Shown: piece after piece, positions 1-64,000 of the stretch
How the letters are laid out: each line of letters opens with the position of its first letter
Numbering within the stretch: the stretch's first letter is position 1
Assembly (NCBI GenBank): GCA_035700025.1
Contig: DASSOY010000007.1
Span: 1,193-65,192 of the forward strand
Length of the DNA stretch: 64,000 bases
From: Bacillales bacterium
GTDB lineage: Bacteria > Bacillota > Bacilli > Bacillales > DASSOY01
Reading direction: 5' to 3'
The notes under the pieces: model-generated
What the model saw: the letters and a program-made list of their open reading frames with translations, nothing else
The model's database searches: none
What the model was told of the DNA's origin: nothing
Translations under genes and position numbers: made by a program

Positions 1-201
1 GAAATTCCGAAACCGAAACGGAAAAGAAAGAAAAAGAAAGAGCCGAAAGTTCTCGAGGACGAAGACTACGATGACGATAATGACGTTGGCGCGGACGACG
101 ATTATGAGGACGAGATCGAAGATTATGAGGATTTTGATGAGGATCTTTACGACGATGAGGAAGACGAGACTTATCAGGATGACGAAGAAGAAAATGATTG
201 A
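1..201 (+). CDS. rpoE: 3' end of RNA polymerase delta subunit (polyacidic C-terminal tail); the 5' end lies outside the window
   Basis: Frame 1 is open from base 1 to TGA at 199-201. It translates to EIPKPKRKRKKKKEPKVLEDEDYDDDNDVG...DDEEDETYQDDEEEND. A basic patch followed by a long D/E/Y tail, directly upstream of pyrG, matches Bacillus rpoE. Confidence 0.6.
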   Translation, partial: EIPKPKRKRKKKKEPKVLEDEDYDDDNDVGADDDYEDEIEDYEDFDEDLYDDEEDETYQDDEEEND

Positions 202-207
202 TCCCGC

Positions 208-247
208 TTGACTTTTTGTCCCTTGCTCGGTACAATCATTTTTGGGC
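208..247 (+). promoter_or_regulatory. sigmaA-type pyrG promoter with a GGGC initially transcribed sequence
   Basis: TTGACT (208-213), a 17-nt spacer, then TACAAT (231-236). GGGC at 244-247 lies 8 nt after the -10, as in the B. subtilis pyrG reiterative-transcription start. Confidence 0.6.
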
Positions 248-251
248 TTAA

Positions 252-2015
<1,764 letters not shown>

Positions 2016-2031
2016 ACCAGACGATTCAAGC

Positions 2032-2069
2032 ACGCGGAGGAACCCCTCAGTTCTTCCGCGTGTTTTTTT
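2032..2069 (+). terminator. Intrinsic terminator after pyrG
   Basis: ACGCGGAGGAA / TTCTTCCGCGT stem (1 mismatch), loop CCCCTCAG, then a T7 run. Confidence 0.7.
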
Positions 2070-2153
2070 GCGGCGAATTTTTCAAAATCCACTTATTTTC
2101 GAGGCGAATCCGCTTCTATTCTCTCCTCTCCTTTTACAGAAATACGAAAAATT

Positions 2154-2182
2154 AGAGGAAAAAGGGCAGTTTTCACGAATTT
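2154..2182 (+). promoter_or_regulatory. Candidate sigmaH-type promoter for spo0F
   Basis: AGAGGAAAAA (AGGA at 2156-2159) and CACGAATTT (GAAT at 2177-2180) are separated by a 17-nt gap. This fits RxAGGAwww-N11-12-RxxGAATww. B. subtilis spo0F is known to have a sigmaH promoter. Confidence 0.4.
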
Positions 2183-2230
2183 AATAAAAAGGGGTCATGT
2201 GTAGAATGTGAAAGGAGACGGACTTCTACT

Positions 2231-2608
2231 ATGGGTAATGAGAGCTGGAAGAACAGAAAAATTCTCATTGTGGACGATCAATACGGCATTCGTGTCTTGC
2301 TCAAGGAAATTTTACAGACGGAGGGGTTCCGAACCTTCCAGGCTTCAAACGGCATTCAAGCATTGTCGATGGTCGAGCGGCACCATCCGGATCTTATTTT
2401 GCTGGACATGAAGATTCCGAACATGGACGGGTTGGAGATTTTGAAACGCGTCAACGAACAAGATTTCCAAACGAAGGTCATCATCATGACTGCTTACGGG
2501 GAGCTGGACATGATTGAAGAAGCGATGAGGCGCGGAGCACTCACGTATTTCTCGAAACCGTTCGACATTGAAGAAGTGCTCAATCTGATCAAGAAAGAAC
2601 TCGCTTGA
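2231..2608 (+). CDS. spo0F: Sporulation phosphorelay single-domain response regulator Spo0F
   Basis: [19 protein letters not shown]...[21 protein letters not shown]...[16 protein letters not shown]...FSKPFDIEE is near-identical in pattern to B. subtilis Spo0F. It is receiver-only, and the position pyrG-spo0F-fbaA is syntenic. Confidence 0.9.
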
Positions 2609-2805
2609 TTCGCTGTCGATGACGGAATGAAAACAGATTCTCTTCCCGAACGGACCGTGCAGGCTTGAGAGATGAAGAAGATTAAGATAGAATGGATGCG
2701 ATAGACTTACATACAACTTATCGGCAAGAGATGATATAGAACGAGCAGGAAACGAACTGTTTGGGATGGGTCCACTGACCCGAGAGAAATGAAGGAGGAA
2801 GAGAG

Positions 2806-3663
2806 ATGCCGTTGGTTTCAATGAAAAAAATGTTGGAGGACGCGAAAGCCGGGGGGTATGCGGTCGGTCAGTTTAATTTGAACAACTTGGAATTCACGCA
2901 AGCCATCCTGCAAGCAGCGGAAGCCGAGCAGTCACCAGTGATTTGCGGAGTTTCCGAAGGAGCCGCGCGTTACATGGGCGGTTTCAAGACGGTCGTGGAT
3001 ATGGTGAAAGCGTTGATGGAAGAATACGGAATTACGGTTCCGGCGGCGATTCACCTTGATCACGGATCGAGTTTCGAAAAATGCATACAAGCGATCAAAG
3101 CTGGATTTACTTCCGTAATGATCGACGGGTCCGCTTATCCGCTTGACGAAAATATTGCAGTGACGAAACAAGTCGTTGCCGCGGCTCATGCGGTCGGGGT
3201 ATCCGTAGAAGCGGAACTCGGGCGCGTCGGCGGACAGGAAGACGATGTCATCGTTCCTGAAGAAGTGTATGCCGTGCCTGAAGAGTGCCGGCAGCTCGTC
3301 GAGGCCACCGGCGTCGATTGCTTGGCTCCCGCGCTCGGATCGGTACACGGACCGTACAAAGGCGAGCCGAATCTCGGGTTCAAAGAAATGGAGGAAGTGC
3401 AGAACATTACGAAACTCCCTCTCGTTTTGCACGGCGGCACGGGAATACCGACCGCCGATATCCAGCGGGCCATTTCCCTCGGAACGGCAAAGATCAACGT
3501 CAATACGGAAAGCCAAATCTCGTCGGCGAAACGGGTACGGGAAGTATTGGCCGAAAACCCCGATCTGTACGATCCGCGTAAATATATGGGACCCGCGCGC
3601 GAAGCCATCAAAGAAACGGTTATCAACAAGATGCGTGAGTTTGGATCTTCGGGAAAAGCTTAA
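2806..3663 (+). CDS. fbaA: Class II fructose-1,6-bisphosphate aldolase
   Basis: [30 protein letters not shown]...HLDHG...[10 protein letters not shown]. Strong RBS GAAGGAGGA. Synteny supports the call. Confidence 0.95.
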
Positions 3664-3710
3664 ATGATTGCCCGTCCTTATAAGAAAATGAGCTCAAGAG
3701 GTGAACAGCA

Positions 3711-4358
3711 TTGAATTTTTTTATTGATACGGCGAACTTAGATGAAATTCGCGAGGCGAACGCGCTCGGCATTCTCGCCGGGGTAACGACAAACCCGAGC
3801 CTGGTGGCCAAAGAAGGCGCTGATTTTCATGAACGGCTGCGCGAGATTACGAGCATCGTTTCCGGCTCCGTCAGCGCGGAAGTCGTTTCTGAGAAAGCGG
3901 AGGACATGGTCGAAGAAGGAAAAGAACTGGCGGCAATTGCCCCAAACATTACTGTGAAAGTGCCGATGACGCTGGAAGGCTTGAAAGCGGTGAAGGCTTT
4001 TTCCGATCTCGACATCGATACGAACGTCACATTGATTTTTTCCGCCAATCAAGCGTTGCTGGCTGCGCGTGCCGGCGCCACATATGTGTCCCCGTTTTTG
4101 GGAAGACTGGATGATATCGGACATGACGGCTTAGCGCTGATCTCGCAAATCGCCGAAATTTTTGATTTGCACGAAATTCCGACGAATATCATCGCTGCGT
4201 CGATCCGGCATCCGGTTCATGTGACGGAAGCAGCCGCACGCGGCGCGCATATTGCAACTACTCCGTTTAAAGTGATTCAACAGCTCGTCAAACATCCTCT
4301 AACCGATCAAGGAATCGACAAATTTCTTGCAGACTGGGAGAAACATCAAGGAAAGTAA
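3711..4358 (+). CDS. tal: Transaldolase / fructose-6-phosphate aldolase family (type 3B)
   Basis: TTG start behind [40 protein letters not shown]...VKVPMT...SPFLGRLDD. This is the ywjH position in B. subtilis. Confidence 0.92.
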
Positions 4359-4477
4359 ACGAACTTTCCGGGTTGGTCGACGCTTGCCGCAGGGTTTCCG
4401 GAAACCGCGGGAATCCCGCTTGTTCTCCAGCCGCGGGCAAGGGTACCAGCTTTCTTTCGAAGGGAGTCCGATTGATC

Positions 4478-5764
4478 ATGGAGAAGTTACTGATCGAAGG
4501 CGGCCATCCGTTGAACGGGACCGTTCAGATCAGCGGAGCAAAAAACAGTGCCGTAGCTTTGATTCCGGCGGCGATATTGGCCCATTCACCCGTAACGATC
4601 GATTATTTGCCCGATATATCCGATGTACGCATTTTGTCGCAATTGCTTGAGGAAATCGGCGGCGAGGTCCGTTACGAAGACCAGACGCTGACCGTCAATC
4701 CGGAGCAAATGATATCGATGCCGCTGCCAAACGGCCGCGTAAAGAAGCTTCGGGCGTCTTACTATTTGATGGGGGCGATGCTCGGCCGCTTCAAGAAAGC
4801 CGTGATCGGATTGCCGGGCGGCTGTAATATCGGTCCGCGTCCCATCGATCAACATATTAAAGGGTTCGAAGCGCTCGGAGCGAAGGTGACGAACGAACAA
4901 GGAGCGATCTATTTGCGCGCCGAGGAACTGACGGGCGCTAGAATCTATCTTGACGTTGTCAGCGTTGGCGCGACGATCAATATTATGCTTGCCGCCGTCA
5001 AGGCAAAAGGACGAACCGTCATTGAAAATGCCGCAAAAGAGCCGGAAATCATTGATGTCGCCACCCTGCTTTCAAGCATGGGAGCAAGAATCAAGGGCGC
5101 TGGAACGGACGTCATCCGTATCGACGGTGTCGAAGAGCTGCACGGCTGCCGCCATTCGATCATTCCCGACCGAATAGAAGCTGGAACGTTCATGATTGCC
5201 GCGGCTGCGATGGGCGACGAAGTGTTGATTGACAACGTCATCCCTCAACACGTCGAGTCCTTAACCGCAAAGCTGCGTGAAATGGGTGTGAACATCGAAT
5301 TCGGCGATGATCAAATCATGATCCGCCGAAACGACGATTTGAAACATATCGACATCAAGACGCTTGTGTATCCGGGATTTCCAACGGATTTGCAGCAGCC
5401 GCTGACATCGTTGTTAACGCGAGCAAAGGGAACAAGTCTCGTAACCGAGACGATTTATACGTCCCGTTTCAAGCATATCGACGAGTTGCGGCGGATGGGC
5501 GCCGATTTGAAAGTGGAAGGCAATTCGGCGATCATCAACGGTCCGTTGCGTTTGCAAGGAGCGAAAGTGAAGGCTACGGACTTGCGCGCCGGCGCTTCAC
5601 TCGTCGTTGCCGGGTTGATGGCCGAAGGGGTGACCGAGATCTCCGGCCTCGAATATATCGACCGCGGCTACAGCGGACTTGTAGAAAAGCTGTCCGGTCT
5701 CGGGGCGAACATTTGGCGTGAAGATAAAGAATCTGAAGAGGAAGAACAGCTGTCGACTACATAG
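4478..5764 (+). CDS. murAB: UDP-N-acetylglucosamine 1-carboxyvinyltransferase, paralog 2
   Basis: [35 protein letters not shown]...[15 protein letters not shown]. The start was moved to ATG 4478 behind GAAGGGAG. It is the second murA copy in the window. Confidence 0.93.
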
Positions 5765-5867
5765 GCGGCCGGAAAACGGGCAGTCGTTTCGAATGGTACA
5801 ATGGATGGCTGCCGTCATGTGGATCCATTGTGCCTGATCGTTATTAAACTGTTGAAGGGGAATGAAC

Positions 5868-6839
5868 ATGGAACGAAGCTTGTCAATGGAACTGGTCAGG
5901 GTTACGGAAGCTGCAGCCTTGGCATCGGCAAGGTGGATGGGTCTCGGTCAAAAGGAAGCGGCTGACGATGCGGCGACAACGGCGATGCGCAACGTGTTCG
6001 ATACGATTCCGATGAAAGGTACGGTTGTCATCGGCGAAGGAGAACGCGATGAAGCGCCGATGCTCTATATCGGCGAAAAGCTCGGAACCGGTTACGGTCC
6101 GCGCGTAGATGTCGCGGTAGATCCCGTCGAAGGTACGGACATCGTAGCGGACGGAACGTGGAACGCGTTAACGGTGATCGCCATTGCCGATCACGGCTGT
6201 TTGCTGCATGCACCGGACATGTATATGCAAAAAATCGCCGTCGGACCCGAAGCGATCGGAAAAATTGACATTGATGCACCAATTCTCGATAATTTGAAGG
6301 CGGTTGCAAAAGCAAAAGGCAAAGACATCGAGGATCTCGTCGTAACTGTATTGAATCGTCCGCGTCATCAAGAGATCATTCGCGAAATTCGCGAAGCCGG
6401 AGCTCGAATCAAGCTCATTCCCGCCGGCGACGTTGCGGCTGCCATGAATACGGCATTCGAGAACACAGGCGTCGATCTGCTTCTTGGAACCGGCGGTGCT
6501 CCCGAAGGGGTGCTGGCTGCCGTTGCCTTGAAATGCCTCGGCGGAGAAATTCAAGGGAAATTGGCGCCGCGAAACGAACAAGAAATGGAACGCGCGCGTA
6601 CAATGGGTTTGGAAGATGTGACGCAAGTATTGCGAATGGATGATCTCGTCAAAGGCGACGATGCTATTTTCGCCGCAAGCGGCGTCACGGACGGCGAATT
6701 GTTGCAAGGCGTTCGTTTCAAAGGGTCGACGGGAACAACGCAATCGCTCGTCATGCGCGCGAAATCGGGAACGGTCCGTTTTATTAACGGGAAACATAGT
6801 TTACAGAAGAAACCGGATTTGGTGATTAAACCGAATTGA
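5868..6839 (+). CDS. glpX: Class II fructose-1,6-bisphosphatase
   Basis: [25 protein letters not shown]...[19 protein letters not shown] matches the GlpX N-terminus. ATG 5868 was chosen over 5862, which abuts the RBS. Confidence 0.95.
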
Positions 6840-6977
6840 TGTGTAAATGAACGTCTTTTCGGGTAATCATGATAAAACCAACGCATTTTAATCGTCCTCC
6901 CATATGATTTCAACCCCATCCTAATACTTTCGGTTATTCAATTTGCACGATTATATTAATAAAAGTGTGGTGTCTAT

Positions 6978-8264
6978 ATGACAGTCAGTTTATCGGCGCT
7001 CGAAAATATGAAACTTCGGGATTTATACGAGCTTGCCCGCGAATACAAAGTGTCTTATTACAGCAAACTCACGAAACGTGAGTTGATGTTTTCGATCTTG
7101 AAGGCGCAAGCGGAAAAAGACGGTTTTTCTTTCATGGAAGGGGTTCTTGAAATCATACAGTCGGAGGGGTTCGGTTTTTTGCGGCCGATTAATTACTCTC
7201 CCAGTTCAGAAGACATTTACATTTCTGCTTCGCAAATTCGGAGATTCGATTTGCGAAACGGGGATAAAGTTTCCGGTAAGGTCCGTCCGCCGAAAGAAAA
7301 CGAACGGTATTACGGGTTATTGCACGTGGAAGCGGTGAACGGGGAAGACCCGGACACGGCGAAAGAAAGAGTTCATTTCCCGGCGCTCACTCCGTTGTAT
7401 CCGGAAAAGAAAATGAAAATGGAAGTCGACGGCAGACGGTTGTCGACGCGAATCATCGATTTGATTTCTCCCGTCGGATTTGGTCAACGCGGTTTGATTG
7501 TTTCCCCTCCAAAAGCAGGAAAGACGATGCTGCTTAAGGATGTCGCCAACAGTGTCTCCAACAACCATCCCGAAGCTGAATTGATCGTACTTTTGATCGA
7601 CGAACGTCCTGAGGAAGTAACCGACATCGAACGTTCGGTGAAAGGCGAAGTCGTTAGTTCAACGTTTGACGAAGTCCCGGAAAATCATATAAAAGTGGCC
7701 GAACTCGTGCTTGAGCGGGCGATGCGCCTTGTTGAGCACAAGAAAGACGTCGTCATTCTCATGGACAGCATCACGCGGTTAGCGCGGGCTTACAATCTTG
7801 TTGTTCCGCCGAGCGGACGGACGTTGTCGGGGGGCATCGATCCGGCCTCTTTCCATCGCCCGAAACGTTTCTTCGGAGCGGCGAGAAACATCGAAGAAGG
7901 CGGCAGCTTGACGATTTTGGCAACGGCGCTTGTGGATACCGGCTCACGTATGGACGATGTGATTTATGAGGAGTTTAAAGGCACGGGGAACATGGAACTT
8001 CACCTTGACCGCAGCCTGGCGGAACGCCGGATTTTCCCTGCCATCGACATTCGCCGTTCCGGCACGAGAAAAGAAGAAATGCTTATGGATAAAGAACATC
8101 TCGATACGTTATGGGCGATTCGAAAAACGATGGACGACTCGCCGGAATTTGTGTCGCATTTCTTAAAGAGGCTTAAGACCACGAAATCCAACGAAGAGTT
8201 TTTCCAAATGTTCTCGAAAGACAAAGCCGGGAAAACGCGAACCGGAAGGTCGAAGATTGGCTGA
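6978..8264 (+). CDS. rho: Transcription termination factor Rho
   Basis: N-terminal Rho_N (LRDLYELAREYKVSYYSKLTKRELMFSIL), a cold-shock-like RNA-binding domain, and a Walker A motif (SPPKAGKT). Confidence 0.97.
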   Translation: MTVSLSALENMKLRDLYELAREYKVSYYSKLTKRELMFSILKAQAEKDGFSFMEGVLEIIQSEGFGFLRPINYSPSSEDIYISASQIRRFDLRNGDKVSGKVRPPKENERYYGLLHVEAVNGEDPDTAKERVHFPALTPLYPEKKMKMEVDGRRLSTRIIDLISPVGFGQRGLIVSPPKAGKTMLLKDVANSVSNNHPEAELIVLLIDERPEEVTDIERSVKGEVVSSTFDEVPENHIKVAELVLERAMRLVEHKKDVVILMDSITRLARAYNLVVPPSGRTLSGGIDPASFHRPKRFFGAARNIEEGGSLTILATALVDTGSRMDDVIYEEFKGTGNMELHLDRSLAERRIFPAIDIRRSGTRKEEMLMDKEHLDTLWAIRKTMDDSPEFVSHFLKRLKTTKSNEEFFQMFSKDKAGKTRTGRSKIG

Positions 8265-8371
8265 CAAATGTCTAACCGGCTTGAAATCCCGTAACCTCCC
8301 TGCTATAATGTACGTTGGCATGCAAAAATACTCTGGTTTGAAATACAATCAGGGCAAAGGAGTTGAACGTG

Positions 8372-8572
8372 ATGAAAGTCGGTATTCATCCGGAATATCA
8401 TAAAGCGAAAGTGAAATGTGCTTGCGGAAACGAATTCGAAACGGGTTCGGTGAAACAAGACTTGCGCGTGGAAATTTGTTCCGAGTGTCATCCTTTTTAC
8501 ACGGGTAAACAACGGTTCGCAGATTCTGGCGGACGCGTCGATCGCTTTAAGAAAAAATACAATCTTAAATAA
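8372..8572 (+). CDS. rpmE: 50S ribosomal protein L31 (Cys-containing, Zn-type)
   Basis: [26 protein letters not shown]...[15 protein letters not shown] 8372 is 9 nt after GGAG. Confidence 0.95.
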
Positions 8573-8587
8573 AAGAAATGCGGGACG

Positions 8588-8614
8588 GGCAGAGGTCACC
8601 CTCTGCCTGTTTTT
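8588..8614 (+). terminator. Intrinsic terminator after rpmE
   Basis: GGCAGAGG-TCAC-CCTCTGCC (8-bp perfect stem) followed by TGTTTTT. Confidence 0.75.
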
Positions 8615-8709
8615 CGTTGCTTGATCTGAAAGGATGCAGCGTCGTGCAGCCGGCACAGCCGGTTTCATGCAGACGTTTTCTTTACATAAACCAATCGGGG
8701 GTATGGCGG

Positions 8710-9336
8710 ATGCACGAACACGATCATGGCGGTCGGCTTGAGGTCATCTGCGGCAGCATGTTTTCCGGGAAATCGGAAGAATTGATCCGGAGGGTGCGGC
8801 GCGCGCAATACGGCAAGTTGAAGACGCAAGTGTTCAAGCCGGTGATCGACAACCGATACAGCGAAGCCGAGGTGGTTTCACATAACGGGATTGCCGTTGA
8901 GGCGATCCCGGTGAAACGGGCGAAAGACGTACTGACAAGCTTATCGACGGGTGTGAAGGTCGTTGCGGTCGATGAAATTCAGTTTTTCGATTCCACGATC
9001 GTGCCGGTCGTTCAGACGCTGGCGAACGACGGCATTCGCGTCATTGCCGCTGGACTGGACCAAGATTTTCGCGGTCAACCGTTCGGGGAAATGCCGGTGC
9101 TCCTGTCATTGGCTGAAAGCGTCACCAAATTGCAGGCGGTGTGCGTGAAATGCGGTGCATCTGCAAGCCGAACGCAAAGGCTGATTGATGGAAAACCGGC
9201 CGCTTACGACGATCCGACGATTTTGGTTGGCGCATCGGAGGCGTACGAAGCCCGTTGCCGCGGATGCCATCAAGTGCCGGGAGCTCCTTCCGGACGGTCG
9301 GAAGCGGCGGTATCGGTCGAACCGGCCCAGTTGTAA
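8710..9336 (+). CDS. tdk: Thymidine kinase
   Basis: [26 protein letters not shown] (P-loop) and C-terminal Zn-ribbon cysteines (CVKCG...CRGCH). The start was moved to ATG 8710. Confidence 0.92.
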
Positions 9337-9363
9337 GGTCTTTGCCTTTGGGTGTGTACCGCA

Positions 9364-9392
9364 TTGCCAACGCTATGCGTTTTCTCTATACT
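9364..9392 (+). promoter_or_regulatory. Candidate sigmaA promoter for prfA-prmC
   Basis: TTGCCA (9364-9369), a 17-nt spacer, then TATACT (9387-9392). It lies 20 nt upstream of the prfA GTG. Confidence 0.5.
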
Positions 9393-9411
9393 GAGGATGA
9401 GGTGACACAAA

Positions 9412-10491
9412 GTGATTGAACGATTAGATTCGATCGAACAGCGATATCGGCAATTGAACGATTGGCTGACGGATCCTGAAGTGATCAACGATCCGGAGAA
9501 ACTTCGAAAATATTCGAAGGAACAAAGCGATTTAAGCGAAACGGTCCAACAGTACCGCGAGTATAAAGAAGTGAAACAGCAGCTGGGCGAGGCAAAAGCG
9601 ATGCTCGAGGACGACGCCCTGGATGAAGAGATGGAAGAAATGGTGCGGGCGGAAATCGACGAATTGAGTGAACGCCTTGAGGGGCTTGAGGAAGAATTGA
9701 AGCGGCTGCTCATTCCGAAAGATCCGAACGACGACAAAAACGTCATCGTCGAAATTCGCGGAGCGGCCGGGGGAGACGAAGCGGCGTTGTTTGCTGCGGA
9801 TTTATTCAAGATGTACAGCCGTTATGCGGAAGCCAATGGGTGGAAAACGGAAGTCATCGAGGCAAATGCGACGGAACTCGGCGGCTACAAGGAAATCGTC
9901 TTCATGGTCAACGGGAAAGGTGCGTTTTCGCGACTGAAATTCGAAAACGGTGCGCATCGCGTACAGCGCGTGCCTTCGACTGAGTCCGGCGGGCGGATTC
10001 ATACGTCGACGTCGACGGTCGCGGTGTTGCCGGAGGCTGAAGAAGTCGAAGTGGATATCCAGGAGAAGGACATTCGCGTCGATACATTTGCGTCGAGCGG
10101 TCCCGGCGGGCAGAGCGTGAACACGACGATGTCGGCCGTCCGCCTGACACACGAGCCGACGGGAATCGTCGTATCATGCCAAGACGAGAAATCGCAGATC
10201 AAGAACAAAGAAAAGGCGATGAAAGTGCTGCGCGCGCGGATTTACGACAAATACCAGAAGGAAGCGGAAGCTGAATATGCGCAGACCCGTAAGTCGGCGG
10301 TCGGAACCGGGGACCGTTCCGAGCGGATCCGGACGTACAATTTTCCGCAAAGCCGTGTGACCGATCATCGCATTGGGTTGACGCTGCAAAAGCTCGACCA
10401 AATTTTGATGGGCAAACTCGATGAAATTATTGATCCGCTCATCTTGCAGTATCAAACGGAGCAAATGGAGAACAACCATGAAAGTGCATGA
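9412..10491 (+). CDS. prfA: Peptide chain release factor 1
   Basis: GTG start. [37 protein letters not shown], with the PST tripeptide region and the GGQ motif (SGPGGQSVN). Confidence 0.97.
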
Positions 10492-11338
10492 GGCCCTGCG
10501 AAGGGCTTCTTCCTTTTTGGCGGAAAGCGGCCGTGAAGCACGGGCGGCGGAGATTTTGTTAGGTCACGCTCTCGGCGCGAGCCGCACGCAACTGTTCATG
10601 CAAATGCAAGAGGAGATGCCGGAGGCGGCGGCAGCCGTATTTGGCGACTTGATCCGGGCGCACGCGGGAGGCATTCCCGTGCAGCATTTGACCGGGACGG
10701 AGCCGTTTTTCGGGCGTACGTTTCACGTGAGCCGTGACGTTTTGATCCCGCGGCCGGAGACGGAAGAACTTGTAGCGCACGTACTGGAGACCATTCCAGG
10801 CTTGTTCGGCGGACGGCAGCTGGCCGCCGTCGATGTCGGAACCGGGTCCGGGGTGATCGCGGCGACGTTGGCCATGGAATGTGAACAGATGCACGTGAGT
10901 GCGGTGGATGTGTCGCCGGAAGCGTTGGCTGTTGCCGTTCGAAATGCTGAGCGGCTTGGCGCACGTGTCGATTTTTACGAAGGTGATTTATTGGCTCCAT
11001 TCATGAATGAAGGCAAGAAATTTGATCTCATCGTCTCCAATCTTCCGTACATTCCTGAGGAAGAAGCAGAGGCCTTGGATCCGCTCGTGAAAGATCACGA
11101 ACCGTCGCTCGCATTGTATGGAGGCAAAGACGGACTCAGCCTATATCGGCAATTGATCGGCCAAATTCCGAAAGTCGAAACCGGCGGCCCATGCTTGATC
11201 GCTTTTGAAATTGGAATCGGACAGAGCGAAGCCGTTTCGGGTTTGATCCGCCGCCAATTCGGTGATCGTGCCCAAGTGTCGGTTTTGCGCGATATTAACG
11301 GTAAAGAAAGGATTGTATCGGCCGTCATCGGCAAGTAA
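10478..11338 (+). CDS. prmC: Release-factor glutamine N5-methyltransferase
   Basis: SAM-binding motif ([11 protein letters not shown]) and the NLPY (NPPY-type) motif. It overlaps the prfA 3' end by 14 nt. The start was moved to ATG 10478. Confidence 0.92.
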
Positions 11339-11412
11339 TGTCGAGGAACGGCGAACGATTTCCTGTATGATTTTCATCTTCCCCGTCCAAACTGTCGGAT
11401 GAAAGGGCGGGG

Positions 11413-12060
11413 ATGAAATTGAAACGGAAAGCTATGATTTTGTCATTTTCTTTATTTGCATTGCTTGTGTTTAACATGGATGTTCAGCCGCTGAAGGTGT
11501 TCGCGGCAGGGGAAGACGTGAAAATTCCGGAACAATCGATTCGTTTAAGGATTCTAGCCAACAGCAATTCTGCTCAAGACCAAGAGACGAAAAGAACGGT
11601 TCGCGACGCCGTTAACAAGCAGATCGCCGGATGGGTTGGAGACCTTGAAACGATCCAGCAGGCAAGAAAGGCGATTCGTTCGCATTTGCCGGAGATTCGA
11701 ACGACGGTTGAAGAAGTGTTGAAGCAACGAAAGGAAAAGTACGGATTTTCGATAAAATTCGGGGATGTGCAGTTTCCGACGAAGCTATACGGAAACTATG
11801 TTTATCCGGCCGGAATTTATGAAGCGCTGCTGATCACGCTCGGCAGCGGCAAAGGCGCCAACTGGTGGTGCGTCCTGTTTCCTCCGCTTTGCTTTTTGGA
11901 CTTTGAAAACGGCGACGCCGTGAAAAAGCAACCGGAGGCTGAACCGCAGAAGCCGACGGCGAAATCAACGGCTGGCGAACGACAAAACGAGATTCAGGTG
12001 AAATTTTTCGTCGTTGAATGGTTTTCGTCGTTGATTCACGCGATTGCTCAATGGTTTTAA
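11413..12060 (+). CDS. spoIIR: Stage II sporulation signalling protein SpoIIR
   Basis: Signal peptide plus IRLRILANSNSAQDQETKRTVRDAV...ANWWCVLFPPLCF, the hallmark SpoIIR sequence. Syntenic position. Confidence 0.9.
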   Translation: MKLKRKAMILSFSLFALLVFNMDVQPLKVFAAGEDVKIPEQSIRLRILANSNSAQDQETKRTVRDAVNKQIAGWVGDLETIQQARKAIRSHLPEIRTTVEEVLKQRKEKYGFSIKFGDVQFPTKLYGNYVYPAGIYEALLITLGSGKGANWWCVLFPPLCFLDFENGDAVKKQPEAEPQKPTAKSTAGERQNEIQVKFFVVEWFSSLIHAIAQWF

Positions 12061-12107
12061 CTGGAGTCATAATCCTCTGTTTCTATCATAAAATGGTAGA
12101 GATGGCG

Positions 12108-12135
12108 AAGGCCCATACTTGTGTGGGCCTTTTTC
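12108..12135 (+). terminator. Intrinsic terminator after spoIIR
   Basis: AAGGCCCA / TGGGCCTT stem, 8-nt loop, short T5 run. Confidence 0.6.
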
Positions 12136-12207
12136 ATACGGAAAGTGGGAAGCTGTTCCGGCTGGCCGGTACAGCTCCAACCATTTCATTTCAGGGGGAA
12201 TGATACA

Positions 12208-12633
12208 ATGAGCAGCGCGATTCGCAGGGCGAAAGCGGAAGACCGCGAACCATTGGCCGATTTTGCTTCGGCCTCGGGCGTTCCGGCAGACGAAATTCGC
12301 GAGCAGTACGAAAAATTTTATATAATGGAAACGGAACAAGGACAATGGATGGCCACGGTGGCGATCGAGCAGCGGGGCGACAATGCGATGCTGCGCATGC
12401 TCGTGATCAATCCGACGAAATGCGGGATGGAGGAAATGGTTCGTTTTCTTCATGAAATCCTTGCGGTCGTACAGCAACGAAATTTTCGCAAGTTGTACTT
12501 GGTGACGCCTTCTCCGGAAATCTTTCGACCGTTCGGGTTTTCGCCTGTGCAAGATCAGCAAATTCCGGAACCGTTGCAGTCGGGAATTTCGGAATCGGGC
12601 GAGGATACCGTTCCGATGGCCCGTTCCTTTTAA
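12208..12633 (+). CDS. Small GNAT-like (acetyltransferase-fold) protein, in the ywlB position
   Basis: 141 aa starting MSSAIRRAKAEDREPLADF behind RBS CAGGGGGA. The layout is GNAT-like (...MLVINPTKCGMEEMVRFLHEIL...). The assignment rests on position and general pattern only. Confidence 0.5.
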   Translation: MSSAIRRAKAEDREPLADFASASGVPADEIREQYEKFYIMETEQGQWMATVAIEQRGDNAMLRMLVINPTKCGMEEMVRFLHEILAVVQQRNFRKLYLVTPSPEIFRPFGFSPVQDQQIPEPLQSGISESGEDTVPMARSF

Positions 12634-12634
12634 T

Positions 12635-12676
12635 TTGTCCACAAAAATGTCCACAGTGTGGAACATCTTATCCACA
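12635..12676. promoter_or_regulatory. DnaA-box cluster in the ywlB-ywlC intergenic spacer
   Basis: There is one perfect TTATCCACA (12668-12676). Near-consensus boxes are TTGTCCACA (12635-12643), ATGTCCACA (12647-12655) and inverted TGTGGAACA (12657-12665). All four lie within 42 bp. Confidence 0.6.
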
Positions 12677-12725
12677 AACTGAGGACATTTTTGTGAAATC
12701 GTTGATGAAACGGCGGGGAGCACGT

Positions 12726-13769
12726 ATGAATTGTAAACAAACGAAAGTATGGACTGTGGATAACCAAGTGAATCGGCGCATGCTCGATGAAGCGGCGGAG
12801 TTGTTGAAACGGAACGAAGTGGTCGCTTTTCCGACGGAAACAGTTTACGGGCTGGGAGGGAATGCGCGTTCAGACGAGGCGGTCAGGAAGATCTTTGCTG
12901 CCAAAGGCCGCCCTTCCGACAATCCGTTGATTGTGCACATTTCGGCTTTGCCGCAGTTGAACGACGTGGCGGGAACGGTTTCCGAACCGGCGAAACGGTT
13001 GATGGAGGCGTTTTGGCCGGGGCCGTTGACCCTTGTATTGCCGAAAGGGAGAGGCGTTTCTGAATTGGTGACTGCTGGATTATCGACGGTAGCTGTGCGA
13101 ATGCCCAATCATCCGGCAGCGCTCGCACTCATTGAGAGCGCTCGGTTGCCGATTGCCGCGCCGAGTGCGAATCGTTCGGGACGGCCGAGTCCGACGAATG
13201 CGGCGCATGTGAAATTAGATCTCGACGGAAAAATTGCCGGCATTGTCGACGGAGGCGAAACCGGCATCGGACTCGAATCGACGGTCGTCGATTGCAGCGG
13301 CGATGACGTTGTCATTTTGCGCCCGGGAGGCGTGACAAGAAGGGAAATTGCAGCCGCGCTTGGCGCAAGGGCGCGGGTCGTTTCGGCGGTTGCAGCCAAG
13401 GATGGCGAAGCGCCGAAGTCGCCGGGGATGAAGTACCGGCATTACGCGCCGCATGCGGAGTTGACGTTGGTCGACGGGCCGCTTGCTGCATTGCAGGAAC
13501 AAGTCGATCGCGCGCGCCGCACGGGAAAGAAGGTCGGTGTCATGACGACCTATGAACATGAACGATTTTTCGATGCCGACGTCGTGCTTCCTTGCGGGAC
13601 AAGCAGTGATTTATCCACAGTTGCCCGCGGCTTGTATCGAACGCTGCGCGAATTTGACATGCATGATGTGGACGTCATTTATTCGGAAGTTTTTCCCGAA
13701 ACGGGTGTCGGCGAAGCCATCATGAACCGCTTAAACAAATCGGCTGCCGGCCGAATCCGGAAACGGTAA
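12726..13769 (+). CDS. tsaC: L-threonylcarbamoyladenylate synthase (Sua5/YwlC type, TsaC domain plus Sua5 C-terminal domain)
   Basis: VVAFPTETVYGLGGNA...KGRPSDNPLIVH...AAPSANRSGRPSPT. ATG 12726 is 5 nt after GGGGAG. Confidence 0.92.
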   Translation: MNCKQTKVWTVDNQVNRRMLDEAAELLKRNEVVAFPTETVYGLGGNARSDEAVRKIFAAKGRPSDNPLIVHISALPQLNDVAGTVSEPAKRLMEAFWPGPLTLVLPKGRGVSELVTAGLSTVAVRMPNHPAALALIESARLPIAAPSANRSGRPSPTNAAHVKLDLDGKIAGIVDGGETGIGLESTVVDCSGDDVVILRPGGVTRREIAAALGARARVVSAVAAKDGEAPKSPGMKYRHYAPHAELTLVDGPLAALQEQVDRARRTGKKVGVMTTYEHERFFDADVVLPCGTSSDLSTVARGLYRTLREFDMHDVDVIYSEVFPETGVGEAIMNRLNKSAAGRIRKR

Positions 13770-13775
13770 AGGTTT

Positions 13776-13815
13776 AATCCTGCCTTCCTTTGGAAAGGCG
13801 GGATTTCTTTTTTTT
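13776..13815 (+). terminator. Intrinsic terminator after tsaC
   Basis: AATCCTGCCTT / AAGGCGGGATT stem (one GU pair), 8-nt loop, then TCTTTTTTTT. Confidence 0.75.
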
Positions 13816-14026
13816 CAAACCGAGTGTGTGCTGATATTTTTTCAAAATCGCTGCTTTCAATATCGCAACCACCAACACAGCGGCTAACGCGTACACCAAT
13901 GCCACGCCTACATTCCTCCTTTTATTCTCATTGTACGTCGGCGGCGAAGAATCATGACGAGATGTCCTAATTGATTTTGGACACGCATAGGGTAGGGATA
14001 GAGGATGTGAGGGAGGAGAAAACGGC

Positions 14027-14581
14027 ATGGATCCAGCGGTTTGGTTAAAAGAAGGCATCACGTTGTTCATCATGGCATTCGCGCTTGGAATGGATGCTTT
14101 TTCCGTCGGGCTCGGGATGGGCATGTTCCAGCTGCGGTTAAAACGCATTTTTAAAATCGGGATCGTGATCGGTCTCTTTCACGTTTTTATGCCGTTATGC
14201 GGGCTTTTAATCGGAGGTTACTTGTCGGAACACTTCGGAAAACTGGCGGCGATGGTCGGCGGGGTGTTGCTGCTCTTGTTAGGTATGCAAATGATTTTTT
14301 CGACGGTTGTTAATAATCGCGAAGTGCTCGTGGCTCCAATTGGATTCGGCCTTTTTCTGTTTGCCTTGAGCGTCAGTCTCGACAGTTTTTCCGTCGGCTT
14401 GAGCCTCGGCATCTACGGGGTTAAGATTTGGGTTACGCTCTTGCTGTTCGGAGTGGTCAGTACAGTGCTCACTTGGATCGGCTTGGTCATGGGCAGGAAA
14501 TTTCAGCAATGGCTCGGCTTGTACAGCGAAATTCTCGGCGGCTGCATCTTATTTGTTTTCGGCTTGAGGTTATTGTTGTAA
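14027..14581 (+). CDS. mntP: Manganese efflux pump MntP (YwlD)
   Basis: Polytopic membrane protein with repeated [15 protein letters not shown] / [12 protein letters not shown] motifs typical of MntP. RBS GGGAGGAG. Confidence 0.9.
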
Positions 14582-14729
14582 AATCAACTTGTGAAAACGG
14601 GGGGTTTTTTACTACAATAAGGGCAACGTAGTCCTATACGCGTATCCCCGATAAGGCTGGCAGCGAGCCATTGTGCAGGGCCCAGCTGATCATGAAAAAA
14701 GCCTGTGGATCGGGAAAAGGAAGAGATGA

Positions 14730-15305
14730 ATGAAAAAAATCTTGTTCGTTTGTACCGGGAATACATGCAGAAGTCCGATGGCGGAAGCCTTATTGCGCGC
14801 GAAGGCTGGCGACCGTTTTGAAGCGGGTTCCGCCGGCGTGTTCGCCTCTGAGGGGATGCCTGCCGCGAAAGCGGCGCAAGAGGTGCTTGCTCGGCGCGGG
14901 ATTGAGATGAACCATCAATCGCGCCCATTGGATGATCGGACGATGGAATGGGCAGATGTCGTGTTAACGATGACGCAGAGCCATAAAGGCGCAGTATTGC
15001 AGCGGTTTCCGGACAGCGTCGGGAAAGTGTATACGCTGAAAGAATTCGCGCAAGGAGACGAGGAAATTCGCAGGAAATGGGAAGCGATCGACGCGCTGGC
15101 GGTCGAGTTGGAAACCGAAAGGGCGCTGAACAACGTCGAGCGGGTGAACGAGTTGCAGGAGAAGATCGAAGCATTGGAAAGAGCGCTGCCTTCGCTTGAT
15201 ATTTCCGATCCGTTCGGCGGGACGAGTGACGATTACGAGGCGATCTTTCGGGAAATTGAAGAAGCGATCGAGCAATTCCTGCACAAGGAACGGAATGAAG
15301 ATTGA
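14730..15305 (+). CDS. ywlE: Protein-arginine phosphatase (LMW-PTP family, YwlE) carrying an internal ~45-aa helical insertion
   Basis: [19 protein letters not shown] (the CX5R P-loop with Thr, typical of arginine phosphatases) and a DPFGG acid loop. It is 191 aa versus about 150 for typical family members. Confidence 0.88.
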
Positions 15306-15376
15306 AACCTTGGACCATTCATCTTACAATGAGGATACATTCGAACTTTTCAACATGATGAGAAAGAAGGGTAAAG

Positions 15377-15949
15377 ATGAGCGAAGCTTTGGCGACGATT
15401 CGCGACCAAGTCCAACAAGTGCTTGCCGATTTGAACGAGGTGATGCCGCTTACGTCGGAACATTTGCTGGTCATCGGAACGAGCACGAGCGAAGTCATCG
15501 GCAAGAGCATCGGAACTTCAGGAACGACGGAGGTAGCGACGTCCATTTACGAGGCGCTTCGTGATTTCAGCAGAGAGACGGGGGTACATCTCGCGTTTCA
15601 ATGCTGCGAACATTTGAATCGCGCCGTTGTCGTTGAAAGACAGACGGCGGCGAAATACGGCTACGAAATCGTATCCGCCGTTCCCATTCGTTCCGCAGGA
15701 GGGGCGATGGCGACATACGCCTATCACAAAATGAAAGATCCGGTGCTTGTGGAATCCGTTCGCGGCGACGCCGGCATCGACATTGGAGATACGTTCATCG
15801 GGATGCATTTGAAATCGGTCGTCGTACCTGTGAGAAGCAAGATTGATACGATTGGGAAAGCCCACGTCACGCTTGCGAAAACACGGCCGAAGTTGATCGG
15901 CGGGGCCCGCGCCGTCTACAAGGAAGAAGAGAAGATCGAACGATTTTAA
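15377..15949 (+). CDS. ywlG: UPF0340 / TIGR01440-family protein (YwlG)
   Basis: [17 protein letters not shown]...[15 protein letters not shown]...GGAMATYAY pattern. It sits immediately upstream of glyA, as in B. subtilis. Confidence 0.85.
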
Positions 15950-15972
15950 GAAGAGGAGAGGGATCGGGGAGA

Positions 15973-17214
15973 ATGAGCATTCTTGAGAAGCAAGATCCAA
16001 AACTGTTCGCGGCCGTTCAACAAGAATTGAATCGGCAAAGGGACAAAATTGAATTGATCGCATCGGAGAATTTCGTCAGCGAGGCGGTCATGGAAGCGCA
16101 AGGCTCGGTATTGACGAACAAATATGCGGAAGGCTATCCCGGCCGCCGTTATTACGGCGGATGCGAACATGTCGACGTCGCCGAGGACTTGGCGCGCGAG
16201 CGTGCCAAGCAATTATTTGGGGCGGAACATGTGAACGTGCAGCCGCATTCGGGGGCGCAAGCGAACATGGCCGTGTACACCGCGCTGCTCGAACACGGAG
16301 ATACGGTGCTCGGCATGAATTTGTCGCACGGCGGCCATTTGACGCACGGCAGTCCAGTCAATTTCAGCGGCAAGTGGTACAACATCGTCGAGTACGGCGT
16401 GGATCGTGAAACGCACCGCATTGATTACGAAGATGTGCGGGCGAAAGCGGTTGAGCATCAACCGAAGATGATTATCGCCGGGGCGAGTGCCTATCCGCGC
16501 GAGATTGACTTTAAAAAGTTCCGCGAGATCGCGGATGAAGTGGGCGCTTACTTGATGGTTGATATGGCTCATATCGCAGGTCTCGTTGCTGCGGGCTTGC
16601 ATCAAAATCCGGTACCGTACGCGCACGTCGTTACGACGACGACGCACAAAACGCTTCGCGGCCCGCGCGGCGGCATGATTTTGTGCAAAGAGGAGTTCAA
16701 GAAGGCGATTGACAAGACGATCTTCCCCGGTTTGCAGGGCGGTCCGCTCATGCACGTCATCGCCGCGAAAGCCGTTGCTTTCGGTGAAGCGCTGAAGGAT
16801 GATTTCAAAGCCTATGCCCAACAAATTATCGATAACGCGAAACGGTTAGGCGAAAAGCTGGAAGCGGAAGGCATCGATTTGGTTTCCGGCGGAACGGACA
16901 ACCATTTGTTGTGCCTCGATGTCAGAAGCTTGTACATGACAGGAAAAGTTGCCGAGGAAGCGCTCGACGCCATCGGCATTACGACGAACAAGAACACAAT
17001 TCCGTTCGATCCGGAAAAGCCGTTCGTCACGAGCGGTCTCCGCATCGGAACGGCAGCGGTTACGTCACGCGGTTTCGGGCTTGAAGAAATGGACGAGATC
17101 GCCGCGGTGATGGCGCTCACGTTGAAACACATCGACGATGAAGAAAAACAAACGGAAGCTGCAAAACGCGTGCAGGCGCTTACAGGGAAGTTTGCGTTGT
17201 ACGCTGACCGTTAA
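15973..17214 (+). CDS. glyA: Serine hydroxymethyltransferase
   Basis: [39 protein letters not shown]...[14 protein letters not shown] (PLP-binding lysine motif). Confidence 0.97.
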
Positions 17215-17243
17215 GGAATTTTTCTACAAAGAATTTTGCACGG

Positions 17244-17273
17244 CAGACCTCTAGTGCGGAGGTCTGTTTTTTT
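17244..17273 (+). terminator. Intrinsic terminator after glyA
   Basis: CAGACCTC-TAGTGCG-GAGGTCTG (perfect 8-bp stem) followed by T7. Confidence 0.8.
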
Positions 17274-17412
17274 CTTCTTATATGTGCCAATGCTAATATG
17301 TATCTCTTGAATAGGTGCCAGCGCGCAGCGTTCAAATTTTTCAATCACTTGAAGTCTCAGCGGTTTTTCTGTAAACTTTTCCGAGGACAAGCCATCGAAA
17401 GGAAGGATTCGA

Positions 17413-18042
17413 ATGGGGAAAGTTTACGTGTTTGACCATCCGCTTATCCAGCATAAATTAACGTACATACGGAAAAAGGATACCGGAACGAAAGAATTTC
17501 GCGAACTTGTTGACGAAGTTTCCAAATTAATGGCGTTTGAGATTACGAGGGAGCTGCGTTTGCAAGAAGTCACGATCGACACGCCCGTGGCGACAGCCAA
17601 ATCGCACGTGCTGGCCGGTAAGAACATCGGCATCATTCCCATTTTGCGCGCCGGGCTTGGTATGGTAGACGGCATCTTGAGTCTTGTGCCGACGGCAAAA
17701 GTCGGCCATGTCGGGTTGTACCGCGATCCAGACACGCTTCAGCCGGTGGAATATTACGTGAAATTGCCCTCCGACGTGGGAGAACGGGAATTGATCGTCG
17801 TCGATCCGATGCTGGCGACCGGAGGGTCGGCTGTCGCCGCGATCACGTCCTTGAAAAACCGCGGTGCGAGAACCATTAAGCTGATGAATTTGATCGCGGC
17901 GCCGGAAGGGGTAGAGAAGGTGCAGCAAGTACATCCCGACGTTGACATTTATACGGCGGCGCTTGACGACCAACTAAACGAAAAAGGGTACATCATTCCT
18001 GGTCTCGGTGACGCCGGCGACCGATTGTTCGGCACGAAGTAA
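17413..18042 (+). CDS. upp: Uracil phosphoribosyltransferase
   Basis: [20 protein letters not shown]...[12 protein letters not shown]...[17 protein letters not shown]. Confidence 0.97.
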
Positions 18043-18085
18043 GGCGAACGCCGAAAGCGATCTGAGAACCTCCTGTTTCTTCGCC

Positions 18086-18146
18086 CGCGAAAATCGATCC
18101 GATTTTCGCGGAATTATTCCAATCCAACAAACGCGCTAGCGTTTTT
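18086..18146. repeat. Perfect 11-bp hairpin followed by copy 1 of a short dispersed motif ('family B')
   Basis: The hairpin is CGCGAAAATCG-ATC-CGATTTTCGCG (18086-18110). TCGCGGAATTATTCCAATCCAAC (18106-18128) and ACGCGCTAGCGTTTTT recur at 42012-42074, with 2/23 and 1/16 mismatches respectively. Confidence 0.5.
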
Positions 18147-18383
18147 CCGGCGAGAGGCAAGCCAAGTGTTCTTTCGCATATTTTGAACGAAAGCTTGATT
18201 TGAAAACGATGCGTCATCTTTACGTCGGCGGCGCCGAAAAAGAATTTGTACCGAACGGAAAACAGCACTTTGGCGCATTTGTTTCGAACGAATGTACCAC
18301 TGAAACCATAAGGGGGTCCCAAAAGCTTGAGTTTTTGGGAACGTTTTCCTTTCCGGCAGCTGCCGATTCGATCAAGATTGCCA

Positions 18384-18580
18384 TTATCGCTCACTCATGT
18401 TCTTATTTCCTTCGAAATTCGTATTTTCAGATGAAATCGCTCATCAGAAACGCTATTTTCCGAATTTAGGCCAATAGGGGCTGTATTTTAACCATAAAAG
18501 GGAAATAGCGATCTCAGTGAACGATTTGATAAGATATCCGCTCATTTTCGCAAAATAGCGTCTCTCATACGCGTTTCCGA
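18384..18580. repeat. Degenerate copy of the 251-bp intergenic repeat family
   Basis: It contains the family boxes ATCGCTCATCAGAAACGCTATTTTCC (from 18436), GGAAATAGCGATCTCAGTGAACG and AAAATAGCGTCTCTCATACGCGTTTCC. Their order and orientation match the units at 30.5-31.3 kb. Confidence 0.5.
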
Positions 18581-18593
18581 CTGAAACGTCAGC

Positions 18594-18650
18594 AGGCTGA
18601 CTCGCCGAGTCGTTTTTCAACGACTTTTTGAAGTCAGCCTCGTTTTTTTT
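18594..18650 (+). terminator. Long composite hairpin plus T8, an intrinsic terminator in the upp-atp spacer
   Basis: AGGCTGACT (18594-18602) pairs with AGTCAGCCT (18632-18640), enclosing the inner stem AGTCGTT/AACGACT. It is followed by CGTTTTTTTT. Confidence 0.6.
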
Positions 18651-18833
18651 AGATTTATTTGCTTGCTAAGGGCTTTCCTGCCGGCAACGGGACCCAGTGC
18701 ATTCGGTCACAATACTGACACATTTCACTGCGAACGGCTGTAGGAATCACGGAAAAAAACAAGTATGATAGAAAGGGAAAGAAAGGGTTTTCATGCGACC
18801 GATTCATTGAGTGCGAAAGCACATAACTATCAG

Positions 18834-18863
18834 TTGACAAGAGGGTTGTGCTTTCGTTAAGAT
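18834..18863 (+). promoter_or_regulatory. Candidate sigmaA promoter of the atp operon
   Basis: TTGACA (18834-18839), an 18-nt spacer, then TAAGAT (18858-18863). It lies about 60 nt upstream of the first atp-associated ORF. Confidence 0.45.
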
Positions 18864-18921
18864 GTACAGGGATAAAACGCATGAGTATTCCTGTTTTGGA
18901 AATGCTGAAAAGGAGAGACGC

Positions 18922-19137
18922 ATGTCGAAAAACGAGAATCCATGGAAAGCTTACATGCTGATCGGAGCGATCGGGACGAACATGGCCGTGTCGACATTTG
19001 TCGGATTTTGGCTGGGGAAGCTGATGGATGATCATTTCGACACGAGTCCATTTTTTTTGCTTGTTGGCGTGCTCTTGGGGTTGACCGCCGGCATCTACGG
19101 GGTTTACCGATTGGTCAAACCTTTTTTGGGAGACTGA
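18922..19137 (+). CDS. atpZ: AtpZ-like small membrane protein (AtpZ/AtpI family)
   Basis: MSKNENPWKAYMLIGAIGTNMAVSTFVGFWLGKLMD, with two TM helices. ATG 18922 follows AAAGGAGAG. It is the first gene of the atp cluster, as in other Bacillaceae. Confidence 0.7.
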   Translation: MSKNENPWKAYMLIGAIGTNMAVSTFVGFWLGKLMDDHFDTSPFFLLVGVLLGLTAGIYGVYRLVKPFLGD

Positions 19138-19141
19138 GTTC

Positions 19142-19534
19142 ATGCAGGAGTTTGCCGTTTACGCAAAGAAAGTGTTTCTTTCAACATTATGGGCCATGCT
19201 AGCCGTTGTCCCTCTGTGGGTCATCCTCCCATACCGGACGTTTCTGCAAGGTTTGCTGCTCGGAATGATTACGAGCCTCCTCAACGGCTTGATCACTTGG
19301 CGGAAAACGAAGCAAATCACGGCAGCCGCTTCCGGCCAAGGCCGAAGACCTCTCGGAGCCGGAATGTTGTCTCGAATGGCTCTTGCTGTTTTCGCCGTCT
19401 ACTTAACTTACAGGTTTCCGGACATCTTTTCTTTTGCGGGCGTCCTCTCAGGACTGTTCGTCTTGCAATTATTTTCCTTACTCCATGCTTTTATCGGTTG
19501 GTGGCAAAGACAATTTCATAAGAAACGAGCTTGA
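19142..19534 (+). CDS. atpI: ATP synthase protein I
   Basis: A 130-aa, 4-TM protein directly upstream of atpB. Confidence 0.8.
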   Translation: MQEFAVYAKKVFLSTLWAMLAVVPLWVILPYRTFLQGLLLGMITSLLNGLITWRKTKQITAAASGQGRRPLGAGMLSRMALAVFAVYLTYRFPDIFSFAGVLSGLFVLQLFSLLHAFIGWWQRQFHKKRA

Positions 19535-19556
19535 GGTTGGAAAGGGGTGAATCACG

Positions 19557-20321
19557 ATGGATGAATTTATACCGACGTTTACGATCGGCGGACTTGTCTT
19601 CAGCATTCCGATGATGTTCATGACGGTCATCACCGCTTTGCTCGTCTTGCTTTTTACGTGGATGGGTACGAGAAAGATGACTCCCGGAGTCCCAAAAGGG
19701 ATGCAAAACTTGTTCGAGTGGATCGTCGATTTCATTCGCGGCTTTGCCGATCAGTTCATGGGCAAGAAAGTTGGACACCAGTTTGTCACGTTAACATTGA
19801 CGCTGTTTCTCTACATTTTGATTTCTAATTTATTAGAGTTGTTCTTCATGGGCATGACGCACTATGTCGAACCGGTTAAGGCGCTCGGCATTACGGAAGA
19901 TCTCATTCAAGAACATGAAGGACACGTGGGCGTCACATGGTGGAAGTCGCCGACGGCGACGGCCAGCGTTACCTTTTCGCTCGCATTAGTGGTTTTATTA
20001 TACTCCCACTATCTCGGTTTGAAAAGGGGCGTCAAGAAGTACTTGAAGCGTTACACTCACCCGAACCCTTTCCTTGGGCCGCCGCTTGCGATCATGGAAG
20101 AGTTTTTAATTAAACCGTTGACGCTGCCTTTGCGGCTTTTCGGCAACATCTTTGCCGGGGAAGTGTTAATTTTATTCTTGTTGAATCTTGGTTTTGTCGC
20201 TGCCGCGCTGCCGCTATTGGCATGGCTCGGATATTCGGTGTTTATCGCCGGCATTCAGGCCTTTATTTTCACGGCGCTCAGCATGGTTTACATTTCTGAT
20301 CACATCAGTGATGAACATTAA
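19557..20321 (+). CDS. atpB: F0F1 ATP synthase subunit a
   Basis: Polytopic, with the conserved LPLRLFGNIFAGEVL motif containing the essential Arg. Confidence 0.96.
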   Translation: MDEFIPTFTIGGLVFSIPMMFMTVITALLVLLFTWMGTRKMTPGVPKGMQNLFEWIVDFIRGFADQFMGKKVGHQFVTLTLTLFLYILISNLLELFFMGMTHYVEPVKALGITEDLIQEHEGHVGVTWWKSPTATASVTFSLALVVLLYSHYLGLKRGVKKYLKRYTHPNPFLGPPLAIMEEFLIKPLTLPLRLFGNIFAGEVLILFLLNLGFVAAALPLLAWLGYSVFIAGIQAFIFTALSMVYISDHISDEH

Positions 20322-20582
<261 letters not shown>

Positions 20583-20676
20583 TTCGCGCTGACATTGCAA
20601 CCGGGCGGGGGACGTCATCTGAACCTCCCGCCTTCCTTTTCGAACACACAACCCCCTGAAGGGAGTGACCGGGAAC

Positions 20677-21180
20677 ATGATAGATTTCGGAGCGGTACGG
20701 CTCGAATTCGGAACGATGATTTTCCAGGCAGCCGTCTTTATCGTGCTTTTGCTGCTCGTCAGCAAATTCGCGATGAAACCGGTGCGCGAAATGTTCAAGC
20801 AACGCCAGGAGCATATCGAAAACGAAATCAAAGCGGCCGAGTTGGCGCGCGAACGTGCCGAAGAATCGATGGAAAAACAAAAGAAAGCACTTGAAGCCGC
20901 ACGCGACGAGGCTTATCAAATCGTGGCGAACGCGAAGAAACAAGCGGAATTGCAAGGCGACAAGGTTTTGAAAAATGCCGAGGAACAAGCGAACCGTTCA
21001 CTGCAGGAAGCGCGCGCGGAAATTGAGCGTGAGCGTGAGAAAGCGGTGGCCGCATTGCGGGAACAAACGGCGGAATTGTCCGTCATGCTTGCTTCCAAGA
21101 TTATTGAGAAGGAACTCGACAAGAAAGAGCAGCAAGCCGAGATTGACGAGTTCTTGAAACAGGTAGGCGATCGCATATGA
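20677..21180 (+). CDS. atpF: F0F1 ATP synthase subunit b
   Basis: One N-terminal TM helix followed by a long charged helix. ATG 20677 was chosen (RBS GAAGGGAG); GTG 20665 overlaps the RBS. Confidence 0.92.
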   Translation: MIDFGAVRLEFGTMIFQAAVFIVLLLLVSKFAMKPVREMFKQRQEHIENEIKAAELARERAEESMEKQKKALEAARDEAYQIVANAKKQAELQGDKVLKNAEEQANRSLQEARAEIEREREKAVAALREQTAELSVMLASKIIEKELDKKEQQAEIDEFLKQVGDRI

Positions 21181-21710
21181 GCGATGCCGTGACGAAACGT
21201 TACGCACGCGCCTTGTTCGAAATTGCCGAAGAACACGGAAAAGTTAAAGCAATCGATGAAGACTTGCGGGCGGTTCTCGAAGCTTTTCAGGACAAAGACG
21301 CAGGCAAAATCTTCATGCATCCGCGGCTGGATGCCGAAGAGAAGAAAAAATTGATCGATGCATTCGCCGGCAAAGTGGAAAGCGAAGTGGCGAATTTCTT
21401 GAAAGTGCTTGTCGATGGCCACAGGGAAATGGAATTGCCCGGCATCGTCAAAGCGTTTGAAAAAATGGCGAACGAGGCGCAAGGCATCGTTGATGCTGTT
21501 GTGACGACCGCCTTGCCGTTAACGAAGAAAGAAAAAAAACAGCTGGCTGATAAGTTCGGCGCGGCGTTGAATAAAGAAATACGGATCGAAGAACGTGTTG
21601 ACCGTGAAGTGATCGGCGGGATGATGGTCCGCATCGGGAACCGCGTTTACGACGGAACGGTCGCAGGCAAATTGGCACGGTTCAAACAAAGTCTGACCCA
21701 AGTACGGTAG
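21177..21710 (+). CDS. atpH: F0F1 ATP synthase subunit delta
   Basis: VTKRYARALFEIAEEHG (OSCP family N-terminus). The start makes an ATGA overlap with the atpF stop. Confidence 0.93.
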   Translation: MSDAVTKRYARALFEIAEEHGKVKAIDEDLRAVLEAFQDKDAGKIFMHPRLDAEEKKKLIDAFAGKVESEVANFLKVLVDGHREMELPGIVKAFEKMANEAQGIVDAVVTTALPLTKKEKKQLADKFGAALNKEIRIEERVDREVIGGMMVRIGNRVYDGTVAGKLARFKQSLTQVR

Positions 21711-23237
<1,527 letters not shown>

Positions 23238-23308
23238 GAAAGTCCGGGCCGGTTCGTTCCGTCCCGGTCTTTTCCGGCGAACGACGAGCCTGAGACAAAA
23301 GGTGGTGA

Positions 23309-25634
<2,326 letters not shown>

Positions 25635-25646
25635 TCCCGGGGGTGA

Positions 25647-26054
<408 letters not shown>

Positions 26055-26056
26055 GG

Positions 26057-26089
26057 AAACAGCCCTTTGCGGGGCTGTTTTTTGTTTTT
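26057..26089 (+). terminator. Intrinsic terminator of the atp operon, abutting the stop of the convergent LuxR gene
   Basis: AAACAGCCC-TTTGCG-GGGCTGTTT followed by a T-rich run (TTTTTTGTTTTT). Confidence 0.8.
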
Positions 26090-27614
26090 AAATAAGGCCG
26101 TTTCTCACTGCCCGAACCGCTGCTTCCGTGCGGTTGCGGGCGTTCATTTTTTGCATGATTGTCGAAACGTAATCTCTCACCGTATATTCGCTTAAATGCA
26201 GGTGTTCCGCCGCCTCGGTCGTCGTGGCGCCGTCGGCCATCAGTTTTAAGACGTCGAGCTCTCGCTGTGAGAGCTGATAAGAGAAACTGGTCCGGGTTCG
26301 CTCCGGTTCGTCTCCTCCGTATTTTGTCAGCAATTCGCCGGCGCTTTGACCGAAGTGCATGAGCGCCATGAATGTTTCGCGCGGCATTTTGAACGACTTT
26401 TCCGGTCCTTGGTCCAAGACGACGGCCCCAATCAGCTTGTTTTCGGACGGTACGTACACGGGAGCGACCACGACCGTTTTCAGCTGAAACTTGCGAACGT
26501 ATTGCAATGGAAACGCTTCTTCCGCTGAAGGAATGTAGATCGGCTGCCAAAGTCTCATGTGATGGTCGTGCGGCAGGAGGTTTTTCAAGTTCTTTTCCAG
26601 CAACGGTACGTGTTCGATGGGGAGCTTGATGCGGCGAATTTCATCGGCATTGAGCTCGCAGCCGAACAAGCCGGATCCGGTACGGTCGTCGTCGGAATAG
26701 GCAAACAGCGCACACCTTTCAAACGGCAAGTAGTTGACAAACCCTTGCGTCACTTTTTCCAACGCTTCTCTCAGCGTTCCCGCCGGCATGATCCAATTGT
26801 TGAACAAGCGCACGGCGTCTTTCCATTGTTGCTTTTGCTGTGTAAACTGCCGCATCGACTCGCCGGCAGCGTGAATTTGCAACACGAACGTCAGAAAAGG
26901 AAGGAGAGATGCTGCATCTTGACCGGATGTGCCGATCAACAACGTTTCCTCTCTCCAGGGGACCGGCAAGACGTGTCTTTCTTTAGTTGACGAAGACGGG
27001 AACGCCGCTAAGAGCTTCTCGGACAACAAGAAAACCGACTCGGCTGCCAATGGGGTTTCCCGTCGGCACAACCCGTCCGGTCCGATGATCGCCGTCACTT
27101 CATAGCGGGAATGGCGTTGCTTTGCACGGGCCACCCAGTCGACGGGCAATTGCCGGGAGGAAACGAGCTGTTCCACTAGTCGGGTGATGTTCACTTGTTC
27201 GTGAAACGGGGTCGACAGAAGGAGTTCGCCGATTTGCCCAAATAAAAATTGCACTGCTTGGTGATTGCGGCGGGAGTCGGCGCCGGTATCGCCGGAAACC
27301 GCGCGGTGAACAGCATTTTCTAACATCGTGACGACAAAGATGACGTGATTCGGATGGAACCGGGCGTCAACGGTGCAGGCGCTTTCTTCCAATTTTATAA
27401 AAAAAACGTTTGCGTCTTCCGCAGGCTCGCTGAAAAAATGGTTCGCAAAAAAATCGATGCCCGTTTCCATCGCCGCCGCTGTTTTTCCTCCATGTTCCCG
27501 GACTTGCGCACGCATGGCTGCCCATTCATCCTCGATGAAATTTCGGTGGCTTCTGACCAAATCCAATCCGGTTTGCAAAACCGCTTTCAGCTGCCGATCC
27601 AAGGAAAGCGCCAT
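26088..27614 (-). CDS. One-component transcriptional regulator: unknown N-terminal domain, a GAF-like domain and a C-terminal LuxR/GerE HTH
   Basis: The C-terminus LSQRELDVLKLMADGATTTEAAEHLHLSEYTVRDYVSTIMQKMNARNRTEAAVRAV is a canonical LuxR-type HTH. The preceding ~150 aa (ALEKVTQGFVNYLPFERCALFAY...LIGAVVLDQ) look GAF-like. There is no receiver domain. Confidence 0.85.
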   Translation of the reverse strand: MALSLDRQLKAVLQTGLDLVRSHRNFIEDEWAAMRAQVREHGGKTAAAMETGIDFFANHFFSEPAEDANVFFIKLEESACTVDARFHPNHVIFVVTMLENAVHRAVSGDTGADSRRNHQAVQFLFGQIGELLLSTPFHEQVNITRLVEQLVSSRQLPVDWVARAKQRHSRYEVTAIIGPDGLCRRETPLAAESVFLLSEKLLAAFPSSSTKERHVLPVPWREETLLIGTSGQDAASLLPFLTFVLQIHAAGESMRQFTQQKQQWKDAVRLFNNWIMPAGTLREALEKVTQGFVNYLPFERCALFAYSDDDRTGSGLFGCELNADEIRRIKLPIEHVPLLEKNLKNLLPHDHHMRLWQPIYIPSAEEAFPLQYVRKFQLKTVVVAPVYVPSENKLIGAVVLDQGPEKSFKMPRETFMALMHFGQSAGELLTKYGGDEPERTRTSFSYQLSQRELDVLKLMADGATTTEAAEHLHLSEYTVRDYVSTIMQKMNARNRTEAAVRAVRNGLI

Positions 27615-27780
27615 GATCGAGCCGACTCCTTTCGTTTTTCCGATTTCTTCCTATTCAACAAATTTCGGACACAATGGTTCCTTTTACAGGGGTACGCCGC
27701 GAATTGCGGAAGCTCTTTTTCATCCGAACCAACCCTTCATTCGTCGGGAGGCGTCTGGCAAATCCCCACACGTCTCGGAA

Positions 27781-27819
27781 TTGTCGGAGGGCAAGACTGT
27801 GCATACAATTAAAATTGTA
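27781..27819 (+). promoter_or_regulatory. Candidate sigmaA promoter of the 3-gene operon, with a palindrome overlapping the -10
   Basis: TTGTCG (27781-27786), a 17-nt spacer, then TACAAT (27804-27809). The perfect inverted repeat TACAATT-AA-AATTGTA spans 27804-27819. Confidence 0.45.
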
Positions 27820-27863
27820 AGCGTTTTCCTATTCAAATTCGAACAATGCGGAGGGAGAAGAAC

Positions 27864-28469
27864 ATGAATGCAGTGCTCCGTCATGAACCTACGGAAGAAG
27901 CGTCTTGCATCGTTGCGGGACGTATCGTGAAAAAGAAGTTTTTCGCGGCGCTCCTTGCGGGATTTCTCATGCTCGGCGGCTTGGCGGCGGCTTTTGGTAT
28001 TTCCGGAGTCGCTTTTGCGATGCCGATCGGTGGAATCGGCAACTTTCACGTCGAATTCGATAAGCTTGTCGGCACGAATTTTAAATTTTTTCCGAAACTC
28101 GGCGAAACCGGCAACAAAGACAAAGCGCCGATGGTCCGCAACAAAATCGACGAAGCGACCGTTTACGGCTTGCACATTTACAAAAACATCACGTTGCCGG
28201 GCGGGAACGATATCCGCCTGAACATCACCGCCGACAAACCGGTGAAAATCAAAGGCCTCATTCAGGACGCCAGATTCATCGAAGGGAATTTCCAGTTCAA
28301 CGATTTGGCGATCGCCGAGCATAACACAGACGATTTCACGAAAGAGTTTACCCAGGAAGCGAGTCATCTCGTGATCAAAAACGCGAGCATCGTGACCGAC
28401 TATTTGTTTCAAAGCATGGTTACGTTGAATGGAACGAAAATATACGTCGAAGACATTCCCGACAAGTAA
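27864..28469 (+). CDS. Secreted or membrane-anchored protein of unknown function (from memory resembles actinobacterial DUF6230; unverified)
   Basis: ATG 27864 follows GGAGGGAG. The signal-peptide-like N-terminus is KKKFFAALLAGFLMLGGLAAAFGISGVAFA|MP, followed by a ~150-aa beta-rich domain (FHVEFDKLVGTNF...LVIKNASIVTDYLFQSMVTL). Confidence 0.75.
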   Translation: MNAVLRHEPTEEASCIVAGRIVKKKFFAALLAGFLMLGGLAAAFGISGVAFAMPIGGIGNFHVEFDKLVGTNFKFFPKLGETGNKDKAPMVRNKIDEATVYGLHIYKNITLPGGNDIRLNITADKPVKIKGLIQDARFIEGNFQFNDLAIAEHNTDDFTKEFTQEASHLVIKNASIVTDYLFQSMVTLNGTKIYVEDIPDK

Positions 28470-28508
28470 ACGCGAACGGTTCGGCAACCGGAACAAAGAG
28501 GTGAGAAG

Positions 28509-28979
28509 ATGGCGAAAATCGAGCAAAATGCCGCCAAAAAGACGGAAAAACAGCGAAAGCGGCGGGAGGATGTAATCCAGGCGGGTCCGTTCAAACGGTG
28601 GCGAAGCGAGCGGCCGTTTTGGGGAGCGACGTTAACGCTGCTTTCCGGGATCATGATTTTATACATTCCCGTACAATTGTACGCGATCGCTTTTGCTCCC
28701 GGGAGTTTTGCCTTTGTCGGATTGTTGTTCGGGGGATTGATCGTGATCATCGGCAGCATGGCTTATAGGTACCCGCCGTTTTCGACGGTGTTCGGCGTAG
28801 TGACGATTTTTCTTTCCGTGTTGTCGATCATGGGTGCGCTCGGCGGATTCGTCATTGGCACCATCATTGGCATCATCGGCGGCGCGTTGTGCATTGCTTG
28901 GCAGCCGGAAATGGTTTCGAGCGAAACAGAAATCAGCGCCGTACAAGAACAGCTTGAGGAACCCGGATTAGGAGAATAA
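28509..28979 (+). CDS. Small 4-TM membrane protein of unknown function (from memory resembles DUF6114; unverified)
   Basis: A basic cytoplasmic N-terminus (KKTEKQRKRRED) is followed by four hydrophobic, Gly-rich helices. RBS AAGAGGTGA. It lies 39 nt after the upstream gene. Confidence 0.75.
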   Translation: MAKIEQNAAKKTEKQRKRREDVIQAGPFKRWRSERPFWGATLTLLSGIMILYIPVQLYAIAFAPGSFAFVGLLFGGLIVIIGSMAYRYPPFSTVFGVVTIFLSVLSIMGALGGFVIGTIIGIIGGALCIAWQPEMVSSETEISAVQEQLEEPGLGE

Positions 28980-28981
28980 AA

Positions 28982-30445
28982 ATGAAGCCGTTCACACGGA
29001 CGATCAGACAACCGCATATGTGGCTGGCCGTTGTCGTCATGGCGTTTCTCGCCGTACCGATAGGCGGGCAAGATGCGGCAGCCGCGGGCGAATCGCCGCA
29101 TGGATTCGTCATCCATGCCAACCGGATTTCCGGCGACATGCTGCCCCCGACGATCGTCGTCAAAAACGGACGACCGTTGCTGCGGTTCCGTTATCGGTCG
29201 GCGGTCATCAGAGGGTTGTCGATGACGAAGCAATTGGCGACGCCGGAAGGGCCGATGACGGTAAAAGTGCACGCCGCTTCGGCAGAAGCGAAAAACATGA
29301 AGGTCGATGCTTCGGCGTTCACGTTCGGCGGGGCTTGCTTAACACTCGGCGAAGCGCGGCCGCAACTCGTGCTAAAGAACGTGACGATGGTTGCCCATTA
29401 TCAATCGGCGAGCCGCCTCCGGCTCGAGCAAGCAAAGATTGGCGCGGTTCCGGGAAGGCACGGGCTCGACCGGCCGTCCGCGCCTGACTGGTTGCAACAG
29501 TTGCAACAAACCAGTGCCGCTTCGTTGCGAGAGGCGATTGAAAAGCTGATGAACGGAAACGTGCCTTTGTTGCCGTGCAGCAGCGGGAAAGATGACGGGC
29601 AGAACAAGCAGACGTCGGTTGTTGGTAAGGGGATGCACGGCGATGAGGTCGATAAAGTCGAACAAACCGCGAAAACGATCGAACAAGCGGCTGCCGGAAC
29701 TGTCAATGGCGCGGTCGATGGTATCGTTGGCGGACAAACCGGAAAAGCTGTTGGCGGTTTGCTCGATGAGGCGGAAGCAGGGGAGTTGCCATCCTTGCCG
29801 GAAGACCTCGAGCAAACCGTATGCGACGGTGTCGAAGCGCTGAAGAAACGTTTGGGCGAACTCGAGAGTGCAATCGATGAGCTCGAAAAAACCGTCACCG
29901 CCGCGACGGCGAAAACGAATGACGAATTAACAGCGGTTGATCAATTAAAGAAGCGGTTGCAAGAAATTCATGGTGAAATCGAACCGCTTGTCGCCGCCGA
30001 GCCGGACCGGGAAAATTTTACACGGTTAAAGGAACAAGCGGAGGACTTGAAACGGCAAGAAGAAGAGCTGCGTCAGTTAAAGGGAGCGGCCAACGACCGA
30101 CGGCTGAAGCTGGAACAGCTTCAGGCGCGATTGAACAGCTTGCAACAGCAAGCCGCCGGCATCGACGTGCCGCCGGGCTGCTCGTCAGTTTCTGCGGACG
30201 AGGCAACGGATGCGCTCCGCCGTCTTCGCCAACAAACTGAAACGGGACGTGAGCTGCTCGATCGCCTTGGCCATCAAATCGAAACGAGCGAAGCGATCGT
30301 CAAGACGATCGTCCGTGAAGCAGAAACGTACCTGAAAGAAGCGCAGCAAGCATGGGAAAGCCGATTGCTCAGCGGAATAACGGACGCGCTTAGGAACTTG
30401 GCGAACGAAGTGGAAGATGTACTGACCGACATAAAGAAAGAATGA
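28982..30445 (+). CDS. Secreted protein: N-terminal domain paralogous to the 27864-28469 product, plus a long C-terminal coiled coil
   Basis: The ATG is 2 nt after the upstream stop, behind AGGAGAA. The signal peptide is MWLAVVVMAFLAVPIGGQDAAAA. The N-domain aligns with the first ORF in three collinear blocks. The C-terminal ~250 aa are heptad-like and E/K/Q/L-rich. Confidence 0.75.
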   Translation: MKPFTRTIRQPHMWLAVVVMAFLAVPIGGQDAAAAGESPHGFVIHANRISGDMLPPTIVVKNGRPLLRFRYRSAVIRGLSMTKQLATPEGPMTVKVHAASAEAKNMKVDASAFTFGGACLTLGEARPQLVLKNVTMVAHYQSASRLRLEQAKIGAVPGRHGLDRPSAPDWLQQLQQTSAASLREAIEKLMNGNVPLLPCSSGKDDGQNKQTSVVGKGMHGDEVDKVEQTAKTIEQAAAGTVNGAVDGIVGGQTGKAVGGLLDEAEAGELPSLPEDLEQTVCDGVEALKKRLGELESAIDELEKTVTAATAKTNDELTAVDQLKKRLQEIHGEIEPLVAAEPDRENFTRLKEQAEDLKRQEEELRQLKGAANDRRLKLEQLQARLNSLQQQAAGIDVPPGCSSVSADEATDALRRLRQQTETGRELLDRLGHQIETSEAIVKTIVREAETYLKEAQQAWESRLLSGITDALRNLANEVEDVLTDIKKE

Positions 30446-30469
30446 AACGCCTAGAACTAGAAGGCGTCT

Positions 30470-31268
30470 CAAAAGCGAATCTTTCTGATGCTCGGAAAGC
30501 GATGCCGCTCGTTAGCGGCATATCTACGCTTCTCATGTACGATTCACCCATTTGTCGGTGGCACCGACAATTTCCGATTGGTCGAACTGCTGGAATCGCT
30601 CATGAGAGACGCTATTTGGATGGATATCGCGATTTTTTACCGATTATCGCTCATAGAGAACGCTATTTTTTTAGAAACCCCGGAAATCGCATTGATTTCC
30701 GGGTGGTTTTTAGAAATAGCGCTTCTCATGAGCGTTTCTATTTAAAAACCGGGCATATTAGGAAAATAGCGAATCTGATGCACGTTTTTTAATATAGCAT
30801 GAGATTTTCGGTAAACCGAAAATTTCCGATTGGTAGAACTGCTGAAATCGCTCATGAGGAACGCTATTTGGATGGAAATCGCGATTTTTACCGATTATCG
30901 CTCATAGAGAACGCTATTTTTTAAGAAACCCCGGAAATCGCATCGATTTCCGTAAGGTTTTTGGAAATAGCGCTTCTCATGAGCGTTTCCATTTAAAAAC
31001 CGGGCATATTAAGAAAATAGCGAATCTGATGCACGTTTTTTAATATAACATGAGATTTTCGGTCAACCGAAAATTTCCGATTGATCGAACTGCTGAAATC
31101 GCTCATGAGAGACGCTATTTGGATCGAATTCGCGATTTTTACCGATTATCGCTCATAGAGAACGCTATTTTTTAAGAAACCCCGGAAATCGCATCGATTT
31201 CCGGGTGGTTTTTGGAAATAGCGAATCTGATGCACGATTTTAACAAAGCATGAGATTTTCGGAACCGA
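30470..31268. repeat. Tandem array of a structured ~251-bp intergenic repeat: partial unit, two full units, and one unit with an internal deletion
   Basis: The anchor TTTCCGATTG recurs at 30571, 30823 and 31074 (periods of 252 and 251 bp). Units share the hairpins ATTTTCGG-TAAA-CCGAAAAT and CCCGGAAATC-GCATT-GATTTCCGGG, plus four copies of a ~21-nt box (CGCTCATGAGAGACGCTATTT), two direct and two inverted. Confidence 0.88.
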
Positions 31269-31341
31269 GCCGTGTCACCGGCATCAATTTTATCTGTCGA
31301 AATCAAACGTTCCGCCACGATTTTCCTCAATAAGGGTGTCG

Positions 31342-31370
31342 TCGACATAAAATCTGACTTTTGCTATAAT
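31342..31370 (+). promoter_or_regulatory. Candidate sigmaA promoter of the nuo operon (extended -10)
   Basis: TCGACA (31342-31347), a 17-nt spacer containing TGc, then a perfect TATAAT (31365-31370). Confidence 0.55.
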
Positions 31371-31411
31371 AAGAAAGATTCAACATAAAGATGAAGGCGG
31401 GAGGTATGGCG

Positions 31412-31777
31412 ATGAATCTGTATGAAAACAGCTACTTGATGATCGCCGTATTTTTTGTTTTAGGCGTGTTGCTGCCGGTGGTTGCGCTGACGGCTGGGAA
31501 AATTTTGCGACCGAATAAACCATCAGCTGAAAAAGCGATCACTTACGAAAGCGGCATCGACCCGTTCCAGGACAGTTGGGTTCAATTCAATGTTCGCTAT
31601 TACCTTTTTGCTTTGTTGTTCGTGATTTTTGACGTGGAAACCGTCTTTTTGTATCCGTGGGCCGTTGCGTACGACCAATTAGGCATCTTCGCCCTCGTCG
31701 AGATGTTTATTTTTATGGTCATGCTGTTGATCGGCCTCCTTTACGCCTGGAAAAAGAAGGTGTTGAAATGGAATTAG
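31412..31777 (+). CDS. nuoA: NADH:quinone oxidoreductase subunit A
   Basis: [18 protein letters not shown]...YESGIDPF...[18 protein letters not shown] 31412 is 8 nt after GGGAGG; the earlier ATGs lack usable spacing. Confidence 0.93.
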
Positions 31778-32295
31778 ATTTGAGCGGTATTACGCCTCAA
31801 GAACAGGAAGAGCTGAAAAGAAACGTGTTTCTCGTCACGCTCGAGCAAATGAAAGCTTGGGCGCGAAGCAATTCGTTATGGCCGATGACATTCGGGCTCG
31901 CTTGCTGCGCGATTGAAATGATGGGCACTGGTGCATCCCACTATGATCTCGATCGGTTCGGTTCGATTTTTCGCACGTCTCCGCGGCAGTCGGACGTCAT
32001 GATTGTGTCAGGAACGGTTACGAAAAAAATGGCCCCGGTCATTCGCCGGTTGTACGATCAAATGCCGGATCCGAAGTGGGTGATCGCGATGGGCTCGTGT
32101 GCAACCGCAGGCGGTCCATATGTGTATTCTTACGCGGTCGTGAAGGGCGTCGATCAAGTCGTTCCGGTTGATGTGTACATCCCGGGGTGCCCGCCGAATC
32201 CCGCGGCTCTCATTTACGGCATTCATAAATTGCAAGAAAAAATTCGCCAAGAAGCGAAAACCGGAAAGCGGGTGAAGCGCGTTGGCGAACGATGA
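31768..32295 (+). CDS. nuoB: NADH:quinone oxidoreductase subunit B
   Basis: [17 protein letters not shown]...[10 protein letters not shown]...IPGCPP (N2 cluster ligands). ATG 31768 overlaps the nuoA stop. Confidence 0.95.
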
Positions 32296-33562
32296 TCGTC
32301 GGGACGAAAAGAAAGCGCTTACGGAGCAAGACGAAAAGACTTCAGGAAAGAAAAGCGCGGAAGAACGTGTAAGAGAGATTAAGAGGCGGAAGGAAGAAGC
32401 GAAGCGTGCGGCTGAAGGCGATGCGGAAGTGAAAAGCGAGGCGAAGCTTTCGGCTGAAGAGCGCGTACGGGAGATTAAAAGAAAAAAAGCAGCCGCCGCT
32501 GATTCGGCGAAGGCGAACGCTGATAAGAAGTCGGCCGCGGAAGCGCGTGTGGCGGAGATTAAGCGGCGGAAGGAAGCGGCGCAGGCCGGGTCAGCGGAGG
32601 AAACGAGTTCCGCGGGCAGTGCGAAGAAAGGCGCTGAAGAGCGCGTGCGCGAAATCAAAAGGAAAAAAGAAGCGGCAGCCGGCGGTTCGCCGGAGCCGAA
32701 CGCTGATAAGAAGTCGGCCGCGGAAGCGCGAGTCGCGGAGATTAAGCGGCGGAAGGCGGAAGCCGCGGCAAAGAAAGCCGGTGGCGATGAAGCTGGGAAG
32801 AAGCTTTCGGCCGAAGAGCGCGTAGCGGAGATCAAGCGAAAGAAGGAAGCGGCGAAGCGGAAAGCGGGCGAAGGCGAGCCCGCGGCGGACGCGAAGTCCG
32901 CTGCGCAGCAGCGCGTAGCGGAGATCAAGCGGAAGAAGGCGCTCGCGGCGCAGAAGAAGCAAGCGGACGGCGAAGCCGGCGACAAGAGCGATCGCGAGAA
33001 GAAGATCGCGGCGATGAAGGCGAAGGCGGCGGCGAAGAAAGCGGCAGCGAAGCGCGAAGCGCAGGCGGAGCCGGAGGCGCCGTCGGTGAATGAGCCGCTG
33101 CTGGCGAAGTACGTCGCGGTGATCAAGGAGCGGCTCGGGGACGAGGCGCTGGAGGCGGCGTACATCAACAGGCTGGCGAAGGAAGTGCCGACGTTGGTGG
33201 CGAAGCCGGAGGCGTACCGGGCGGTCGCTGAGTTGTTGAAGAGCGACGAGCGGCTGCATTTTGAGTATTTGGCGGAGATTCACGGGACGGATTTTGAGAC
33301 GCACATGGAAATGTATTTGCATTTATATTCTTATAAAAATCGTCAGGCGGTGGCCCTGAAGGTGAAAGTGGACCGCGACGCGCCGGAGATTGATTCGGTG
33401 ACGCCGGTCTGGAAAGGGGCGGACTGGCCGGAGCGGGAAGCGTATGATTTGCTCGGGATCCGCTTTAAAGGGCATCCGAACTTGACGCGCATCATGATGC
33501 CGGACGATTGGGTCGGGCATCCGCTCCGAAAAGATTATGAGCCGCACGACGCGGAGGTGTAG
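32282..33562 (+). CDS. nuoC: NADH:quinone oxidoreductase subunit C with a ~265-aa repetitive N-terminal extension
   Basis: The C-terminal ~160 aa are canonical NuoC ([32 protein letters not shown]). The N-terminal part is in frame and repeat-rich. The TTG start at 32282 overlaps the nuoB end, and the exact start is uncertain. Confidence 0.88.
32340..33070 (+). repeat. Intragenic tandem coding repeats in nuoC (7 clear copies and 1 degenerate copy of K-x-SAEERV(R/A)EIKR(K/R)K)
   Basis: The motif recurs about every 25-32 aa. Copies differ by synonymous codons: gta cgg gag att aaa aga at about 32465, versus gtg cgc gaa atc aaa agg at about 32645, both encoding VREIKR. Confidence 0.9.
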
Positions 33563-33565
33563 CCG

Positions 33566-34660
33566 TTGATTCGCACCGAGGAAATGCTTTTGAACGTAGG
33601 ACCGCAGCATCCGAGCACGCACGGGGTGTTTCGGATTGTGATAAAAATTGACGGCGAGACGATCGTCGAAGCAAAGCCGGTGATTGGTTATTTGCACCGG
33701 GGCACGGAAAAGCTGGCGGAGAATCTTGAGTATACGCAAATCATTCCGTACACCGACCGCATGGATTATTTGGCGGCGATGACGAACAACTATGTCATTT
33801 GCCACGCGGTCGAGACGATGATGGGGCTGGAGCTGCCGGAGCGAGCCGAGTTTTTGCGGGTGATCGTCATGGAGCTTGGCCGCATCGCCAGTCATCTTGT
33901 TTGGTTTGGCACGTATTTGCTTGATATTGGGGCGATGAGCCCGTTTTTGTATGCGTTTCGCGAACGCGAAGTCATTATTAATCTGTTAAACGAGATTTCC
34001 GGGGCGCGCTTGACGTTCAACTACATGCGCATCGGCGGCGTCAAATGGGATGCGCCGGAAGGCTGGATCGATAAGGTAAGAGAATTTGTTCCGTATATGC
34101 GCGAGCAGTTGGCCGGCTATCACGAGCTTGTGAGCGGAAACGAAATTTTCACGACCCGTGTAAAAAATGTCGGGACGTACACGGCGGCCGATGCGCTCGA
34201 GTATTCGCTCAGCGGCGCGAACTTGCGCTGTACCGGGGTGAAGTGGGATCTGCGAAAAGACGAACCGTACTCGATTTACGACCGGTTCGACTTTGAAGTT
34301 CCGGTTCGTGAAGACGGGGATGCATGGTCGCGATACCAATGCCGGATGGCGGAAATCGAGCAATCGCTCAACATTTTAGAACAGGCGGTCGAACAAATTC
34401 CGGAAGGCAAGTTCACGAATGAACCGCGTGTCATCAAGCCGCCGAAAGGCGAGACGTACGTGCGAATCGAGTCGCCGCGCGGCGAAATCGGCTGCTACAT
34501 TGCTTCCGAAGGCAAGAAAGAGCCGTACCGGCTCAAATTCCGGCGGCCGTCTTTCTACAACTTGCAAATCTTGCCGAAGCTGCTGAAAGGCGCAAACATG
34601 TCGAACCTCGTCGCGATTCTCGGCGCGATCGACATTGTACTCGGGGAGGTGGACGGCTGA
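33566..34660 (+). CDS. nuoD: NADH:quinone oxidoreductase subunit D
   Basis: TTG start. LNVGPQHPSTHGVFR...GYLHRGTEKL...IDIVLGEVD. Confidence 0.96.
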   Translation: MIRTEEMLLNVGPQHPSTHGVFRIVIKIDGETIVEAKPVIGYLHRGTEKLAENLEYTQIIPYTDRMDYLAAMTNNYVICHAVETMMGLELPERAEFLRVIVMELGRIASHLVWFGTYLLDIGAMSPFLYAFREREVIINLLNEISGARLTFNYMRIGGVKWDAPEGWIDKVREFVPYMREQLAGYHELVSGNEIFTTRVKNVGTYTAADALEYSLSGANLRCTGVKWDLRKDEPYSIYDRFDFEVPVREDGDAWSRYQCRMAEIEQSLNILEQAVEQIPEGKFTNEPRVIKPPKGETYVRIESPRGEIGCYIASEGKKEPYRLKFRRPSFYNLQILPKLLKGANMSNLVAILGAIDIVLGEVDG

Positions 34661-35655
34661 TGCACGAGCTTCTCACATCACCGCCGAGTTGGCTGAACGC
34701 CCTCATCTTTTTCATCGCCGGTGCTGCGCTGCTCGCCGTCGTTCTCGGCTTCGTCACATATGCGATCCTCGCGGATCGCAAGGTGATCGGCTTCATGCAG
34801 CTGCGCATCGGCCCGAACAAAGTCGGCGGCCGCTTCGGCTTGCTGCAAACCGTCGCCGACGTCGTCAAGCTGCTCATCAAGGAAGACACGATCCCGGCGA
34901 AAGCCGACCGCGCGCTCTACATTCTCGCGCCGGTCATCGCATTCGTGCCGGCCTTTGCGGTCCTGGCGGTGCTGCCTTTTTCCGCCCACCTGCAATTCGC
35001 CGATGTCGGGGTCGGCCTCCTTTATTACATGTCGGTGTCCGGCATTACGATCATCGGCGTGCTGACCGGCAGCTGGGCTTCCAATAACAAATACGCGCTC
35101 ATCGGCGGCATGCGCGCCGTCGCGCAAATGATTTCTTACGAAATTCCGCTCGTGCTTTCCGTCGTCGGCGTCATTCTGCTCGCCGGCAGCTTGAACTTGG
35201 CGGACATCGTCGGTGCGCAATCGCATGTCGCTTTTATCTTCGTTCAACCGCTCGGCTTCATCATTTTCATGATTGCCGCGATCGCGGAGCTGAGCCGGAC
35301 GCCGTTCGACTTGCCGGAAGCCGAATCTGAACTTGTTGCCGGCTACCATACGGAATATTCCGGGTTTCGCTGGGCGTTTTTCATGTTGAGCGAGTACGCC
35401 TACATGTTTGGCATGGCGGCGCTCACGACCGTCCTGTTCCTTGGCGGCTGGCATCCGATTCCGGGACTGGCGTTCATTCCCGGCATCCTCTGGTTTTCAT
35501 TGAAATTCATGCTCGTCATCTTTTTCCTCGTCTGGCTGCGCGCGACGTTTCCGCGTCTCCGGGCCGACCAGCTGATGACGTTTGCTTGGAAAGTTTTATT
35601 GCCGGCGGCGTTGTTGAACTTGTTCGTGACCGCGCTCGTCAAGTCGTTGCTCTAA
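34660..35655 (+). CDS. nuoH: NADH:quinone oxidoreductase subunit H
   Basis: ADRKVIGFMQLRIGPNKVGGRFGLLQ...ELSRTPFDLPEAESELVAGYHTEYSG. Confidence 0.96.
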   Translation: MHELLTSPPSWLNALIFFIAGAALLAVVLGFVTYAILADRKVIGFMQLRIGPNKVGGRFGLLQTVADVVKLLIKEDTIPAKADRALYILAPVIAFVPAFAVLAVLPFSAHLQFADVGVGLLYYMSVSGITIIGVLTGSWASNNKYALIGGMRAVAQMISYEIPLVLSVVGVILLAGSLNLADIVGAQSHVAFIFVQPLGFIIFMIAAIAELSRTPFDLPEAESELVAGYHTEYSGFRWAFFMLSEYAYMFGMAALTTVLFLGGWHPIPGLAFIPGILWFSLKFMLVIFFLVWLRATFPRLRADQLMTFAWKVLLPAALLNLFVTALVKSLL

Positions 35656-35678
35656 AGAAATCGAAAGGATGGGATTCG

Positions 35679-36104
35679 ATGTTCGGAAAAGGGCTTGCCA
35701 AAGGATTGAAGTACACGCTGAAAAGCTTGAGCCAGCAAAAAGTCACCTACAATTACCCGGACGACACGCTGAAAATGCCGGACCGCTTCCGGGGGATTCA
35801 AAAATTTTATCCGGAAAAGTGCATCGTTTGCAACAAATGCGTCAATGTTTGCCCAACCGATTGCATTTCGCTCACCGGTAAACCGAATCCCGATCCAGAA
35901 AAACGCGGGAAAATCATCGAGACGTACAACATCAATTTTGAGATTTGCATTTTGTGCGATCTTTGCACGGAAGTTTGTCCGACCGAAGCGATCGTGATGA
36001 CGAACAATTTCGAGCTTGCCGAGTACAGCCGCGATGAATTGTACAAAGACTTGCAATGGCTTGATGAGAACGATACGAACGTCAGGAAGGAGAACAAGAC
36101 GTGA
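35679..36104 (+). CDS. nuoI: NADH:quinone oxidoreductase subunit I (2x[4Fe-4S] ferredoxin)
   Basis: CIVCNKCVNVCP and CILCDLCTEVCP motifs. ATG 35679 follows AAAGGATGGG. Confidence 0.95.
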   Translation: MFGKGLAKGLKYTLKSLSQQKVTYNYPDDTLKMPDRFRGIQKFYPEKCIVCNKCVNVCPTDCISLTGKPNPDPEKRGKIIETYNINFEICILCDLCTEVCPTEAIVMTNNFELAEYSRDELYKDLQWLDENDTNVRKENKT

Positions 36105-36610
36105 GCGGGGAACTGATTGCGTTTTTCATCTTGGCGTTAACCTCGATTGTAGGCGGCGTCCTGATGTTGAATTTAAAAAAAGTGATCCATATGGTCGTGG
36201 CGCTCGTGTTTACGTTTCTCGGACTGGCCGGCATTTACATCATGCTTTCGGCGGAGTTCGTCGCTGTCGTGCAAATATTGATTTATTCCGGGGCCGTCTC
36301 GATTATCATGCTTTTCGGAATCATGTTGACGAAGCATAACGACCGGGCCAAAGAAGTGGTCAGCAAATGGCGGCATTTCACGGTTGCCGCCGGAGTGCTC
36401 GTATTTTTCGGGATCATGTTTTACGGCATCCGCGATTTGGATTTCGGCCGCGCGGCGAAATCGCTGCAAGACGACAATACACAGCAAATCGGGATCGAAT
36501 TGTACACGCACTACTTGCTTCCGTTCGAGATTGCCTCGCTGTTGCTGTTGGTGGCGCTTGTCGGGGCAGTCTTGATGGCACGCAACGAGGAGGAAAATGA
36601 TCGTGAATGA
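36101..36610 (+). CDS. nuoJ: NADH:quinone oxidoreductase subunit J
   Basis: A 5-TM protein in the correct operon position. The GTG start overlaps the nuoI stop. Confidence 0.92.
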
Positions 36611-36917
36611 GCTTCCCTTACCGAGCTATCTCATTCTTGCTTTGATCTTGTTTTGCATCGGGTTGTATGGAGCGCTTACAAAAAGAAACGCGGTGATTGT
36701 GCTCATTTGCATCGAGCTCATGCTGAACGCGGTGAACTTGAACTTCGTCGCGTTCGCGAAATACGGCATGACGCCGGGCATCGACGGCCAAGTGTTCGCG
36801 TTGTTCATCATCACCGTCGCCGCTGCCGAAGCCGCCGTCGGGCTGGCGATTCTGTTTGCGCTGTACCGCAACAAATCCACGGTTGACGTGGATGAAATGA
36901 ATCGCCTGAAACGTTAA
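36597..36917 (+). CDS. nuoK: NADH:quinone oxidoreductase subunit K
   Basis: A 106-aa, 3-TM protein with [17 protein letters not shown]...[15 protein letters not shown]. Confidence 0.93.
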
Positions 36918-36929
36918 GGAGGGGTGTCC

Positions 36930-38768
36930 ATGGTTCACTTCGCATGGATCGTTCCGCTGTTTCCGCTCGTGTCCTTCGCAGTGCTGCTGCTGTTCGGGCA
37001 ACGTTGGAAAGCCGGAGCGGCTTACACAGGAATCATCTTCACTTTTTGTTCATTCGTGCTTTCGCTTCTAGTGCTTTTCGACGGAAACACGATTGCCGCC
37101 AACTTCGATTGGTTAAAAATTGGCGCCGTCACACTGACGATGGGGTATCAAGTCGAGCCGCTCAACGCGCTGATGCTTGCGCTTGTTGCGTTCGTCAGCT
37201 TTCTCGTACACGTTTACTCGAAGGGGTACATGGCGGAGGACCCGCGCATCGGCATCTTTTTCGCGTATCTTGGACTTTTCACGTTTTCGATGCTCGGGCT
37301 CGTGCTTGCGCCGAATTTGCTCGAATTTTACATCCTTTGGGAGCTCGTCGGCGTTTGCTCGTTCCTGTTGATCGGCTTTTATTTCGATCAACCTGCCGCG
37401 AAAGCGGCAGCGAAAAAGGCGTTCATCGTGACCCGGATCGGCGACGTCGCGCTGTTCATCGGCATGATCCTTTTATTCTGGCAAACCGGCAGTTTCGCTT
37501 TTGATGCGATTTTCGATGCCGTGACTGCCGGCCAAATCGCCCCGGGCATGATCACGCTCACCGCGATACTCATTTTCATCGGAGCGATGGGCAAATCCGG
37601 GCAGTTTCCGCTCCATACGTGGCTGCCTGACGCGATGGAAGGCCCGACGCCTGTTTCCGCGCTCATTCACGCGGCAACGATGGTCGCCGCCGGCGTCTAC
37701 CTTGTCGCCGTCATGTATCCGCTCTTTCTCGCTTCACCGGCTGCGATGCTCGTCGTCGCGATTGTCGGCGGCTTCACCGCCATTTTCGCCGCCTCGATCG
37801 GTCTCGTGCAGCGCGACATCAAGCGCGTACTCGCCTATTCAACGGTGAGCCAGCTCGGCTACATGATGCTGGCACTCGGCGTCGGCGGCTATGTCGCCGC
37901 AATGTTTCACCTCATGACCCACGCTTTTTTCAAAGCGTTGTTGTTTTTGGCGGCCGGCAGTGTCATTCATGCCGTCCATAAGCAAGACATCGAGAAGATG
38001 GGCGGTCTGTGGAAGTCGATGCGTGTGACGGCGCCGCTGTTTCTTATCGGAGCGCTTGCGCTGTCCGGCTTTCCGCTTTTGTCCGGCTTTTTCAGCAAAG
38101 AAGAAATTTTCGCTTCGACGCTCGGGGCCGGGCGCTGGCTGTTGTTCATCGTCGCGATCGCCGCCGCCTTTTTTACCGCCTTTTACATGTTCCGTCTCTT
38201 CTTCCTCGTCTTTTTCGGGGAATCACGGGCGGCGGACGTCAAAGAATCGCCGAAATCGATGCTCGTACCGATGGCCGTACTCGGTTTTTGCGCCGTCTTT
38301 GCCGGCTACTTGAACACGCCATGGTTCGGCACGTTTCTCGGTGACTGGCTGGCGCCGAATCTCGAAACGGCGGAGTCCCCGTGGTGGGTCAGCTTGCTTG
38401 CGATCGCCGTCGCCCTGGCGGGCATGTATTTGGCTTGGCTCATGTACGGCCAGCGCAGCCTCACTCGTGATTGGCTGTCCGCCCGCGTCCCGCATCTGTA
38501 CCGGCTGCTCGAACGCAAATATTACATCGATGAAGGCTACCGCCATACGATCGTGGCATTCACGTCAGGTCTCGGCGACTTTTTCGCAGTTTTGGACCGT
38601 ATTATCATCGGCGGACTCGTTGAAGCTTGCGCCGCATCCGTCCGTCTGATCGGCAGCGCTGCGCGCCGGTTGCAATCCGGTCAAGTGCAGACGTACGGAA
38701 CGGTCGTTTTGTTCGGCTTCGTCGTCATCATCGTCATTTTGGCCGTGTCGGGAGGGTATTTCCAATGA
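36930..38768 (+). CDS. nuoL: NADH:quinone oxidoreductase subunit L
   Basis: Antiporter-like subunit with GKSGQFPLHTWLPDAMEGPTPVSALIHAATMV. ATG 36930 is 7 nt after GGAGG. Confidence 0.95.
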   Translation: MVHFAWIVPLFPLVSFAVLLLFGQRWKAGAAYTGIIFTFCSFVLSLLVLFDGNTIAANFDWLKIGAVTLTMGYQVEPLNALMLALVAFVSFLVHVYSKGYMAEDPRIGIFFAYLGLFTFSMLGLVLAPNLLEFYILWELVGVCSFLLIGFYFDQPAAKAAAKKAFIVTRIGDVALFIGMILLFWQTGSFAFDAIFDAVTAGQIAPGMITLTAILIFIGAMGKSGQFPLHTWLPDAMEGPTPVSALIHAATMVAAGVYLVAVMYPLFLASPAAMLVVAIVGGFTAIFAASIGLVQRDIKRVLAYSTVSQLGYMMLALGVGGYVAAMFHLMTHAFFKALLFLAAGSVIHAVHKQDIEKMGGLWKSMRVTAPLFLIGALALSGFPLLSGFFSKEEIFASTLGAGRWLLFIVAIAAAFFTAFYMFRLFFLVFFGESRAADVKESPKSMLVPMAVLGFCAVFAGYLNTPWFGTFLGDWLAPNLETAESPWWVSLLAIAVALAGMYLAWLMYGQRSLTRDWLSARVPHLYRLLERKYYIDEGYRHTIVAFTSGLGDFFAVLDRIIIGGLVEACAASVRLIGSAARRLQSGQVQTYGTVVLFGFVVIIVILAVSGGYFQ

Positions 38769-40279
38769 TCGAACCTTATTTTCTCTCCATCTTGATTTTT
38801 TCGCCGCTCGTCGGCATGCTCATCGTGGCGATTACGCCGAAAACGTTGACGTCTACCGTCAAATGGGTCGGGTTTCTGGCGACGCTCCTGCCGCTCGCGC
38901 TCGCTGCCATCGCTTACGCGCGATTCGACAGGTCCGTCGACTTTCTGCAATACGTAACCTCGGTGCCGTGGATCCAAATCGCCGTCGATCCGCTCACCGG
39001 CCAGCGGCTCGAAATCGACTATGCGCTCGGCATCGACGGCCTTTCGCTGACGCTCATTTTGCTGACGACCGTCATTTCGACGCTCGCCGCCGCGGCTTCC
39101 GTGAACATCGACAAAGCTGTCAAAGGCTACTTCTTGCTGTTTTTGCTGCTGGAAGTCGGCATGCTCGGCGTTTTTTGCGCACAAAACTTGATCTTGTTTT
39201 TTGCCTTTTTCGAAATGACGCTCGTTCCGACGTATTTCCTAATTGCCAAATGGGGGCTCGCGAAACGCGAAAACGCCGCGTTCACGTTCCTCCTCTACAA
39301 CGGCGCCGGCTCGGCCGTCATGCTCATCGCTTTCATCATCCTTTTCTCGACGACCGGCACGCTCAACATCGCCGAGCTCCAAGCGCTCGACCTCGCTTCG
39401 CTCGGCAGCGGCAACCCGCTCGCGCAACCAGGCTTCCGCATGGCGCTCGTCGCCGCCATAATTGCCGCTTTCGCCGTCAAGCTGCCGATCTTTCCGCTTC
39501 ACAGCTGGATGCTGCGCGTCCATGCCGAAGCGCCCGTGCCGACCGTCATGATCCATTCCGGCATCCTGCTGAAGATCGGCGCCTACGGCCTTATCCGCTT
39601 CGCGCTCGGGCTCTTCCCGCATGAGTTCGCTGAACTCAGCGTCGCGCTCGCCGTCTTCGGGCTCATCAATCTGCTTTACGGCGCTCTCATCGCCTTCAAG
39701 CAGACCGATTTCCGAATGGTGCTGGCCTACTCGAGCGTTTCGCACATGGGCATCGTCCTGCTCGGCCTCGCCGCGCTCAACGCCGCCGGCGTGCAAGGCG
39801 CCGTGTTCCAAGTTATTTCCCACGGCTTAATCTCGGCCTTGCTGTTTTTCCTCGTCGGCGCGATCTACGCTCGCACCGGAACGACGGAAATCCGCTACAT
39901 TTCCGGTCTTTCCAGTTCAGCGCCCCGCATCGGCGGCTTCCTGCTGGCCGGCGGGCTCGCTTCGCTCGGTTTGCCGGGGATGTCCGGATTCATCAGCGAA
40001 TTCACGGCGTTTCTCGGCTTGTTCGAACAAAAGCCGCTGTTGGCGGCGATCGGCACGATCGGCATCATTCTTACTGCTGTCTATATGTTGCGGGCAGTTA
40101 TGAACATGACGTTCGGCAAAGCTTCCTTTAAAAACATCGGCGATTTGCGCCCGGTCGAATGGGGGCCGTCGGTGGTCCTGCTGGCGTTTATTTTATGGAT
40201 CGGGGTCAATCCGGCCGTCATCAGTGAGCCGTTGCATGCCGTGGTTGATTCTGTCCTTGTTGCATTGGGAGGGTCATGA
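38765..40279 (+). CDS. nuoM: NADH:quinone oxidoreductase subunit M
   Basis: MIEPYFLSILIFSPLVG...FAVKLPIFPLHSWMLRVHAEAPVPTVMIHSGILLK. The start makes an ATGA overlap with the nuoL stop. Confidence 0.95.
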   Translation: MIEPYFLSILIFSPLVGMLIVAITPKTLTSTVKWVGFLATLLPLALAAIAYARFDRSVDFLQYVTSVPWIQIAVDPLTGQRLEIDYALGIDGLSLTLILLTTVISTLAAAASVNIDKAVKGYFLLFLLLEVGMLGVFCAQNLILFFAFFEMTLVPTYFLIAKWGLAKRENAAFTFLLYNGAGSAVMLIAFIILFSTTGTLNIAELQALDLASLGSGNPLAQPGFRMALVAAIIAAFAVKLPIFPLHSWMLRVHAEAPVPTVMIHSGILLKIGAYGLIRFALGLFPHEFAELSVALAVFGLINLLYGALIAFKQTDFRMVLAYSSVSHMGIVLLGLAALNAAGVQGAVFQVISHGLISALLFFLVGAIYARTGTTEIRYISGLSSSAPRIGGFLLAGGLASLGLPGMSGFISEFTAFLGLFEQKPLLAAIGTIGIILTAVYMLRAVMNMTFGKASFKNIGDLRPVEWGPSVVLLAFILWIGVNPAVISEPLHAVVDSVLVALGGS

Positions 40280-41811
40280 TGAACTTGCAATCGTTTCTAC
40301 AAGTGCCATGGGGGATTATGGCTCCGGAAATCACGATTTTCACAACGGCGGTTTTATTACTCATCGCCGATCTCGTCATCGATAAGGCTTTGCCAAGACG
40401 CACGTTTGTCTGGCCAGCACTCGCCGGCATCGCGGTGGCGTTCGTCATTTGCCTCGCGCAAATCGGAACGCCGGTCACTTCGATATGGTTCGGCGCCTAT
40501 CGTGTCGATGCGTTTGCGCTAGCCTTTAAATTGCTGCTGCTCGTCGGAACCGGATTCGTTCTGCTCTTGTCCTGCCGGGACGAACGCCCCGGCGAACTTT
40601 CCGAACGCGCGGAATTTTATTTCTTGCTGTTGTCCGCCTTAACCGGAGCGATGATGCTCACTTCGAGCGCCGATTTAATTACGTTGTTCGTCTCGCTCGA
40701 ATTGTTGTCGCTTTCGTCGTACTTGTTGGCTGGGCTTCATAAAAGCGACCGCTCGTCGAACGAAGCCGCCTTTAAATATATAGTCAACGGCGGAATTGCC
40801 ACCGCGGTCATTTTGTTCGGGATGAGCTACTTGTACGGTTTCTCCGGCTCGACCAATTTATACGCAATCAGTGAAGTTTTCAATGCGGACGCCCATCATC
40901 CGGTCGTTTTCGATGAACGGTTCCTGCTGGTTTTCGCCTTTATTCTCTTGTTTGCCGGTTTGTCCTTCAAGCTGGCGACCGTTCCGTTTCACATGTGGGC
41001 TCCCGACGTGTACGAAGGAGCGCCGACTTCGGTGACCGCCTTCTTAAGCGTCGTTTCCAAGACCGCCGGCTTCGCCTTGCTCTTTCGTCTGATGCTCGTC
41101 GCCTTCTTGCATGCCCCCGGCGCCGCGGTCTCGTCTTCAGCGGGTCCGGAGTCCATTTTTACAACGGTTCAACCGTATTTGGCCGTTCTTGCAGCTGCCG
41201 CGATGATTTACGGAAACACCGCCGCATTGAAACAAACGAACATTAAACGATTATTCGCGTACTCCGGCATTGCTCAGGCCGGCTACGTACTCGTTCCGTT
41301 CGTCTGTCTTACGCAACTAACCTTGACGAACGTCTGGTTTTACTTGGCCGCCTACTTATTCACGAACCTTGGGGCTTTCGCCGTCATCCAGGCCGTCTCA
41401 AGCCGCGAAAACAGCAGCCAACTCAAGACGTACGACGGGCTTTACAGCCGCTCCCCTTTCGCTGCGGTCGCTCTCGCCGTTTTTCTCGTATCGCTGGCCG
41501 GCATTCCGTTCACCTCCGGTTTTGTCGCCAAATTCGACGTGTTCGTCGAAGCGCTGTTTTCCGACCATTACGCTCTCGCGTCAATCATGATCGCCACGAC
41601 CGTCATCGCCTATTTTTACTATTTCGTCGTCATGGCGAAAATGTTCCTGCGCCCATCCGCTTCCTCCGGCAGATGGATGCTGCCTCCTGCGGCCGGTATC
41701 GTCGCTGTCATCTGCCTCATCGCGACGATCGGCATCGGGATTTTTCCGAGCACCGTCCTCGGCTTCCTGCACGACCATTTCCCGCTCGCCGAGCTTTTCA
41801 AAAAGGGCTGA
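40276..41811 (+). CDS. nuoN: NADH:quinone oxidoreductase subunit N
   Basis: FKLATVPFHMWAPDVYEGAPTSVTAFLS. It overlaps the nuoM stop and is the last gene of the operon. Confidence 0.95.
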   Translation: MMNLQSFLQVPWGIMAPEITIFTTAVLLLIADLVIDKALPRRTFVWPALAGIAVAFVICLAQIGTPVTSIWFGAYRVDAFALAFKLLLLVGTGFVLLLSCRDERPGELSERAEFYFLLLSALTGAMMLTSSADLITLFVSLELLSLSSYLLAGLHKSDRSSNEAAFKYIVNGGIATAVILFGMSYLYGFSGSTNLYAISEVFNADAHHPVVFDERFLLVFAFILLFAGLSFKLATVPFHMWAPDVYEGAPTSVTAFLSVVSKTAGFALLFRLMLVAFLHAPGAAVSSSAGPESIFTTVQPYLAVLAAAAMIYGNTAALKQTNIKRLFAYSGIAQAGYVLVPFVCLTQLTLTNVWFYLAAYLFTNLGAFAVIQAVSSRENSSQLKTYDGLYSRSPFAAVALAVFLVSLAGIPFTSGFVAKFDVFVEALFSDHYALASIMIATTVIAYFYYFVVMAKMFLRPSASSGRWMLPPAAGIVAVICLIATIGIGIFPSTVLGFLHDHFPLAELFKKG

Positions 41812-41856
41812 CCGGTGCGCTGGCATGTCAGCGGACACACAGCAACGCTTATTAGC

Positions 41857-41892
41857 GGCGGAAATCGCAATGATTTCCGCCTCCATTTTTTT
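41857..41892 (+). terminator. Probable intrinsic terminator of the nuo operon
   Basis: GGCGGAAATC-GCAAT-GATTTCCGCC (perfect 10-bp stem), then TCCATTTTTTT. The stem sequence resembles hairpin H2 of the 251-bp repeat. Confidence 0.6.
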
Positions 41893-42011
41893 GCGATACG
41901 CACCGCCGCCCGCCGACCCGGTCAGATTTTCCATTTCACCCCCCGTTAACGCGAGCGGTTGCCGAAAGGTTTGATTGTGTGTTTTTTGGCCTCCAATTCC
42001 ATCCGTCATTC

Positions 42012-42074
42012 TCGCGGATTTATCCCAATCCAACCTCACACCTCTAACTTCTAGAAAGACGCGCCAGCGTTTTT
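42012..42074. repeat. Copy 2 of the short dispersed motif ('family B')
   Basis: TCGCGGATTTATCCCAATCCAAC (42012-42034) and ACGCGCCAGCGTTTTT (42059-42074) match 18106-18146. Copy 2 has about 24 extra nt between the two halves. Confidence 0.5.
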
Positions 42075-42214
42075 CAAAGCATTAGGTGCATATTCCCATA
42101 AAAATTCGGCGTCATTTCCCGGGAAATTATGCTATAATGTAGACAATTGTGTTGGATTTTGACGGTTTTGATAGAACCGTGGCAGCTTTTACTAGGACTG
42201 GAGGTTGATAAAGC

Positions 42215-42463
42215 ATGCTTGGAATCAGTCCTTTAACACAACTGGGCGTGCAAGCGGTCCTGTATCTTGTCGTTCACTTGGTTTTTTTGGCGGTGACTTG
42301 GTGGGCGCTGCAAAGTTTTCGCTTGGACGTATTTTTAAAGGATCCGAACAGCCCCCGAGCGAAAGTGCTGCTTATTTTATTGACAGTAGCAATCGGAACG
42401 TTGGCAGGGAACTTTTTTTACAATTATTTCATCCAGTCGCTGCGCATTCCTTACCTTTTTTAA
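42215..42463 (+). CDS. ywzB: DUF1146 small membrane protein (YwzB)
   Basis: An 82-aa, 2-TM protein upstream of ywmB-murAA, as in B. subtilis. It is preceded by an extended -10, TGcTATAAT (42130-42138). Confidence 0.8.
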   Translation: MLGISPLTQLGVQAVLYLVVHLVFLAVTWWALQSFRLDVFLKDPNSPRAKVLLILLTVAIGTLAGNFFYNYFIQSLRIPYLF

Positions 42464-42555
42464 CGGACGATCTTTTTTGTCGATGGATGTCTACATATTC
42501 CATGTATGCGCATTCTCTCCCAGGTAACAATGGTGAATAGAAGGGAGAATCGCAC

Positions 42556-43308
42556 ATGGGGAACACGAAATGGATGTCGGCGGCTTTTCTTTTGGTTTTG
42601 TTTTTTGCTTCTTATGCCCATACGGAAGCGGCAACGGAGCGGATAACGGAACCACTCGGTGAAATTGTTCAAGTTATGAAAGAACGAAACATAGACATAA
42701 ACCACTGGCATTTGTACACAAAAAAAAATGGTGGTTTAACCATGGGGCGCAAAGGGTACGTACGCATGGTAGAGGGACTAAAGCATCACTTGAACAAGTT
42801 TCGCTGGGATGAAATGCACGAGGATTATGACGGCAATCTTAAGATTACGGGCACTCATACCGATAATAAGGCTGGGTTCCACGAACGGCTGACAGTGCTT
42901 GCTTATCCGAAAGACGGCAAATTCGGCATTTATATCGTGTACGAAATGGAAGGAGACCACTGGTCCGGGAACCATCAAGAAAAAATCGTTTCGGTCGTTT
43001 CGAACAGAATTCGACAAATTCATGTAAAAAATCCTACCATTTTCACTTGTGTAAGCGGAAATGCGGGTGCTACAATGGATTTTGTTTTAATGAATGGTGC
43101 ACGACAATTGGTCCGGGACTTTGGTGCCGTTTCCGTGGAGAAACTCGAAGAAAAAACGTTTGTTGCACTCTCTGCATATACTAGCCAGTGGAAGCAATCC
43201 ATCCCAACCAGAAATCACCGCATGAATTTGCAGGTAGCCTTACGCAAGACGAAGGATGGCAACATTGCGGTTACCATCGGAACACCAATCATTACCACTG
43301 AATATTAA
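42556..43308 (+). CDS. ywmB: YwmB-family secreted protein
   Basis: Signal peptide ([17 protein letters not shown]). It is 250 aa and sits directly upstream of murAA, matching B. subtilis ywmB. Confidence 0.8.
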
Positions 43309-43339
43309 TATAGAAAAATTGGACGCGGAGGGGAATACT

Positions 43340-44677
43340 TTGGAACAAATCATTGTCCGCGGCGGAAGGCGGTTGAGCGGAACGGTAAAAGCCGAAGGCG
43401 CGAAAAACGCCGTACTGCCTGTTTTGGCCGCAACATTGTTAGCACGCAGCGGCACCAGCATCATTCATGATGTGCCCGCCCTTGCTGATGTATATACAAT
43501 CCAAGAAGTGATCCGTCATTTGAACGCCGATGTAGATTTCAATGATCATACGGTTACGATCAACGCGGAAAAATTGCTGAAAACGGACGCTCCTTTTGAA
43601 TATGTTCGAAAAATGCGCGCTTCGTTTCTCGTGATGGGTTCGCTGCTCGCGCGGTCGGGACGCGCCCGCATCGCTTTGCCGGGCGGATGTGCGATCGGCT
43701 CGAGGCCGATCGACCAACATTTGAAAGGCTTCGAAGCGATGGGCGCGAAAGTGAAGATCGGAAACGGCTATATCGAAGCGACCGTGAAGGAGAAGCTTCA
43801 AGGCGCGAAAATTTATCTCGATTTTCCGAGTGTTGGGGCAACGGAGAACATCATGATGGCAGCTACACTCGCCGAAGGAACAACGACGATCGAAAATGCG
43901 GCCGAAGAGCCGGAAATCGTTTGCCTTGCCGACTATTTGAATCGAATGGGAGCGAAAGTGACCGGCGCAGGAACCGGAACGATTTTCGTTGAAGGCGTGA
44001 ACGAACTGGAAGGTGCCGAACACCGAATCATTCCGGATCGTATTGAAGCCGGTACGTTCATGACTGCTGCAGCGATCACGGGAGGAAACGTGTTCGTCGA
44101 AGGAGCGACTTCGTCCCATTTGCGTCCGCTCATCGCCAAAATGGAAGAAATGGGCGTCGTCATACAAGAAGAAAGCCATGGATTGCGAGTGATCGCGCCG
44201 GAGCAGTTAAAGGCCGTCGACATCAAGACGATGCCGCATCCCGGTTTCCCTACGGACATGCAACCGCAAATGATGGCGCTGCTGCTCAAGGCGCACGGAA
44301 CCGGAGTGATTACGGAGACGGTATTTGAAAATCGGTTTATGCACGTCGAGGAATTCCGGCGGATGAACGGAGATATCAAAATTGAAGGCCGGTCGGCCAT
44401 CATCAACGGGCCGAATCCTCTACAAGGCGCGGAAGTAACGGCAACAGATTTGAGAGCCGGCGCGGCATTGACGATCGCTGGGCTCGCGGCCGACGGGATT
44501 ACGAGAATCAGCGGACTCGAGCACATCGATCGCGGCTACGTAAATTTTACCGAAAAGCTGTGTTCGCTCGGTGCCATCGTGGAACGCATCCAAGTCGAAG
44601 AAACGATAGCCGCCGTGGAAACACAAACCGAAAAGAGCAAAGCGGCATTCAAAGCCGTCAACGCCAAATTCGCATAA
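43340..44677 (+). CDS. murAA: UDP-N-acetylglucosamine 1-carboxyvinyltransferase, paralog 1
   Basis: TTG 43340 is 5 nt after [39 protein letters not shown]...[15 protein letters not shown]. Confidence 0.96.
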
Positions 44678-44700
44678 GACCGGGAAACCGGTCTTTTTTT
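44678..44700 (+). terminator. Intrinsic terminator after murAA
   Basis: GACCGG-GAAA-CCGGTC followed by T7. Confidence 0.8.
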
Positions 44701-44822
44701 CGTTCACCGGCTTGCGGTGCAAGTCGGTTTTTTTCATTTTTCGGTCTTCGACCGCTTTGTTCTAAAGGCTTGTCCACCCCCATACACTAGAAGGAACAAG
44801 CAAAAAAACGGGGGAGTTGCCA

Positions 44823-45833
44823 GTGAAGCCGTATTTCATCGCAGCCTGTTTAATTCTCGGATTCGTTCTCGTCGTGCCGGCGGCGATCGTCGTGCCGTTT
44901 TCAAACGACGGCACCGCAGTTGCCACTCCGCCAGAGTTGGAGGCAAACGTTCCGGAACCACAAGCGCCGATATCGCCGTTCTCGATTTCGGTTTACCGCA
45001 CATCGGAAAATGAGGTGGAGACGGTTCCGCTCGAAAAGTATGTCGTCGGTGTGGTCGCTTCAGAAATGCCGGCGAATTTTGAATTGGAAGCGCTGAAGGC
45101 GCAAGCGCTTGCGGCGCGCACGTACATCGTCCACTACTTGCTCAATCCGCCGGACTTGAATTTGCCGGACGGCGCGCAAGTGACGGATACGCCGATGAAC
45201 CAGGTGTACAACGATCCGCAGCAATTAAAGGAGATTTGGGGAGCGGACTACGATTGGAAGATCGCGAAAATCCGCAAGGCGGTCGACGAAACGAGAGGGC
45301 AAATCATCACTTACAACGGGAAGCCGATCACGGTTGCCTTTTTTTCCACGAGCAATGGCTATACGGAAAGTGCCGATGCGTATTGGCAAAACGCGCTTCC
45401 GTATTTGCAAAGCGTTCCAAGTCCGTGGGACCGCCAGTCGCCGAAGTTTGCTTCAACCGAAACGATCCCGACCGCGGAAGTAGAAGCAAAACTTGGAGTC
45501 TCTTTAACTGAAGACGGAAAAATTGGCGAGGTCCTCAAAACGACGCCCGGTCACCGGGTCGGCGAGATCAAAATCGACGGGACCGTCTTTTCCGGCCGGG
45601 AAGTGAGGGAAACATTGAACCTTCGTTCCACTGATTTCTCAATGACGCGGCAAGGCGATGAGGTGATCGTCCGTACGAAAGGCTGGGGACACGGCGTCGG
45701 GATGAGCCAATACGGCGCCAACGGGCTCGCCGGGGAAGGCAAAACGTACAAACAAATTGTAAAATATTACTACCGGGGCGTATCGATTTCTGACTTGAAG
45801 CCGTACACGGCGAAGCTGACCGCTGTAAAATAA
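44823..45833 (+). CDS. spoIID: Stage II sporulation protein D (lytic transglycosylase)
   Basis: One N-terminal TM helix, then LEKYVVGVVASEMPANFELEALKAQALAARTY...AFFSTSNGYTE...GWGHGVGMSQYGA. GTG 44823 was preferred over TTG 44817. Confidence 0.92.
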   Translation: MKPYFIAACLILGFVLVVPAAIVVPFSNDGTAVATPPELEANVPEPQAPISPFSISVYRTSENEVETVPLEKYVVGVVASEMPANFELEALKAQALAARTYIVHYLLNPPDLNLPDGAQVTDTPMNQVYNDPQQLKEIWGADYDWKIAKIRKAVDETRGQIITYNGKPITVAFFSTSNGYTESADAYWQNALPYLQSVPSPWDRQSPKFASTETIPTAEVEAKLGVSLTEDGKIGEVLKTTPGHRVGEIKIDGTVFSGREVRETLNLRSTDFSMTRQGDEVIVRTKGWGHGVGMSQYGANGLAGEGKTYKQIVKYYYRGVSISDLKPYTAKLTAVK

Positions 45834-45939
45834 GGAACAAGTGAAAAAGTCAGTCTTGTCGAAAAATGGCGACAAGAAAATGGAATTTCAGGTATAGAAT
45901 CTCAGGAATGTGATCAGAATGGTTCCTGAGGTGATAATC

Positions 45940-46788
45940 ATGAAAAAAGACGAAAAGCAATCGACGCGTCAGGAAAACATGCCAAAATGGCGCAAGTTTG
46001 CTAGAAAACGTTGGGTTTACCCGGCGGTGTATCTCGGACTCGCGGCGATTGTCATCGCTTCCGTGCTCTGGATGCAAACGGGTCCGAACGAAGGCGATTA
46101 TTCGATCGATCCGTCGAAAAACGGTTCGGGAGAAAAAGAGACTTCGCTTTACAATCAAAACAAGGACGCCGTCCCGGTAAACACGATGAAAGAACAGTTC
46201 CAATGGCCGGTGAAAGACCGGAATGCCGTGACCGTGCAGAAACCGTTTTACGACTACAATGCCTCTTTGGAAGACCAACAAGCTGCTCTCGTCCTTAACG
46301 ATCATACTTACCGTCCAAACACGGGGATCAATTTGTCTACCGAGAGCGGAAAAAGTTTTGCGGTTACGGCGTCGCTGAGCGGGACCGTTTTGAAAGCGGA
46401 GGAAGACCCGGAACTCGGCTATGTCGTCAAAGTTGACAACGGCGATGGTGTAACGACCATTTATTCGAGTCTGAAAAGCACAGCTGTCGAAAAAGGCGAC
46501 AAAGTCGAGCAAGGCGATAAGATCGGCATGGCTGGTCAAAGCGACTATTTTGAAAAAGCGGGCGTAATCGTCCACTTCGAAATTCGCAAAGACGGCAAGC
46601 CGGTCAATCCGGTCAGCTATTTCGGCCAAAGCAAAGCGGAACTGCTGAAATCGATGAGCGACGACACGAACAAGGACAAGAAGCAAGACGATTCGTCTTC
46701 GGCAACCGATGAGCCCAAGCAACAGAAAAAGCAGGACGAGGCACCGAAGAACGACGAAACGAGCAATGAAACGTCCAACAACGCATAG
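45940..46788 (+). CDS. spoIIQ: Stage II sporulation protein Q (degenerate LytM/M23 domain)
   Basis: MKKDEKQSTRQENMPKWRKFARKRWVYPAVYLGLAAIVIASVLWMQ closely parallels the B. subtilis SpoIIQ N-terminus. LSGTVLKAEEDPELGYVVKVDNGDGVTTIYSSL is the M23-like core, followed by an acidic, K-rich tail. Confidence 0.85.
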   Translation: MKKDEKQSTRQENMPKWRKFARKRWVYPAVYLGLAAIVIASVLWMQTGPNEGDYSIDPSKNGSGEKETSLYNQNKDAVPVNTMKEQFQWPVKDRNAVTVQKPFYDYNASLEDQQAALVLNDHTYRPNTGINLSTESGKSFAVTASLSGTVLKAEEDPELGYVVKVDNGDGVTTIYSSLKSTAVEKGDKVEQGDKIGMAGQSDYFEKAGVIVHFEIRKDGKPVNPVSYFGQSKAELLKSMSDDTNKDKKQDDSSSATDEPKQQKKQDEAPKNDETSNETSNNA

Positions 46789-46807
46789 GACTTCATTGCC
46801 ACGACAA

Positions 46808-46840
46808 GCTCCGCGGGAACGCTCGCGGGGCTTTTTTTTT
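46808..46840 (+). terminator. Intrinsic terminator after spoIIQ
   Basis: GCTCCGCG-GGAACGCT-CGCGGGGC (one GU pair) followed by T9. Confidence 0.75.
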
Positions 46841-46946
46841 ATAAAATACCGAACCTTACCGAAGCTCATTTTCCCCGCTCAAGAAGGAATTGCGGGCGGT
46901 TGTGGCGAATTTTTTTTCATAACCCAATACAGAGAGGACCGGAAAC

Positions 46947-47837
46947 ATGAATCGAGATGCGAAAGGAACGCAAGCTGTGGTCGCAACGTTTTCCATTGCT
47001 GCCTATGATCCCGAGGCGGAAGAATGGGGAATCGCGGTTCAATCGAAGTTTCTTGCCGTCGGTTCCGTTGTGCCTTGGCTGAAAGCGGGGGCGGGCGCCG
47101 TGGCTACCCAGTCGTATGCCAACACGTCGTACGGGCCGGAAGGGCTGAAATTGCTGGAAAGCGGCATGAGCGCCGAAGAGGTCGTGAAACGGTTGACCGA
47201 CGCGGATGAGGACCGGGATCTCCGCCAAGTGGGGATTGTTGATAAAAGTGGAGCCGCAGCCACGTTCACGGGGAAAGACTGCTTTGAGTGGGCCGGGGGG
47301 AGAATCGGCAACCATTACGCGGCGCAAGGGAACATTTTGGTGAATGAGGAAACGGTGAATGCGATGGCGGAAACGTTCGAGCGCGTGGACGGCTCGCTGG
47401 CATCGCGTTTATTGGCTGCGCTCGAAGCCGGCCAGCTGGCTGGCGGCGACCGGCGCGGAAGGCAGTCGGCTGCGCTTGCCGTCGTGCGGGAAGGCGGCGG
47501 GTACGGAGGATTCAACGACCGGGTCGTCGACCTTCGCGTCGACGACCACGAAAAGCCGATCAAAGAGCTGGCGCGCATTTATCAGCTGCACGAGCTGTAC
47601 TTCTCGGAAACGAAACCAGAAAACGTCGCCGAAATTGAAGGCGACCTTCGCGAAGAAATGGAAGGCGAATTGGTCCGCCTCAATTACTTGGCACCCGGCG
47701 AGGCATCCGACGACGACCGCTTCTACGAAGCGTTGACCTCGTTTCTGCATACAGAAAACTTCGAGGAACGCGAACAGCCGCAGGGCAAAGTCGACCTGGC
47801 CGTCGTCGCGTTCATGAAAGGTTTGAGTCCTCGTTGA
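46947..47837 (+). CDS. DUF1028 (Ntn-hydrolase fold) protein with a C-terminal extension
   Basis: It has the TFSI nucleophile motif after a short leader, the GGDRRGRQSAAL motif, and an extra C-terminal domain of about 70 aa. It is a paralog of 54190-54882. Confidence 0.8.
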   Translation: MNRDAKGTQAVVATFSIAAYDPEAEEWGIAVQSKFLAVGSVVPWLKAGAGAVATQSYANTSYGPEGLKLLESGMSAEEVVKRLTDADEDRDLRQVGIVDKSGAAATFTGKDCFEWAGGRIGNHYAAQGNILVNEETVNAMAETFERVDGSLASRLLAALEAGQLAGGDRRGRQSAALAVVREGGGYGGFNDRVVDLRVDDHEKPIKELARIYQLHELYFSETKPENVAEIEGDLREEMEGELVRLNYLAPGEASDDDRFYEALTSFLHTENFEEREQPQGKVDLAVVAFMKGLSPR

Positions 47838-48039
47838 GGGCTGGTTTGGATGGGGGTATAGAGGGACAGCGTTTCTGTTGATTGCGACTTTCGAAGGAAT
47901 TGAAAGCAAGTTCCAAGTTTCGTACCCCACGAACTATCGGATACAGTACATGGGTAAGTTCGGCAAAAGTCAAACAGCTTGAAATGGACGTTGTCTTCTC
48001 AGGAATCCGGAATGAAATATGTCAACAGTAGGTGAGTTT

Positions 48040-48489
48040 ATGAAAATCGACGAAACAGATAAGAAAATATTGGATTTGTTAGCCGAGAATGGCCGAATGT
48101 CTTATGTCGATATCGGCAAACAATTGAACTTATCGCGCGTTTCAATTCGCGAACGCGTCCACCAAATGAAAGAAAGCGGTATCATCGAGAAATTCAGTGT
48201 CGTTGTTAATTCTGAAATGGCCGGAAAAAAGGTATCCGCATTTTTCGAGGTTGATTGTGAACCGGCATATCTCGTGGAAGTAGCGGAAACGCTCGTGAAC
48301 AATCCAAGTGTCGCCAGCTGTTACCAAATGACGGGTCCGAGCACGCTGCACATGCACGTGCTTGTTGAAGACTTCCGGCGGCTGGAGCAATTTATCAACG
48401 AAGAATTGTACAGCTTGGAAGGCATTACGCGTGTCAGCAGTCATATTTTATTGCGCCGATTCAAGAGTCGCACCGGGCTGAAACTATGA
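48040..48489 (+). CDS. Lrp/AsnC-family transcriptional regulator (ywrC-like)
   Basis: MKIDETDKKILDLLAENGRMSYVDIGKQLNLSRVSIRERV (HTH) plus a C-terminal RAM/ACT-like domain. Confidence 0.9.
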   Translation: MKIDETDKKILDLLAENGRMSYVDIGKQLNLSRVSIRERVHQMKESGIIEKFSVVVNSEMAGKKVSAFFEVDCEPAYLVEVAETLVNNPSVASCYQMTGPSTLHMHVLVEDFRRLEQFINEELYSLEGITRVSSHILLRRFKSRTGLKL

Positions 48490-48725
48490 TTGCTCGTCTG
48501 AAGCAGAAAGTCGAAATCATTTTATAAAAAAAAATAACGAGCCGCCGTCCTGGAGTGAGTCTTCCCGCTTTCGGACGGCCTTTGTTGTTGTCACAATTAT
48601 CGGTTGCCTTACCGATGGATAATGTTCTATAATCATCTACAAATGTTAGTCTCAATTGCGAATATTCATTAACATTTGGAAGTAAATGATGGATTTTGCA
48701 TAAATGTTGTAAAGGGGAGATTGTC

Positions 48726-50336
48726 TTGCACTTGAATCAACCGCTTTATCATCCGTACGGCTCGTCACGAAAGCCGGTATTTGCGCGAAACGGCATGGTT
48801 GCCACCTCGCAGCCGCTCGCCGCTCAGGCCGGACTCGACATCTTGAAGAAAGGCGGGAACGCCGTTGATGCAGCGATTGCCACCGCCGCCTGCCTAACTG
48901 TCGTTGAACCGACATCGAACGGAATCGGCGGGGACGCCTTTGCCCTTGTATGGATGAAAGGGAAGCTGCACGGTTTGAATGCGAGCGGACCGGCGCCGCG
49001 AGCGATGTCAATCGACCGATTGAAAGCGGACGGGCATGAGGAAATTCCGGAGACTGGCTGGGTGCCGGTGACGGTGCCGGGGACGCCTGCGGCTTGGGCG
49101 GCGCTGTCGAAACGGTTTGGGAAATTGCCGCTGGCGGAAACACTGCGGCCGGCGATTGAGTACGCGGAGAATGGCTACCCGGTTTCGCCGACGCTCGGCA
49201 GGTTTTGGAAGAAAGGGTATGAGAAATTTTCAAAGCTGGAAGGCGATGCGTTTTCGGGGTGGTTTGAGACGTTTGCGCCGAACGGCAAAGCCCCTGAAAT
49301 CGGAGAGATGTGGGCATCGCCGGGACATGCGGCCACGCTTAAAGCGATCGCCAAATCCGATGCGGAATGGTTTTACCGCGGCGAAGGCGCGGAAAAAATC
49401 GACGCATGTGCTCGGAAACATGGGGGCTATCTCACGTCTGAAGATCTAGCGGACTACGAGCCGGATTGGGTAGACCCGATTCGCGTAAACTATCGAGGCT
49501 ACGACGTTTGGGAAATTCCGCCGAACGGGCAAGGGCTCATTGCCTTGCAGGCGCTCAATTTGGTGAAAGGGTGGACGTTTGCCGCGAAGGACTCGGTCGA
49601 CACGTATCATAAACAAATGGAAGCGTTGAAACTCGCTTTTGCCGACGGGAAAACCTATATCGCCGATCCGCGGGACATGTCGGTAAGCACGGAGGCGCTG
49701 TTGTCAGATGCCTATGCTGAAGAGCGCCGCAAGTTGATTACGAATGAGGCGCTGGAACCGGAACCGGGCGAACCGCCGAAAGGCGGCACGGTTTATTTGG
49801 CAACCGCCGACGGGGAAGGAAACATGGTATCCCTTATTCAAAGCAACTATATGGGATTCGGGTCGGGAATCGTCGTCCCGGGAACGGGAATTGCGTTGCA
49901 TAACCGAGGACATAATTTCTCGCTGGATCCGGCTTCCGACAATGCGCTGCGTCCCGGGAAACGGCCGTATCATACGATCATCCCCGGCTTTTTGACGAAA
50001 GACGGCGAAGCCGTCGGACCGTTCGGCGTTATGGGCGGATTCATGCAGCCGCAAGGTCACCTGCAAGTGATTATGAACACGATCGATTTCCATTTGAACC
50101 CGCAGGCGGCGCTGGACGCGCCGCGCTGGCAATGGCGGAAAGGGAAAATCGTCGAAGTCGAACATACCTTTCCGCATCATATCGCATCAGCATTGGCTGA
50201 TCGCGGGCATGACATCCGAATCGCGCTTGAGCCGAACAGCTTCGGCCGCGGGCAAATCATTTGGCGCAACCCGGAAAACGGGGTGTTGACCGGAGGAACG
50301 GAGCCGAGGACCGACGGCATGGTTGCCGCTTGGTAA
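48726..50336 (+). CDS. ggt: Gamma-glutamyltransferase-family protein without a signal peptide (YwrD-like)
   Basis: GMVATSQPLAAQAGLDILKKGGNAVDAAIA...EPTSNGIGGDAF...GTVYLATAD (autoprocessing Thr)...PYHTIIP...GVMGG. TTG 48726 follows AAAGGGGA; ATG 48696 is also possible. Confidence 0.9.
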   Translation: MHLNQPLYHPYGSSRKPVFARNGMVATSQPLAAQAGLDILKKGGNAVDAAIATAACLTVVEPTSNGIGGDAFALVWMKGKLHGLNASGPAPRAMSIDRLKADGHEEIPETGWVPVTVPGTPAAWAALSKRFGKLPLAETLRPAIEYAENGYPVSPTLGRFWKKGYEKFSKLEGDAFSGWFETFAPNGKAPEIGEMWASPGHAATLKAIAKSDAEWFYRGEGAEKIDACARKHGGYLTSEDLADYEPDWVDPIRVNYRGYDVWEIPPNGQGLIALQALNLVKGWTFAAKDSVDTYHKQMEALKLAFADGKTYIADPRDMSVSTEALLSDAYAEERRKLITNEALEPEPGEPPKGGTVYLATADGEGNMVSLIQSNYMGFGSGIVVPGTGIALHNRGHNFSLDPASDNALRPGKRPYHTIIPGFLTKDGEAVGPFGVMGGFMQPQGHLQVIMNTIDFHLNPQAALDAPRWQWRKGKIVEVEHTFPHHIASALADRGHDIRIALEPNSFGRGQIIWRNPENGVLTGGTEPRTDGMVAAW

Positions 50337-50391
50337 GAGGTCATTTGCACAAGTGTAGAAGAATCTAAGTTTTGATGAATCGTTATTTAAG

Positions 50392-50439
50392 AAGGTGTTT
50401 CCAAAAAAGTTTTTTGGGAACGCCTTTCGTCTTTTTTTT
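50392..50439 (+). terminator. Intrinsic terminator after ggt
   Basis: A long imperfect hairpin, AAGGTGTTTCCAAAAAAG / TTTTTTGGGAACGCCTT, then TCGTCTTTTTTTT. Confidence 0.6.
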
Positions 50440-50459
50440 ATAAATCTTCGAAAAACGGG

Positions 50460-50488
50460 TTGTCTTCTCCATTTATATGCTTTATAAT
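50460..50488 (+). promoter_or_regulatory. Candidate sigmaA promoter of the peptide ABC operon
   Basis: TTGTCT (50460-50465), a 17-nt spacer, then TATAAT (50483-50488). An AT-rich leader of about 180 nt follows. Confidence 0.45.
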
Positions 50489-50671
50489 CCTACTTAACCA
50501 AAAATGCCGTTTGTAAGGTGTATTTGTAAATTAGGTTAACAAACGAAAGTTAAATGGCAATGTTTGTTGCTTAATGCCAATTTTTACATAAAGAAAGGGT
50601 GTTCTTGTCGAAAAAAGTATTTTTCTATGTTCTAAATTGTTAAACTATTTTGTCAAATGGGGAGGTCCATT

Positions 50672-52255
50672 ATGTTGAAAGTCGTTTGTAATCGTTCGAT
50701 GGTGATGTTGCTTGCGCTCGTGATTGTATTAGCTGGTTGTGGTTCGCAATCTGGGAACAACAATGCTTCCGGAAAGTCAGACAACACAAATGGTTCAAAA
50801 GCTGGTCAGGCAGCGACGAAAAAAGAAAATCGTGACACGCTTGTTATTGGATTGGACGATGATCCGCCGCAGCTTGATCCGCATAAATCGACGGCAGCTG
50901 TCGATCGCCAAGTGTTTCAAAGTTTATACAACACACTTGTCGACCTTGATGAAAACTTGGAGTTCGTGCCGGAACTCGCAAAAAGTTGGGAAATCACGAA
51001 TGGAGGGAAAACGTATGTTTTCAACCTTCAGGAAGGTGTAAAATTCCATGACGGAACACCGTTCAACGCCGAAGCGGTCAAATTCAACTTTGAACGCATG
51101 CTGGATCCGAAACTCGGTTCGCCCCGGAAATCGGAAATCAATCTTGTCGAGGCTGTCAAAGTTGTCGATGAATACAAAATAGAAATTGATTTGAAACAGC
51201 CGTATTCACCATTTTTGGCAGTGTTGTCCGACCGTGCCGGTATGATGGTATCGCCGACAGCGGTGAAAGAAAAAGGCAAAGATTTCTCGAACGCACCAGT
51301 AGGTACAGGTCCCTATAAGTTTGTCGAACGCGTGCAACAAGACCATGTGAAACTGACGCGTTTCGACGGTTACTGGCGCGAGAAACCGGCGATCAAAAAC
51401 GTCGTCTACAAACCGTTTCCAGACGGAAATACACGGGTAACCAACATCATTTCCGGAAACTTGGACATGCTCAACCGGATTCCAACGAATAAGCTGGAAA
51501 AGTTAAAGAGCAGTCCGAACATTAAAGTCTCGGAAAAAGCGGGCCTCGGATTTCAAGGGCTCATGCTCAATATGAACAAAGCGCCGTTCGATAACAAAAA
51601 AGTACGTAAAGCGGTTAATATTGCTCTTGATCGCGAAGCCATTGCCAAAGTCGTCTTCGCTGGAGGCGTGACCCCGGCGGTAAGCCCGTTCCCGCCTTCG
51701 AGTTGGGCAAATCCGGAAGCGCTCGAAATTCCGAAAGCTGATCCGGCGAAAGCGAAGCAGCTGCTTCAGGAAGCAGGCGTCAGCAACGTGAACTTTACGT
51801 TGAAAATTACGCCGAAACCGCTGGAGAAAAAGATTGGTCAGATGATCCAATCGATGCTGGGAGCCGCTGGCATTCAAGTGAAAATCGAGATGGTCGAATT
51901 CGGAACAATGCTTGAGCAAATGCGCAACGGAGATTACCAGGCGCTCAGAATCGGGTGGAGCGGCCGTGCGGATCCGGACGGCAACTCGTATGTATGGTTC
52001 TCAACCAACGGCTCATTGAATGAGATGGGATATTCCAATGAAAACGTTGACCAATGGCTGAGTGAAGCGAGAACGACTTCCGACCAAGAAAAACGCGCTG
52101 AATTGTATGGGAAAGTTTCGCAAGCCCTATGGGAAGATGTACCTTACGTATTCTTGTATCATCCAAAGAACTTCATCACAATGAAAAAGTATGTTGAAGG
52201 ATTTCATCACGTGCCGGACGGCATGATCCGGACGGAGACGATTTCGTTTAAATAA
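50672..52255 (+). CDS. ABC transporter substrate-binding lipoprotein, family 5 (peptide/nickel/glutathione type)
   Basis: Lipobox LLALVIVLAGC, then the family-5 pattern (LVIGLDDDPPQLDPHK...ELAKSWE...DGTPFNAEAVKFNFER). ATG 50672 follows GGGGAGG. Confidence 0.92.
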   Translation: MLKVVCNRSMVMLLALVIVLAGCGSQSGNNNASGKSDNTNGSKAGQAATKKENRDTLVIGLDDDPPQLDPHKSTAAVDRQVFQSLYNTLVDLDENLEFVPELAKSWEITNGGKTYVFNLQEGVKFHDGTPFNAEAVKFNFERMLDPKLGSPRKSEINLVEAVKVVDEYKIEIDLKQPYSPFLAVLSDRAGMMVSPTAVKEKGKDFSNAPVGTGPYKFVERVQQDHVKLTRFDGYWREKPAIKNVVYKPFPDGNTRVTNIISGNLDMLNRIPTNKLEKLKSSPNIKVSEKAGLGFQGLMLNMNKAPFDNKKVRKAVNIALDREAIAKVVFAGGVTPAVSPFPPSSWANPEALEIPKADPAKAKQLLQEAGVSNVNFTLKITPKPLEKKIGQMIQSMLGAAGIQVKIEMVEFGTMLEQMRNGDYQALRIGWSGRADPDGNSYVWFSTNGSLNEMGYSNENVDQWLSEARTTSDQEKRAELYGKVSQALWEDVPYVFLYHPKNFITMKKYVEGFHHVPDGMIRTETISFK

Positions 52256-52323
52256 TCTTTCCTAAGGTGTTGCGGGAAACTGCAACACCTTATGACTTCC
52301 TTTTTTTGAAAGGAGTTGGAGGC

Positions 52324-53280
52324 ATGACCTTCTTTTTGCTTCGCCGGTTTGGTCTGATGCTAATCGTGCTGTTTCTCGTCAGCATCATCGTGTTTTCGCT
52401 CATTAGTCTGCTGCCCGGTGATCCTGCGCTGATTATGCTCGGTCAAGAAGCGACACCAGAAGCATTGGCCGCATTGCGTGAACAAATGGGGCTGAATGAT
52501 CCGATTTACATTCAATATCTCCATTGGGCGACCGGAGTGCTGCAAGGCGACCTCGGTCATTCAATTCAAGACCACACACCGGTACTTGAAATTTTGTTGA
52601 ACAAGATCCCTGTCACTCTCGAACTCACGATTATTTCATTTATCATTGCCATTCTCATCGCTTTGCCGATCGGCATTTTGAGTGCGGTCCGAAAAGGAAC
52701 CCTTCTTGATTATTCCGGTACCTTCTTTGCACTCTCCGGTGTATCGCTGCCTTCTTTTTGGCTCGGCATTTTATTGATTTACGCGTTTGCCGTCCAACTA
52801 GACTGGTTTGCCCCGTCCGGATACGTGCCGTTCAGCGAAGACGTTTGGAGAAACCTGCTTCTCATGCTTCTTCCTGCAGTGACGCTCGGATCACGGTTGG
52901 CCGCAGAATTGATGCGAATGATTCGTTCCAGTCTGCTTGAGGTGCTTGAATCTGATTTTATACGAACCGGTTACGCGAAAGGATTGCTCGAACGCTCGGT
53001 GGTTTTTGGACACGCCTTGAAAAACGCTCTTATTCCGGTCATCACTGTTAGCGGACTACAGCTGACGACATTTTTCGGCGGTGCGGTGATTGTCGAAACG
53101 ATTTTTGCCGTTCCCGGCCTCGGACGCCTTATATATGACTCGATCTTATCGAGAGACTATCCGGTCGTTCAAGGCGTCGTGCTGTTCATGGCTTTTGCCG
53201 TTGTCGTGACGAATTTCCTAATCGATATCGTCTATTCAATCATCGATCCGCGTATTAAGTTGAGCGGGGGGAGTAAATGA
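52324..53280 (+). CDS. ABC transporter permease (DppB/OppB type)
   Basis: MTFFLLRRFGLMLIVLFLVSIIVFSL...PGDP and the EAA-loop region (DFIRTGYAKGL). Confidence 0.93.
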   Translation: MTFFLLRRFGLMLIVLFLVSIIVFSLISLLPGDPALIMLGQEATPEALAALREQMGLNDPIYIQYLHWATGVLQGDLGHSIQDHTPVLEILLNKIPVTLELTIISFIIAILIALPIGILSAVRKGTLLDYSGTFFALSGVSLPSFWLGILLIYAFAVQLDWFAPSGYVPFSEDVWRNLLLMLLPAVTLGSRLAAELMRMIRSSLLEVLESDFIRTGYAKGLLERSVVFGHALKNALIPVITVSGLQLTTFFGGAVIVETIFAVPGLGRLIYDSILSRDYPVVQGVVLFMAFAVVVTNFLIDIVYSIIDPRIKLSGGSK

Positions 53281-54176
53281 TGGAGAATGCGAAACCAGTG
53301 GCGGGGCCAGCGCCCGTCGTGAAAAAAAATCCAAAGATCCGCCGGCTGCGCGAAATGTGGCAGCGGCTTTGGCTCAATAAATTAGCTGTCGCCGGCGGCT
53401 TTTTCATGCTGCTGTTAATCATCATGGCACTCTTTGCCGGCGTATTGTCGCCGTATGATCCGACATTGCAAAACTATTCGGTTGTTTTGCAGCCGCCGAG
53501 TGCCGAGCATTGGTTCGGTACCGACGGCTTAGGCCGCGACATTCTTACCCGCGTCATGCACGGTGCGCAAGTTTCCTTGAAAGCCGGCCTCATTTCCGTC
53601 GGCATTGCGCTCGCCATCGGGCTGCCGATCGGCTTGTTTTCCGGCTATTACCGCGGCTTGTGGGACGAGCTGCTCATCATGCGATTCACCGACGCGATGC
53701 TCGCTTTCCCGCCGCTTGTCCTCGCCTTGACGCTCGCCGCCGTGCTCGGTGCCGGCTTGGAAAACGCAATGATTGCGATCGGCCTCGTCTTCACACCGAA
53801 CTACATTCGCTTGATGAGAGGCGAGGTGCTCGCCAAACGCGAAAGCGAATACGTCGCCGCCGCCAAGTCTTCCGGCATTAAAGATTGGCGCATCATGATG
53901 TTTCACATCTTTCCGAACGCATTCGGACCAATACTCGTTCAAGCGACGTTGAACGTCGCCGGGGCGATTCTCGCCGAAGCTTCGCTAAGCTTCCTCGGTC
54001 TCGGCACACAGCCGCCGACCCCGAGCTGGGGCGCGATGCTTGCCGACGGTCAAGGCTATTTGCAACAAGCACCGTGGATCGTCATCTTCCCGGGGTTGTT
54101 CATTTTCCTCGCCGTCATGTCGATCAATTTATTCGGTGACGGGATCCGGGACATGCTCGATCCGAAAACGAAATAA
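53277..54176 (+). CDS. ABC transporter permease (DppC/OppC type)
   Basis: HWFGTDGLGRDILTRVMHG and EYVAAAKSSGI motifs. The start makes an ATGA overlap with the upstream permease. Confidence 0.93.
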   Translation: MMENAKPVAGPAPVVKKNPKIRRLREMWQRLWLNKLAVAGGFFMLLLIIMALFAGVLSPYDPTLQNYSVVLQPPSAEHWFGTDGLGRDILTRVMHGAQVSLKAGLISVGIALAIGLPIGLFSGYYRGLWDELLIMRFTDAMLAFPPLVLALTLAAVLGAGLENAMIAIGLVFTPNYIRLMRGEVLAKRESEYVAAAKSSGIKDWRIMMFHIFPNAFGPILVQATLNVAGAILAEASLSFLGLGTQPPTPSWGAMLADGQGYLQQAPWIVIFPGLFIFLAVMSINLFGDGIRDMLDPKTK

Positions 54177-54189
54177 AGGGGCAACGTAA

Positions 54190-54882
54190 ATGAACGGACT
54201 AACGCTCAATACTTTTTCGATAACGGCGAAATGCCGCCATACCGGCATGTTCGGCGTCGCGGTCAGCACCGCCCGGCCGGCCGTCGGCGGGTTGGTGCCT
54301 TACGCGAAAGCGGGGGTCGGTGCAATTGCAACGCAAGCGCTCGTCAATCCGTTCGTCGGCATTGACGGCATGCGTCATTTATCCGCCGGCCTTTCGGCCG
54401 CGGAAGTGAAGGAAAGGCTGCTTGGCGAAGACGACCCGGAGCATGTGGAGCGGCGCCAATTCGCGATCGTCGACGCCGCCGGCCGAACGGCCGGCTACAC
54501 CGGCGGCGACACGGTGCCGTGGGCCGGGCATAAGGCCGGCGACGGCTTTGTCGTCGCCGGGAACATGCTCGTCGGCGCGGAGACGATCGAGGCGATGGCC
54601 GAGAGCTTCGCGGGCAGCGGCGAGCGGCCGCTCGCCGAGCGGCTGCTGGATGCGCTGGCCTGCGGCCAGCGTGCGGGGGGAGACAAGCGAGGGAAGCAGT
54701 CGGCAGCGCTGTATGTCGTGCACGAGGAAGAATATCCGCTCGTGGATATTCGGGTGGATGAGCACGCGGCTCCGGTCGATGAGCTGAAGCGCGTGTATGA
54801 AGTGTGTCAGACTGACTTGTTTCCGTATATGGCGAAAGCGCCGCGAAGAGCGAAGCGAAAGGCAGGGGGTGATGCCGGATGA
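54190..54882 (+). CDS. DUF1028 (Ntn-hydrolase fold) protein embedded in the ABC operon
   Basis: NTFSITAKC...GAIATQA...GGDKRGKQSAALYVV. It is a paralog of 46947-47837 and is translationally coupled to the downstream ATPase by an ATGA overlap. Confidence 0.8.
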   Translation: MNGLTLNTFSITAKCRHTGMFGVAVSTARPAVGGLVPYAKAGVGAIATQALVNPFVGIDGMRHLSAGLSAAEVKERLLGEDDPEHVERRQFAIVDAAGRTAGYTGGDTVPWAGHKAGDGFVVAGNMLVGAETIEAMAESFAGSGERPLAERLLDALACGQRAGGDKRGKQSAALYVVHEEEYPLVDIRVDEHAAPVDELKRVYEVCQTDLFPYMAKAPRRAKRKAGGDAG

Positions 54883-55907
54883 ACGAGAATCAACTGGAAG
54901 TGAAAGCGTTGAACGTTCGGTTCCGGGATCGGAAACGCTCAGTGTCGATTTTGCAGGACGTTTCGTTTTCGGTGAAAAAAGGCGAAACGCTATGCATCGT
55001 AGGCGAATCTGGATGCGGGAAAAGCATTACGTCGCTTGCGGTCATGGGATTGCTTCCGAAAAATGGGGAAGTGGCGTCTGGGGAGATTTTATTTGAAGGG
55101 GAAAATCTCGTTGGCAAGCGTATGAAGGAAATGAGCCGCATTCGCGGCAATGACATTTCGATTATCTTTCAAGAGCCGATGACGTCGTTGAATCCGGTGC
55201 ATACGGTCGGCCGCCAAATCGCCGAAGTTGTTCAGCTTCATCAGAAAAAAGGGAAGCGGGAAGCGATGCGGCAAGCGATCGAAATGTTGAAGCTTGTCGG
55301 GATTCCTTCACCGGAGAAGCGCGTACGCGATTATCCGCACCAGTTGAGCGGGGGGATGCGCCAGCGGGTGATGATTGCGATGGCGCTGGCCTGCAATCCG
55401 AAGCTGTTGATCGCAGATGAACCGACAACGGCGCTCGACGTGACGATTCAAGCACAAATCCTTGAGCTCATGAACGACTTGAAAGACCGGCTTGGGATGT
55501 CAATTATCATGATAACGCATGATCTCGGTGTCGTTTCTGAAATGGCAGACCGCGTGCTTGTCATGTACGCGGGGAAAGTCGTTGAATACAGCGAAGTGGA
55601 TAAACTGTTTGACTATCCGCGGCATCCATACACGCAAGGGCTGATCGAAGCCATTCCGAAGCTCGATGAAGAGCAAGAAGCGCTTGCAATTATCGAAGGA
55701 ACCGTACCGACGCCGGAAAATATGCCGGCCGGCTGCAGGTTCGCGACGCGCTGTCCGTTTGCCAAGAATATTTGCCACAGTGAAGCACCGGGATTATACG
55801 GAGAGTCCGATCACCTTGTCAGTTGTTGGATGTACACCGAACGTTGGGAAAAGGAGGGAAACGAAAATGATCGAGGTGAAACAAAAGCCGCGGGAAAAAA
55901 TGCTTGA
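54879..55907 (+). CDS. ABC transporter ATP-binding protein (DppD/OppD type)
   Basis: Walker A GESGCGKS, signature LSGGMRQR, Walker B LLIADEPT, and a C-terminal oligopeptide-type extension (CRFATRCP). Confidence 0.95.
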
Positions 55908-56853
55908 AGTTCACGGGTTGAAAAAATATTTCACGAGCGGCGGCGGAATGCTGCAATCGAAACAAAAAGCCATAAAAGCCGTTGACGACCTGTCTTTCTT
56001 CATTTATACAGGGGAGACACTCGGTGTCGTTGGTGAATCCGGCTGCGGGAAATCGACGATGGGCCGCACGCTTCTGCGCTTGCAAGAGCCGACGTCAGGC
56101 GAGACGATCTTCGACGGACAAAACATCAACCGGCTCGGCAAGAAGAAAATGCGTTCGCTGCGCAAGGAAATGCAAATGATTTTTCAAGATCCTTACGGCT
56201 CATTGAACCCGCGAATGACGGTCGGGGCGATGCTTGGCGAAATCATTCATACCCATCAAATTGTCCCGAAAAAAGACACTGTGCCTTACATCCACCGGTT
56301 GCTCGAAGACGTGGGCTTGCGGGCCGAACATTATTGGCGCTATCCACATGAATTCAGCGGCGGTCAACGGCAAAGAATCAGCATTGCACGTGCGCTCGCC
56401 GTGAAACCGAAACTGATTGTCTGCGATGAGGCGGTTTCCGCACTCGACGTATCCGTTCAGGCACAGGTGCTTAATTTGCTGCAACGGTTGAAACGTGACT
56501 ATCAGTTGACGTACTTGTTCATTTCCCATGACTTGTCGGTTGTCAAGCATATCAGCGACCGCGTTGCCGTCATGTACCTTGGTCAGATCGTGGAATTGGC
56601 CGATAAAAATGATTTGTACAAGCAACCGCAGCATCCATATACGCAAGCCCTTCTTTCGGCGATCCCGAGCGTCGGAACCGATCAGAAAAGAGAAAGGATT
56701 ATTTTAAAAGGGGACGTCCCGAGTCCGTTGAACGTGCCGAGCGGCTGTCGTTTTCATACGCGCTGCCCATTGGCGGTTGAGAAGTGCAAGACGGACGTTC
56801 CAGCATTCAGAGAAGTCGCGGAGGGTCATTTTACGGCGTGCCACCTCGCGTAA
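55867..56853 (+). CDS. ABC transporter ATP-binding protein (DppF/OppF type)
   Basis: Walker [10 protein letters not shown], signature FSGGQRQR, Walker B LIVCDEAVS, and CRFHTRCP. ATG 55867 overlaps the upstream gene's 3' end. Confidence 0.95.
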   Translation: MIEVKQKPREKMLEVHGLKKYFTSGGGMLQSKQKAIKAVDDLSFFIYTGETLGVVGESGCGKSTMGRTLLRLQEPTSGETIFDGQNINRLGKKKMRSLRKEMQMIFQDPYGSLNPRMTVGAMLGEIIHTHQIVPKKDTVPYIHRLLEDVGLRAEHYWRYPHEFSGGQRQRISIARALAVKPKLIVCDEAVSALDVSVQAQVLNLLQRLKRDYQLTYLFISHDLSVVKHISDRVAVMYLGQIVELADKNDLYKQPQHPYTQALLSAIPSVGTDQKRERIILKGDVPSPLNVPSGCRFHTRCPLAVEKCKTDVPAFREVAEGHFTACHLA

Positions 56854-56915
56854 TCGCCATAATGGATTTAAGAGGGATCATCGTTGTACCATAAGCAATT
56901 TATCATAGCGAGGGA

Positions 56916-57503
56916 ATGGTTCATTTGAAGCAGCAAAGGCAATTGTTTTTCGCATTTTTTCGCGTCGGCATTTTCGGTTATGGAGGCGGGCCGGCATCGA
57001 TACCGCTTGTCCATAAAGAAGTCGTCGAAAATTATAAATGGCTCGATGACCGGGATTTCAACGACTTGTTGGCGCTTGCCAATACGCTTCCCGGGCCGAT
57101 TGCCACAAAAATGGCCGGCTATATCGGCCACCGCGTCGCAGGTGTTACAGGAATGATCAATGCGGTGCTGGCCACGATCTTGCCATCGATCTTCATCATG
57201 GTAGTTTTGTTATCATCGCTCGCAGCCGTGAAAGACAAACCCTGGGTGCAAGGCATGACAGATGCCGTCATGCCGGTCGTCGGCGTCATGCTCGCCGTGC
57301 TCACCTGGAGTTTTTTTCGCAGATCGAAAGAAGGGCTTGGTTTATGGAAGAGTTTAATGTTCGTCGCAGGCAGCTTCGTGTTGATCAAAGTCCTTCCGAG
57401 CCCGGCCATCTTGATTTTAGCCTTGCTGCTGATCGGCTTGCTTAAGCCGGTACGCAAGGACAATGCCGATGCCGTTGGCGCGGAAAGGGAGGAGTCGGTA
57501 TGA
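56916..57503 (+). CDS. chrA: Chromate transporter (CHR family, short half-size subunit 1; ywrB-like)
   Basis: FFRVGIFGYGGGPASIPLVHKEVV...LPGPIATKMAGYIG is the hallmark CHR motif. Confidence 0.88.
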   Translation: MVHLKQQRQLFFAFFRVGIFGYGGGPASIPLVHKEVVENYKWLDDRDFNDLLALANTLPGPIATKMAGYIGHRVAGVTGMINAVLATILPSIFIMVVLLSSLAAVKDKPWVQGMTDAVMPVVGVMLAVLTWSFFRRSKEGLGLWKSLMFVAGSFVLIKVLPSPAILILALLLIGLLKPVRKDNADAVGAEREESV

Positions 57504-58036
57504 TGATTTATTGGAAAATCTTCGTCGCCTTCTTCATTCCCGGCGTTCTCGGCTACGGAGGCGGTCCTGCTTCGATTCCGCTCGTCGAGGACCAAGTCAT
57601 CGACCATTACGGCTGGATGGACGCCGAGAAGTTTGCCGAGGTACTGGCCATCGGCAACGCTTTACCCGGTCCGATTGCCACGAAGCTTGCCGGCTACATC
57701 GGCTATCAACAAGGCGGCATCCTCGGTGCGGTCGTCGGTGTCTTCGCCACCGTCGCACCGTCGCTCATTCTAATGATCTTTTTGCTGGGGATGCTGTACC
57801 GTTTCAAAGACTCGCCGAAGGTGAAACAAATGACAAATTTCATCCGACCGGCGATTGCGGTCTTGCTCGGTGTCATTGCCTTCCAATTTTTCGTGGAATC
57901 GTACCACGGCGCTGGTTGGCTGCAAACGCTCATCCTCACGGCTGCGAGCTTTTTCTTTCTTGAGAAGCTGAAAGTCCACCCGGCGATCGTGATCGCCGGC
58001 GCGCTAGGCTACGGCGCGATCTTCTTGGCGGCTTAA
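57500..58036 (+). CDS. chrA: Chromate transporter (CHR family, short half-size subunit 2; ywrA-like)
   Basis: FFIPGVLGYGGGPASIPLVEDQVI...LPGPIATKLAGYIG. It overlaps the subunit 1 stop. Confidence 0.88.
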   Translation: MMIYWKIFVAFFIPGVLGYGGGPASIPLVEDQVIDHYGWMDAEKFAEVLAIGNALPGPIATKLAGYIGYQQGGILGAVVGVFATVAPSLILMIFLLGMLYRFKDSPKVKQMTNFIRPAIAVLLGVIAFQFFVESYHGAGWLQTLILTAASFFFLEKLKVHPAIVIAGALGYGAIFLAA

Positions 58037-58039
58037 TGT

Positions 58040-58578
58040 GGATTTAGCTCATACAGGTGAAAATTTCCGATAGGGCGAATTGCTGGAATCGCTCATGAGA
58101 GACGCTATTTGGATCAAATTCGCGATTTCCCAAAATTATCGCTCATCCAGAACGCTATTTTCCCAGAACCCCCGGAAATCGGATGGATTCCCGGTTGGTT
58201 TTTGGGAATAGCGCATCGTATGCACGATTCCATCTGAAAAAGCGGGCATATTAGGCAAATAGCGCATCTGATGCACGTTTTTCATATAACATGAGATTTT
58301 CGGTAAACCGAAAATGTCCGTTTGGTCGAACTGCTGGAATCGCTCATGAGAGACGCTATTTGGATCAAATTCGCGATTTCCAACGATTATCGCTCATCCA
58401 GAACGCTATTTTCAGAGAACCCCCGAAAATCGGATGGATTTCCGGTTGGTTTTTGGGAATAGCGCATCTGGTGCACGATTCCATCTGAAAAAGCGGGCAT
58501 ATCAGGCAAATAGCGCATCTGATGCACGATTTTCATATAACATGAGATTTTCGGTAAACCGAAAATGTTCGATTGGTG
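58040..58578. repeat. Second tandem array of the ~251-bp intergenic repeat family (two full units plus partial ends)
   Basis: GCTGGAATCGCTCATGAGAGACGCTATTTGGATCAAATTCGCGATTTCC occurs at 58082 and 58333 (period 251). The layout of boxes and hairpins matches the array at 30.47-31.27 kb. Confidence 0.88.
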
Positions 58579-59553
58579 CTAGGAAAGTTCGAACACTTTT
58601 ACAGATGTTTTGAGACGTTCAAATTCCTCCAATGCGATTGAGCCTGCCTTTTTTGTTAGTGCATTTGCTGCCCCTGCTGCCGCTGCCATGCATAAGCAAT
58701 GTTTGATTTTATTCCCGCTGTAAAGTCCGGCAATGAATCCAGCCGCGAATGAATCTCCTGAACCTACACTGTTCACCACATTAATGGGAGGGGGGATTAC
58801 TCGATAAAATTTGTCGTTTGCAGATACGATTGCTCCGTCTTTACCTAATGTAACGATCATAATCGGAATCTTGAATTTTCTCCATTTATTTAGAGTGTGA
58901 ACCACTTCGTCTTCCGAAATTTGATCGACACCGACAATTTGGGCCAATTCTTCTTGATTCGGTTTTATGAGGAAAGGTTCAGCCATCAAAACTTCTTTAA
59001 ATGGTGCTCCACTAGTATCAACAACTGCTTTTGCCCCTTGTGCATGAATGACTTTGACAAGTTCGGCATAAGATCGGTTCGTCAAACCCTGCGGCAAGCT
59101 CCCTGACAAGACGATGTACTCACTCTTTGAAGCTAGAGCATCAAGCGTTTTCTTCAACTGGTTCCATTGCTCGTGATTAATCCATGGCCCTTTTTCGAGA
59201 ATTTCTGTAGACTCGTTTTTTTGTTTGTCAATCACGTTCAAACAAATTCGTGATTCACCGGAGACGTGGACAAATTCATGTTCAATTTGTAATAAATCCA
59301 TACTTTCAGATAAAAATGCTCCGTTGTAACCCCCAGCGAACCCCGTCACTGTAACGGGGATGTTTAAGGTTTTCAATACCTTTGCGACGTTGATTCCCTT
59401 TCCGCCAGGTTCGATGTGCATTTGATTTACGCGATTGACTCTGTTTTTTTCAAATGACGCCATATAGTAAGTTTTATCGATGGCGAGATTTAAGGTGACT
59501 GTCGTTATCAAAAGGTTTCCCCACTTTTCTGTCGAAATGACGTACACAACCAA
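58579..59553 (-). CDS. 1-phosphofructokinase / tagatose-6-phosphate kinase family hexose-phosphate kinase (FruK/LacC/PfkB)
   Basis: ITTVTLNLAIDKTY...GGKGINVAKVL...IKPNQEEL...VNSVGSGDSFAAGF. An alternative TTG start at 59511 gives the usual family N-terminus. Confidence 0.87.
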   Translation of the reverse strand: MVVYVISTEKWGNLLITTVTLNLAIDKTYYMASFEKNRVNRVNQMHIEPGGKGINVAKVLKTLNIPVTVTGFAGGYNGAFLSESMDLLQIEHEFVHVSGESRICLNVIDKQKNESTEILEKGPWINHEQWNQLKKTLDALASKSEYIVLSGSLPQGLTNRSYAELVKVIHAQGAKAVVDTSGAPFKEVLMAEPFLIKPNQEELAQIVGVDQISEDEVVHTLNKWRKFKIPIMIVTLGKDGAIVSANDKFYRVIPPPINVVNSVGSGDSFAAGFIAGLYSGNKIKHCLCMAAAAGAANALTKKAGSIALEEFERLKTSVKVFELS

Positions 59554-59560
59554 AGCCGAT

Positions 59561-60496
59561 TTAATTGTTGATTTTCAATTTGGTGAGTTGTCTGAAGCCT
59601 TCCTTCCTATTGTGCGAAGAAATCACTGTTGCGCTCACTTCGTTAGCGAAACGGAGGCAATTTGACAAAGGCTTCTCTTGTCTTCTTGCGAATAAATATC
59701 CCATATCAAAGATATCTCCTGCTCCAGTAGTATCGACGACGTCTGTTTCGTGACTTGGGGGGACTTGAATGAGTTCACCGTCCTTCATAACAGCAGCGCC
59801 ATTTGCGCCAAGTTTCACCACAACTTCCCCACAATACTTTTTAACGATATCCAGTCCTTTTTGCCATTCCGATGTATTCGTCAAATGACAAATTTCTGTT
59901 TCATTCGGCATGAAGACATCGACAAATTGAAGCAGATGAAAGGTCTGCGATTTTCTTTTCTCAGTCCATCCAGATGGATCCCAGCTTGGATCAAAGTAGA
60001 CGCGTTTTCCAAGCGATTGTTGTTCTTTCGCGACTACGACAGCCTCGATTGGTGAAAATTTCGGCAGCAAATACGTCCCACAAATCACAACGTCATCACA
60101 GACATCGAGAAGTTCTTTTTTGGCATGATAAATAGACAAACCGAACGCATCATGAGCCCCGGAAACAGAAACTATCGCCCTTGAGCCATTTTCATGTACG
60201 ATAACGAAGCCGTTAGGCGTTATGGTGTTTTCCACACATACAATACCTTCCGTTGCAAGTCCCCTTGTTTCTAATTCACGAATGAGAAACTTCCCTTGAT
60301 CATCGTTTCCGATGCTTGAAATGATGTTGGCCTTCACGCCAAGGGCATGCAAGGCAATTGCCATGTAACCTGCCGTTCCGGCGACTCTCGTTTCAAAGCT
60401 TTCGGCCTCGATTTCGGCATCCCAGTGAGGGGCTTCTTTCACTTTTCCAATGACCGTATCCACGTTATAATTCCCAATAATACCAACAGGGTTCAT
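59561..60496 (-). CDS. PfkB/ribokinase-family sugar kinase
   Basis: GIIGNYNVDTV...GTAGYMAIALHALG...VVDTTGAGDIFDMGYL (the anion-hole/GAGD motif). Confidence 0.85.
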   Translation of the reverse strand: MNPVGIIGNYNVDTVIGKVKEAPHWDAEIEAESFETRVAGTAGYMAIALHALGVKANIISSIGNDDQGKFLIRELETRGLATEGIVCVENTITPNGFVIVHENGSRAIVSVSGAHDAFGLSIYHAKKELLDVCDDVVICGTYLLPKFSPIEAVVVAKEQQSLGKRVYFDPSWDPSGWTEKRKSQTFHLLQFVDVFMPNETEICHLTNTSEWQKGLDIVKKYCGEVVVKLGANGAAVMKDGELIQVPPSHETDVVDTTGAGDIFDMGYLFARRQEKPLSNCLRFANEVSATVISSHNRKEGFRQLTKLKINN

Positions 60497-60529
60497 AAAA
60501 AAACAACCTCCTCGATCAACGATGTTTCA

Positions 60530-61360
60530 TTATTGTTTAACAGCGGCAGTCGTTAAGCCGGAAACTAAATATTTGTTGAGAAAAATAACGATCAAAATCG
60601 GTGGGATCATCGTGATCACACCAGCGGCGGTCATTAATCCGTAATTAATCGATGTTCGGCCAACAAATTCGGTGATCAGTACCGTTAAAGGTTTTGTTTC
60701 CGAAGGAGCAAACACCAGTGGAATCAAGAATTGGCTCCATGCATTTAAGAAGGTCAAAATCGCAACGGCGACCACACCAGGTAGAGCAATAGGCAAAATC
60801 GTCCATAAAGCCCTGAGTTTTGTCGCACCGTCAACCGTAGCGGCTTCTTCCAACTCTTTCGGGATCGTTGCAAAATAACTTCTCATTAACCATACGGCTA
60901 ACGGTGCAAAAGCGGAAACGTAGATTAACGTAATGCCCACTTGCGTATCGATCAAGCCAATACTTATCATGACTTTATACAACGGAATCATGACTGCATA
61001 GGCTGGCAAGGCCATGGTGATTAAAATCATACTAAAAATGATGTTTCGCCCTTTGAAGGGTATTCTCGCAAAAGCATATCCAGCTAAAATTGAAACGATC
61101 ACCACGACGACGGTAGAACCAAGACAACTAATTGATGTGTTGACCATTGCCCCTTTGAACTGAACCCATAACGACGACTGTTTATCGAAGCCTAAAAGTT
61201 GTTGGTAGTGTTGCAAACTTAACGGAATAGGCAAATACTTTGGCGGCAAGGTCGTTAAAGCTTTATTGGATAACAGGCTTGTACGGAGTGCCCAATATAT
61301 GGGGGCCAATGTCCAAAATAAAATAAAAACGACGGATATTCCCGTTTTTAGTTTTTTCAT
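60530..61360 (-). CDS. Carbohydrate ABC transporter permease (MalG/CUT1 type)
   Basis: Six TM helices and an EAA loop (IPKELEEAATVDGATKLR). ATG 61360 makes an ATGA overlap with the upstream permease stop. Confidence 0.93.
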   Translation of the reverse strand: MKKLKTGISVVFILFWTLAPIYWALRTSLLSNKALTTLPPKYLPIPLSLQHYQQLLGFDKQSSLWVQFKGAMVNTSISCLGSTVVVVIVSILAGYAFARIPFKGRNIIFSMILITMALPAYAVMIPLYKVMISIGLIDTQVGITLIYVSAFAPLAVWLMRSYFATIPKELEEAATVDGATKLRALWTILPIALPGVVAVAILTFLNAWSQFLIPLVFAPSETKPLTVLITEFVGRTSINYGLMTAAGVITMIPPILIVIFLNKYLVSGLTTAAVKQ

Positions 61361-62232
61361 GTTTTCGCCCTTCTTTCCCTCAATAACCAAATATAAAGCA
61401 CGCTAATGGCCAAAGTAGCTATGGTAATAAGCAAGGAAAGTGCCATGCCCAATCCTAGGTCCAACTGACGAAAAGCAATTAGGTAGGTTTGGATTAAAAT
61501 CGATCGAGTATCCAAGGCCGTCCCTGTAAGAACAAATATTTCATCAAACAAATTTACGGCCATAAATGTCATTTGCGTTAATGCTATGGCGATTGCCGGT
61601 TTCAACATAGGCAACGTAATTCTCTGGAAGCGTTGCCACCGATTTGCTCCGTCAATTTCTGCGGCTTCATAAATGTCGTCAGGAATGGTGGTGAGTGCTG
61701 CCAATAAAATGACGGCAACGATCGGAATCATTTTCCAAATATGAACGATCGCCACGAGAAAAATCGCAAGACCAGGTTGACCCAACAAGACTTGATACGA
61801 ATCAATGAGACCTGCGTGAAGCAAAAGATCGTTTAAAACACCATAGGAAGGATCGTAAATCCATTTCCAAATCACACCATTTACCACAGGGGGCAATGCC
61901 CATGGAAGAATCACCAATGCAAGCACAATTCCTCTTCCCCTGAATTTGTTTCTCAACGTCAGGGCGATGAACAGACCTCCGAGAAATTCCCCGACAATCG
62001 CCAAAATATAGTACAAAGCTGTGTTTCCAGCCGCCCGCAATACAACGGGATCCTGTAATAAATTGATATAGTTGCTTAAGCCCACAAACTTCACGTCTGC
62101 CGGCTTTGTTAAATTTAATGACTTGAAACTGTCGATCAATGTAACGAAACCCGGATAAAAAACTAAGCTGATCATGACAAAAGCTAGAGGAAAAATTAAT
62201 AAGTACGGAAATATTTTCTTTCTCACCTGCAT
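61357..62232 (-). CDS. Carbohydrate ABC transporter permease (MalF/CUT1 type)
   Basis: Six TM helices and an EAA loop (IPDDIYEAAEIDGANRWQRF). Confidence 0.93.
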   Translation of the reverse strand: MQVRKKIFPYLLIFPLAFVMISLVFYPGFVTLIDSFKSLNLTKPADVKFVGLSNYINLLQDPVVLRAAGNTALYYILAIVGEFLGGLFIALTLRNKFRGRGIVLALVILPWALPPVVNGVIWKWIYDPSYGVLNDLLLHAGLIDSYQVLLGQPGLAIFLVAIVHIWKMIPIVAVILLAALTTIPDDIYEAAEIDGANRWQRFQRITLPMLKPAIAIALTQMTFMAVNLFDEIFVLTGTALDTRSILIQTYLIAFRQLDLGLGMALSLLITIATLAISVLYIWLLRERRAKT

Positions 62233-62289
62233 GTCTTTCCTCCCTTAAAGAGAGGGGCTGTAAAATTACTTTACAGCCCGTCCTAGATA

Positions 62290-63606
62290 TTACTTCTGAG
62301 TGATTTCTTTTGCTTTATCGCCAATTTTTTGGATGCCTTCGTCGAGCGACAGTGAACCTTTCGCCATTTGATTAATCGTAGTAGCGACTGTTGTGCTGAA
62401 TTCAGGGTACCAAGGTGGTGTGCCTTGGGGGAATAAAGGTTCAACTGTTGGGAGGACTTTGAGTATTGTATCGCCACCAGGCAATTCTCCGGCTTCATTC
62501 ATTGATTCGAGAACGCTTTTACGATTGGGCAGTAAGCCGAGATCCTTATATAATTTTTTAACATTTTCAGGTTGATTTAACCATTTGATGAATGCTACTG
62601 AAGCCTCTTTATGTTTCGAAGCCTTAGGAATTCCGAAGGCCCCAACCAATCCGAATGTCCGGCTTTCCCCATCTTTACCGGGAACAGGAATCATCTGAAC
62701 GCTATCGCTCACTTTTGATTTTTCTGAATCTTTATAGACGGCGTAATTTCCAGACCATCCCGACAAATCAATGGCAGATTTTCCGGACTTAAATTGATCG
62801 ATGACATCGACGTCTTTCAAGCTGACAGCAGCAGGATCAATAATATGATCTTCTTTCATGCTTTCGATGATAAACTGCATCGCTTTGTATCCAGCCGAAT
62901 TCTTAGAAGTAAATAAAGGGTTCCAATCCTTATCGAAAAGTTCTCCGCCATATGCTTTTGTCATCAAATACCACGGTGTAGCAGCTCCTTCCGTAGCAGA
63001 CAGAGGCAAACCGAGAGGATAATCGACGATACCTTTGCTCTTGATTTTTTTAGCATCTTCAATCAACTGTTGAGGAGTTTGCGGCATTTCGGTAATGCCT
63101 GCAGCTTTAAAATATTTCTCGTTAATATATGTGACACGAAAATCGTTAAAGTAGGGCATCGCCAAATAGTGATCATTGTATTTGAAAATATCCATCGTCG
63201 GGATGTCGTCAATCAACTTTTGATCAAAGTATTGGTTTAAAGGTTCGTACCAATTCGATGCCCCAAATTGCCCGACCCAAGACCAGTCAAATTCGGTGAT
63301 GTCTGCGGGGGCAACTCCGGCAGCTGCAGAGGTGACGATTTTATCATGAATGTCGTCCCAGCCGAGCGTTTCAATGTGGACGGTTATGCCGGATTCTTTC
63401 TTGAATTCATCCAGCATGCTTTGCGGGATTTTCGACCAAGGCGGCAGCAAAGCCTTAATTTCCGTGCCTTTTAAATCTTTTTGACCGTTGCCGTCTCCGG
63501 CTGATCCTTCGCTGTTTCCTTGTCCTGAACAGCCGAAAGTGACAATACTTAAGACGAGAACCATGCCAATCATCAACCATTTTTTACAACCCATGATTTT
63601 CTTCAT
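62290..63606 (-). CDS. Carbohydrate ABC transporter substrate-binding lipoprotein (family 1)
   Basis: MKKIMGCKKWLMIGMVLVLSIVTFGC (lipobox). ATG 63606 follows AAAGGAGGA. Confidence 0.92.
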   Translation of the reverse strand: MKKIMGCKKWLMIGMVLVLSIVTFGCSGQGNSEGSAGDGNGQKDLKGTEIKALLPPWSKIPQSMLDEFKKESGITVHIETLGWDDIHDKIVTSAAAGVAPADITEFDWSWVGQFGASNWYEPLNQYFDQKLIDDIPTMDIFKYNDHYLAMPYFNDFRVTYINEKYFKAAGITEMPQTPQQLIEDAKKIKSKGIVDYPLGLPLSATEGAATPWYLMTKAYGGELFDKDWNPLFTSKNSAGYKAMQFIIESMKEDHIIDPAAVSLKDVDVIDQFKSGKSAIDLSGWSGNYAVYKDSEKSKVSDSVQMIPVPGKDGESRTFGLVGAFGIPKASKHKEASVAFIKWLNQPENVKKLYKDLGLLPNRKSVLESMNEAGELPGGDTILKVLPTVEPLFPQGTPPWYPEFSTTVATTINQMAKGSLSLDEGIQKIGDKAKEITQK

Positions 63607-63673
63607 TATATCCTCCTTTTTGAAGCGTATCTGCAAGCGTTTGCAATTTTTCGGCGGGAGATGACTTCTCTCC

Positions 63674-64000
63674 CTATGCCTTTTGATCCGATTTGACATT
63701 CAAAATGATTTGCTTTGCAACATCTTTCACTACTTGTCTAGCTGTGAGAAAATATTTTCTTGGATCGGATTCCTTTGGATGTTGCTTAAGATATTGACGC
63801 AGTTCTTCGATAAATGTGTTCTTTAAATCTGTTGAAATATTGACTTTACTTACGCCAAACTTCAATGCTTCTCGAACGCTTGTTGACGAAACACCTGAAG
63901 CACCATGCATGACGATCGGAAGGCAAACTCGAGTTGAAATTTCTTGCAATCGATTGAAATCAAGTTTCGGGTCATCTTTGTATACGCCATGCGCGGTGCC
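63674..64000 (-). CDS. Class II ketose-bisphosphate aldolase (FbaA/GatY/KbaY family); 3' part only, as the 5' end runs off the window
   Basis: LPIVMHGASGVSSTSVREALKFGVSKVNISTDLK is the class II aldolase C-terminal pattern. The reading frame continues open to base 64000. Confidence 0.85.
   Translation of the reverse strand, partial: GTAHGVYKDDPKLDFNRLQEISTRVCLPIVMHGASGVSSTSVREALKFGVSKVNISTDLKNTFIEELRQYLKQHPKESDPRKYFLTARQVVKDVAKQIILNVKSDQKA

What the first reader, a model, noticed from the sequence alone, without database searches (positions are those of the whole stretch)
26088..30445. Uncharacterised 4-gene island between the atp and nuo operons: a GAF-LuxR regulator divergent from a coupled envelope operon
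This segment interrupts otherwise housekeeping, B. subtilis-like synteny. It holds a 508-aa one-component regulator on the - strand, with an unknown ~270-aa N-domain, a GAF-like domain and a LuxR HTH but no receiver.

The regulator faces a tightly packed + strand operon with gaps of 39 nt and 2 nt, each gene having its own RBS:
- A signal-peptide protein of about 200 aa.
- A 156-aa protein with four Gly-rich TM helices and a basic N-terminus.
- A 487-aa signal-peptide protein whose C-terminal half is a long coiled coil.

I recognise no catalytic motif in any of the three. From memory, the first two resemble the actinobacterial DUF6230/DUF6114 gene pair, which has no assigned function. If so, this is a Firmicute version extended by a coiled-coil paralog and a dedicated ligand-sensing regulator. 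The architecture suggests a regulated cell-surface or extracytoplasmic assembly: a small membrane platform plus two secreted subunits.

The island is bounded downstream by the 251-bp repeat array, which is consistent with accessory DNA.
Basis: partly seen in the sequence, partly recalled or inferred. Interest (0 to 1): 0.8.

Follow-up and report, generated by a model that had tools for sequence, protein, structure and literature searches.

The report
Alkane-linked envelope gene cassette (DUF6230/DUF6114)
This four-gene island is real and belongs to a cassette found in at least 80 Bacillales species whose core secreted protein is a homologue of P16, a Geobacillus envelope protein induced by long-chain alkanes, so it most likely helps single-membrane microbes handle oily substrates at the cell surface.

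Summary
A 508-aa GAF-LuxR one-component regulator (R) lies divergent from a tight operon: A (DUF6230, signal peptide), B (DUF6114, 4-TM, Gly-rich) and C (signal peptide, divergent DUF6230 domain, coiled coil).

The cassette recurs in 85 loci:
- A-B adjacency: all loci
- C: 72 loci
- R: 63 loci

The family is not wholly uncharacterised. Published peptide sequences show that the alkane-inducible membrane-fraction proteins P16 and P21 of Geobacillus thermoleovorans B23 are DUF6230 proteins. P16 is the gene-A orthologue of the Geobacillus R|A-B cassette. Each has a DUF6114 gene downstream.

In at least 17 genera the cassette adjoins R2lox, a claimed alkane hydroxylase, together with ADH/ALDH/ABC1 or thiolase/SCP2/acyl-CoA-ligase genes. 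I also found a conserved 16-bp palindrome (58 of 59 loci), a cre-like site upstream of A (34 of 59), and a sortase/GDSL-esterase variant.

The mature domain models confidently as an all-beta fold with no PDB match.

Best reading: a regulator-activated, catabolite-repressed envelope module for acquiring or handling long-chain hydrophobic substrates. The mechanism is inferred, and no alkane genes lie in this window.

The parts
26054..26083 (.). Bidirectional terminator-like hairpin between atpC (ends 26054) and the 3' end of R
   Evidence: 13-bp stem followed by a T-run on the + strand.
26088..27614 (-). R: 508-aa one-component regulator. Unknown N-domain (residues 1-270, nt 26805-27614), GAF (281-413, nt 26376-26774), LuxR/GerE HTH (447-502, nt 26109-26276).
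   Evidence: Full-length conservation with cassette-linked regulators of other genera. The N-domain gives only faint RsbRD_N / HisK-N globin-like hints in 2 of 14 homologues.
27733..27748 (.). 16-bp palindrome CCCTTCATTCGTCGGG, candidate operator of R
   Evidence: The family consensus TCCTACAAATGTAGGG is found in 58 of 59 R-A intergenic regions. This is the only hit of at least 16 bits in the 64-kb window. It lies about 33 nt upstream of the predicted -35.
27781..27809 (+). Sigma-70-like promoter TTGTCG-17-TACAAT for the A-B-C operon
   Evidence: This is a consensus match only.
27816..27829 (+). cre-like (CcpA) site TGTAAGCGTTTTCC, immediately downstream of the -10
   Evidence: One mismatch to TGWAANCGNTNWCA. 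It is not significant in this window alone. It is positionally conserved in 34 of 59 loci, against 1.2 expected.
27864..28469 (+). A: 201-aa DUF6230 protein, a homologue of Geobacillus P16. Signal peptide residues 1-52 (nt 27864-28019), predicted cleavage AFA|MPIGG, mature all-beta domain nt 28020-28466. The longer ORF starts at 27846.
   Evidence: The P16 Edman N-terminus maps to the equivalent AxA| site. AF2 model pLDDT 86.8.
28509..28979 (+). B: 156-aa DUF6114 membrane protein with a basic cytoplasmic N-terminus and Gly-rich TM helices
   Evidence: It lies directly downstream of a DUF6230 gene in all 85 loci.
28982..30445 (+). C: 487-aa secreted protein. Signal peptide, divergent DUF6230 domain (about residues 40-157, nt 29099-29452), low-complexity linker, coiled coil (about residues 275-487, nt 29804-30442).
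   Evidence: hhalign against the DUF6230 alignment gives prob 97.6%, E 4.6e-12. A C-type gene is present in 72 of 85 loci, with lengths from 174 to 820 aa.

Best explanation
The island is a self-regulated envelope module of the P16/P21 (DUF6230)-DUF6114 family.

Shown:
- A and C are paralogous DUF6230-domain proteins.
- A and B are always adjacent.
- R is the co-inherited divergent regulator.
- Geobacillus homologues of A are signal-peptide-processed, fractionate with the envelope, and are transcriptionally induced by long-chain alkanes.

Inferred mechanism:
1. R binds the 16-bp palindrome upstream of the A promoter and activates A-B-C when its GAF or N-terminal sensor domains detect a signal derived from a hydrophobic substrate.
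2. CcpA bound at the cre site, which overlaps the transcription start, shuts the operon off when preferred carbon sources are present.
3. A and C are exported by Sec and cleaved after AxA.
4. Their beta-barrel-like domains dock on the 4-TM protein B at the outer face of the membrane.
5. The variable coiled coil of C reaches into the wall. In other species a sortase-anchored A' does the same.
6. The assembly captures long-chain hydrophobic molecules (alkanes or other long-chain lipids) and hands them to the membrane. Cytoplasmic R2lox, ADH, ALDH, acyl-CoA ligase and beta-oxidation enzymes, encoded next to the cassette in many genomes, then consume them.
For: Family identity:
- Pfam DUF6230 and DUF6114 score above their cut-offs.
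- The C N-domain is a DUF6230 paralogue.

Cassette conservation over 85 loci in more than 25 genera, with different flanks:
- A-B adjacency in all 85.
- C in 72.
- R in 63.
- Median gaps 27 and 32 nt.

Experimental anchor:
- The P16 Edman peptide VPISGVGEFXVTFDKL maps to residue 46 of the Geobacillus gene-A orthologues, right after AYA.
- All four P21 peptides map to a 201-aa DUF6230 protein followed by a DUF6114 gene.
- P16 and P21 are induced at protein and mRNA level by C10-C34 alkanes. They are not induced by palmitate, triacylglycerols or in rich broth, and they sit in the insoluble fraction (PMC2676291).
- The P21 orthologue GK2770 adjoins GkR2loxI, ALDH, ADH and beta-oxidation genes (PMC10867098).

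Genomic context:
- R2lox, verified against PDB 4HR0 (E 5e-126 and 1e-68), lies beside or co-directional with the cassette in two distinct arrangements. Across 17 named genera and several unnamed MAG lineages it comes with ADH/ALDH/ABC1 or with thiolase/SCP2/acyl-CoA ligase.

Regulation:
- The palindrome is in 58 of 59 loci. It also precedes ADH in L011 and the sortase/GDSL-esterase surface genes.
- A cre-like site is in 34 of 59 loci against 1.2 expected.

Extracytoplasmic location:
- LPxTA-anchored paralogues match the NCBI sorting-signal model in 6 of 6 cases.
- A sortase gene is adjacent in some loci.

Structure:
- Confident all-beta model with long amphipathic strands.

Distribution:
- Bacillales, Ktedonobacteria and haloarchaea, all single-membrane lineages.
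Against: - No experiment shows transport, binding or any phenotype for any family member. 'Transporter' in the 2024 paper is an assertion.
- The R2lox alkane-hydroxylase claim rests on modest activity in crude lysates.
- The window itself and many loci, for example the G. kaustophilus P16 locus, carry no lipid or alkane genes nearby.
- Much of the neighbour association could be inherited synteny within related genera.
- The operator PWM was trained on the regions it was scored on.
- The window's cre and promoter are consensus matches only.
- An A-B-C physical complex is not tested.
- The fold has no informative structural neighbour.
Confidence: 0.5

Rival explanations
1. Envelope stress or solvent-tolerance module. 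Hydrophobic compounds perturb the membrane, R senses this, and A/B/C reinforce or repair the outer face of the membrane and wall without moving any substrate.
For: - Kato et al. list 'tolerance' as an option.
- Induction appears late, at about 10 days.
- A small membrane anchor plus a coiled-coil partner recalls LiaI/LiaH-type stress modules.
- Neobacillus loci have cell-wall neighbours BacA and PcsB.
- Many loci lack catabolic neighbours.
Against: - The best inducers are the longest alkanes (C22-C34), which are the least membrane-toxic.
- A cre-type catabolite control site is typical of catabolic operons.
- The cassette is co-directional with ADH-R2lox-ALDH in Laceyella, Pueribacillus and Planifilum.
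- C is extracytoplasmic, unlike PspA/LiaH.
Confidence: 0.2
2. General cell-surface structure: an adhesin, fibre or matrix built from DUF6230 paralogues on a membrane base. Its association with hydrocarbon genes is incidental.
For: - Some species have LPxTA-anchored paralogues, a sortase, and Ig-like/collagen/MucBP LPXTG proteins under the same palindrome.
- The mature N-terminus is highly conserved but modelled with low confidence, as expected for an inter-subunit strand.
- The coiled-coil stalk is highly variable, like those of surface fibrils.
Against: - No pilin motif or class-C sortase is in the window. The window's A and C lack sorting signals.
- No SipW-type signal was found in 37 members.
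- There is no fold match to TasA, pilins or adhesins.
- The alkane-specific induction and R2lox linkage are left unexplained. The two readings do overlap if the structure mediates adhesion to oil droplets.
Confidence: 0.15
3. A is a secreted lipolytic enzyme (a 'cholesterol esterase') and B is its membrane chaperone.
For: - P16 and P21 N-termini resemble the Streptomyces lavendulae cholesterol esterase.
- GDSL esterases are neighbours in some loci.
Against: - Across 115 sequences the invariant residues of the mature domain are P, G, F, V, L, K, T, Y and Q. No Ser, His or Cys is among the invariant or 90%-conserved residues, so no Ser/His/Asp or Cys nucleophile set is evident.
- There is no lipase or hydrolase Pfam hit and no hydrolase fold match.
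- Kato et al. found negligible full-length similarity.
- A separate GDSL esterase in the same regulon argues that A is not itself the esterase.
Confidence: 0.05

Closest known systems
P16 and P21, alkane-inducible membrane proteins of Geobacillus thermoleovorans B23 (Kato et al. 2009, PMC2676291). Orthologues are GK3040 and GK2770 of G. kaustophilus (PMC10867098).
   Same: - Same Pfam family, DUF6230.
- About 44% identity between window A and the Geobacillus P16-type proteins.
- Same AxA| cleavage site and the same conserved mature N-terminus.
- Same downstream DUF6114 partner, and for P16 the same divergent LuxR-type regulator, palindrome and cre.
   Different: - The window cassette has a third gene, C, that Geobacillus lacks.
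- Its regulator is longer: 508 aa against about 393.
- It lies between atp and nuo, not near alkane genes.
- Alkane induction has not been tested in this organism.
- The papers describe neither the DUF6114 partner, nor the regulator, nor the operator.
AlkL/OmpW and FadL outer-membrane channels for alkanes and fatty acids in Gram-negative bacteria
   Same: A proposed functional analogy. They are beta-barrel proteins encoded beside alkane or fatty-acid oxidation genes, and they bring hydrophobic substrates to the cytoplasmic membrane.
   Different: - No homology and no significant structural similarity. OprG, FadL and OmpX appear only as noise-level Foldseek hits (E of at least 0.29, TM at most 0.19).
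- The hosts have no outer membrane.
- A is a Sec-exported protein with amphipathic strands, not a transmembrane barrel.
RamA-type GAF-LuxR regulators of Corynebacterium, which control acetate and ethanol metabolism and the S-layer gene (from my own knowledge)
   Same: A GAF domain plus a C-terminal LuxR HTH without a receiver. They control carbon-source genes together with a cell-surface protein gene.
   Different: Only the HTH matches (NCBIfam RamA 36.7 bits against a cut-off of 500). R carries an extra N-domain of about 270 aa of unknown fold. It is not a RamA orthologue.
Sortase-dependent surface-protein islands of Bacillota, with LPxTA substrates of class-D sortases such as B. subtilis YhcS/YfkN (from my own knowledge)
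   Same: Variant cassettes in Lentibacillus, Virgibacillus, Caldibacillus and others include a sortase and LPxTA/LPXTG-anchored proteins. One of these is a DUF6230 paralogue.
   Different: The window cassette has no sortase and no sorting signals. The core A-B pair does not depend on sortase.

Membership tests
Pfam DUF6230 (PF19741) | HMM score above the gathering cut-off (27.5 bits) | tested here: met
   A scores 46.3 bits, E 7e-12. The C N-domain scores only 16.1 bits (below cut-off), but profile-profile comparison gives prob 97.6%, E 4.6e-12 over 148 columns, so C is a remote paralogue.
Pfam DUF6114 (PF19609) | HMM score above the gathering cut-off (27.9 bits) | tested here: met
   B scores 104.5 bits, E 6e-30, covering the full-length profile 1-106.
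P16/P21 alkane-inducible envelope proteins (Kato 2009) | Sequence homology to P16/P21, including the conserved mature N-terminus | tested here: met
   The P16 peptide maps to Geobacillus gene-A orthologues. These align with window A at about 44% identity. Window A reads AFA|MPIGGIGNFHVEFDKL against P16's AYA|VPISGVGEFTVQFDKL.
P16/P21 alkane-inducible envelope proteins (Kato 2009) | Transcriptional induction by long-chain alkanes, and membrane-fraction localisation | not testable with these tools
   This needs culture of the organism, which is known only as a MAG. The only indirect support is the shared operator and cre architecture with the Geobacillus P16 locus.
LuxR/GerE-family one-component regulator with GAF sensor | GerE HTH and GAF domain above Pfam cut-offs, with no receiver domain | tested here: met
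   GerE 62.8 bits against 23.5. GAF 27.6 bits against 22.4. No Response_reg hit. PDB matches are restricted to the HTH.
RamA (acetate-metabolism GAF-LuxR regulator) | NCBIfam equivalog score of at least 500 | tested here: not met
   36.7 bits, HTH region only.
TasA/SipW-type matrix proteins | SipW-cognate signal peptide (TIGR04088), an adjacent SipW gene, and the TasA/camelysin fold | tested here: not met
   0 of 37 DUF6230 proteins match TIGR04088. No SipW-like gene appears among the annotated genes or recurrent neighbour families. There is no fold match.
Sortase-assembled pili or LPXTG surface proteins | A C-terminal sorting signal and a neighbouring sortase | tested here: not met
   Window A and C have no LPXTG/LPxTA signal and none of the four island genes is a sortase; the rest of the window was not screened. 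The feature is met only by the A' paralogues of other species.
Lipase or cholesterol esterase (GDSL or alpha/beta hydrolase) | Catalytic Ser/His/Asp motif, or a hydrolase-family HMM or fold match | tested here: not met
   No hydrolase Pfam hit. No conserved Ser, His or Cys in the mature domain. No hydrolase fold match.
Known anti-phage defence systems (PADLOC) | A specific model match | tested here: not met
   Only generic HTH and coiled-coil matches.

The most novel reading that the evidence does not exclude
DUF6230/DUF6114 is the core of a dedicated machine that captures and takes up long-chain hydrocarbons and lipids in single-membrane prokaryotes. On this reading it would be:
- present in Bacillota, Chloroflexota-Ktedonobacteria and haloarchaea, and probably Actinomycetota;
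- built on a beta-barrel-like fold with no solved relative;
- docked on a Gly-rich 4-TM protein;
- functionally equivalent to AlkL/FadL of Gram-negative bacteria;
- controlled by a new GAF-LuxR sensor of hydrophobic substrates.
Probability: 0.3. Interest if true: 0.85.

Novelty: new variant of a known kind. Interest (0 to 1): 0.62.

Why it matters
How Gram-positive bacteria and archaea bring water-insoluble long-chain alkanes and lipids across a thick wall to the membrane is unresolved. No dedicated uptake proteins are established for them.

This analysis ties two old, barely followed-up alkane-induced Geobacillus proteins to two large 'domain of unknown function' families (DUF6114 alone has about 1,100 clusters at 50% identity). 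It also defines:
- an obligate membrane partner,
- a cognate regulator,
- a candidate operator and catabolite-control site,
- accessory paralogues,
- a repeated physical link to R2lox-centred oxidation clusters.

Together these turn a vague annotation into a system that can be tested genetically and biochemically. It is relevant to bioremediation, to alkane and lipid bioconversion in thermophilic Bacillota, and to the unsolved physiological role of R2lox.

Tried and rejected
- **SipW/TasA lead.** One UniRef name read 'SipW-cognate class signal peptide'. No DUF6230 protein matches TIGR04088 and no SipW gene is nearby. Dropped.
- **Domain fusions of DUF6114.** Ten long fusion proteins gave no informative partner. 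One had CARDB/Fn3-like domains.
- **Full-length gene C homologue search.** It was swamped by coiled-coil word matches and returned only 2 hits. I used loci-derived sequences instead.
- **Profile search with the DUF6230 alignment.** Meant to reach named actinobacterial members such as 'cholesterol esterase', it stayed within Bacillales. Actinobacterial context therefore remains untested.
- **tblastn of B against plasmids.** No hit.
- **The search for related loci with a 40-sequence DUF6114 alignment.** It worked with 13 closer sequences.
- **Fold searches.** Two models were searched against PDB. Sequence and profile searches of A, B and the R N-domain were also run against PDB. Nothing significant.
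- **PADLOC.** Nothing specific.
- **Dietzia alkane transcriptome and proteome papers.** No mention of these families.
- **First metagenome pattern for P21.** No match. A shorter pattern gave 120 stretches, of which only one (L122) was a true P21 locus.
- **cre site in the window alone.** Not significant. I rely only on cross-locus conservation.

Full report
**1. The observation**

*Regulator R* (26088-27614, minus strand, 508 aa):
- It has a GerE/LuxR HTH at residues 447-502 (E 2e-17).
- It has a GAF domain at residues 281-413 (27.6 bits against a 22.4 cut-off).
- It has no receiver domain.
- PDB sequence matches cover only the HTH.
- Residues 1-270 match no family. In 2 of 14 homologues there are faint hints of RsbR-type or HisK-N globin-like sensor domains.

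*Gene A*:
- It most probably starts at ATG 27864, giving 201 aa, with RBS GGAGGG at 27850-27855. This equals NCBI's own call P0001 from a 'Bacillales bacterium' MAG.
- It is DUF6230, at 46.3 bits.

*Gene B* (28509-28979, 156 aa):
- It is DUF6114, at 104.5 bits.
- It has a basic N-terminus and Gly-rich hydrophobic helices.

*Gene C* (28982-30445, 487 aa):
- It has a signal-type N-terminus.
- Its C-terminal half matches only coiled-coil models.

*Operon layout and boundaries*:
- The 39-nt and 2-nt gaps and the individual RBSs are confirmed.
- A bidirectional terminator-like hairpin separates atpC from R.
- The 251-bp tandem array is real. A second array lies at 58059-58577, so it is a dispersed repeat rather than an island border.
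- Base composition of the island is unremarkable.

**2. A conserved cassette, not a one-off**

- A homologue search with A found about 150 Bacillales proteins. A subset of about 270 aa ends in LPxTA plus a TM segment plus a basic tail.
- All six such proteins tested match NCBI's LPxTATN sorting-signal model. The DUF6230 domain is therefore extracytoplasmic.
- Neighbourhoods in Virgibacillus, Tuberibacillus, Caldibacillus and Geobacillus show the same layout in unrelated flanks.
- A genome scan with a DUF6114 alignment returned 80 more loci.
- Labelling their ORFs with HMMs built from my alignments gave these counts over 85 loci:

| Feature | Loci (of 85) |
|---|---|
| DUF6230 gene directly upstream of DUF6114 | 85 (median gap 27 nt) |
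| C-type gene downstream | 72 |
| Cognate full-length regulator, divergent | 63 |
| Two or more upstream DUF6230 paralogues | 18 |
| LPxTA-anchored paralogue | 9 |

- C ranges from 174 to 820 aa. The Neobacillus forms of about 190 aa are just the N-domain, and they hit both the C and the A HMMs.
- Profile-profile comparison of 71 C N-domains with the DUF6230 alignment gives probability 97.6%, E 4.6e-12 over 148 columns.
- Geobacillus has only R (about 393 aa), A and B. The core is therefore R|A-B, with C and A' as accessories.
- None of the other loci lies between atp and nuo. This is the real argument that the island is accessory.
- DUF6114 is a large family, with 1,128 clusters at 50% identity at E of at most 1e-3.
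- Named distant DUF6114 members come from Halobacteria and Ktedonobacteria.
- Two haloarchaeal loci carry A-B pairs.

**3. The family is not uncharacterised**

A full-text search for 'DUF6230' or 'DUF6114' finds nothing useful. Gene context led to the literature instead.

Recurrent neighbours of the cassette fall into three sets.

*Set 1*: ketoreductase-thiolase-SCP2-R2lox-acyl-CoA ligase, upstream of R. Its acyl-CoA-ligase gene is present in 16 loci from 10 genera, including Virgibacillus, Ornithinibacillus, Salinibacillus and Robertmurraya.

*Set 2*: Zn-ADH-R2lox-ALDH-ABC1/UbiB kinase.
- It is co-directional and directly upstream of A-B-C in Laceyella, Melghirimyces, Pueribacillus and two MAGs.
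- In Planifilum it lies between R and A.

*Set 3*: a sortase island with this gene order: DUF6801-Ig-like-collagen-LPXTG protein, sortase, GDSL-esterase-Ig-like-LPXTG protein, A'(LPxTA), A, B, C.
- It occurs in Lentibacillus and relatives, and in part in Caldibacillus and Virgibacillus.

The 'Ribonuc_red_sm' neighbours are true R2-like ligand-binding oxidases. Their best PDB hit is GkR2loxI 4HR0 (E 5e-126 and 1e-68), followed by the M. tuberculosis and Sulfolobus R2lox structures.

*Nithimethachoke et al. 2024 (PMC10867098)*:
- They report that GkR2loxI (GK2771) has alkane-hydroxylating activity.
- GK2771 sits in a cluster with ALDH, ADH, acyl-CoA ligase and beta-oxidation genes.
- The adjacent GK2770 and the distant GK3040 are orthologues of P21 and P16.

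*Kato et al. 2009 (PMC2676291)*, on G. thermoleovorans B23:
- P16 and P21 accumulate when the strain degrades alkanes, and more so with longer chains (C10 to C34).
- They are not induced by palmitate, tributyrin, trimyristin or DCPK, nor in rich broth.
- Induction occurs at the mRNA level.
- The proteins are found in the insoluble fraction.
- Both have cleaved signal peptides of 45 and 38 residues.
- Their N-termini resemble the Streptomyces lavendulae 'cholesterol esterase'.

*I tested the link directly*:
- The P16 Edman sequence VPISGVGEFXVTFDKL maps, with 1-2 mismatches, to residue 46 of the 196-aa-class Geobacillus gene-A proteins of my R|A-B loci, right after AYA.
- A metagenomic contig (L122) encodes a 201-aa protein that matches all four published P21 peptides with at most 2 mismatches. 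The N-terminal peptide starts at residue 39.
- Pfam calls that protein DUF6230 (38.6 bits). The next gene is a 381-aa protein with a C-terminal DUF6114 domain (50.6 bits).
- The G. kaustophilus P16 orthologue, its downstream gene and its divergent neighbour are DUF6230 (52.1 bits), DUF6114 (97.3 bits) and a GerE regulator.

Both alkane-induced proteins are therefore DUF6230 members with DUF6114 partners, and P16 is the orthologue of gene A. By homology, window A should be cleaved at AFA|MPIGGIGNFHVEFDKL. Neither paper mentions the DUF6114 partner, the regulator or any operator.

**4. Regulation**

The R-A intergenic regions are otherwise unalignable between genera, yet they share two elements.

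*A 16-bp palindrome, consensus TCCTACAAATGTAGGG*:
- It scores above the 99th percentile of shuffles in 58 of 59 regions. The matrix was trained on the same regions, so this is supportive rather than independent.
- Scanning 1.2 Mb of loci gives 91 hits of at least 16 bits, nearly all directly upstream of A or A'.
- Extra copies lie upstream of the DUF6801-Ig-like gene in four Lentibacillus loci, near the GDSL and sortase genes, and upstream of ADH in L011.
- The 64-kb window has exactly one hit, CCCTTCATTCGTCGGG at 27733-27748. It lies about 33 nt upstream of a promoter-like TTGTCG-17-TACAAT at 27781-27809.
- I take it as the operator of R, placed as for an activator. This is inference.

*A cre-like site*:
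- A match to the CcpA cre consensus TGWAANCGNTNWCA lies just upstream of A.
- 34 of 59 regions have a site within one mismatch (shuffles: mean 1.2, maximum 3). 14 are exact (shuffles: 0.02).
- The window's site is TGTAAGCGTTTTCC at 27816-27829, just after the -10. On its own it is not significant (6 such sites in the window against 4.9 expected). Its value comes from positional conservation.
- Catabolite repression fits the lack of P16/P21 induction in rich broth. It also argues for a role in using an alternative carbon source.

**5. Structure**

- With 37 sequences, full-length A models as an N-terminal helix plus an all-beta domain (pLDDT 79).
- With 115 sequences, the mature domain gives pLDDT 86.8 and pTM 0.79.
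  - It has very long strands at residues 9-28, 75-94 and 110-130.
  - Its first six residues are disordered.
- Foldseek against PDB finds nothing significant for either model: best E is 0.012 and 0.029, with TM at most 0.19.
  - The noise-level hits are beta-barrels such as OmpX, OmpA, OprG, FadL, PsbO, PloI4 and avidin.
- The invariant residues of the mature domain are P, G, F, V, L, K, T, Y and Q. No Ser, His or Cys is conserved, which argues against a hydrolase.
- The DUF6114 profile has no PDB relatives.
- PADLOC finds no defence-system match.

**6. Interpretation**

Solid:
- The island belongs to the P16/P21(DUF6230)-DUF6114 family.
- A and C are secreted paralogues.
- B is the invariant membrane partner.
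- R is the co-inherited regulator.
- Homologues respond to long-chain alkanes.
- The cassette is repeatedly linked to R2lox-centred oxidation clusters.

Inferred:
- R activates transcription from the palindrome and CcpA represses at the cre.
- A and C dock on B.
- The assembly captures or transfers hydrophobic substrates.

I put about 0.5 on the acquisition or handling reading. The rivals are:

| Rival | Confidence |
|---|---|
| Envelope or solvent tolerance | 0.2 |
| Generic surface structure or adhesion (overlaps if it mediates adhesion to oil) | 0.15 |
| Esterase | 0.05 |

Caveats:
- No family member has a tested phenotype.
- The R2lox activity claim is based on crude lysates.
- This window and many loci have no alkane genes nearby.
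- Part of the neighbour signal may be inherited synteny.
- Actinobacterial contexts could not be examined.

**7. Novelty**

The secreted component has a published, though thin, experimental history, so this is not categorically new.

The following appear to be undescribed:
- the system-level picture of an obligate DUF6114 partner, a cognate GAF-LuxR regulator with an operator, and a cre site;
- the coiled-coil and sortase-anchored paralogues;
- the breadth across single-membrane lineages;
- a fold without solved relatives.

The window's four-gene form is a variant of the Geobacillus three-gene form.

Noticed in passing
window 30563-31223 and 58059-58577: The 251-bp tandem repeat (2.6 copies, 93%) has a second array about 27 kb away at roughly 85% identity. 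Each unit carries a terminator-like hairpin CCCGGAAATCG-CAT-CGATTTCCGGG. It looks like a dispersed intergenic repeat family of this genome.
   Followed up: partly
window 32282-33562 (+): This 426-aa ORF has a C-terminus that looks like NuoC by eye. It carries an N-terminal Lys/Ala/Glu-rich extension of about 260 aa, with around eight copies of an '[14 protein letters not shown]'-type repeat. GC rises to 0.65 there. Such an extension is unusual for a complex I subunit.
   Followed up: no
L077 6375-7441; L085 3938-6619: Haloarchaeal genomes (Halomarina rubra and a Haloarculaceae MAG) carry DUF6230-DUF6114 pairs, duplicated in tandem in L085. Their mature N-termini are of the P21 'GGFTISAD' subtype.
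   Followed up: partly
L081 913-5005; L017, L027, L043, L019, L013, L003: A sortase island sits upstream of A'-A-B-C. It encodes a DUF6801-Ig-like-collagen-LPXTG protein, a sortase, and a GDSL-esterase-Ig-like-LPXTG protein. In L017, L027, L043 and L081 a second copy of the 16-bp palindrome lies upstream of the island's first gene. DUF6801 is another domain of unknown function.
   Followed up: partly
L009 493-2268; L079 4626-6392; L073 10236-12002; L011, L026, L074: An ABC1/UbiB-type atypical kinase is a recurrent member of the ADH-R2lox-ALDH set next to the cassette, in six genera. This suggests a conserved but undescribed R2lox-ABC1 functional unit.
   Followed up: no
Neobacillus loci, e.g. 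L062 8249-8899 and L040 8081-9337: In Neobacillus the cassette is flanked by a PhaP phasin, a PcsB-like CHAP/NlpC-P60 hydrolase and BacA/UppP. This is probably within-genus synteny.
   Followed up: no

Follow-up and report, generated by a model that had tools for sequence, protein, structure and literature searches.

The operon at positions 27864–30445 of the analysed window (the whole stretch of DNA, 64 kb in length) encodes two homologous exported proteins, ORF A and ORF C, on either side of the gene for a four-span membrane protein, ORF B. It is a typical copy, not an exception, of a widespread and barely studied envelope module of Gram-positive bacteria. Its gene order is conserved across Bacillales, and ORF A matches the alkane-inducible protein P16 of Geobacillus, including at the mature N-terminus. 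We regard the paralogy of ORF A and ORF C, together with the identity of the module, as close to certain. The module is known but uncharacterised, and the present locus is a further member of it. For the passage of long-chain alkanes and similarly hydrophobic substrates across the thick Gram-positive wall, P16 and its relative P21 count among a small number of candidates, with no known mechanism. The finding that the third gene is a hidden P16-type paralog defines the unit as a regulator, a four-transmembrane protein and two beta proteins, the second of which carries a helical tail. It leads to the prediction that both beta proteins act jointly, and it explains why domain databases relate just two of the three genes to known families.

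Organisation of the operon

The operon sits between atpC and nuoA, and all three ORFs were recovered at their stated coordinates. ORF A (27864–28469, + strand, 201 aa) belongs to the small, P16-type DUF6230 proteins (Pfam PF19741) and starts at the ATG at 27864 with a GGAGGG ribosome-binding site ahead of it. Its signal peptide covers residues 1–52 (27864–28019, + strand) and ends in AFA, after which the mature beta domain begins with MPIGGIGNFHVEFDKL; the protein is exported and very probably cleaved after AFA(52), which would release an all-beta domain of about 150 aa. ORF B (28509–28979, + strand, 156 aa) follows after a gap of 39 nt, with AGAGGTGA upstream of its start. It is a DUF6114 membrane protein (Pfam PF19609, E 6e-30) containing four hydrophobic spans. 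Both of its termini form charged tails, which would be cytoplasmic according to the positive-inside rule. Only 2 nt separate its stop codon from the start of ORF C (28982–30445, + strand, 487 aa), for which an AGGAG motif lies within the 3' end of ORF B. ORF C is an exported protein made up of a signal peptide, a divergent DUF6230-type domain, a linker and a three-helix heptad region. A candidate sigma-70-like promoter (TTGTCG-17-TACAAT, 27781–27809, + strand), assigned by its match to the consensus only, is located upstream of ORF A and is the sole promoter-like site in the scanned interval (27500–30800). A fourth conserved gene belongs to the module; it is transcribed divergently from the operon and codes for a GAF-LuxR/GerE regulator of 508 aa (26088–27614, − strand; Pfam GerE E 2e-17, GAF E 5e-6).

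Homology between ORF A and ORF C

The original prediction, based on an alignment by eye, was that the first and third products share a homologous secreted domain. A pairwise BLASTP comparison gives a marginal result only (E 0.073, 21% identity over 155 columns), so profiles were needed. When an A-family profile of 42 sequences was compared with a profile of 74 C-type N-terminal domains, hhalign returned a probability of 98.3% and an E-value of 2.1e-14 over 130 columns, and the similarity remained significant once the signal peptides had been removed (E 3.2e-14, 114 columns). This supersedes a shallow comparison made with just three C-type sequences (67% probability, E 5e-5). The C-type HMM matches mature ORF A with an E-value of 6.9e-13, the best value among 340 shuffles being 0.09. 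Intermediate sequences point in the same direction: the third gene of one related locus (L015) is matched by ORF A at 5e-12 and by ORF C at 6e-26, and the HMM for small DUF6230 proteins directly matches 42 of the 82 third genes in related loci. A search of 1.84 billion proteins with the third-gene profile yielded only 146 representatives, bona fide DUF6230 proteins (P0218, P0224 and P0075) among them. The presence of two paralogs flanking the four-transmembrane gene is borne out.

The three collinear blocks on which the alignment by eye was based are all reproduced by BLASTP. The first (FHVEFDKLVG in ORF A, FVIHANRISG in ORF C) and the second (VYGLHIYK and IRGLSMTK) are placed identically in every comparison. 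The third block (LVIKNASIVTDY and LVLKNVTMVAHY) is backed by BLASTP, the shallow hhalign comparison, a global alignment and the predicted strand order, but its register is less certain because the deep profile alignments shift it by about one strand. Conserved positions which coincide in the two proteins (ORF A/ORF C) are F61/F42, V63/I44, L68/I49, G70/G51, G102/G78, L103/L79 and K107/K83.

ORF A and ORF B form an adjacent DUF6230/DUF6114 pair, each scoring above its own Pfam gathering threshold; ORF A matches PF19741 with 46.3 bits (E 7e-12, profile positions 4–139 of 145), the threshold being 27.5 bits. ORF C reaches 16.1 bits on residues 42–114, and two of its relatives (P0002 and P0003) reach 21.7 and 26.8 bits in the same region, all of them below the threshold. 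The Pfam rule thus leaves ORF C outside DUF6230, while the profile comparison shows it to be homologous to the DUF6230 superfamily. PF19741 matches 14 of 38 third-gene proteins at E ≤ 0.01, and most third-gene proteins either fall below the threshold or give no match whatever, which is why Pfam annotation does not show the second paralog. Weak DUF6230 and DUF6114 matches on two other contigs of the same genome (C11 and C75) were rejected as spurious; they fall in an operon unrelated to the module and in a gene for a TRAP transporter.

Domain architecture and predicted structures

The small paralog is the bare domain, as expected from the alignment by eye. The AlphaFold model of ORF A (pLDDT 82) has a helix at residues 23–47 and long beta strands across 61–198. 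Residues 41–157 of ORF C (29102–29452, + strand) form the beta domain shared with mature ORF A, on the evidence of hhalign and AlphaFold. It is a divergent, cysteine-containing form of the ORF A domain, modelled with a pLDDT mostly above 90 and with strands at 42–61, 64–87, 90–114, 117–122, 127–142, 145–149 and 152–157. The two models, built from separate alignments and compared by strand order only, are both antiparallel meanders of long strands in a similar order.

As proposed, the large paralog extends this domain by a linker and by helices with a heptad pattern. The linker (residues 192–273; 29555–29800, + strand) is rich in G, V and A, acidic and predicted to be disordered, judging by its composition (14 G, 8 V and 8 A among the 74 residues from 200 to 273) and by its low pLDDT (below 50 at 192–198 and 200–255). 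Residues 274–486 (29801–30439, + strand) are modelled as three long helices of 65, 50 and 84 aa (274–338, 343–392 and 403–486) with a pLDDT of about 80–85. Their heptad periodicity is pronounced, with an a/d contrast of 0.49 against 0.245 in shuffles (z = 8.2), and in the monomer model the tail resembles a three-helix bundle.

A sequence search among solved structures gave no match, and Foldseek found no significant match in the PDB for either model. The best hits for ORF A (MppR, PsbO and OmpA/OmpX-like barrels) have TM-scores of about 0.1–0.17, which are not significant, and those for ORF C are generic helical bundles, the best of them three-helix bundles, none significant. The DUF6230-type beta fold is flagged here as one with no solved structure, and since neither model has a significant PDB match, the models support no claim of a binding cavity or channel.

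Conservation of the module

The order DUF6230, DUF6114, DUF6230-like protein with helical tail is a recurrent one in Bacillales, where a divergent GAF-LuxR regulator accompanies it. Cultivable carriers of the module include Neobacillus niacini, Mesobacillus subterraneus and Virgibacillus species; Bacillus subtilis 168 lacks it. The DUF6114 gene directly follows the small DUF6230 gene in 81 of 82 related loci, the complete order of ORF A, ORF B and third gene is found in 74, and a homolog of the GAF-LuxR regulator is encoded less than 6 kb from the operon in 61. At the class level, an unbiased sample of 29 loci retrieved via DUF6114 contains 20 in which the DUF6114 gene is flanked by DUF6230-type domains on either side. 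Genes for SCP2, acyl-CoA ligase, thiolase, R2lox, ADH or ALDH occur within 6 kb of the operon in 28 of the 82 related loci; these 28 are not independent because they belong to related genera. No lipid or alkane gene adjoins the operon in the window, and no R2lox ortholog was found in the same genome, where the sole match is RNR-like (24% identity). In the literature, a search for DUF6230 and DUF6114 by name returned one incidental mention only, of a moderately expressed Streptomyces gene.

Relation to P16 and P21 of Geobacillus

P16 (GK3040) and P21 (GK2770) are alkane-inducible proteins of the membrane fraction of G. thermoleovorans B23 and G. kaustophilus HTA426 (Kato et al. 2009, PMC2676291; Nithimethachoke et al. 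2024, PMC10867098). Both have cleaved signal peptides and are induced by C14–C34 alkanes; their induction grows with the chain length of the alkane and coincides with its degradation (PMC2676291). Gene disruptions failed in Geobacillus, so no phenotype is available (PMC2676291). The gene for P21 adjoins the R2lox alkane cluster, and AlphaFold models of both proteins have been described as an all-beta "barrel plus N-terminal helix" (PMC10867098).

ORF A resembles P16 and P21 in size (196–201 aa, with a cleaved signal peptide of 38–45 aa). The sequenced mature N-terminus of P16, VPISGVGEFxVTFDKL, aligns in register with the sequence following AFA in ORF A (MPIGGIGNFHVEFDKL), with 10 of 15 residues identical (PMC2676291). 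The motif shared by the mature N-termini of P16 and P21, (V/A)(F)P(I/L)SGVG(E/G)F, is present in ORF A right after the signal peptide. ORF C retains only VPIGG of this motif, followed by an 11-residue insert before GFVIH. An internal peptide of P16 (...GADNITIDNGN) is also compatible with the family consensus (...ITITDAK). Both systems consist of two mutually similar paralogs in one organism. P16 and P21 are, however, small stand-alone proteins from two separate loci, whereas in ORF C the domain continues into a linker and about 210 aa of helices, and its gene shares an operon with ORF A. A class-level group of loci with long DUF6114 proteins (L008–L014) was considered as possibly the Geobacillus P16 loci and rejected, as its DUF6230 proteins lack the P16/P21 peptides.

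Possible functions of the module

The operon is best explained as one copy of a conserved Gram-positive envelope module, consisting of the GAF-LuxR regulator and three co-translated genes. Its likeliest function, on a more tentative reading which may well be correct, is the handling of very hydrophobic compounds at the envelope. The exported beta domains of ORF A and ORF C would then remain on the outer side of the membrane, where ORF B would hold them, and the helical tail of ORF C would extend into or through the wall. The set of three proteins might bind or pass long-chain alkanes, lipids or sterol esters, or else shield the membrane from them, and the regulator would activate the operon in response to a small ligand. 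The Geobacillus data on P16 and P21 and the lipid-type gene neighbours of related loci speak for this function; the absence of such neighbours in the window and of an R2lox ortholog in the genome speaks against it. The helical tails of some third-gene proteins also give weak matches to apolipoprotein, apoLp-III, phasin and perilipin models, but matches of this sort are typical of any amphipathic helix, and no apolipoprotein-type match was obtained for ORF C itself.

The alkane induction observed in Geobacillus could also be a stress response. In that case, disturbance of the membrane by hydrophobic compounds or detergents would induce the module, which would coat or stabilise the outer face of the membrane rather than bind or move such compounds. 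Tolerance is among the options listed by the authors of the P16/P21 work, who showed no transport; the regulator is a dedicated one with a GAF sensor domain, and no catabolic gene is linked to the module in the window. This explanation is nevertheless unlikely: P16 and P21 are not induced by fatty acids, triacylglycerols or paraquat (PMC2676291), which speaks against a general response to membrane or oxidative stress, and the recurrent beta-oxidation-type gene neighbours fit the handling of a substrate better.

The paralog arrangement had also been taken to suggest a minor/major or base/stalk subunit pair, for which no specific support was found. Surface display as such is plausible, since 11 related loci carry an extra upstream paralog anchored by LPXTG. 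In a surface fibre or polymer analogous to tapA-sipW-tasA or to minor and major pilins, the small paralog would be the major polymerising subunit and the large one the base or stalk, and ORF B would serve as the platform for assembly. Such a structure would account for two paralogs in a single operon, one of them with a long coiled-coil-like tail, and it would suit the sortase gene found nearby in 8 related loci and the accumulation of P16 and P21 to Coomassie-visible levels (PMC2676291). These two proteins, however, are found in the membrane fraction and run as monomers of 16 and 21 kDa on SDS gels, and the data on them describe no fibres (PMC2676291). Neither ORF A (ending in ...YVEDIPDK) nor ORF C (...TDIKKE) carries a C-terminal LPXTG, so assembly or wall anchoring by sortase was rejected for this locus, and no pilin family match was obtained. 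ORF A is modelled as compact, with no free donor strand, in a model of the monomer only. The tapA-sipW-tasA operon of Bacillus subtilis likewise has two genes for exported proteins around one for a membrane protein, but its middle gene codes for a signal peptidase, and ORF B has no similarity to peptidases or sortases. No match of ORF A, B or C to TasA/camelysin (Peptidase_M73) or SipW was found at E ≤ 1 in Pfam and NCBIfam, nor did ORF A match the NCBIfam model for the SipW-cognate signal. With these results, a fibre or polymer appears improbable. As a separate observation, the label "SipW-cognate class signal peptide" is attached to a DUF6230 relative (P0042) in one database record.

A secreted lipolytic enzyme, after the historical label "cholesterol esterase" of Streptomyces relatives, is very unlikely indeed: the lead could be traced in the literature only to the statement of Kato et al. 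that the N-termini of P16 and P21 resemble a cloned Streptomyces lavendulae cholesterol esterase, an assignment which they rejected after judging the full-length similarity negligible (PMC2676291), and the mature ORF A family has no conserved GxSxG, no Ser/His/Asp set among its invariant residues and no hydrolase family match.

Within the preferred reading of hydrophobic-compound handling, a more specific and rather doubtful proposal is that the domains of ORF A and ORF C assemble with DUF6114 into a hetero-oligomeric envelope conduit of monoderms. The heptad helices would form a stalk or tube through the peptidoglycan, and the assembly, built on a beta fold with no solved relative, would carry long-chain alkanes, sterol esters and other very hydrophobic compounds between the cell exterior and the membrane as a Gram-positive functional counterpart of AlkL/FadL or Mce-type systems. 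MCE systems carry lipids or sterols across the envelope. Bridges of this type (Mce, PqiB, LetB) share with ORF C a layout in which an N-terminal helix for export or anchoring is followed by a small beta domain of seven strands and a long helical region, which is an architectural analogy only. The strands of ORF C are far longer (20–25 residues), the module encodes no permease or ATPase, and membership was rejected, with neither an MlaD/MCE family match nor a Foldseek match to MCE proteins.

Organization of the operon

The three genes form a tightly packed trio on the plus strand. ORF A, the first gene (27864-28469; 201 aa), has its best start at ATG 27864, with GGAGGG 8-13 nt 5' of it; AGAGGTGA lies just upstream of ORF B (28509-28979; 156 aa), and ORF C (28982-30445; 487 aa) starts 2 nt past the ORF B stop, its AGGAG sitting within the 3' end of ORF B. 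A GAF-LuxR/GerE regulator of 508 aa (26088-27614) is divergent to the trio, and the spacer between it and ORF A holds the sole sigma-70-like site of the region (TTGTCG-17-TACAAT, 27781-27809). Regulator and operon are flanked as a block by atpD/atpC and nuoA/B/C. A short hairpin without a T-tract (ACGCCT...AGGCGT, 30446-30480) directly follows the ORF C stop, and no canonical terminator was found between this stop and the repeat array at 30470-31268.

Paralogy of ORF A and ORF C

ORF A and ORF C, originally predicted from the sequence to be paralogs, are indeed so, and the module normally has this architecture. Pfam assigns ORF A to DUF6230 (PF19741; 46.3 bits, cut-off 27.5) and ORF B to the four-TM family DUF6114 (PF19609; E 6e-30), while ORF C gives, besides numerous weak coiled-coil matches, only a sub-threshold DUF6230 match (16.1 bits, residues 42-114). 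P0002 and P0003, two proteins closely related to ORF C and found in metagenome bins of Bacillales, likewise match DUF6230 below the threshold at this position (21.7 and 26.8 bits), and pairwise BLASTP between ORF A and ORF C is marginal (E 0.073). We therefore compared families, using 79 homologs of ORF A and 79 related loci from named genomes, from each of which the gene after DUF6114 (the third gene) was taken. The profiles of the small family (n=42) and of the third-gene N-domain (n=74) align over 130 columns with 98.3% probability (E 2.1e-14), and the result is unchanged without signal peptides (E 3.2e-14, 114 columns). Mature ORF A matches the third-gene HMM at E 6.9e-13, where none of 340 shuffled controls does better than 0.09, and the small-DUF6230 HMM directly matches 42 of 82 third genes (best E 1e-14). 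ORF C residues 1-180 match 53 of 74 third genes, those of Neobacillus and Mesobacillus at E 1e-22 to 1e-29, and a third-gene protein of locus L015 is an intermediate, matched by both (5e-12 from ORF A, 6e-26 from ORF C). A search of 1.84 billion representative proteins with the third-gene profile returned 146 in all, which include, at library-wide E values of 3e-6 to 6e-4, three proteins that are DUF6230 by the Pfam threshold: P0218 (55 bits), P0224 (32 bits) and P0075, which belongs to the small-DUF6230 alignment and has a precomputed PF19741 match.

Positions that are (nearly) invariant within each of the two families fall in common alignment columns (ORF A/ORF C: F61/F42, V63/I44, L68/I49, G70/G51, G102/G78, L103/L79 and K107/K83). 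As for the three collinear blocks proposed earlier, all are present in the BLASTP alignment, and every method aligns the first two in the same way. The third is backed by BLASTP, shallow hhalign, global alignment and predicted strand order; its register is less sure, because deep profiles move it by about one strand.

The domain of ORF C (C-type) also occurs alone, in stand-alone proteins of about 175-212 aa matched by the third-gene profile (P0184, P0187, P0189, P0190, P0193 and P0204). None of these has any Pfam match, which means that PF19741 does not see this subfamily. The module to which the locus belongs is known but uncharacterised, and the hidden DUF6230-type domain of the third gene is the single point absent from public annotation.

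Signal peptides and predicted structures

Two related proteins of Geobacillus thermoleovorans B23, P16 and P21, lose signal peptides of 45 and 38 aa, and N-terminal sequencing of the mature forms gave VPISGVGEFxVTFDKL and AFPLSGVGGFTISADLI, respectively (Kato et al. 2009, PMC2676291). The P16 N-terminus shares 12-13 of 15 positions with other small DUF6230 proteins and is in register with the segment of ORF A immediately past AFA, MPIGGIGNFHVEFDKL (10 of 15 identical), so that cleavage there is experimentally supported for the family. The ORF C signal region (residues 1-40, 28982-29100) retains the family motif VPIGG (AFA-MPIGG in ORF A), which looks like a vestige of common ancestry; the 11-residue insert QDAAAAGESPH separates it from the domain start GFVIH, and the cleavage site has likely shifted to the AAAA run.

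The small-family alignment yielded an ORF A model (pLDDT 82) in which a helix (23-47) precedes an all-beta domain with long strands at 61-80, 88-101, 104-110, 116-123, 127-146, 149-152, 162-182, 185-187 and 191-198. The ORF C model, built from third-gene proteins only, has a signal helix and a beta domain at 42-157 (pLDDT mostly >90; strands 42-61, 64-87, 90-114, 117-122, 127-142, 145-149 and 152-157), short helices within 169-190, a low-confidence stretch at 192-255 and three long helices (274-338, 343-392 and 403-486). The two models correspond in strand order, ORF A having one additional insert, AIAEHNTDDFTKEFT. A PDB search with either model gave no significant match, and sequence searches found no solved homolog for either protein. 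The helical C-terminus of ORF C, where a coiled coil was proposed, has a strong heptad signal (z 8.2 vs shuffles), and its modelled helices in the monomer resemble a three-helix bundle; the linker is G/V/A-rich and acidic.

C-type domains carry a nearly invariant cysteine in a GAC motif (C119 in ORF C; alignments A4 and A5), many members have a second one past the domain in LPLxC (C199), and there are four in the Virgibacillus group. Mature domains of the A-type contain none, which suggests that disulfide stabilisation is restricted to the C-type.

Conservation of the module

At least 74 of 82 Bacillales loci keep the gene order small DUF6230, DUF6114, third gene, and 61 of the 82 have a homolog of the LuxR regulator. 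In the class sample, 31 of 301 genomes carry DUF6114, and DUF6230-type domains flank it on either side in 20 of the 29 loci fetched (the window genome's own excluded). The window's genome has this locus only, its other weak matches being spurious.

An LPXTG-anchored DUF6230 paralog of 257-286 aa lies just 5' of the small DUF6230 gene in 11 of 82 loci (L038, L041, L047, L050, L051, L064, L065, L069, L070, L089 and L007; Virgibacillus, Lentibacillus, Tuberibacillus, Caenibacillus and others). Six further loci have an extra paralog with no anchor detected, and a sortase gene is found within 6 kb in 8 of 82; the window contains neither the anchored paralog nor a nearby sortase. DUF6114 proteins are highly variable outside the 4-TM core (L008-L014 and L032-L036 of the class-level sample): one lineage has a charged, proline-rich N-terminal extension of 270-320 aa without Pfam match, another several additional TM helices, and the window's closest relatives (L006 and L037) a lysine-rich C-terminal tail of about 100 aa, which ORF B lacks. 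Locus L083 (JAGGQZ010000017.1), titled Chryseobacterium sp. ISL-80, is nearly that of Mesobacillus thioparans (L082), and its assembly probably carries a wrong label or is contaminated.

Possible function

Judging from relatives and neighbourhoods rather than from this locus, the module most likely acts on the outer side of the membrane, where it would handle very hydrophobic compounds or protect against them. P16 and P21 are induced by alkanes, more strongly by longer chains, but not by fatty acid, triacylglycerol or paraquat, and were found in the insoluble or membrane fraction (PMC2676291). The P21 ortholog GK2770 adjoins an R2lox alkane-oxidation cluster, and AlphaFold models of P16 and P21 show an N-terminal helix and a large beta barrel (Nithimethachoke et al. 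2024, PMC10867098). Genes for SCP2, acyl-CoA ligase, thiolase, R2lox, ADH or ALDH lie within 6 kb in 28 of 82 loci, which come from related genera and include the closely related L006 and L037; none of these is present in the window, and the window's genome has no R2lox ortholog. In such a role ORF B would serve as the partner in the membrane, and the ORF C helical tail would extend into the wall. A polymer or stalk structure remains as an alternative, as does a pure stress-protein role. An esterase role is a further alternative. P16 and P21 resemble the cloned 'cholesterol esterase' of Streptomyces lavendulae at the N-terminus, and this assignment was rejected (PMC2676291).

The ORF C tail has no match to apolipoprotein, apoLp-III, phasin or perilipin models. 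Among 38 third-gene proteins (alignment A4), 7 have sub-threshold matches to Apolipoprotein A1/A4/E in their helical tails (best E 4e-7), 6 to apoLp-III, 4 to phasin and 1 to perilipin, which may reflect mere amphipathic helices.

Follow-up and report, generated by a model that had tools for sequence, protein, structure and literature searches.

What is the ~800-bp stretch of non-coding DNA at positions 30470 to 31268, which lies just upstream of nuoA in this Bacillales genome, and is it a structured RNA, a protein-binding array or a REP/BIME-like repeat, as the initial annotation had proposed, or an element of another kind? All positions refer to the window, the whole 64-kb stretch of DNA that was analyzed. 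The earlier description of a tandem ~251-bp array comprising one partial, two full and one deleted unit was confirmed: the stretch (array 1) is AT-rich, consists of one decayed, two full and one box-deleted unit, and has register copies 252 and 251 bp apart. Tandem Repeats Finder places the array at 30563 to 31223, with a period of 251, 2.6 copies and 93% matches. The units, and the short sequence boxes and hairpins within them, are arranged as follows.

30470 to 30562, + strand: decayed partial unit at the left edge of array 1 (sequence reading, alignment, direct-repeat family), with a box-3-like sequence at 30471 to 30495 and a box-4-like sequence at 30522 to 30545, 51 nt apart; a degenerate junction hairpin comes next, at 30550 to 30571.
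30563 to 30814, + strand: full unit 1 (252 bp), with boxes b1 at 30592 to 30617, b2 at 30643 to 30668, b3 at 30714 to 30739 (inverted) and b4 at 30764 to 30789 (inverted), a central hairpin at 30679 to 30703 and a junction hairpin at 30804 to 30823.
30815 to 31065, + strand: full unit 2 (251 bp), with b1 at 30844 to 30869, b2 at 30894 to 30919, b3 at 30965 to 30990 and b4 at 31015 to 31040, a central hairpin at 30930 to 30954 (two mutations) and a junction hairpin at 31055 to 31074.
31066 to 31268, + strand: unit 3, ~50 bp short (sequence reading, alignment), with b1 at 31095 to 31120, b2 at 31145 to 31170 and a single inverted b4-type box at 31216 to 31241, immediately after the central hairpin at 31181 to 31205.

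The central hairpin of unit 1 is perfect (CCCGGAAATC-GCATT-GATTTCCGGG), and the two junction hairpins of array 1 read ATTTTCGG-TAAA/TCAA-CCGAAAAT. Inverted termini, ACCGAAAAT...ATTTTCGGT, bound each unit, and b1 and b4, its outer boxes, also form inverted repeats, so the earlier statement that terminal inverted repeats are lacking is not quite right. These termini abut at every unit junction, where the resulting 8-4-8 palindrome is identical at each boundary of this array and of a second one described below. The array edges are ragged and do not end at the junction palindrome; array 1 starts on the left with the decayed unit and ends on the right with ...ATTTTCGG/AACCGA. Elements of this type have a GC content of 39 to 44%, compared to 51% for the window. 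A coding signal was absent, with substitutions distributed 7/6/4 and 4/5/5 across codon positions, and a coding reading was discarded: there was no third-position bias, small open reading frames were not kept and no ribosome-binding site was present.

The four 21-nt boxes recorded earlier in unit 1 (direct at 30597 to 30617 and 30648 to 30668; inverted at 30714 to 30734 and 30764 to 30784) are present at those positions, as are the central and junction hairpins, but each box is really 26 nt long and bipartite. The motif is A-A/T-C-G, 11 variable nt and CGCTATTT, so that an 11-nt spacer of variable sequence lies between two conserved half-sites. The conserved four-box core of ~195 bp consists of two such motifs in direct and two in inverted orientation; its boxes are conserved and its linkers are unalignable. 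The box-to-box distance is 50 to 51 bp (b1 to b2 and b3 to b4 are each 50 or 51 in nine measured elements), and the center takes only two lengths, 35/36 or 45/46 bp, which differ by ~10 bp or roughly one helical turn. Within the window, the 21-nt box at three or fewer mismatches occurs 9 times against 0.00 expected, and across the 64 kb CGCTATT[TC] is found only within the repeats (22 of 22 occurrences). Read in the same orientation, boxes 1 and 3 differ at 2 of 21 positions, and their proposed pairing is as described in the initial annotation, with 19 Watson-Crick pairs, one G-U and one A-C. Box 4 differs from the other boxes (AAATAAGGTCTG...). The deletion in unit 3 removes exactly one box and one linker in the alignment, which is consistent with recombination between box 3 and box 4.

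Two further loci in the window carry the same element, both of them overlooked in the initial annotation.

58056 to 58577, + strand: second tandem array (2.1 units, period 251), with box starts at 58085, 58135, 58206 and 58257 in unit 1 and at 58336, 58386, 58457 and 58508 in unit 2, degenerate central hairpins at 58177 to 58196 and 58428 to 58447, and junction hairpins at 58296 to 58315 and 58547 to 58566.
18383 to 18578, + strand: single four-box element without a junction module, with b1 at 18383 to 18408, b2 at 18433 to 18458, b3 at 18503 to 18528 and b4 at 18553 to 18578.

The family therefore occupies three unrelated intergenic loci in 64 kb, all in one orientation, which matches the direction of the leading strand as judged by GC skew and the direction of the genes; the window is the coverage of the source genome, and copy counts for this genome refer to it. 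The convergent genes chrA (+) and pfkB-kinase (−) flank the second array, where the GC profile falls from about 53% to 43%; the array stops 19 nt into the next unit. Identity is 92 to 93% within arrays (92% internally for the 58056-58577 array) and 81 to 84% (about 83%) between them. The single element, located between upp and a 162-aa ORFan/atpI, has spacings of 50/45/50, and its linkers are not alignable to array linkers.

The four-box architecture was also found upstream of nuoA in the sister MAG L057, where the junction module is likewise conserved (L057 301-330). This is the sole copy in ~120 kb of syntenic upp-atp-nuo DNA from seven sister genomes; the relatives, reached by way of the NuoA cluster and of Upp homologues, are fragmented MAGs, a type of assembly in which repeats are lost. 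The atpC-nuoA gap holds no element in L001, L058 and L062, nor does the upp-atp gap in six relatives, and one sister contig ends inside an array. Paenibacillus cellulosilyticus carries two copies (L083 and L084, the latter decayed), the only ones in ~3.2 Mb by BLAST, a search that is blind to box-only similarity. The same architecture is present on four metagenome contigs (L065, L070, L073 and L080), and the difference in box 4 is kept in L065, L070 and L080. Among 17 metagenome loci from the last scan, in which the 2+2 architecture was judged by eye, 12 were chance or unrelated matches, and a box matrix and spacing scan of 1.14 Mb of fetched DNA recovered the architecture only at the loci given here. 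L067 and a Bacillus species (L090/L091) have 50- to 52-bp direct box arrays. The junction module is entirely absent from family members outside this lineage. Local duplication confined to one strain, which the initial annotation named as a refuting outcome, is not what was found: copies are both dispersed and present in other hosts.

The box sequence itself shifts between lineages (TCTAACG..., AATCGCTCAT..., GCGGACT...). The exact box pattern ATCGCTCATNAGNNACGCTATTT had 0 matches in GTDB genomes, IMG/VR and JGI metagenomes, because the boxes diverge between lineages and the source genome is absent from those sets. Two IMG/VR matches to a two-box pattern were chance hits within a coding region. 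The array had no blastn match in plasmids and phages, a concatenated family query had none in phages, and a literature search gave nothing usable for the box sequence or for the B. subtilis 190-bp element considered below. Could such a repeat be an inert satellite, a chance palindromic duplication expanded by slippage, with no cognate factor or function? Ragged array ends, decayed edge units, AT-richness and a non-coding location would all suit this origin, but the same architecture recurs in unrelated hosts and at three separate window loci, and half-sites and 50-bp spacing are kept despite unalignable linkers. Given the cross-host conservation read from the sequences, an inert satellite is unlikely, and we would give it hardly any credence.

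Array 1 forms the right edge of an insertion spanning 26088 to 31341, and the placement of the array at a junction between core and accessory DNA, as originally noted, holds. In three sister genomes (L001, L058 and L062) atpC is followed directly by nuoA, and 26088 to 31341 is therefore an insertion.

26088 to 30445: lineage-specific insertion encoding a LuxR/GAF regulator (−), DUF6230, DUF6114 and a 487-aa coiled-coil protein (+) (Pfam).
31342 to 31370, + strand: nuoA promoter (TCGACA, 17 nt, TGcTATAAT), within DNA conserved with sister genomes.

The proteins of the insertion are singletons in the clustered collection. A search for att-like direct repeats at the island borders gave an 11-nt best match that was inverted and attributable to chance. 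The nuoA promoter lies 74 nt downstream of array 1; since it is downstream of the array and in sister-conserved DNA, array 1 is outside the nuo 5' UTR. On the + strand, the central GC-rich hairpin is followed by TGGTTTTT, as in an intrinsic terminator, and terminator scans found 6 against 1.7 expected and 5 against 1.0 expected. Array 1 and the 58056-58577 array both lie just downstream of + strand genes. The central hairpin of each unit probably also acts as a terminator. As a by-product of the arrays, this GC hairpin and its T-run would probably stop read-through from the island operon before the nuoA promoter, and the arrays thus probably insulate the nuo promoter from upstream transcription.

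Terminator-like central hairpins and a position just 3' of + strand genes would also be expected if the unit were a structured non-coding or cis-acting RNA, transcribed and folded into a long hairpin (b1:b4, b2:b3 and a central stem-loop) that serves as an sRNA, an mRNA 3' stabilizer or terminator, or an antisense RNA. Fold potential is strong, with one unit reaching −83.1 kcal/mol (z = −7.2) on the + strand and −75.1 (z = −4.6) on the − strand. RNAalifold of nine diverse elements returned a long hairpin with double changes in 21 of 39 pairs; 86.3% of cells were paired compared to 72.1% in shuffles, and the covariation score was 0.415 compared to 0.164, with 0 of 500 shuffles as high. However, covariation within an element extends to every one of the six box-pair types (identity excess of 0.12 to 0.20 over between-element pairs, permutation p ≤ 0.0012), and the direct pairs b1-b2 and b3-b4, together with the non-partner inverted pairs, show it as much as or more than the hairpin partners. 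Because direct pairs co-vary equally, the covariation seen between hairpin partners does not single out an RNA fold, and none confined to base-paired positions was found. The pattern of conserved "helices" with free loops and linkers is the reverse of that in typical functional RNAs. Mutations in the central hairpin of unit 2 and of the 58056-58577 array are uncompensated, and neither the solo element nor most other members of the family have this hairpin. The units contain no promoter-like site, and the P. cellulosilyticus copy is antisense to its neighboring genes. Array 1 had no Rfam match at the gathering threshold (the best permissive match scored 26 bits against a gathering score of 245 bits), and four other family members had none at E ≤ 1. 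Given the absence of an Rfam match, the variable loops and the equal covariation of direct box pairs, the structured RNA suggested at the outset is not specifically supported, and we regard it as improbable. The family looks like selfish, protein-recognized DNA rather than an RNA gene.

Our tentatively preferred explanation, which we put at a little short of an even chance, is that array 1 is a locally amplified, non-autonomous, selfish intergenic element of MITE/BIME-like type, recognized as double-stranded DNA, whose arrays arise by unequal recombination. Three unrelated loci in the window, patchy occupancy among relatives and the shared architecture in distant hosts speak for a dispersed element; half-sites around a variable spacer, the fixed box distance, two center lengths about one helical turn apart, conserved boxes between unalignable linkers and covariation of every box-pair type point to recognition as DNA. 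The boxes are candidate binding sites, arranged two per end as in transposon ends of the IR-DR or the Tn552/Tn7/Mu type, for a transposase- or recombinase-like protein that would act in trans from a gene elsewhere in the genome and would spread the element to new intergenic sites. On this account, the core would have gained the short inverted termini in this lineage, head-to-tail copies would have abutted with a 2- to 4-bp spacer, which gave the junction hairpin, and the arrays would later have grown, shrunk and been homogenized as units and boxes recombined unequally; the loss of 50 bp from unit 3 would be one such event.

As in MITEs, the element is small and non-coding (core 195 bp, unit 251 bp), has terminal inverted repeats and occurs as several dispersed copies, at three separate loci in 64 kb. 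The initial annotation saw neither target duplication nor transposase, and none came to light here: reading of the flanks gave no target-site duplication at the solo element of the window or at L065, L070, L073, L080 and L083, and searches with Pfam, NCBIfam and PHROGs gave no transposase, nor is there a RAYT in the 64-kb window. No transposase, recombinase or recurrent neighbor gene lay near any copy, long elements with box pairs at their ends were not seen, and no autonomous insertion sequence with the same ends occurred in the window or near any copy. The ragged array ends and the seemingly low copy number in P. cellulosilyticus also count against the preferred explanation. A cognate gene beside the elements was also sought by all-against-all blastp of neighboring open reading frames, which yielded only nuoA/nuoB synteny and SLH proteins.

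The identical 8-4-8 palindrome at every boundary of two independent arrays raises the alternative hypothesis of site-specific recombination, in which ATTTTCGG-NNNN-CCGAAAAT is the core site of a recombinase and ~251-bp circles re-integrate, like integron cassettes or tandem integrative elements. The junction module recurs in the sister MAG L057, and the four flanking boxes look like accessory or arm-type sites in attP-like substrates. Against this, there is no recombinase gene nearby, a 4-bp spacer is short for tyrosine recombinases, array edges do not coincide with the palindrome, and members outside this lineage are missing the junction module. Unequal crossing-over is a simpler account of the arrays, and we consider site-specific recombination very improbable.

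A further alternative is that the four phased boxes serve the host, as a platform for a chromosomal protein (a nucleoid-organizing factor, one linked to replication or segregation, or a global regulator), with arrays as high-avidity versions that selection, and not mobility, would maintain. Bipartite boxes with strict 50-bp spacing in very different hosts, the shared orientation of the three window loci along the inferred leading strand, the element upstream of nuoA in two species and the failure to find a target-site duplication or transposase all favor this idea. So does the differentiation of box 4 in L065, L070 and L080, which could likewise reflect a polar host function or an RNA. Yet occupancy is patchy, most sister genomes being without the element at the same loci; box sequence varies by lineage, which is unexpected for a conserved host factor; copy density is sharply unequal between genomes; and decayed copies are present (L084 and the left edge of array 1). 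A platform with a host function is therefore unlikely, in our estimation.

Returning to the selfish, protein-recognized element, it is possible, though we would not count on it, that the four-box module is the recognition platform of a DNA-binding or transposition machinery widespread in Bacillales, and that the family includes the unexplained 190-bp repeats of B. subtilis and the L067 and L090/L091 arrays. Such a platform would combine bipartite sites of 26 bp with a 50-bp spacing rule and a center that changes in ~10-bp steps. If so, tandem arrays are a natural high-copy substrate for finding the machinery. Interspersed repeats in Firmicutes are poorly catalogued, and the factors that mobilize or bind them are mostly unknown. 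The grammar of this family is unusually explicit, with four bipartite sites at 50-bp spacing in deep-branching uncultured Bacillales and in Paenibacillus, and its partner protein should therefore be directly findable. In practical terms, arrays of this kind break MAG assemblies and mark the edges of acquired DNA.

Among known systems, the conserved parts of the repeat resemble protein sites and thus fit a REP/BIME/MITE-like repeat. Like the BIMEs and REPs (REPINs) of Enterobacteria and Pseudomonas, which are recognized by RAYT, gyrase and IHF, the family comprises intergenic mosaics of a short direct and inverted motif with defined linkers (here 2+2, with spacings of 50, 35/46 and 50), expands into tandem arrays (2 to 3.5 units), has hairpin potential and often lies at the 3' ends of genes. 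In contrast, REPs are GC-rich imperfect palindromes of 20 to 40 nt with a GTAG/CGTC tag and are tied to a RAYT gene, whereas the boxes here are 26-nt, bipartite, non-palindromic, AT-rich, strictly spaced at 50 bp and found in a Firmicute host; most copies of the box form no hairpin, and none has a GTAG tag. The REP/BIME-like label of the initial annotation therefore holds for a dispersed, intergenic, modular and array-forming repeat, but not for a tagged palindrome. Readings of the hairpins as Noc-binding sites or CodY boxes were set aside on inspection, with half-sites present in the wrong order or spacing. A CRISPR array was also rejected, in agreement with the initial annotation: the would-be "spacers" are repeats too, the boxes are found both direct and inverted, and cas genes are lacking.

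Bacterial MITEs (bcr1 of the Bacillus cereus group, RUP, Correia/NEMIS and ERIC) are similarly non-coding, 100 to 400 bp long, bounded by terminal inverted repeats, dispersed between genes, amplified in some lineages, patchy between relatives and able to fold into long hairpins. The element differs from them in its long head-to-tail arrays, in the absence of a detected target-site duplication and in placing two recognition boxes, a fixed distance apart, at each end instead of a single terminal inverted repeat; we know of no parent insertion sequence whose ends match the four-box element. Its architecture, and nothing beyond the architecture, is that of multi-site transposon ends (Tn552, Tn7, Mu and IS21, and the IR-DR ends of Sleeping Beauty and Tc3), in which two or more transposase-binding sites of roughly 20 to 30 bp are direct at one end and inverted at the other, with a spacing that matters for synapsis. 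Abutted ends with a 2- to 4-bp spacer are reactive junctions in elements of the IS21, IS30 and IS3 types. Unlike these, the element has no terminal TG...CA and no identified transposase, and to our knowledge no transposon end resembles it in sequence.

The BOX elements of Streptococcus pneumoniae are likewise modular intergenic repeats of a Firmicute (boxA, repeated boxB and boxC), with a tandemly amplified internal module, stem-loop potential and, for either family, no known mobilizing factor. The sequences are unrelated, however, and BOX combines three distinct modules in one orientation, compared to a 2+2 inverted arrangement of a single motif here; the amplified module is 45 nt in BOX and the whole unit here. 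Finally, Kunst et al. are said to have described in 1997 a "190-bp element repeated 10 times" in Bacillus subtilis 168. The B. subtilis repeats are reportedly similar in length (~190 bp), intergenic, from Bacillales, origin-proximal and commonly oriented, with palindromic secondary structure and no known function. Should the two prove identical, the family would give comparative leverage on a feature that has gone unexplained since the 1997 genome paper.

The ~251-bp tandem repeat upstream of nuoA (array 1, 30470-31268) is a real feature, and on reading the sequence we found both its extent and its anatomy to be as initially annotated. Tandem Repeats Finder returned a period of 251 with 2.6 copies and 93% matches at 30563-31223, and the spacing of in-register copies confirmed the claimed periods of 252 and 251 bp. 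The features named in the initial annotation (junction hairpins, two boxes in direct and two in inverted orientation, a perfect 10-bp hairpin) lie where they had been placed, and box 1 can pair with box 3 as proposed (19 Watson-Crick pairs and one G-U, with a single mismatch). Allowing ≤3 mismatches, the window has nine box occurrences where 0.00 are expected, and all 22 instances of CGCTATT[TC] in the 64 kb fall inside repeats. The third unit is short by exactly one box and one linker, a deletion that recombination between boxes 3 and 4 could have produced. No coding signal was found in the repeat. Nor is array 1 a trivial local duplication, since the window holds two more family members; all three loci are intergenic, share one orientation and are AT-rich (39-44% GC, against 51% across the window).

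Repeat loci and associated features of the window
18383-18578, single element, between upp and a 162-aa ORFan adjoining atpI
26088-30445, insertion genes: LuxR/GAF regulator (- strand), then DUF6230, DUF6114 and a 487-aa protein
30470-30562, left "partial unit" of array 1: decayed, its two box-like sequences lying 51 nt apart and its junction hairpin degenerate
31342-31370, nuoA promoter, in conserved DNA 74 nt beyond array 1
58056-58577, array 3: 251-bp period, 2.1 copies, 92% internal identity, 81-84% identity to array 1

The source is an isolated Bacillales lineage, whose AtpC is 86% identical to that of one soil MAG and ~54% to that of Sporolactobacillus, and the window's proteins remain singletons when 15 billion proteins are clustered at 90% identity. 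The contig that holds the window measures 72,463 bp. Because atpC directly precedes nuoA in three sister genomes (L001, L058 and L062; gap of only 155-334 bp), 26088-31341 is an insertion, and array 1 forms its right edge, in agreement with the suggested core/accessory junction. The 5.3-kb insertion, located between the atpC terminator and array 1, is absent from those genomes, and all its proteins count among the singletons; DUF6230 and DUF6114 are families typical of actinomycetes, and the 487-aa protein has a coiled-coil in its C-terminal half. Since the nuoA promoter lies beyond the array in conserved DNA, array 1 is not a nuo leader. Array 3 sits between convergent chrA and pfkB-kinase genes, where GC drops from ~53% to 43%. 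GC is down to 42-44% over 58000-64000, where two pfkB kinases and a sugar ABC transporter form a - strand cluster directly to the right of array 3, and all three repeat loci adjoin lineage-specific or compositionally atypical DNA. The chromate transporter at 56916-58036 consists of two neighboring half-size genes (195 and 178 aa), each a single Chromate_transp domain. The window's sole Rfam match at gathering threshold is an L31-Firmicutes ribosomal-protein leader (8331-8362; 34.6 bits against a 33.3-bit cut-off). NuoC in this lineage has ~426-470 aa, and nuoC (32282-33562 in the window) carries 4-7 in-frame tandem repeats of ~87-123 nt, encoding a Lys/Glu/Arg-rich segment, that are kept in every sister genome.

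Corresponding positions in sister sequences
L001, 2970-3720
L056, 810-1475
L057, 1640-2050
L058, 19950-20565
L062, 16520-17110

Alignment of all boxes extended them to 26 nt and resolved a bipartite site: A-A/T-C-G (TCTAACG in most other hosts), 11 variable purine-rich nucleotides, then CGCTATTT. The conserved module is a "four-box" core of ~195 bp, laid out as follows.

Layout of the four-box core
b1(+), 50 nt, b2(+)
centre, 35/36 or 45/46 nt
b3(-), 50 nt, b4(-)

In the arrays, cores are linked by a ~55-nt module with inverted termini ACCGAAAAT...ATTTTCGGT, which abut with a 2-4-bp spacer to give the "junction hairpin." The central GC hairpin, with TGGTTTTT after it, resembles a terminator; it is restricted to the window's arrays and missing from both the single copy and the relatives. 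These hairpins probably stop read-through from the island operon ahead of the nuoA promoter.

The exact box had zero matches in GTDB genomes, IMG/VR and JGI metagenomes because it has diverged, as seen in L057, a 2.2-kb contig of a sister MAG reached through the NuoA cluster. Its first 190 nt, likewise upstream of nuoA, repeat the 2+2 architecture and its spacing, with a box that has diverged (GCGGACTGAGAGGACGCTATTT). The contig also has a junction-like hairpin followed by TTTCCG. A two-box pattern search turned up complete four-box elements on four metagenome contigs (L065, L070, L073 and L080), together with L067, a Paenibacillus-like contig whose 50-bp tandem array (5116-5290) holds four direct-only copies of the box-like TTGTGGCGGAGAGACGCTATTT and is flanked by a ~40-nt direct repeat. 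BLAST with the metagenome elements found a Paenibacillus cellulosilyticus copy (L083) between glyS and a ppsR-like gene, and BLAST also gave a degraded copy on another replicon (L084). The L083 element is flanked by a different palindromic repeat of ~80 nt (...GTTGTCTCCCGATTGTTCTGATTAGATAAGATCAGAA..., 2660-2740 and 3400-3480), whose two copies are inverted relative to each other, and the "plasmid" record of L083, NZ_CP054609, carries the core genes glyQS and dnaG. Scanned over 1.14 Mb with a box matrix and spacing rule, the architecture was confined to the window, L057 and these metagenome and Paenibacillus elements; across seven sister genomes, ~120 kb of syntenic sequence yielded only the L057 copy, although repeats are under-represented in MAG assemblies and the L057 contig is itself broken within one. 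The Logan contigs L087, L088 and L089, from three runs, all stop at exactly 916 nt downstream of upp; this suggests that they share a feature just past that position that breaks assembly, and up to the break no box element can be seen.

Two Bacillus sp. strains carry a 52-bp tandem array at the analogous upp-atp locus, with the atp operon on one side and a peptidase S8 gene, itself downstream of upp, on the other.

The 52-bp arrays
L090 (GCA_002335755.1), 13070-13800
L091 (GCA_002797415.1), 13050-13975

One strain has 10 in-register copies and the other 13, a length difference of 156 bp. The unit forms an internal hairpin (TAACG..CTTGA..TCAAG..CGTTA) and has the left box half (TAACG, N4, TGAGAGA) but not CGCTATTT; the left-half matches score 14-17 bits, against a background of five matches above 14 bits in 2.2 Mb. 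This resemblance to the box is suggestive only.

A structured RNA was among the roles that the initial annotation considered. Relative to shuffles, a single unit folds far more favorably on either strand (z = -7.2 and -4.6), and RNAalifold on nine diverse elements gave the expected long hairpin, with double changes in 21 of 39 pairs. Against shuffled and slid controls, pairing was 86.3% versus 72.1% and the covariation score 0.415 versus 0.164, with 0/500 shuffles as high, so that on its face the pair count favors structure. However, hairpin partners do not stand out: the direct pairs (b1-b2, b3-b4) and the inverted pairs that are not partners show covariation just as strong, and boxes are more alike within an element (identity 0.64-0.74) than between elements (0.51-0.58; p ≤ 0.0012 for all six pair types). 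A hairpin cannot account for the likeness of direct repeats, whereas one recognition sequence in four concertedly evolving copies accounts for everything. A structured or cis-acting RNA is therefore not specifically supported and appears distinctly unlikely: conserved nucleotides fall in the "helices" and leave loops and linkers free to vary, hosts with unalignable linkers still keep the 50-bp spacing, the centre varies only by a ~10-bp step, mutations of the central hairpin are uncompensated, the units have no promoter-like site, and no Rfam family matches.

The best reading, though put at a little short of an even chance, is a selfish repeat recognized as DNA and tandemly amplified. Conserved as bipartite sites with a fixed spacing, the boxes may bind a transposase- or recombinase-like protein acting in trans, two sites per end, on which dispersal would depend; that they serve instead as a binding platform for a host function is unlikely. 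Inverted termini abut at the unit junctions, where site-specific integration at the palindrome is a very improbable alternative. The family is dispersed, modular, patchy in its occupancy among relatives and amplified in the source genome, with one box-to-box deletion; arrays may arise and homogenize by unequal recombination, and an inert satellite is hardly credible. Against the selfish repeat count the ragged array ends, the low apparent copy number in Paenibacillus and, as initially annotated, the failure to find a target-site duplication or a transposase; neither the window nor the surroundings of any copy showed a partner gene.

Compared with known kinds, the repeat is not a CRISPR array, as had been noted, nor a demonstrated MITE, neither target-site duplication nor parent insertion sequence having been found. 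The proposed REP/BIME likeness holds in part: the repeat works most like BIME/REP mosaics and MITEs, but defining REP features are missing (no GTAG-tagged palindrome, no RAYT in the window). Its box layout recalls multi-site transposon ends (Tn552, Tn7, Mu, IR-DR). It is one member of a wider family rather than an isolated oddity, and no description of that family was found in the sources searched. The Bacillus subtilis genome paper reportedly mentions an unexplained "190-bp element repeated 10 times," which would agree with the four-box element in size, location and orientation bias.

What the first reader, a model, noticed from the sequence alone, without database searches (positions are those of the whole stretch)
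58040..58578. A second array of the same repeat family 27 kb away, with local homogenisation, again at a module boundary
Between the chromate transporter genes and the convergent sugar-kinase gene lie two full 251-bp units plus partial ends. They show the same order of hairpins and boxes as the array at 30.47-31.27 kb.

Units within an array are nearly identical by eye. Units from the two arrays differ at roughly one position in five. For example, the third box here reads AATAGCGCATCTGGTGCACG instead of AATAGCGCTTCTCATGAGCG. That pattern indicates either local amplification or concerted evolution at each site, rather than one recent duplication of a whole block.

Both arrays occupy gene-module junctions (island/nuo and chrA/sugar cluster). 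The last unit runs right up to the stop codon of the kinase gene at 58579.
Basis: seen in the sequence. Interest (0 to 1): 0.6.

Follow-up and report, generated by a model that had tools for sequence, protein, structure and literature searches.

The report
Paired repeat arrays bracketing sugar operon
The 540-bp gap after the chromate-transporter genes is a tandem array of a non-coding four-box palindromic repeat scattered through this uncultured Bacillales genome. With a near-identical twin array just past the window it brackets a low-GC sugar operon that a related species lacks, so it is a REP/MITE-like repeat at the edge of a gene insertion, not a new kind of system.

Summary
Window 58040-58578 holds 2.1 tandem copies of a 251-bp unit of the same family as the array at 30.47-31.27 kb. 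Identity is 94-95% within an array and 83-85% between these two arrays.

The "local homogenisation" reading holds only in part. A third array lies 8.1 kb further on, just outside the window. Its units intermingle with those of this array on a tree (A2.2 vs A3.2 97.8%, A2.1 vs A2.2 94.8%).

The "module boundary" reading is supported. The two twin arrays are direct repeats bracketing a 7.9-kb sugar operon with 43% GC against 52-56% in the flanks. A congener has a different 2-kb segment there. Another congener joins atpC directly to nuoA where this genome has an island plus the first array.

Each unit has four 23-bp boxes (ATCGnnCA-N10-TATTT) in ++/-- order at fixed 50/68/50-bp spacing, around a covarying stem-loop. 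About 49 units lie at 37 intergenic loci, mostly just behind stop codons.

A sister family occurs patchily in other Bacilli. No known partner enzyme was found: RAYT and DUF559 are both absent.

I read it as a protein-recognised REP/BIME- or MITE-like repeat amplified locally. This scan had already described the family on the first array.

The parts
58040..58578 (+). Array A2: a leading partial unit (right arm of the linker hairpin plus linker, 58040-58084) followed by two full units. It fills the whole gap between the chrA stop and the PfkB kinase stop.
   Evidence: TRF period 251, 2.1 copies; sequence; nhmmer scores 260 and 262 bits.
58085..58335 (+). Unit A2.1: box1 58088-58110 (+), box2 58138-58160 (+), central stem-loop about 58170-58194, box3 58206-58228 (-), box4 58257-58279 (-), linker hairpin TTTTCGGTAAACCGAAAA 58297-58314.
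   Evidence: Read from the sequence; box register.
58336..58578 (+). Unit A2.2: box1 58339-58361, box2 58389-58411, central stem-loop about 58421-58445, box3 58457-58479, box4 58508-58530, linker hairpin 58548-58565. It ends at the base before the kinase stop codon.
   Evidence: It is 97.8% identical to unit 2 of the third array.
30470..31270 (+). Array A1 of the same family: partial box4 plus hairpin, two full units, and a third unit with a deletion from box3 to box4. It lies between the island and nuoA.
   Evidence: TRF; alignment. Its units are monophyletic at 100/98. Congener G001 has atpC directly followed by nuoA.
18342..18583 (-). A solo, more diverged four-box element of the family inside the window (C7:19534-19775). 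An unrelated hairpin module (GGCTGACTC...GAGTCAGCC) lies next to it.
   Evidence: nhmmer 52 bits; flank similarity to C57 and C12.
56916..58036 (+). Split chromate-transporter gene pair (two Chromate_transp proteins). The array follows its stop codon with no other terminator. In congener G002 the same gene pair is followed by a plain intrinsic terminator.
   Evidence: Pfam PF02417, E 2e-45 and 2e-41; G002 sequence.
58579..64000 (-). Start of the minus-strand, GntR-regulated sugar operon: two PfkB kinases, ABC permeases and SBP, class II aldolase, SIS protein and GntR/UTRA regulator. It runs on to about window 66456. GC is 42.6%. Array A2 lies on this side and twin array A3 (window-equivalent 66670-67238, outside the window) on the far side.
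   Evidence: Pfam; GC; A3 sequence. No blastn match to the kinase end or the aldolase/SIS genes in the congeners; those searches did not cover the middle of the operon.

Best explanation
This is one array of a dispersed, non-coding, protein-recognised palindromic repeat family. It works like the REP/BIME clusters or MITEs of other bacteria.

Shown:
- Each unit of about 195 bp carries four versions of one 23-bp box (ATCGnnCA-N10-TATTT). Two are forward and two inverted, at rigid 50/68/50-bp spacing, around a central stem-loop that covaries between copies.
- Units of the array-forming subfamilies also carry a 54-bp linker with a small hairpin.
- The family occupies intergenic DNA, often within 3-20 bp of a stop codon.
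- It is present here at syntenic sites where congeners have 190-340 bp less DNA; at the one site aligned base by base they carry a plain terminator hairpin instead.

Inferred:
- The boxes are docking sites for one sequence-specific DNA-binding protein. It is probably the enzyme that spreads the element, and it is not identified.
- Arrays arise by local tandem duplication (unequal recombination or slippage between the repeated boxes), not by repeated insertion.
- A2 and its twin A3 are two ends of one story. They are direct repeats flanking a low-GC, horizontally acquired sugar operon. Either they arrived with that DNA or they supplied the homology at which it was exchanged. They can still delete or amplify it by recombination.
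- The central stem-loop with its T-tract probably also terminates chrA transcription, replacing the ordinary terminator seen in the congener.
For: Architecture and census:
- nhmmer finds 49 units at 37 loci.
- The two-box pattern gives 46 matches against 0 in shuffled sequence. With up to 2 mismatches it gives 71 matches against 0 for the reversed-pattern control.
- Core length is 191-200 bp in 35 copies that are otherwise only about 70% alike.

Protein recognition rather than helix maintenance:
- Majority-base frequency is 0.93 in box flanks, 0.72 in box centres and 0.64 in spacers.
- Box1-box4 complementarity within an element is no better than between elements (p=0.64).
- Spacers 1-2 and 3-4 are not complementary (p=0.41).
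- The RNAalifold consensus is only -1.9 kcal/mol.
- There is no Rfam match.

Real central stem-loop: within-element complementarity has p<0.0005, and z<-2 in 20 of 35 copies.

Intergenic position with 3'-end bias: 14 convergent, 12 tandem and 4 divergent contexts.

Filled versus empty sites against congeners.

Lineage restriction:
- 0 and 1 loose matches in the two congeners.
- 6 of 400 genomes of the order and 0 of 400 further genomes of the class match.
- A sister family with the same 50-bp grammar occurs in Alkalihalobacillus bogoriensis, Paenibacillus humicus, Cytobacillus eiseniae and others.

Local amplification:
- Arrays A1, C34 and C25 are each monophyletic, and C34 has a 3-unit higher-order period.
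- Small arrays also occur in isolate genomes: 225 bp x 2.5 and 223 bp x 2.8.

A2/A3 and the operon.

Terminator-like central hairpin on the + strand only. It folds better on the + strand in 20 of 26 copies (p=0.017).
Against: - No partner protein was found. Y1/RAYT is absent. DUF559 is absent here and in G110. Genes lying between box pairs are ordinary metabolic genes.
- No target-site duplication and no autonomous parent element were seen (plasmids and phages).
- Solo copies are old (terminal branches 0.14-0.3), so there is no sign of recent transposition.
- Presence/absence against congeners that are only 70-78% identical cannot separate insertion from loss.
- A2 and A3 do not look like two halves of one split unit (A2 ends in a linker, A3 starts in a box4). 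Whether they came with the operon, or were converted afterwards, is open.
- Element orientation relative to the upstream gene is only 8:4 in tandem contexts, which is not significant.
Confidence: 0.6

Rival explanations
1. The unit is mainly an RNA-level element. It would be transcribed from the upstream gene, and its central stem-loop (with the long box-box hairpin) would act as a terminator, attenuator or 3'-end stabiliser. The arrays would be stacked terminators between convergent operons.
For: - One unit folds into a hairpin of about 195 nt plus a small hairpin, with z -3.4 on the + strand and -5.5 on the - strand.
- The central hairpin followed by GGTTTTTGG scores as terminator-like on the + strand.
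- It covaries and folds better on the + strand in 20 of 26 copies.
- The array replaces the plain terminator that follows chrA in G002 and the terminator hairpin between convergent genes at the C58 locus.
- 26 of 30 loci abut at least one 3' gene end.
Against: - The four boxes are the best-conserved part, yet they show no compensatory maintenance, and the spacers do not pair.
- A terminator does not need four boxes at fixed spacing.
- The T-tract is short in many copies.
- Four loci are divergent (5'-5') contexts, and orientation bias is not significant.
- No Rfam family matches.
Confidence: 0.15
2. The boxes are sites for a host chromosomal protein (nucleoid-associated, topological or regulatory), and the arrays are functional host DNA kept by selection rather than selfish repeats.
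For: - Box flanks stay at 0.93 majority frequency while spacers drift to 0.64, in copies with long terminal branches. This looks like purifying selection after each copy arose.
- Spacing is rigid.
- The spacers carry an A-run, a GC-rich core and a T-run (visible in the 12 copies printed); reading these as DNA-bending tracts is my inference.
- Loci are clustered: 14 pairs lie within 15 kb against 5.5 expected (p=0.004).
Against: - The phyletic spread is extremely patchy: the strict pattern finds 6 of 400 order genomes, 1 of 10 in genus g30, and none in the two congeners, of which one has a single doubtful loose match. A conserved host function would not be so scattered.
- Box sequence differs between lineages (ATCGCTCA here, ATCGGACA elsewhere), as expected if it co-evolves with a dedicated partner.
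Confidence: 0.15
3. A2 and A3 are recombination scars. They would be duplicated attachment-site-like sequences (four arm-type boxes around a core palindrome) left by a site-specific recombinase that integrated the sugar operon.
For: - Direct repeats bracket exactly one low-GC operon that was not detected in the congeners.
- The layout of four boxes plus a central inverted repeat resembles arm and core sites. This resemblance is from my own knowledge, not a test.
Against: - No integrase or recombinase gene lies in or next to the block.
- The same units occur at about 35 other loci that do not bracket islands.
- The arms of the central palindrome covary instead of keeping one sequence.
- Both ends are arrays of 2 or more units.
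Confidence: 0.07
4. The array, or its similarity to A3, is an assembly artefact of a short-read metagenome bin.
For: - Contigs overlap by exactly 141 bp.
- 17 of 37 loci lie within 2.5 kb of contig ends.
Against: - Units differ at 5-6% of positions, and both arrays have unique flanks on one 72-kb contig.
- Comparable small arrays exist in a finished genome and in an isolate draft.
Confidence: 0.03

Closest known systems
REP/BIME clusters and REPIN-RAYT systems of Enterobacteria and Pseudomonas
   Same: - Non-coding and extragenic, mostly behind stop codons.
- Built from one short motif in alternating orientations plus other small modules.
- Forms local tandem clusters.
- Lineage-specific motif variants.
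- Used as landing sites by other mobile elements (from my own knowledge, IS1397 and IS110-type elements in REPs; here a group II intron in the boxes).
   Different: - The repeated motif is a 23-bp bipartite box, not itself a hairpin, at fixed 50-bp spacing, rather than a 35-bp palindrome.
- No RAYT (PF01797) gene is in the genome.
- Copies are far more diverged (about 70%).
MITEs of bacteria (Correia/CREE of Neisseria, ERIC, RUP, bcr1 of the Bacillus cereus group)
   Same: - Size 190-250 bp, non-coding, with inverted terminal boxes (GGAATCG...CGATTCC).
- Present or absent at syntenic sites between species.
- Possible terminator activity.
   Different: - No target-site duplication was seen.
- No parent IS with matching ends was found.
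- There are two binding-site-like boxes per arm plus a covarying central stem-loop.
- It forms head-to-tail arrays.
Pneumococcal BOX elements (boxA-boxB(n)-boxC)
   Same: Modular make-up with an internally repeatable module, intergenic position and hairpin-forming potential (PMC3049150, found; only its abstract was read).
   Different: The sequence is unrelated. Here whole units, not one sub-module, are repeated, and the four-box symmetry is absent from BOX.
The same family as described earlier in this scan on the first array (note e1-3623874)
   Same: Same four-box palindromic unit, the same conclusion of protein-recognised selfish DNA with an unknown partner, and presence in several Bacillales. 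I reproduced each point independently.
   Different: New here:
- the third array and its intermingling with this one
- the bracketing of a low-GC operon
- empty sites in congeners
- intron homing into boxes
- rejection of DUF559 as partner

Membership tests
REP/REPIN-RAYT | A RAYT (Y1 HUH transposase, Pfam PF01797) gene in the genome, flanked by the repeats | tested here: not met
   PF01797 has no match in the 97.7%-complete genome, while the control genomes responded. No gene was found bracketed by inverted elements.
REP/REPIN-RAYT | The basic unit is a short imperfect palindrome (about 20-40 bp), arranged as inverted doublets | tested here: not met
   The conserved unit is a 23-bp bipartite box, ATCGnnCA-N10-TATTT, with a variable centre. 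Pairs of boxes are direct repeats 50 bp apart on each arm.
REP/BIME | Extragenic, mosaic clusters of the motif with other small modules, including tandem arrays | tested here: met
   All 37 loci are intergenic. There are at least five arrays. Extra hairpin modules lie next to elements.
MITE | Terminal inverted repeats | tested here: met
   Conservation begins at GGAATCG on the left and ends at CGAT(T/C)(C/T) on the right. The outer boxes are inverted.
MITE | Target-site duplication flanking each copy | tested here: inconclusive
   No consistent direct repeat is seen by eye in the flanks of 18 copies. Empty sites in the congeners are too diverged to fix the junctions.
MITE | An autonomous parent element with the same ends | tested here: not met
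   No kb-scale inverted box pairs were seen in this genome or in 80 loci from other carriers. There is no match in the plasmid or phage collections. The bin is incomplete, so absence is not proven.
MITE | Insertion polymorphism at syntenic sites | tested here: met
   At C12:168303 and C58:70251 the congeners have the same flanking genes with 190-340 bp less DNA and no element. The comparison is between species, so loss is not excluded.
Structured non-coding RNA family | Conserved secondary structure supported by compensatory changes | tested here: inconclusive
   This holds only for the central 45-nt stem-loop (p<0.0005). It does not hold for the box helices or spacers. No Rfam hit.
Repeat plus DUF559/Vsr-like nuclease pairs (a lead from earlier notes of this scan) | A DUF559 (PF04480) gene bracketed by the repeats | tested here: not met
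   PF04480 is absent from this genome and from carrier G110. In genus g6 it is only a domain of a 1258-aa protein.

The most novel reading that the evidence does not exclude
The four-box unit is the DNA half of an undescribed repeat-plus-enzyme system of Bacilli. Its partner would be neither a RAYT nor a DUF559 nuclease. Its arrays would act as portable homology or att-like cassettes through which accessory operons, such as the low-GC sugar operon bracketed by A2 and A3, are inserted, exchanged or deleted.
Probability: 0.2. Interest if true: 0.65.

Novelty: new variant of a known kind. Interest (0 to 1): 0.42.

Why it matters
Gram-positive bacilli are usually thought to be poor in REP-type repeats. 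This family has a strict four-box grammar. It has more than 35 loci in this genome, and dozens of box matches in Alkalihalobacillus bogoriensis. It also occurs in Paenibacillus and Cytobacillus, so there is an unidentified DNA-binding partner to be found.

For this locus, the practical points are these:
- The two arrays mark the exact edges of a horizontally acquired sugar operon.
- They give it built-in direct repeats for loss or amplification.
- They probably supply the terminator for the chromate-transporter genes.
- They attract group II introns.

For annotation, the arrays explain several contig breaks and spurious small ORFs.

Tried and rejected
- Rfam at gathering and E-value thresholds on the window and five array loci: only an L31 leader, group II intron ends and a spurious miRNA hit.
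- Plasmid and phage collections, with this unit and with two sister-family units: no match.
- Exact G000-type box pattern in 185,579 species genomes: 0 hits. The sister-type box found 82 stretches.
- RAYT as partner: absent.
- DUF559 as partner: absent here and in G110.
- SEC-C/HTH/TPR protein next to the C59 element: wrong phyletic pattern.
- Genes lying between box pairs: a metallo-beta-lactamase hydrolase and an ActP/DUF294/RNase T operon, all ordinary.
- Orthologous-copy conservation between G007 and G128: uninformative, because the genomes are 95-98% identical throughout.
- Shared sequence at the starts of contigs C4, C6 and C47 next to elements: none.
- By-eye resemblance of the boxes to Noc, CodY, cre, CIRCE, LexA and Spo0A sites, and to Tn7, Mu, Tn552 or IS21 end repeats: rejected, because spacing or termini do not fit. 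This rests on memory only and was not tested.
- Literature searches for the box strings and for descriptions of such repeats in Bacillaceae: nothing relevant.

Full report
**Observation**

The stretch 58040-58578 is a tandem array with a 251-bp period, 2.1 copies and 92% matches. The array at 30563-31223 has the same period.

The array lies between a split chromate-transporter gene pair (two PF02417 proteins, 56916-58036) and a convergent PfkB kinase gene (58579-59553, minus strand). It begins 4 bp after the chrA stop and ends at the base before the kinase stop codon.

The window is contig C7:1193-65192 of a 2.84-Mb, 90-contig, 49.6% GC genome. Contig ends overlap by exactly 141 bp. I infer a short-read metagenome bin, so unit counts are lower bounds.

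The nearest named genomes are soil MAGs labelled "Bacillales bacterium".

**Anatomy of the unit**

Each unit holds four versions of one 23-bp box. Boxes 1 and 2 are forward and boxes 3 and 4 are inverted. The box-to-box steps are 50, 68 and 50 bp.

A 45-nt central segment usually forms a stem-loop. In the array-forming units, box 4 is followed by a 54-bp linker with the small hairpin TTTTCGGTAAACCGAAAA.

In an alignment of 35 full units from the whole genome, the invariant positions spell ATCGnnCA-N10-TATTT in every box. Core length stays at 191-200 bp, although mean column identity is only 69%.

**DNA or RNA**

A single unit folds into a long hairpin, with z -3.4 on the + strand and -5.5 on the - strand. 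That fold comes from the shared box consensus, not from maintained pairs:

- RNAalifold finds only -1.9 kcal/mol of consensus structure.
- Box1-box4 likeness within an element is no higher than between elements (p=0.64), and box2-box3 is only marginally higher (p=0.01).
- The spacers between boxes 1-2 and 3-4 are not complementary (p=0.41).

Conservation runs in the order box flanks 0.93, box centres 0.72, spacers 0.64. That is the signature of protein-binding sites.

The central stem-loop is different:

- Its two arms covary (p<0.0005).
- It is stable in 20 of 35 copies.
- It folds better on the element's + strand in 20 of 26 non-redundant copies (p=0.017).
- In this array it is followed by GGTTTTTGG, which scores as terminator-like on the + strand only.

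No Rfam family matches.

**The family in this genome**

nhmmer finds 49 units at 37 loci. A two-box pattern gives 46 exact matches against 0 in shuffled sequence. With up to 2 mismatches it gives 71 matches against 0 for the reversed-pattern control.

All loci are intergenic. Of the 30 loci with two called neighbours, 14 are convergent, 12 tandem and 4 divergent. Many elements start 3-20 bp from a stop codon.

Loci are clustered: 14 pairs lie within 15 kb against 5.5 expected (p=0.004). In addition, 17 of 37 loci lie within 2.5 kb of a contig end.

Further tandem arrays exist at C34:220-1654 (six units) and C25:30612-31111 (two units). A third array lies on this contig at C7:67862-68430, which would be window 66670-67238 and so falls just outside the window.

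**Test of "local homogenisation"**

Identity on the 233-column core is as follows:

| Comparison | Identity |
|---|---|
| Within A1 | 93.9% |
| Within A2 (this array) | 94.8% |
| Within A3 | 94.3% |
| A1 vs A2 | 83-85% |
| A2 vs A3 | 93.9-97.8% |
| A2.2 vs A3.2 | 97.8% |

The right half of A3.1 carries A1-type characters, so the units are mosaics.

A maximum-likelihood tree of the 35 units makes A1 (100/98), the C34 array (100/99) and the C25 array (92/54) monophyletic. It intermingles A2 and A3 as (A3.1,(A2.1,(A2.2,A3.2))), with 0% bootstrap support for either array alone.

In C34, units three apart are sisters. That array therefore grew by duplication of a three-unit block.

In-register and off-register alignments of A2 with A3 are equally good: 93.5% against 94.7%.

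The within-array excess is therefore real for A1 against A2 but fails for A2 against A3. In-situ tandem duplication, plus duplication or conversion between A2 and A3, explains the data without ongoing concerted evolution.

**Test of "module boundaries"**

This claim is supported.

- Beyond the kinase, the minus-strand operon continues with a second PfkB kinase, ABC transport genes, a class II aldolase, a SIS protein and a GntR/UTRA regulator.
- A3 follows, then the conserved spoIIID-mbl-flgF/G genes.
- A2 and A3 are therefore direct repeats bracketing exactly one 7.9-kb operon.
- The operon has 42.6% GC, and the arrays 44.2% and 42.7%. The flanks have 52% (chrA side) and 56% (spoIIID side).
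- In congener G002, chrA and spoIIID lie on one contig 2 kb apart. A plain terminator and two permease genes lie between them, with no repeat and no sugar operon.
- In congener G001, atpC is followed by nuoA after 155 bp. Here the four-gene island and A1 intervene.

Two solo elements were also compared with the congeners.

- At C12:168303 and C58:70251 the congeners keep both flanking genes but have 190-340 bp less DNA between them.
- At C58:70251, the one site aligned, they carry an ordinary terminator hairpin.

The congeners are only 70-78% identical in genes. Insertion and loss therefore cannot be told apart, and exact junctions could not be fixed.

**Distribution elsewhere**

- The 251-bp unit finds nothing by BLAST in 40 relatives.
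- The two-box pattern finds 6 of 400 other genomes of the order. Three have clear multi-copy signals: G007 with 17 matches, G128 with 23 and G110 with 13.
- It finds none of 400 further genomes of the class.
- The two congeners give 0 and 1 loose matches.
- In other carriers the box reads ATCGGACATnnnTTCCGYTATTT.
- Named carriers include Alkalihalobacillus bogoriensis ATCC BAA-922 (which I identify with G007 by matching contig lengths), Paenibacillus humicus, Cytobacillus eiseniae, Salibacterium aidingense, and Gracilibacillus, Neobacillus and Rossellomorea species.
- The ++/-- grammar and the 50-bp step are the same. The central gap differs between lineages: 58 bp in G110 and P. humicus, 110 bp in A. 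bogoriensis.
- Small tandem arrays occur there too, in a finished genome (225 bp x 2.5, 93%) and in an isolate draft (223 bp x 2.8, 88%).

Arrays are thus a trait of the family and not an assembly artefact.

**Partner search**

No partner was found.

- RAYT (PF01797) is absent.
- DUF559 (PF04480) was a lead from earlier notes of this scan on other phyla. It is absent here and in G110.
- Genes between box pairs are ordinary.
- A neighbouring HTH/TPR protein has the wrong phyletic pattern.
- Plasmid and phage collections hold nothing similar.
- Literature searches found no description of the family.

**Mechanism proposed**

Shown:
- a four-box, fixed-spacing, intergenic repeat with a real central stem-loop
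- a lineage-restricted spread
- presence/absence at syntenic sites
- tandem growth by block duplication
- twin arrays bracketing a compositionally foreign operon at a synteny break

Inferred:
- The boxes dock one sequence-specific protein, probably the spreading enzyme.
- Arrays grow by unequal recombination between boxes.
- A2 and A3 either came with the operon or provided the homology for its exchange, and they can still delete or amplify it.
- The central stem-loop terminates chrA transcripts.

Rivals are an RNA-level terminator or stabiliser, host-protein binding DNA, recombinase scars, and an assembly artefact. They are scored in their own section.

**Comparison and verdict**

The element works like REP/BIME clusters and MITEs, but it fails the defining tests for REPIN-RAYT: there is no RAYT and no palindromic unit. 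It is only a partial fit to MITEs: it has inverted ends and insertion polymorphism, but no target duplication and no parent element were seen.

This scan had already described the family on array 1 (note e1-3623874), and I reproduced its main points independently.

New here are:
- the third array and the failure of array-wise clustering
- the operon-bracketing geometry with its GC contrast
- the congener comparisons
- the rejection of DUF559
- intron homing into the boxes

I rate it a new variant of a known kind, of moderate interest.

Noticed in passing
G000 C7:72335 (would be window 71143, outside), C29:89227, C14:37208: Three contigs end in the 5' part of a group II intron (Rfam RF02003, 67 bits). 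In each case the intron starts directly after a repeat box, always as ...TGATCGAT|GCGCGCC. The intron therefore appears to home into the ATCGATCA variant of the box, much as some IS elements target REPs.
   Followed up: partly
window 18579-18641 (C7:19771-19833); also C57:3789-3850, C39:13235-13300, C19:23680-23750, C12:11984-12045: A second small repeat module, a nested hairpin GGCTGACTC..GTCGTTgaaaAACGAC..GAGTCAGCC, sits directly beside several solo four-box elements.
   Followed up: no
C7:67810-67860 (left of array A3), C46:8230-8280, C59:3330-3390 and 3640-3680: A third hairpin module, CCCCGTTCATTCG...CGAATGAACGGGG, flanks array-type units at three loci. The repeats are therefore mosaics of several modules.
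   Followed up: no
window 54879-58036 compared with G002:C203:4227-8788: In the congener, the split chrA pair lies between two oligopeptide-type ABC ATPase genes and two permease-like genes. chrA may itself be an insertion into an opp-like operon. In this genome the permease genes at that place are replaced by the repeat-bracketed sugar operon.
   Followed up: partly
L134:634-770 (G128) and about 40 places in G007: Alkalihalobacillus bogoriensis and its sister species carry another, unrelated repeat of about 137 bp at roughly 90% identity in 40 or more copies. This looks like a recently active MITE.
   Followed up: no
window 8331-8362: The L31-Firmicutes ribosomal-protein leader (RF03156, 34.6 bits) is the only Rfam gathering-level hit in the window.
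   Followed up: no
window 58291-58488 and 58434-58613: Two small + strand ORFs (65 and 59 aa) lie wholly or mostly inside the repeat units. They are by-products of the repeat sequence and should not be annotated as genes.
   Followed up: partly
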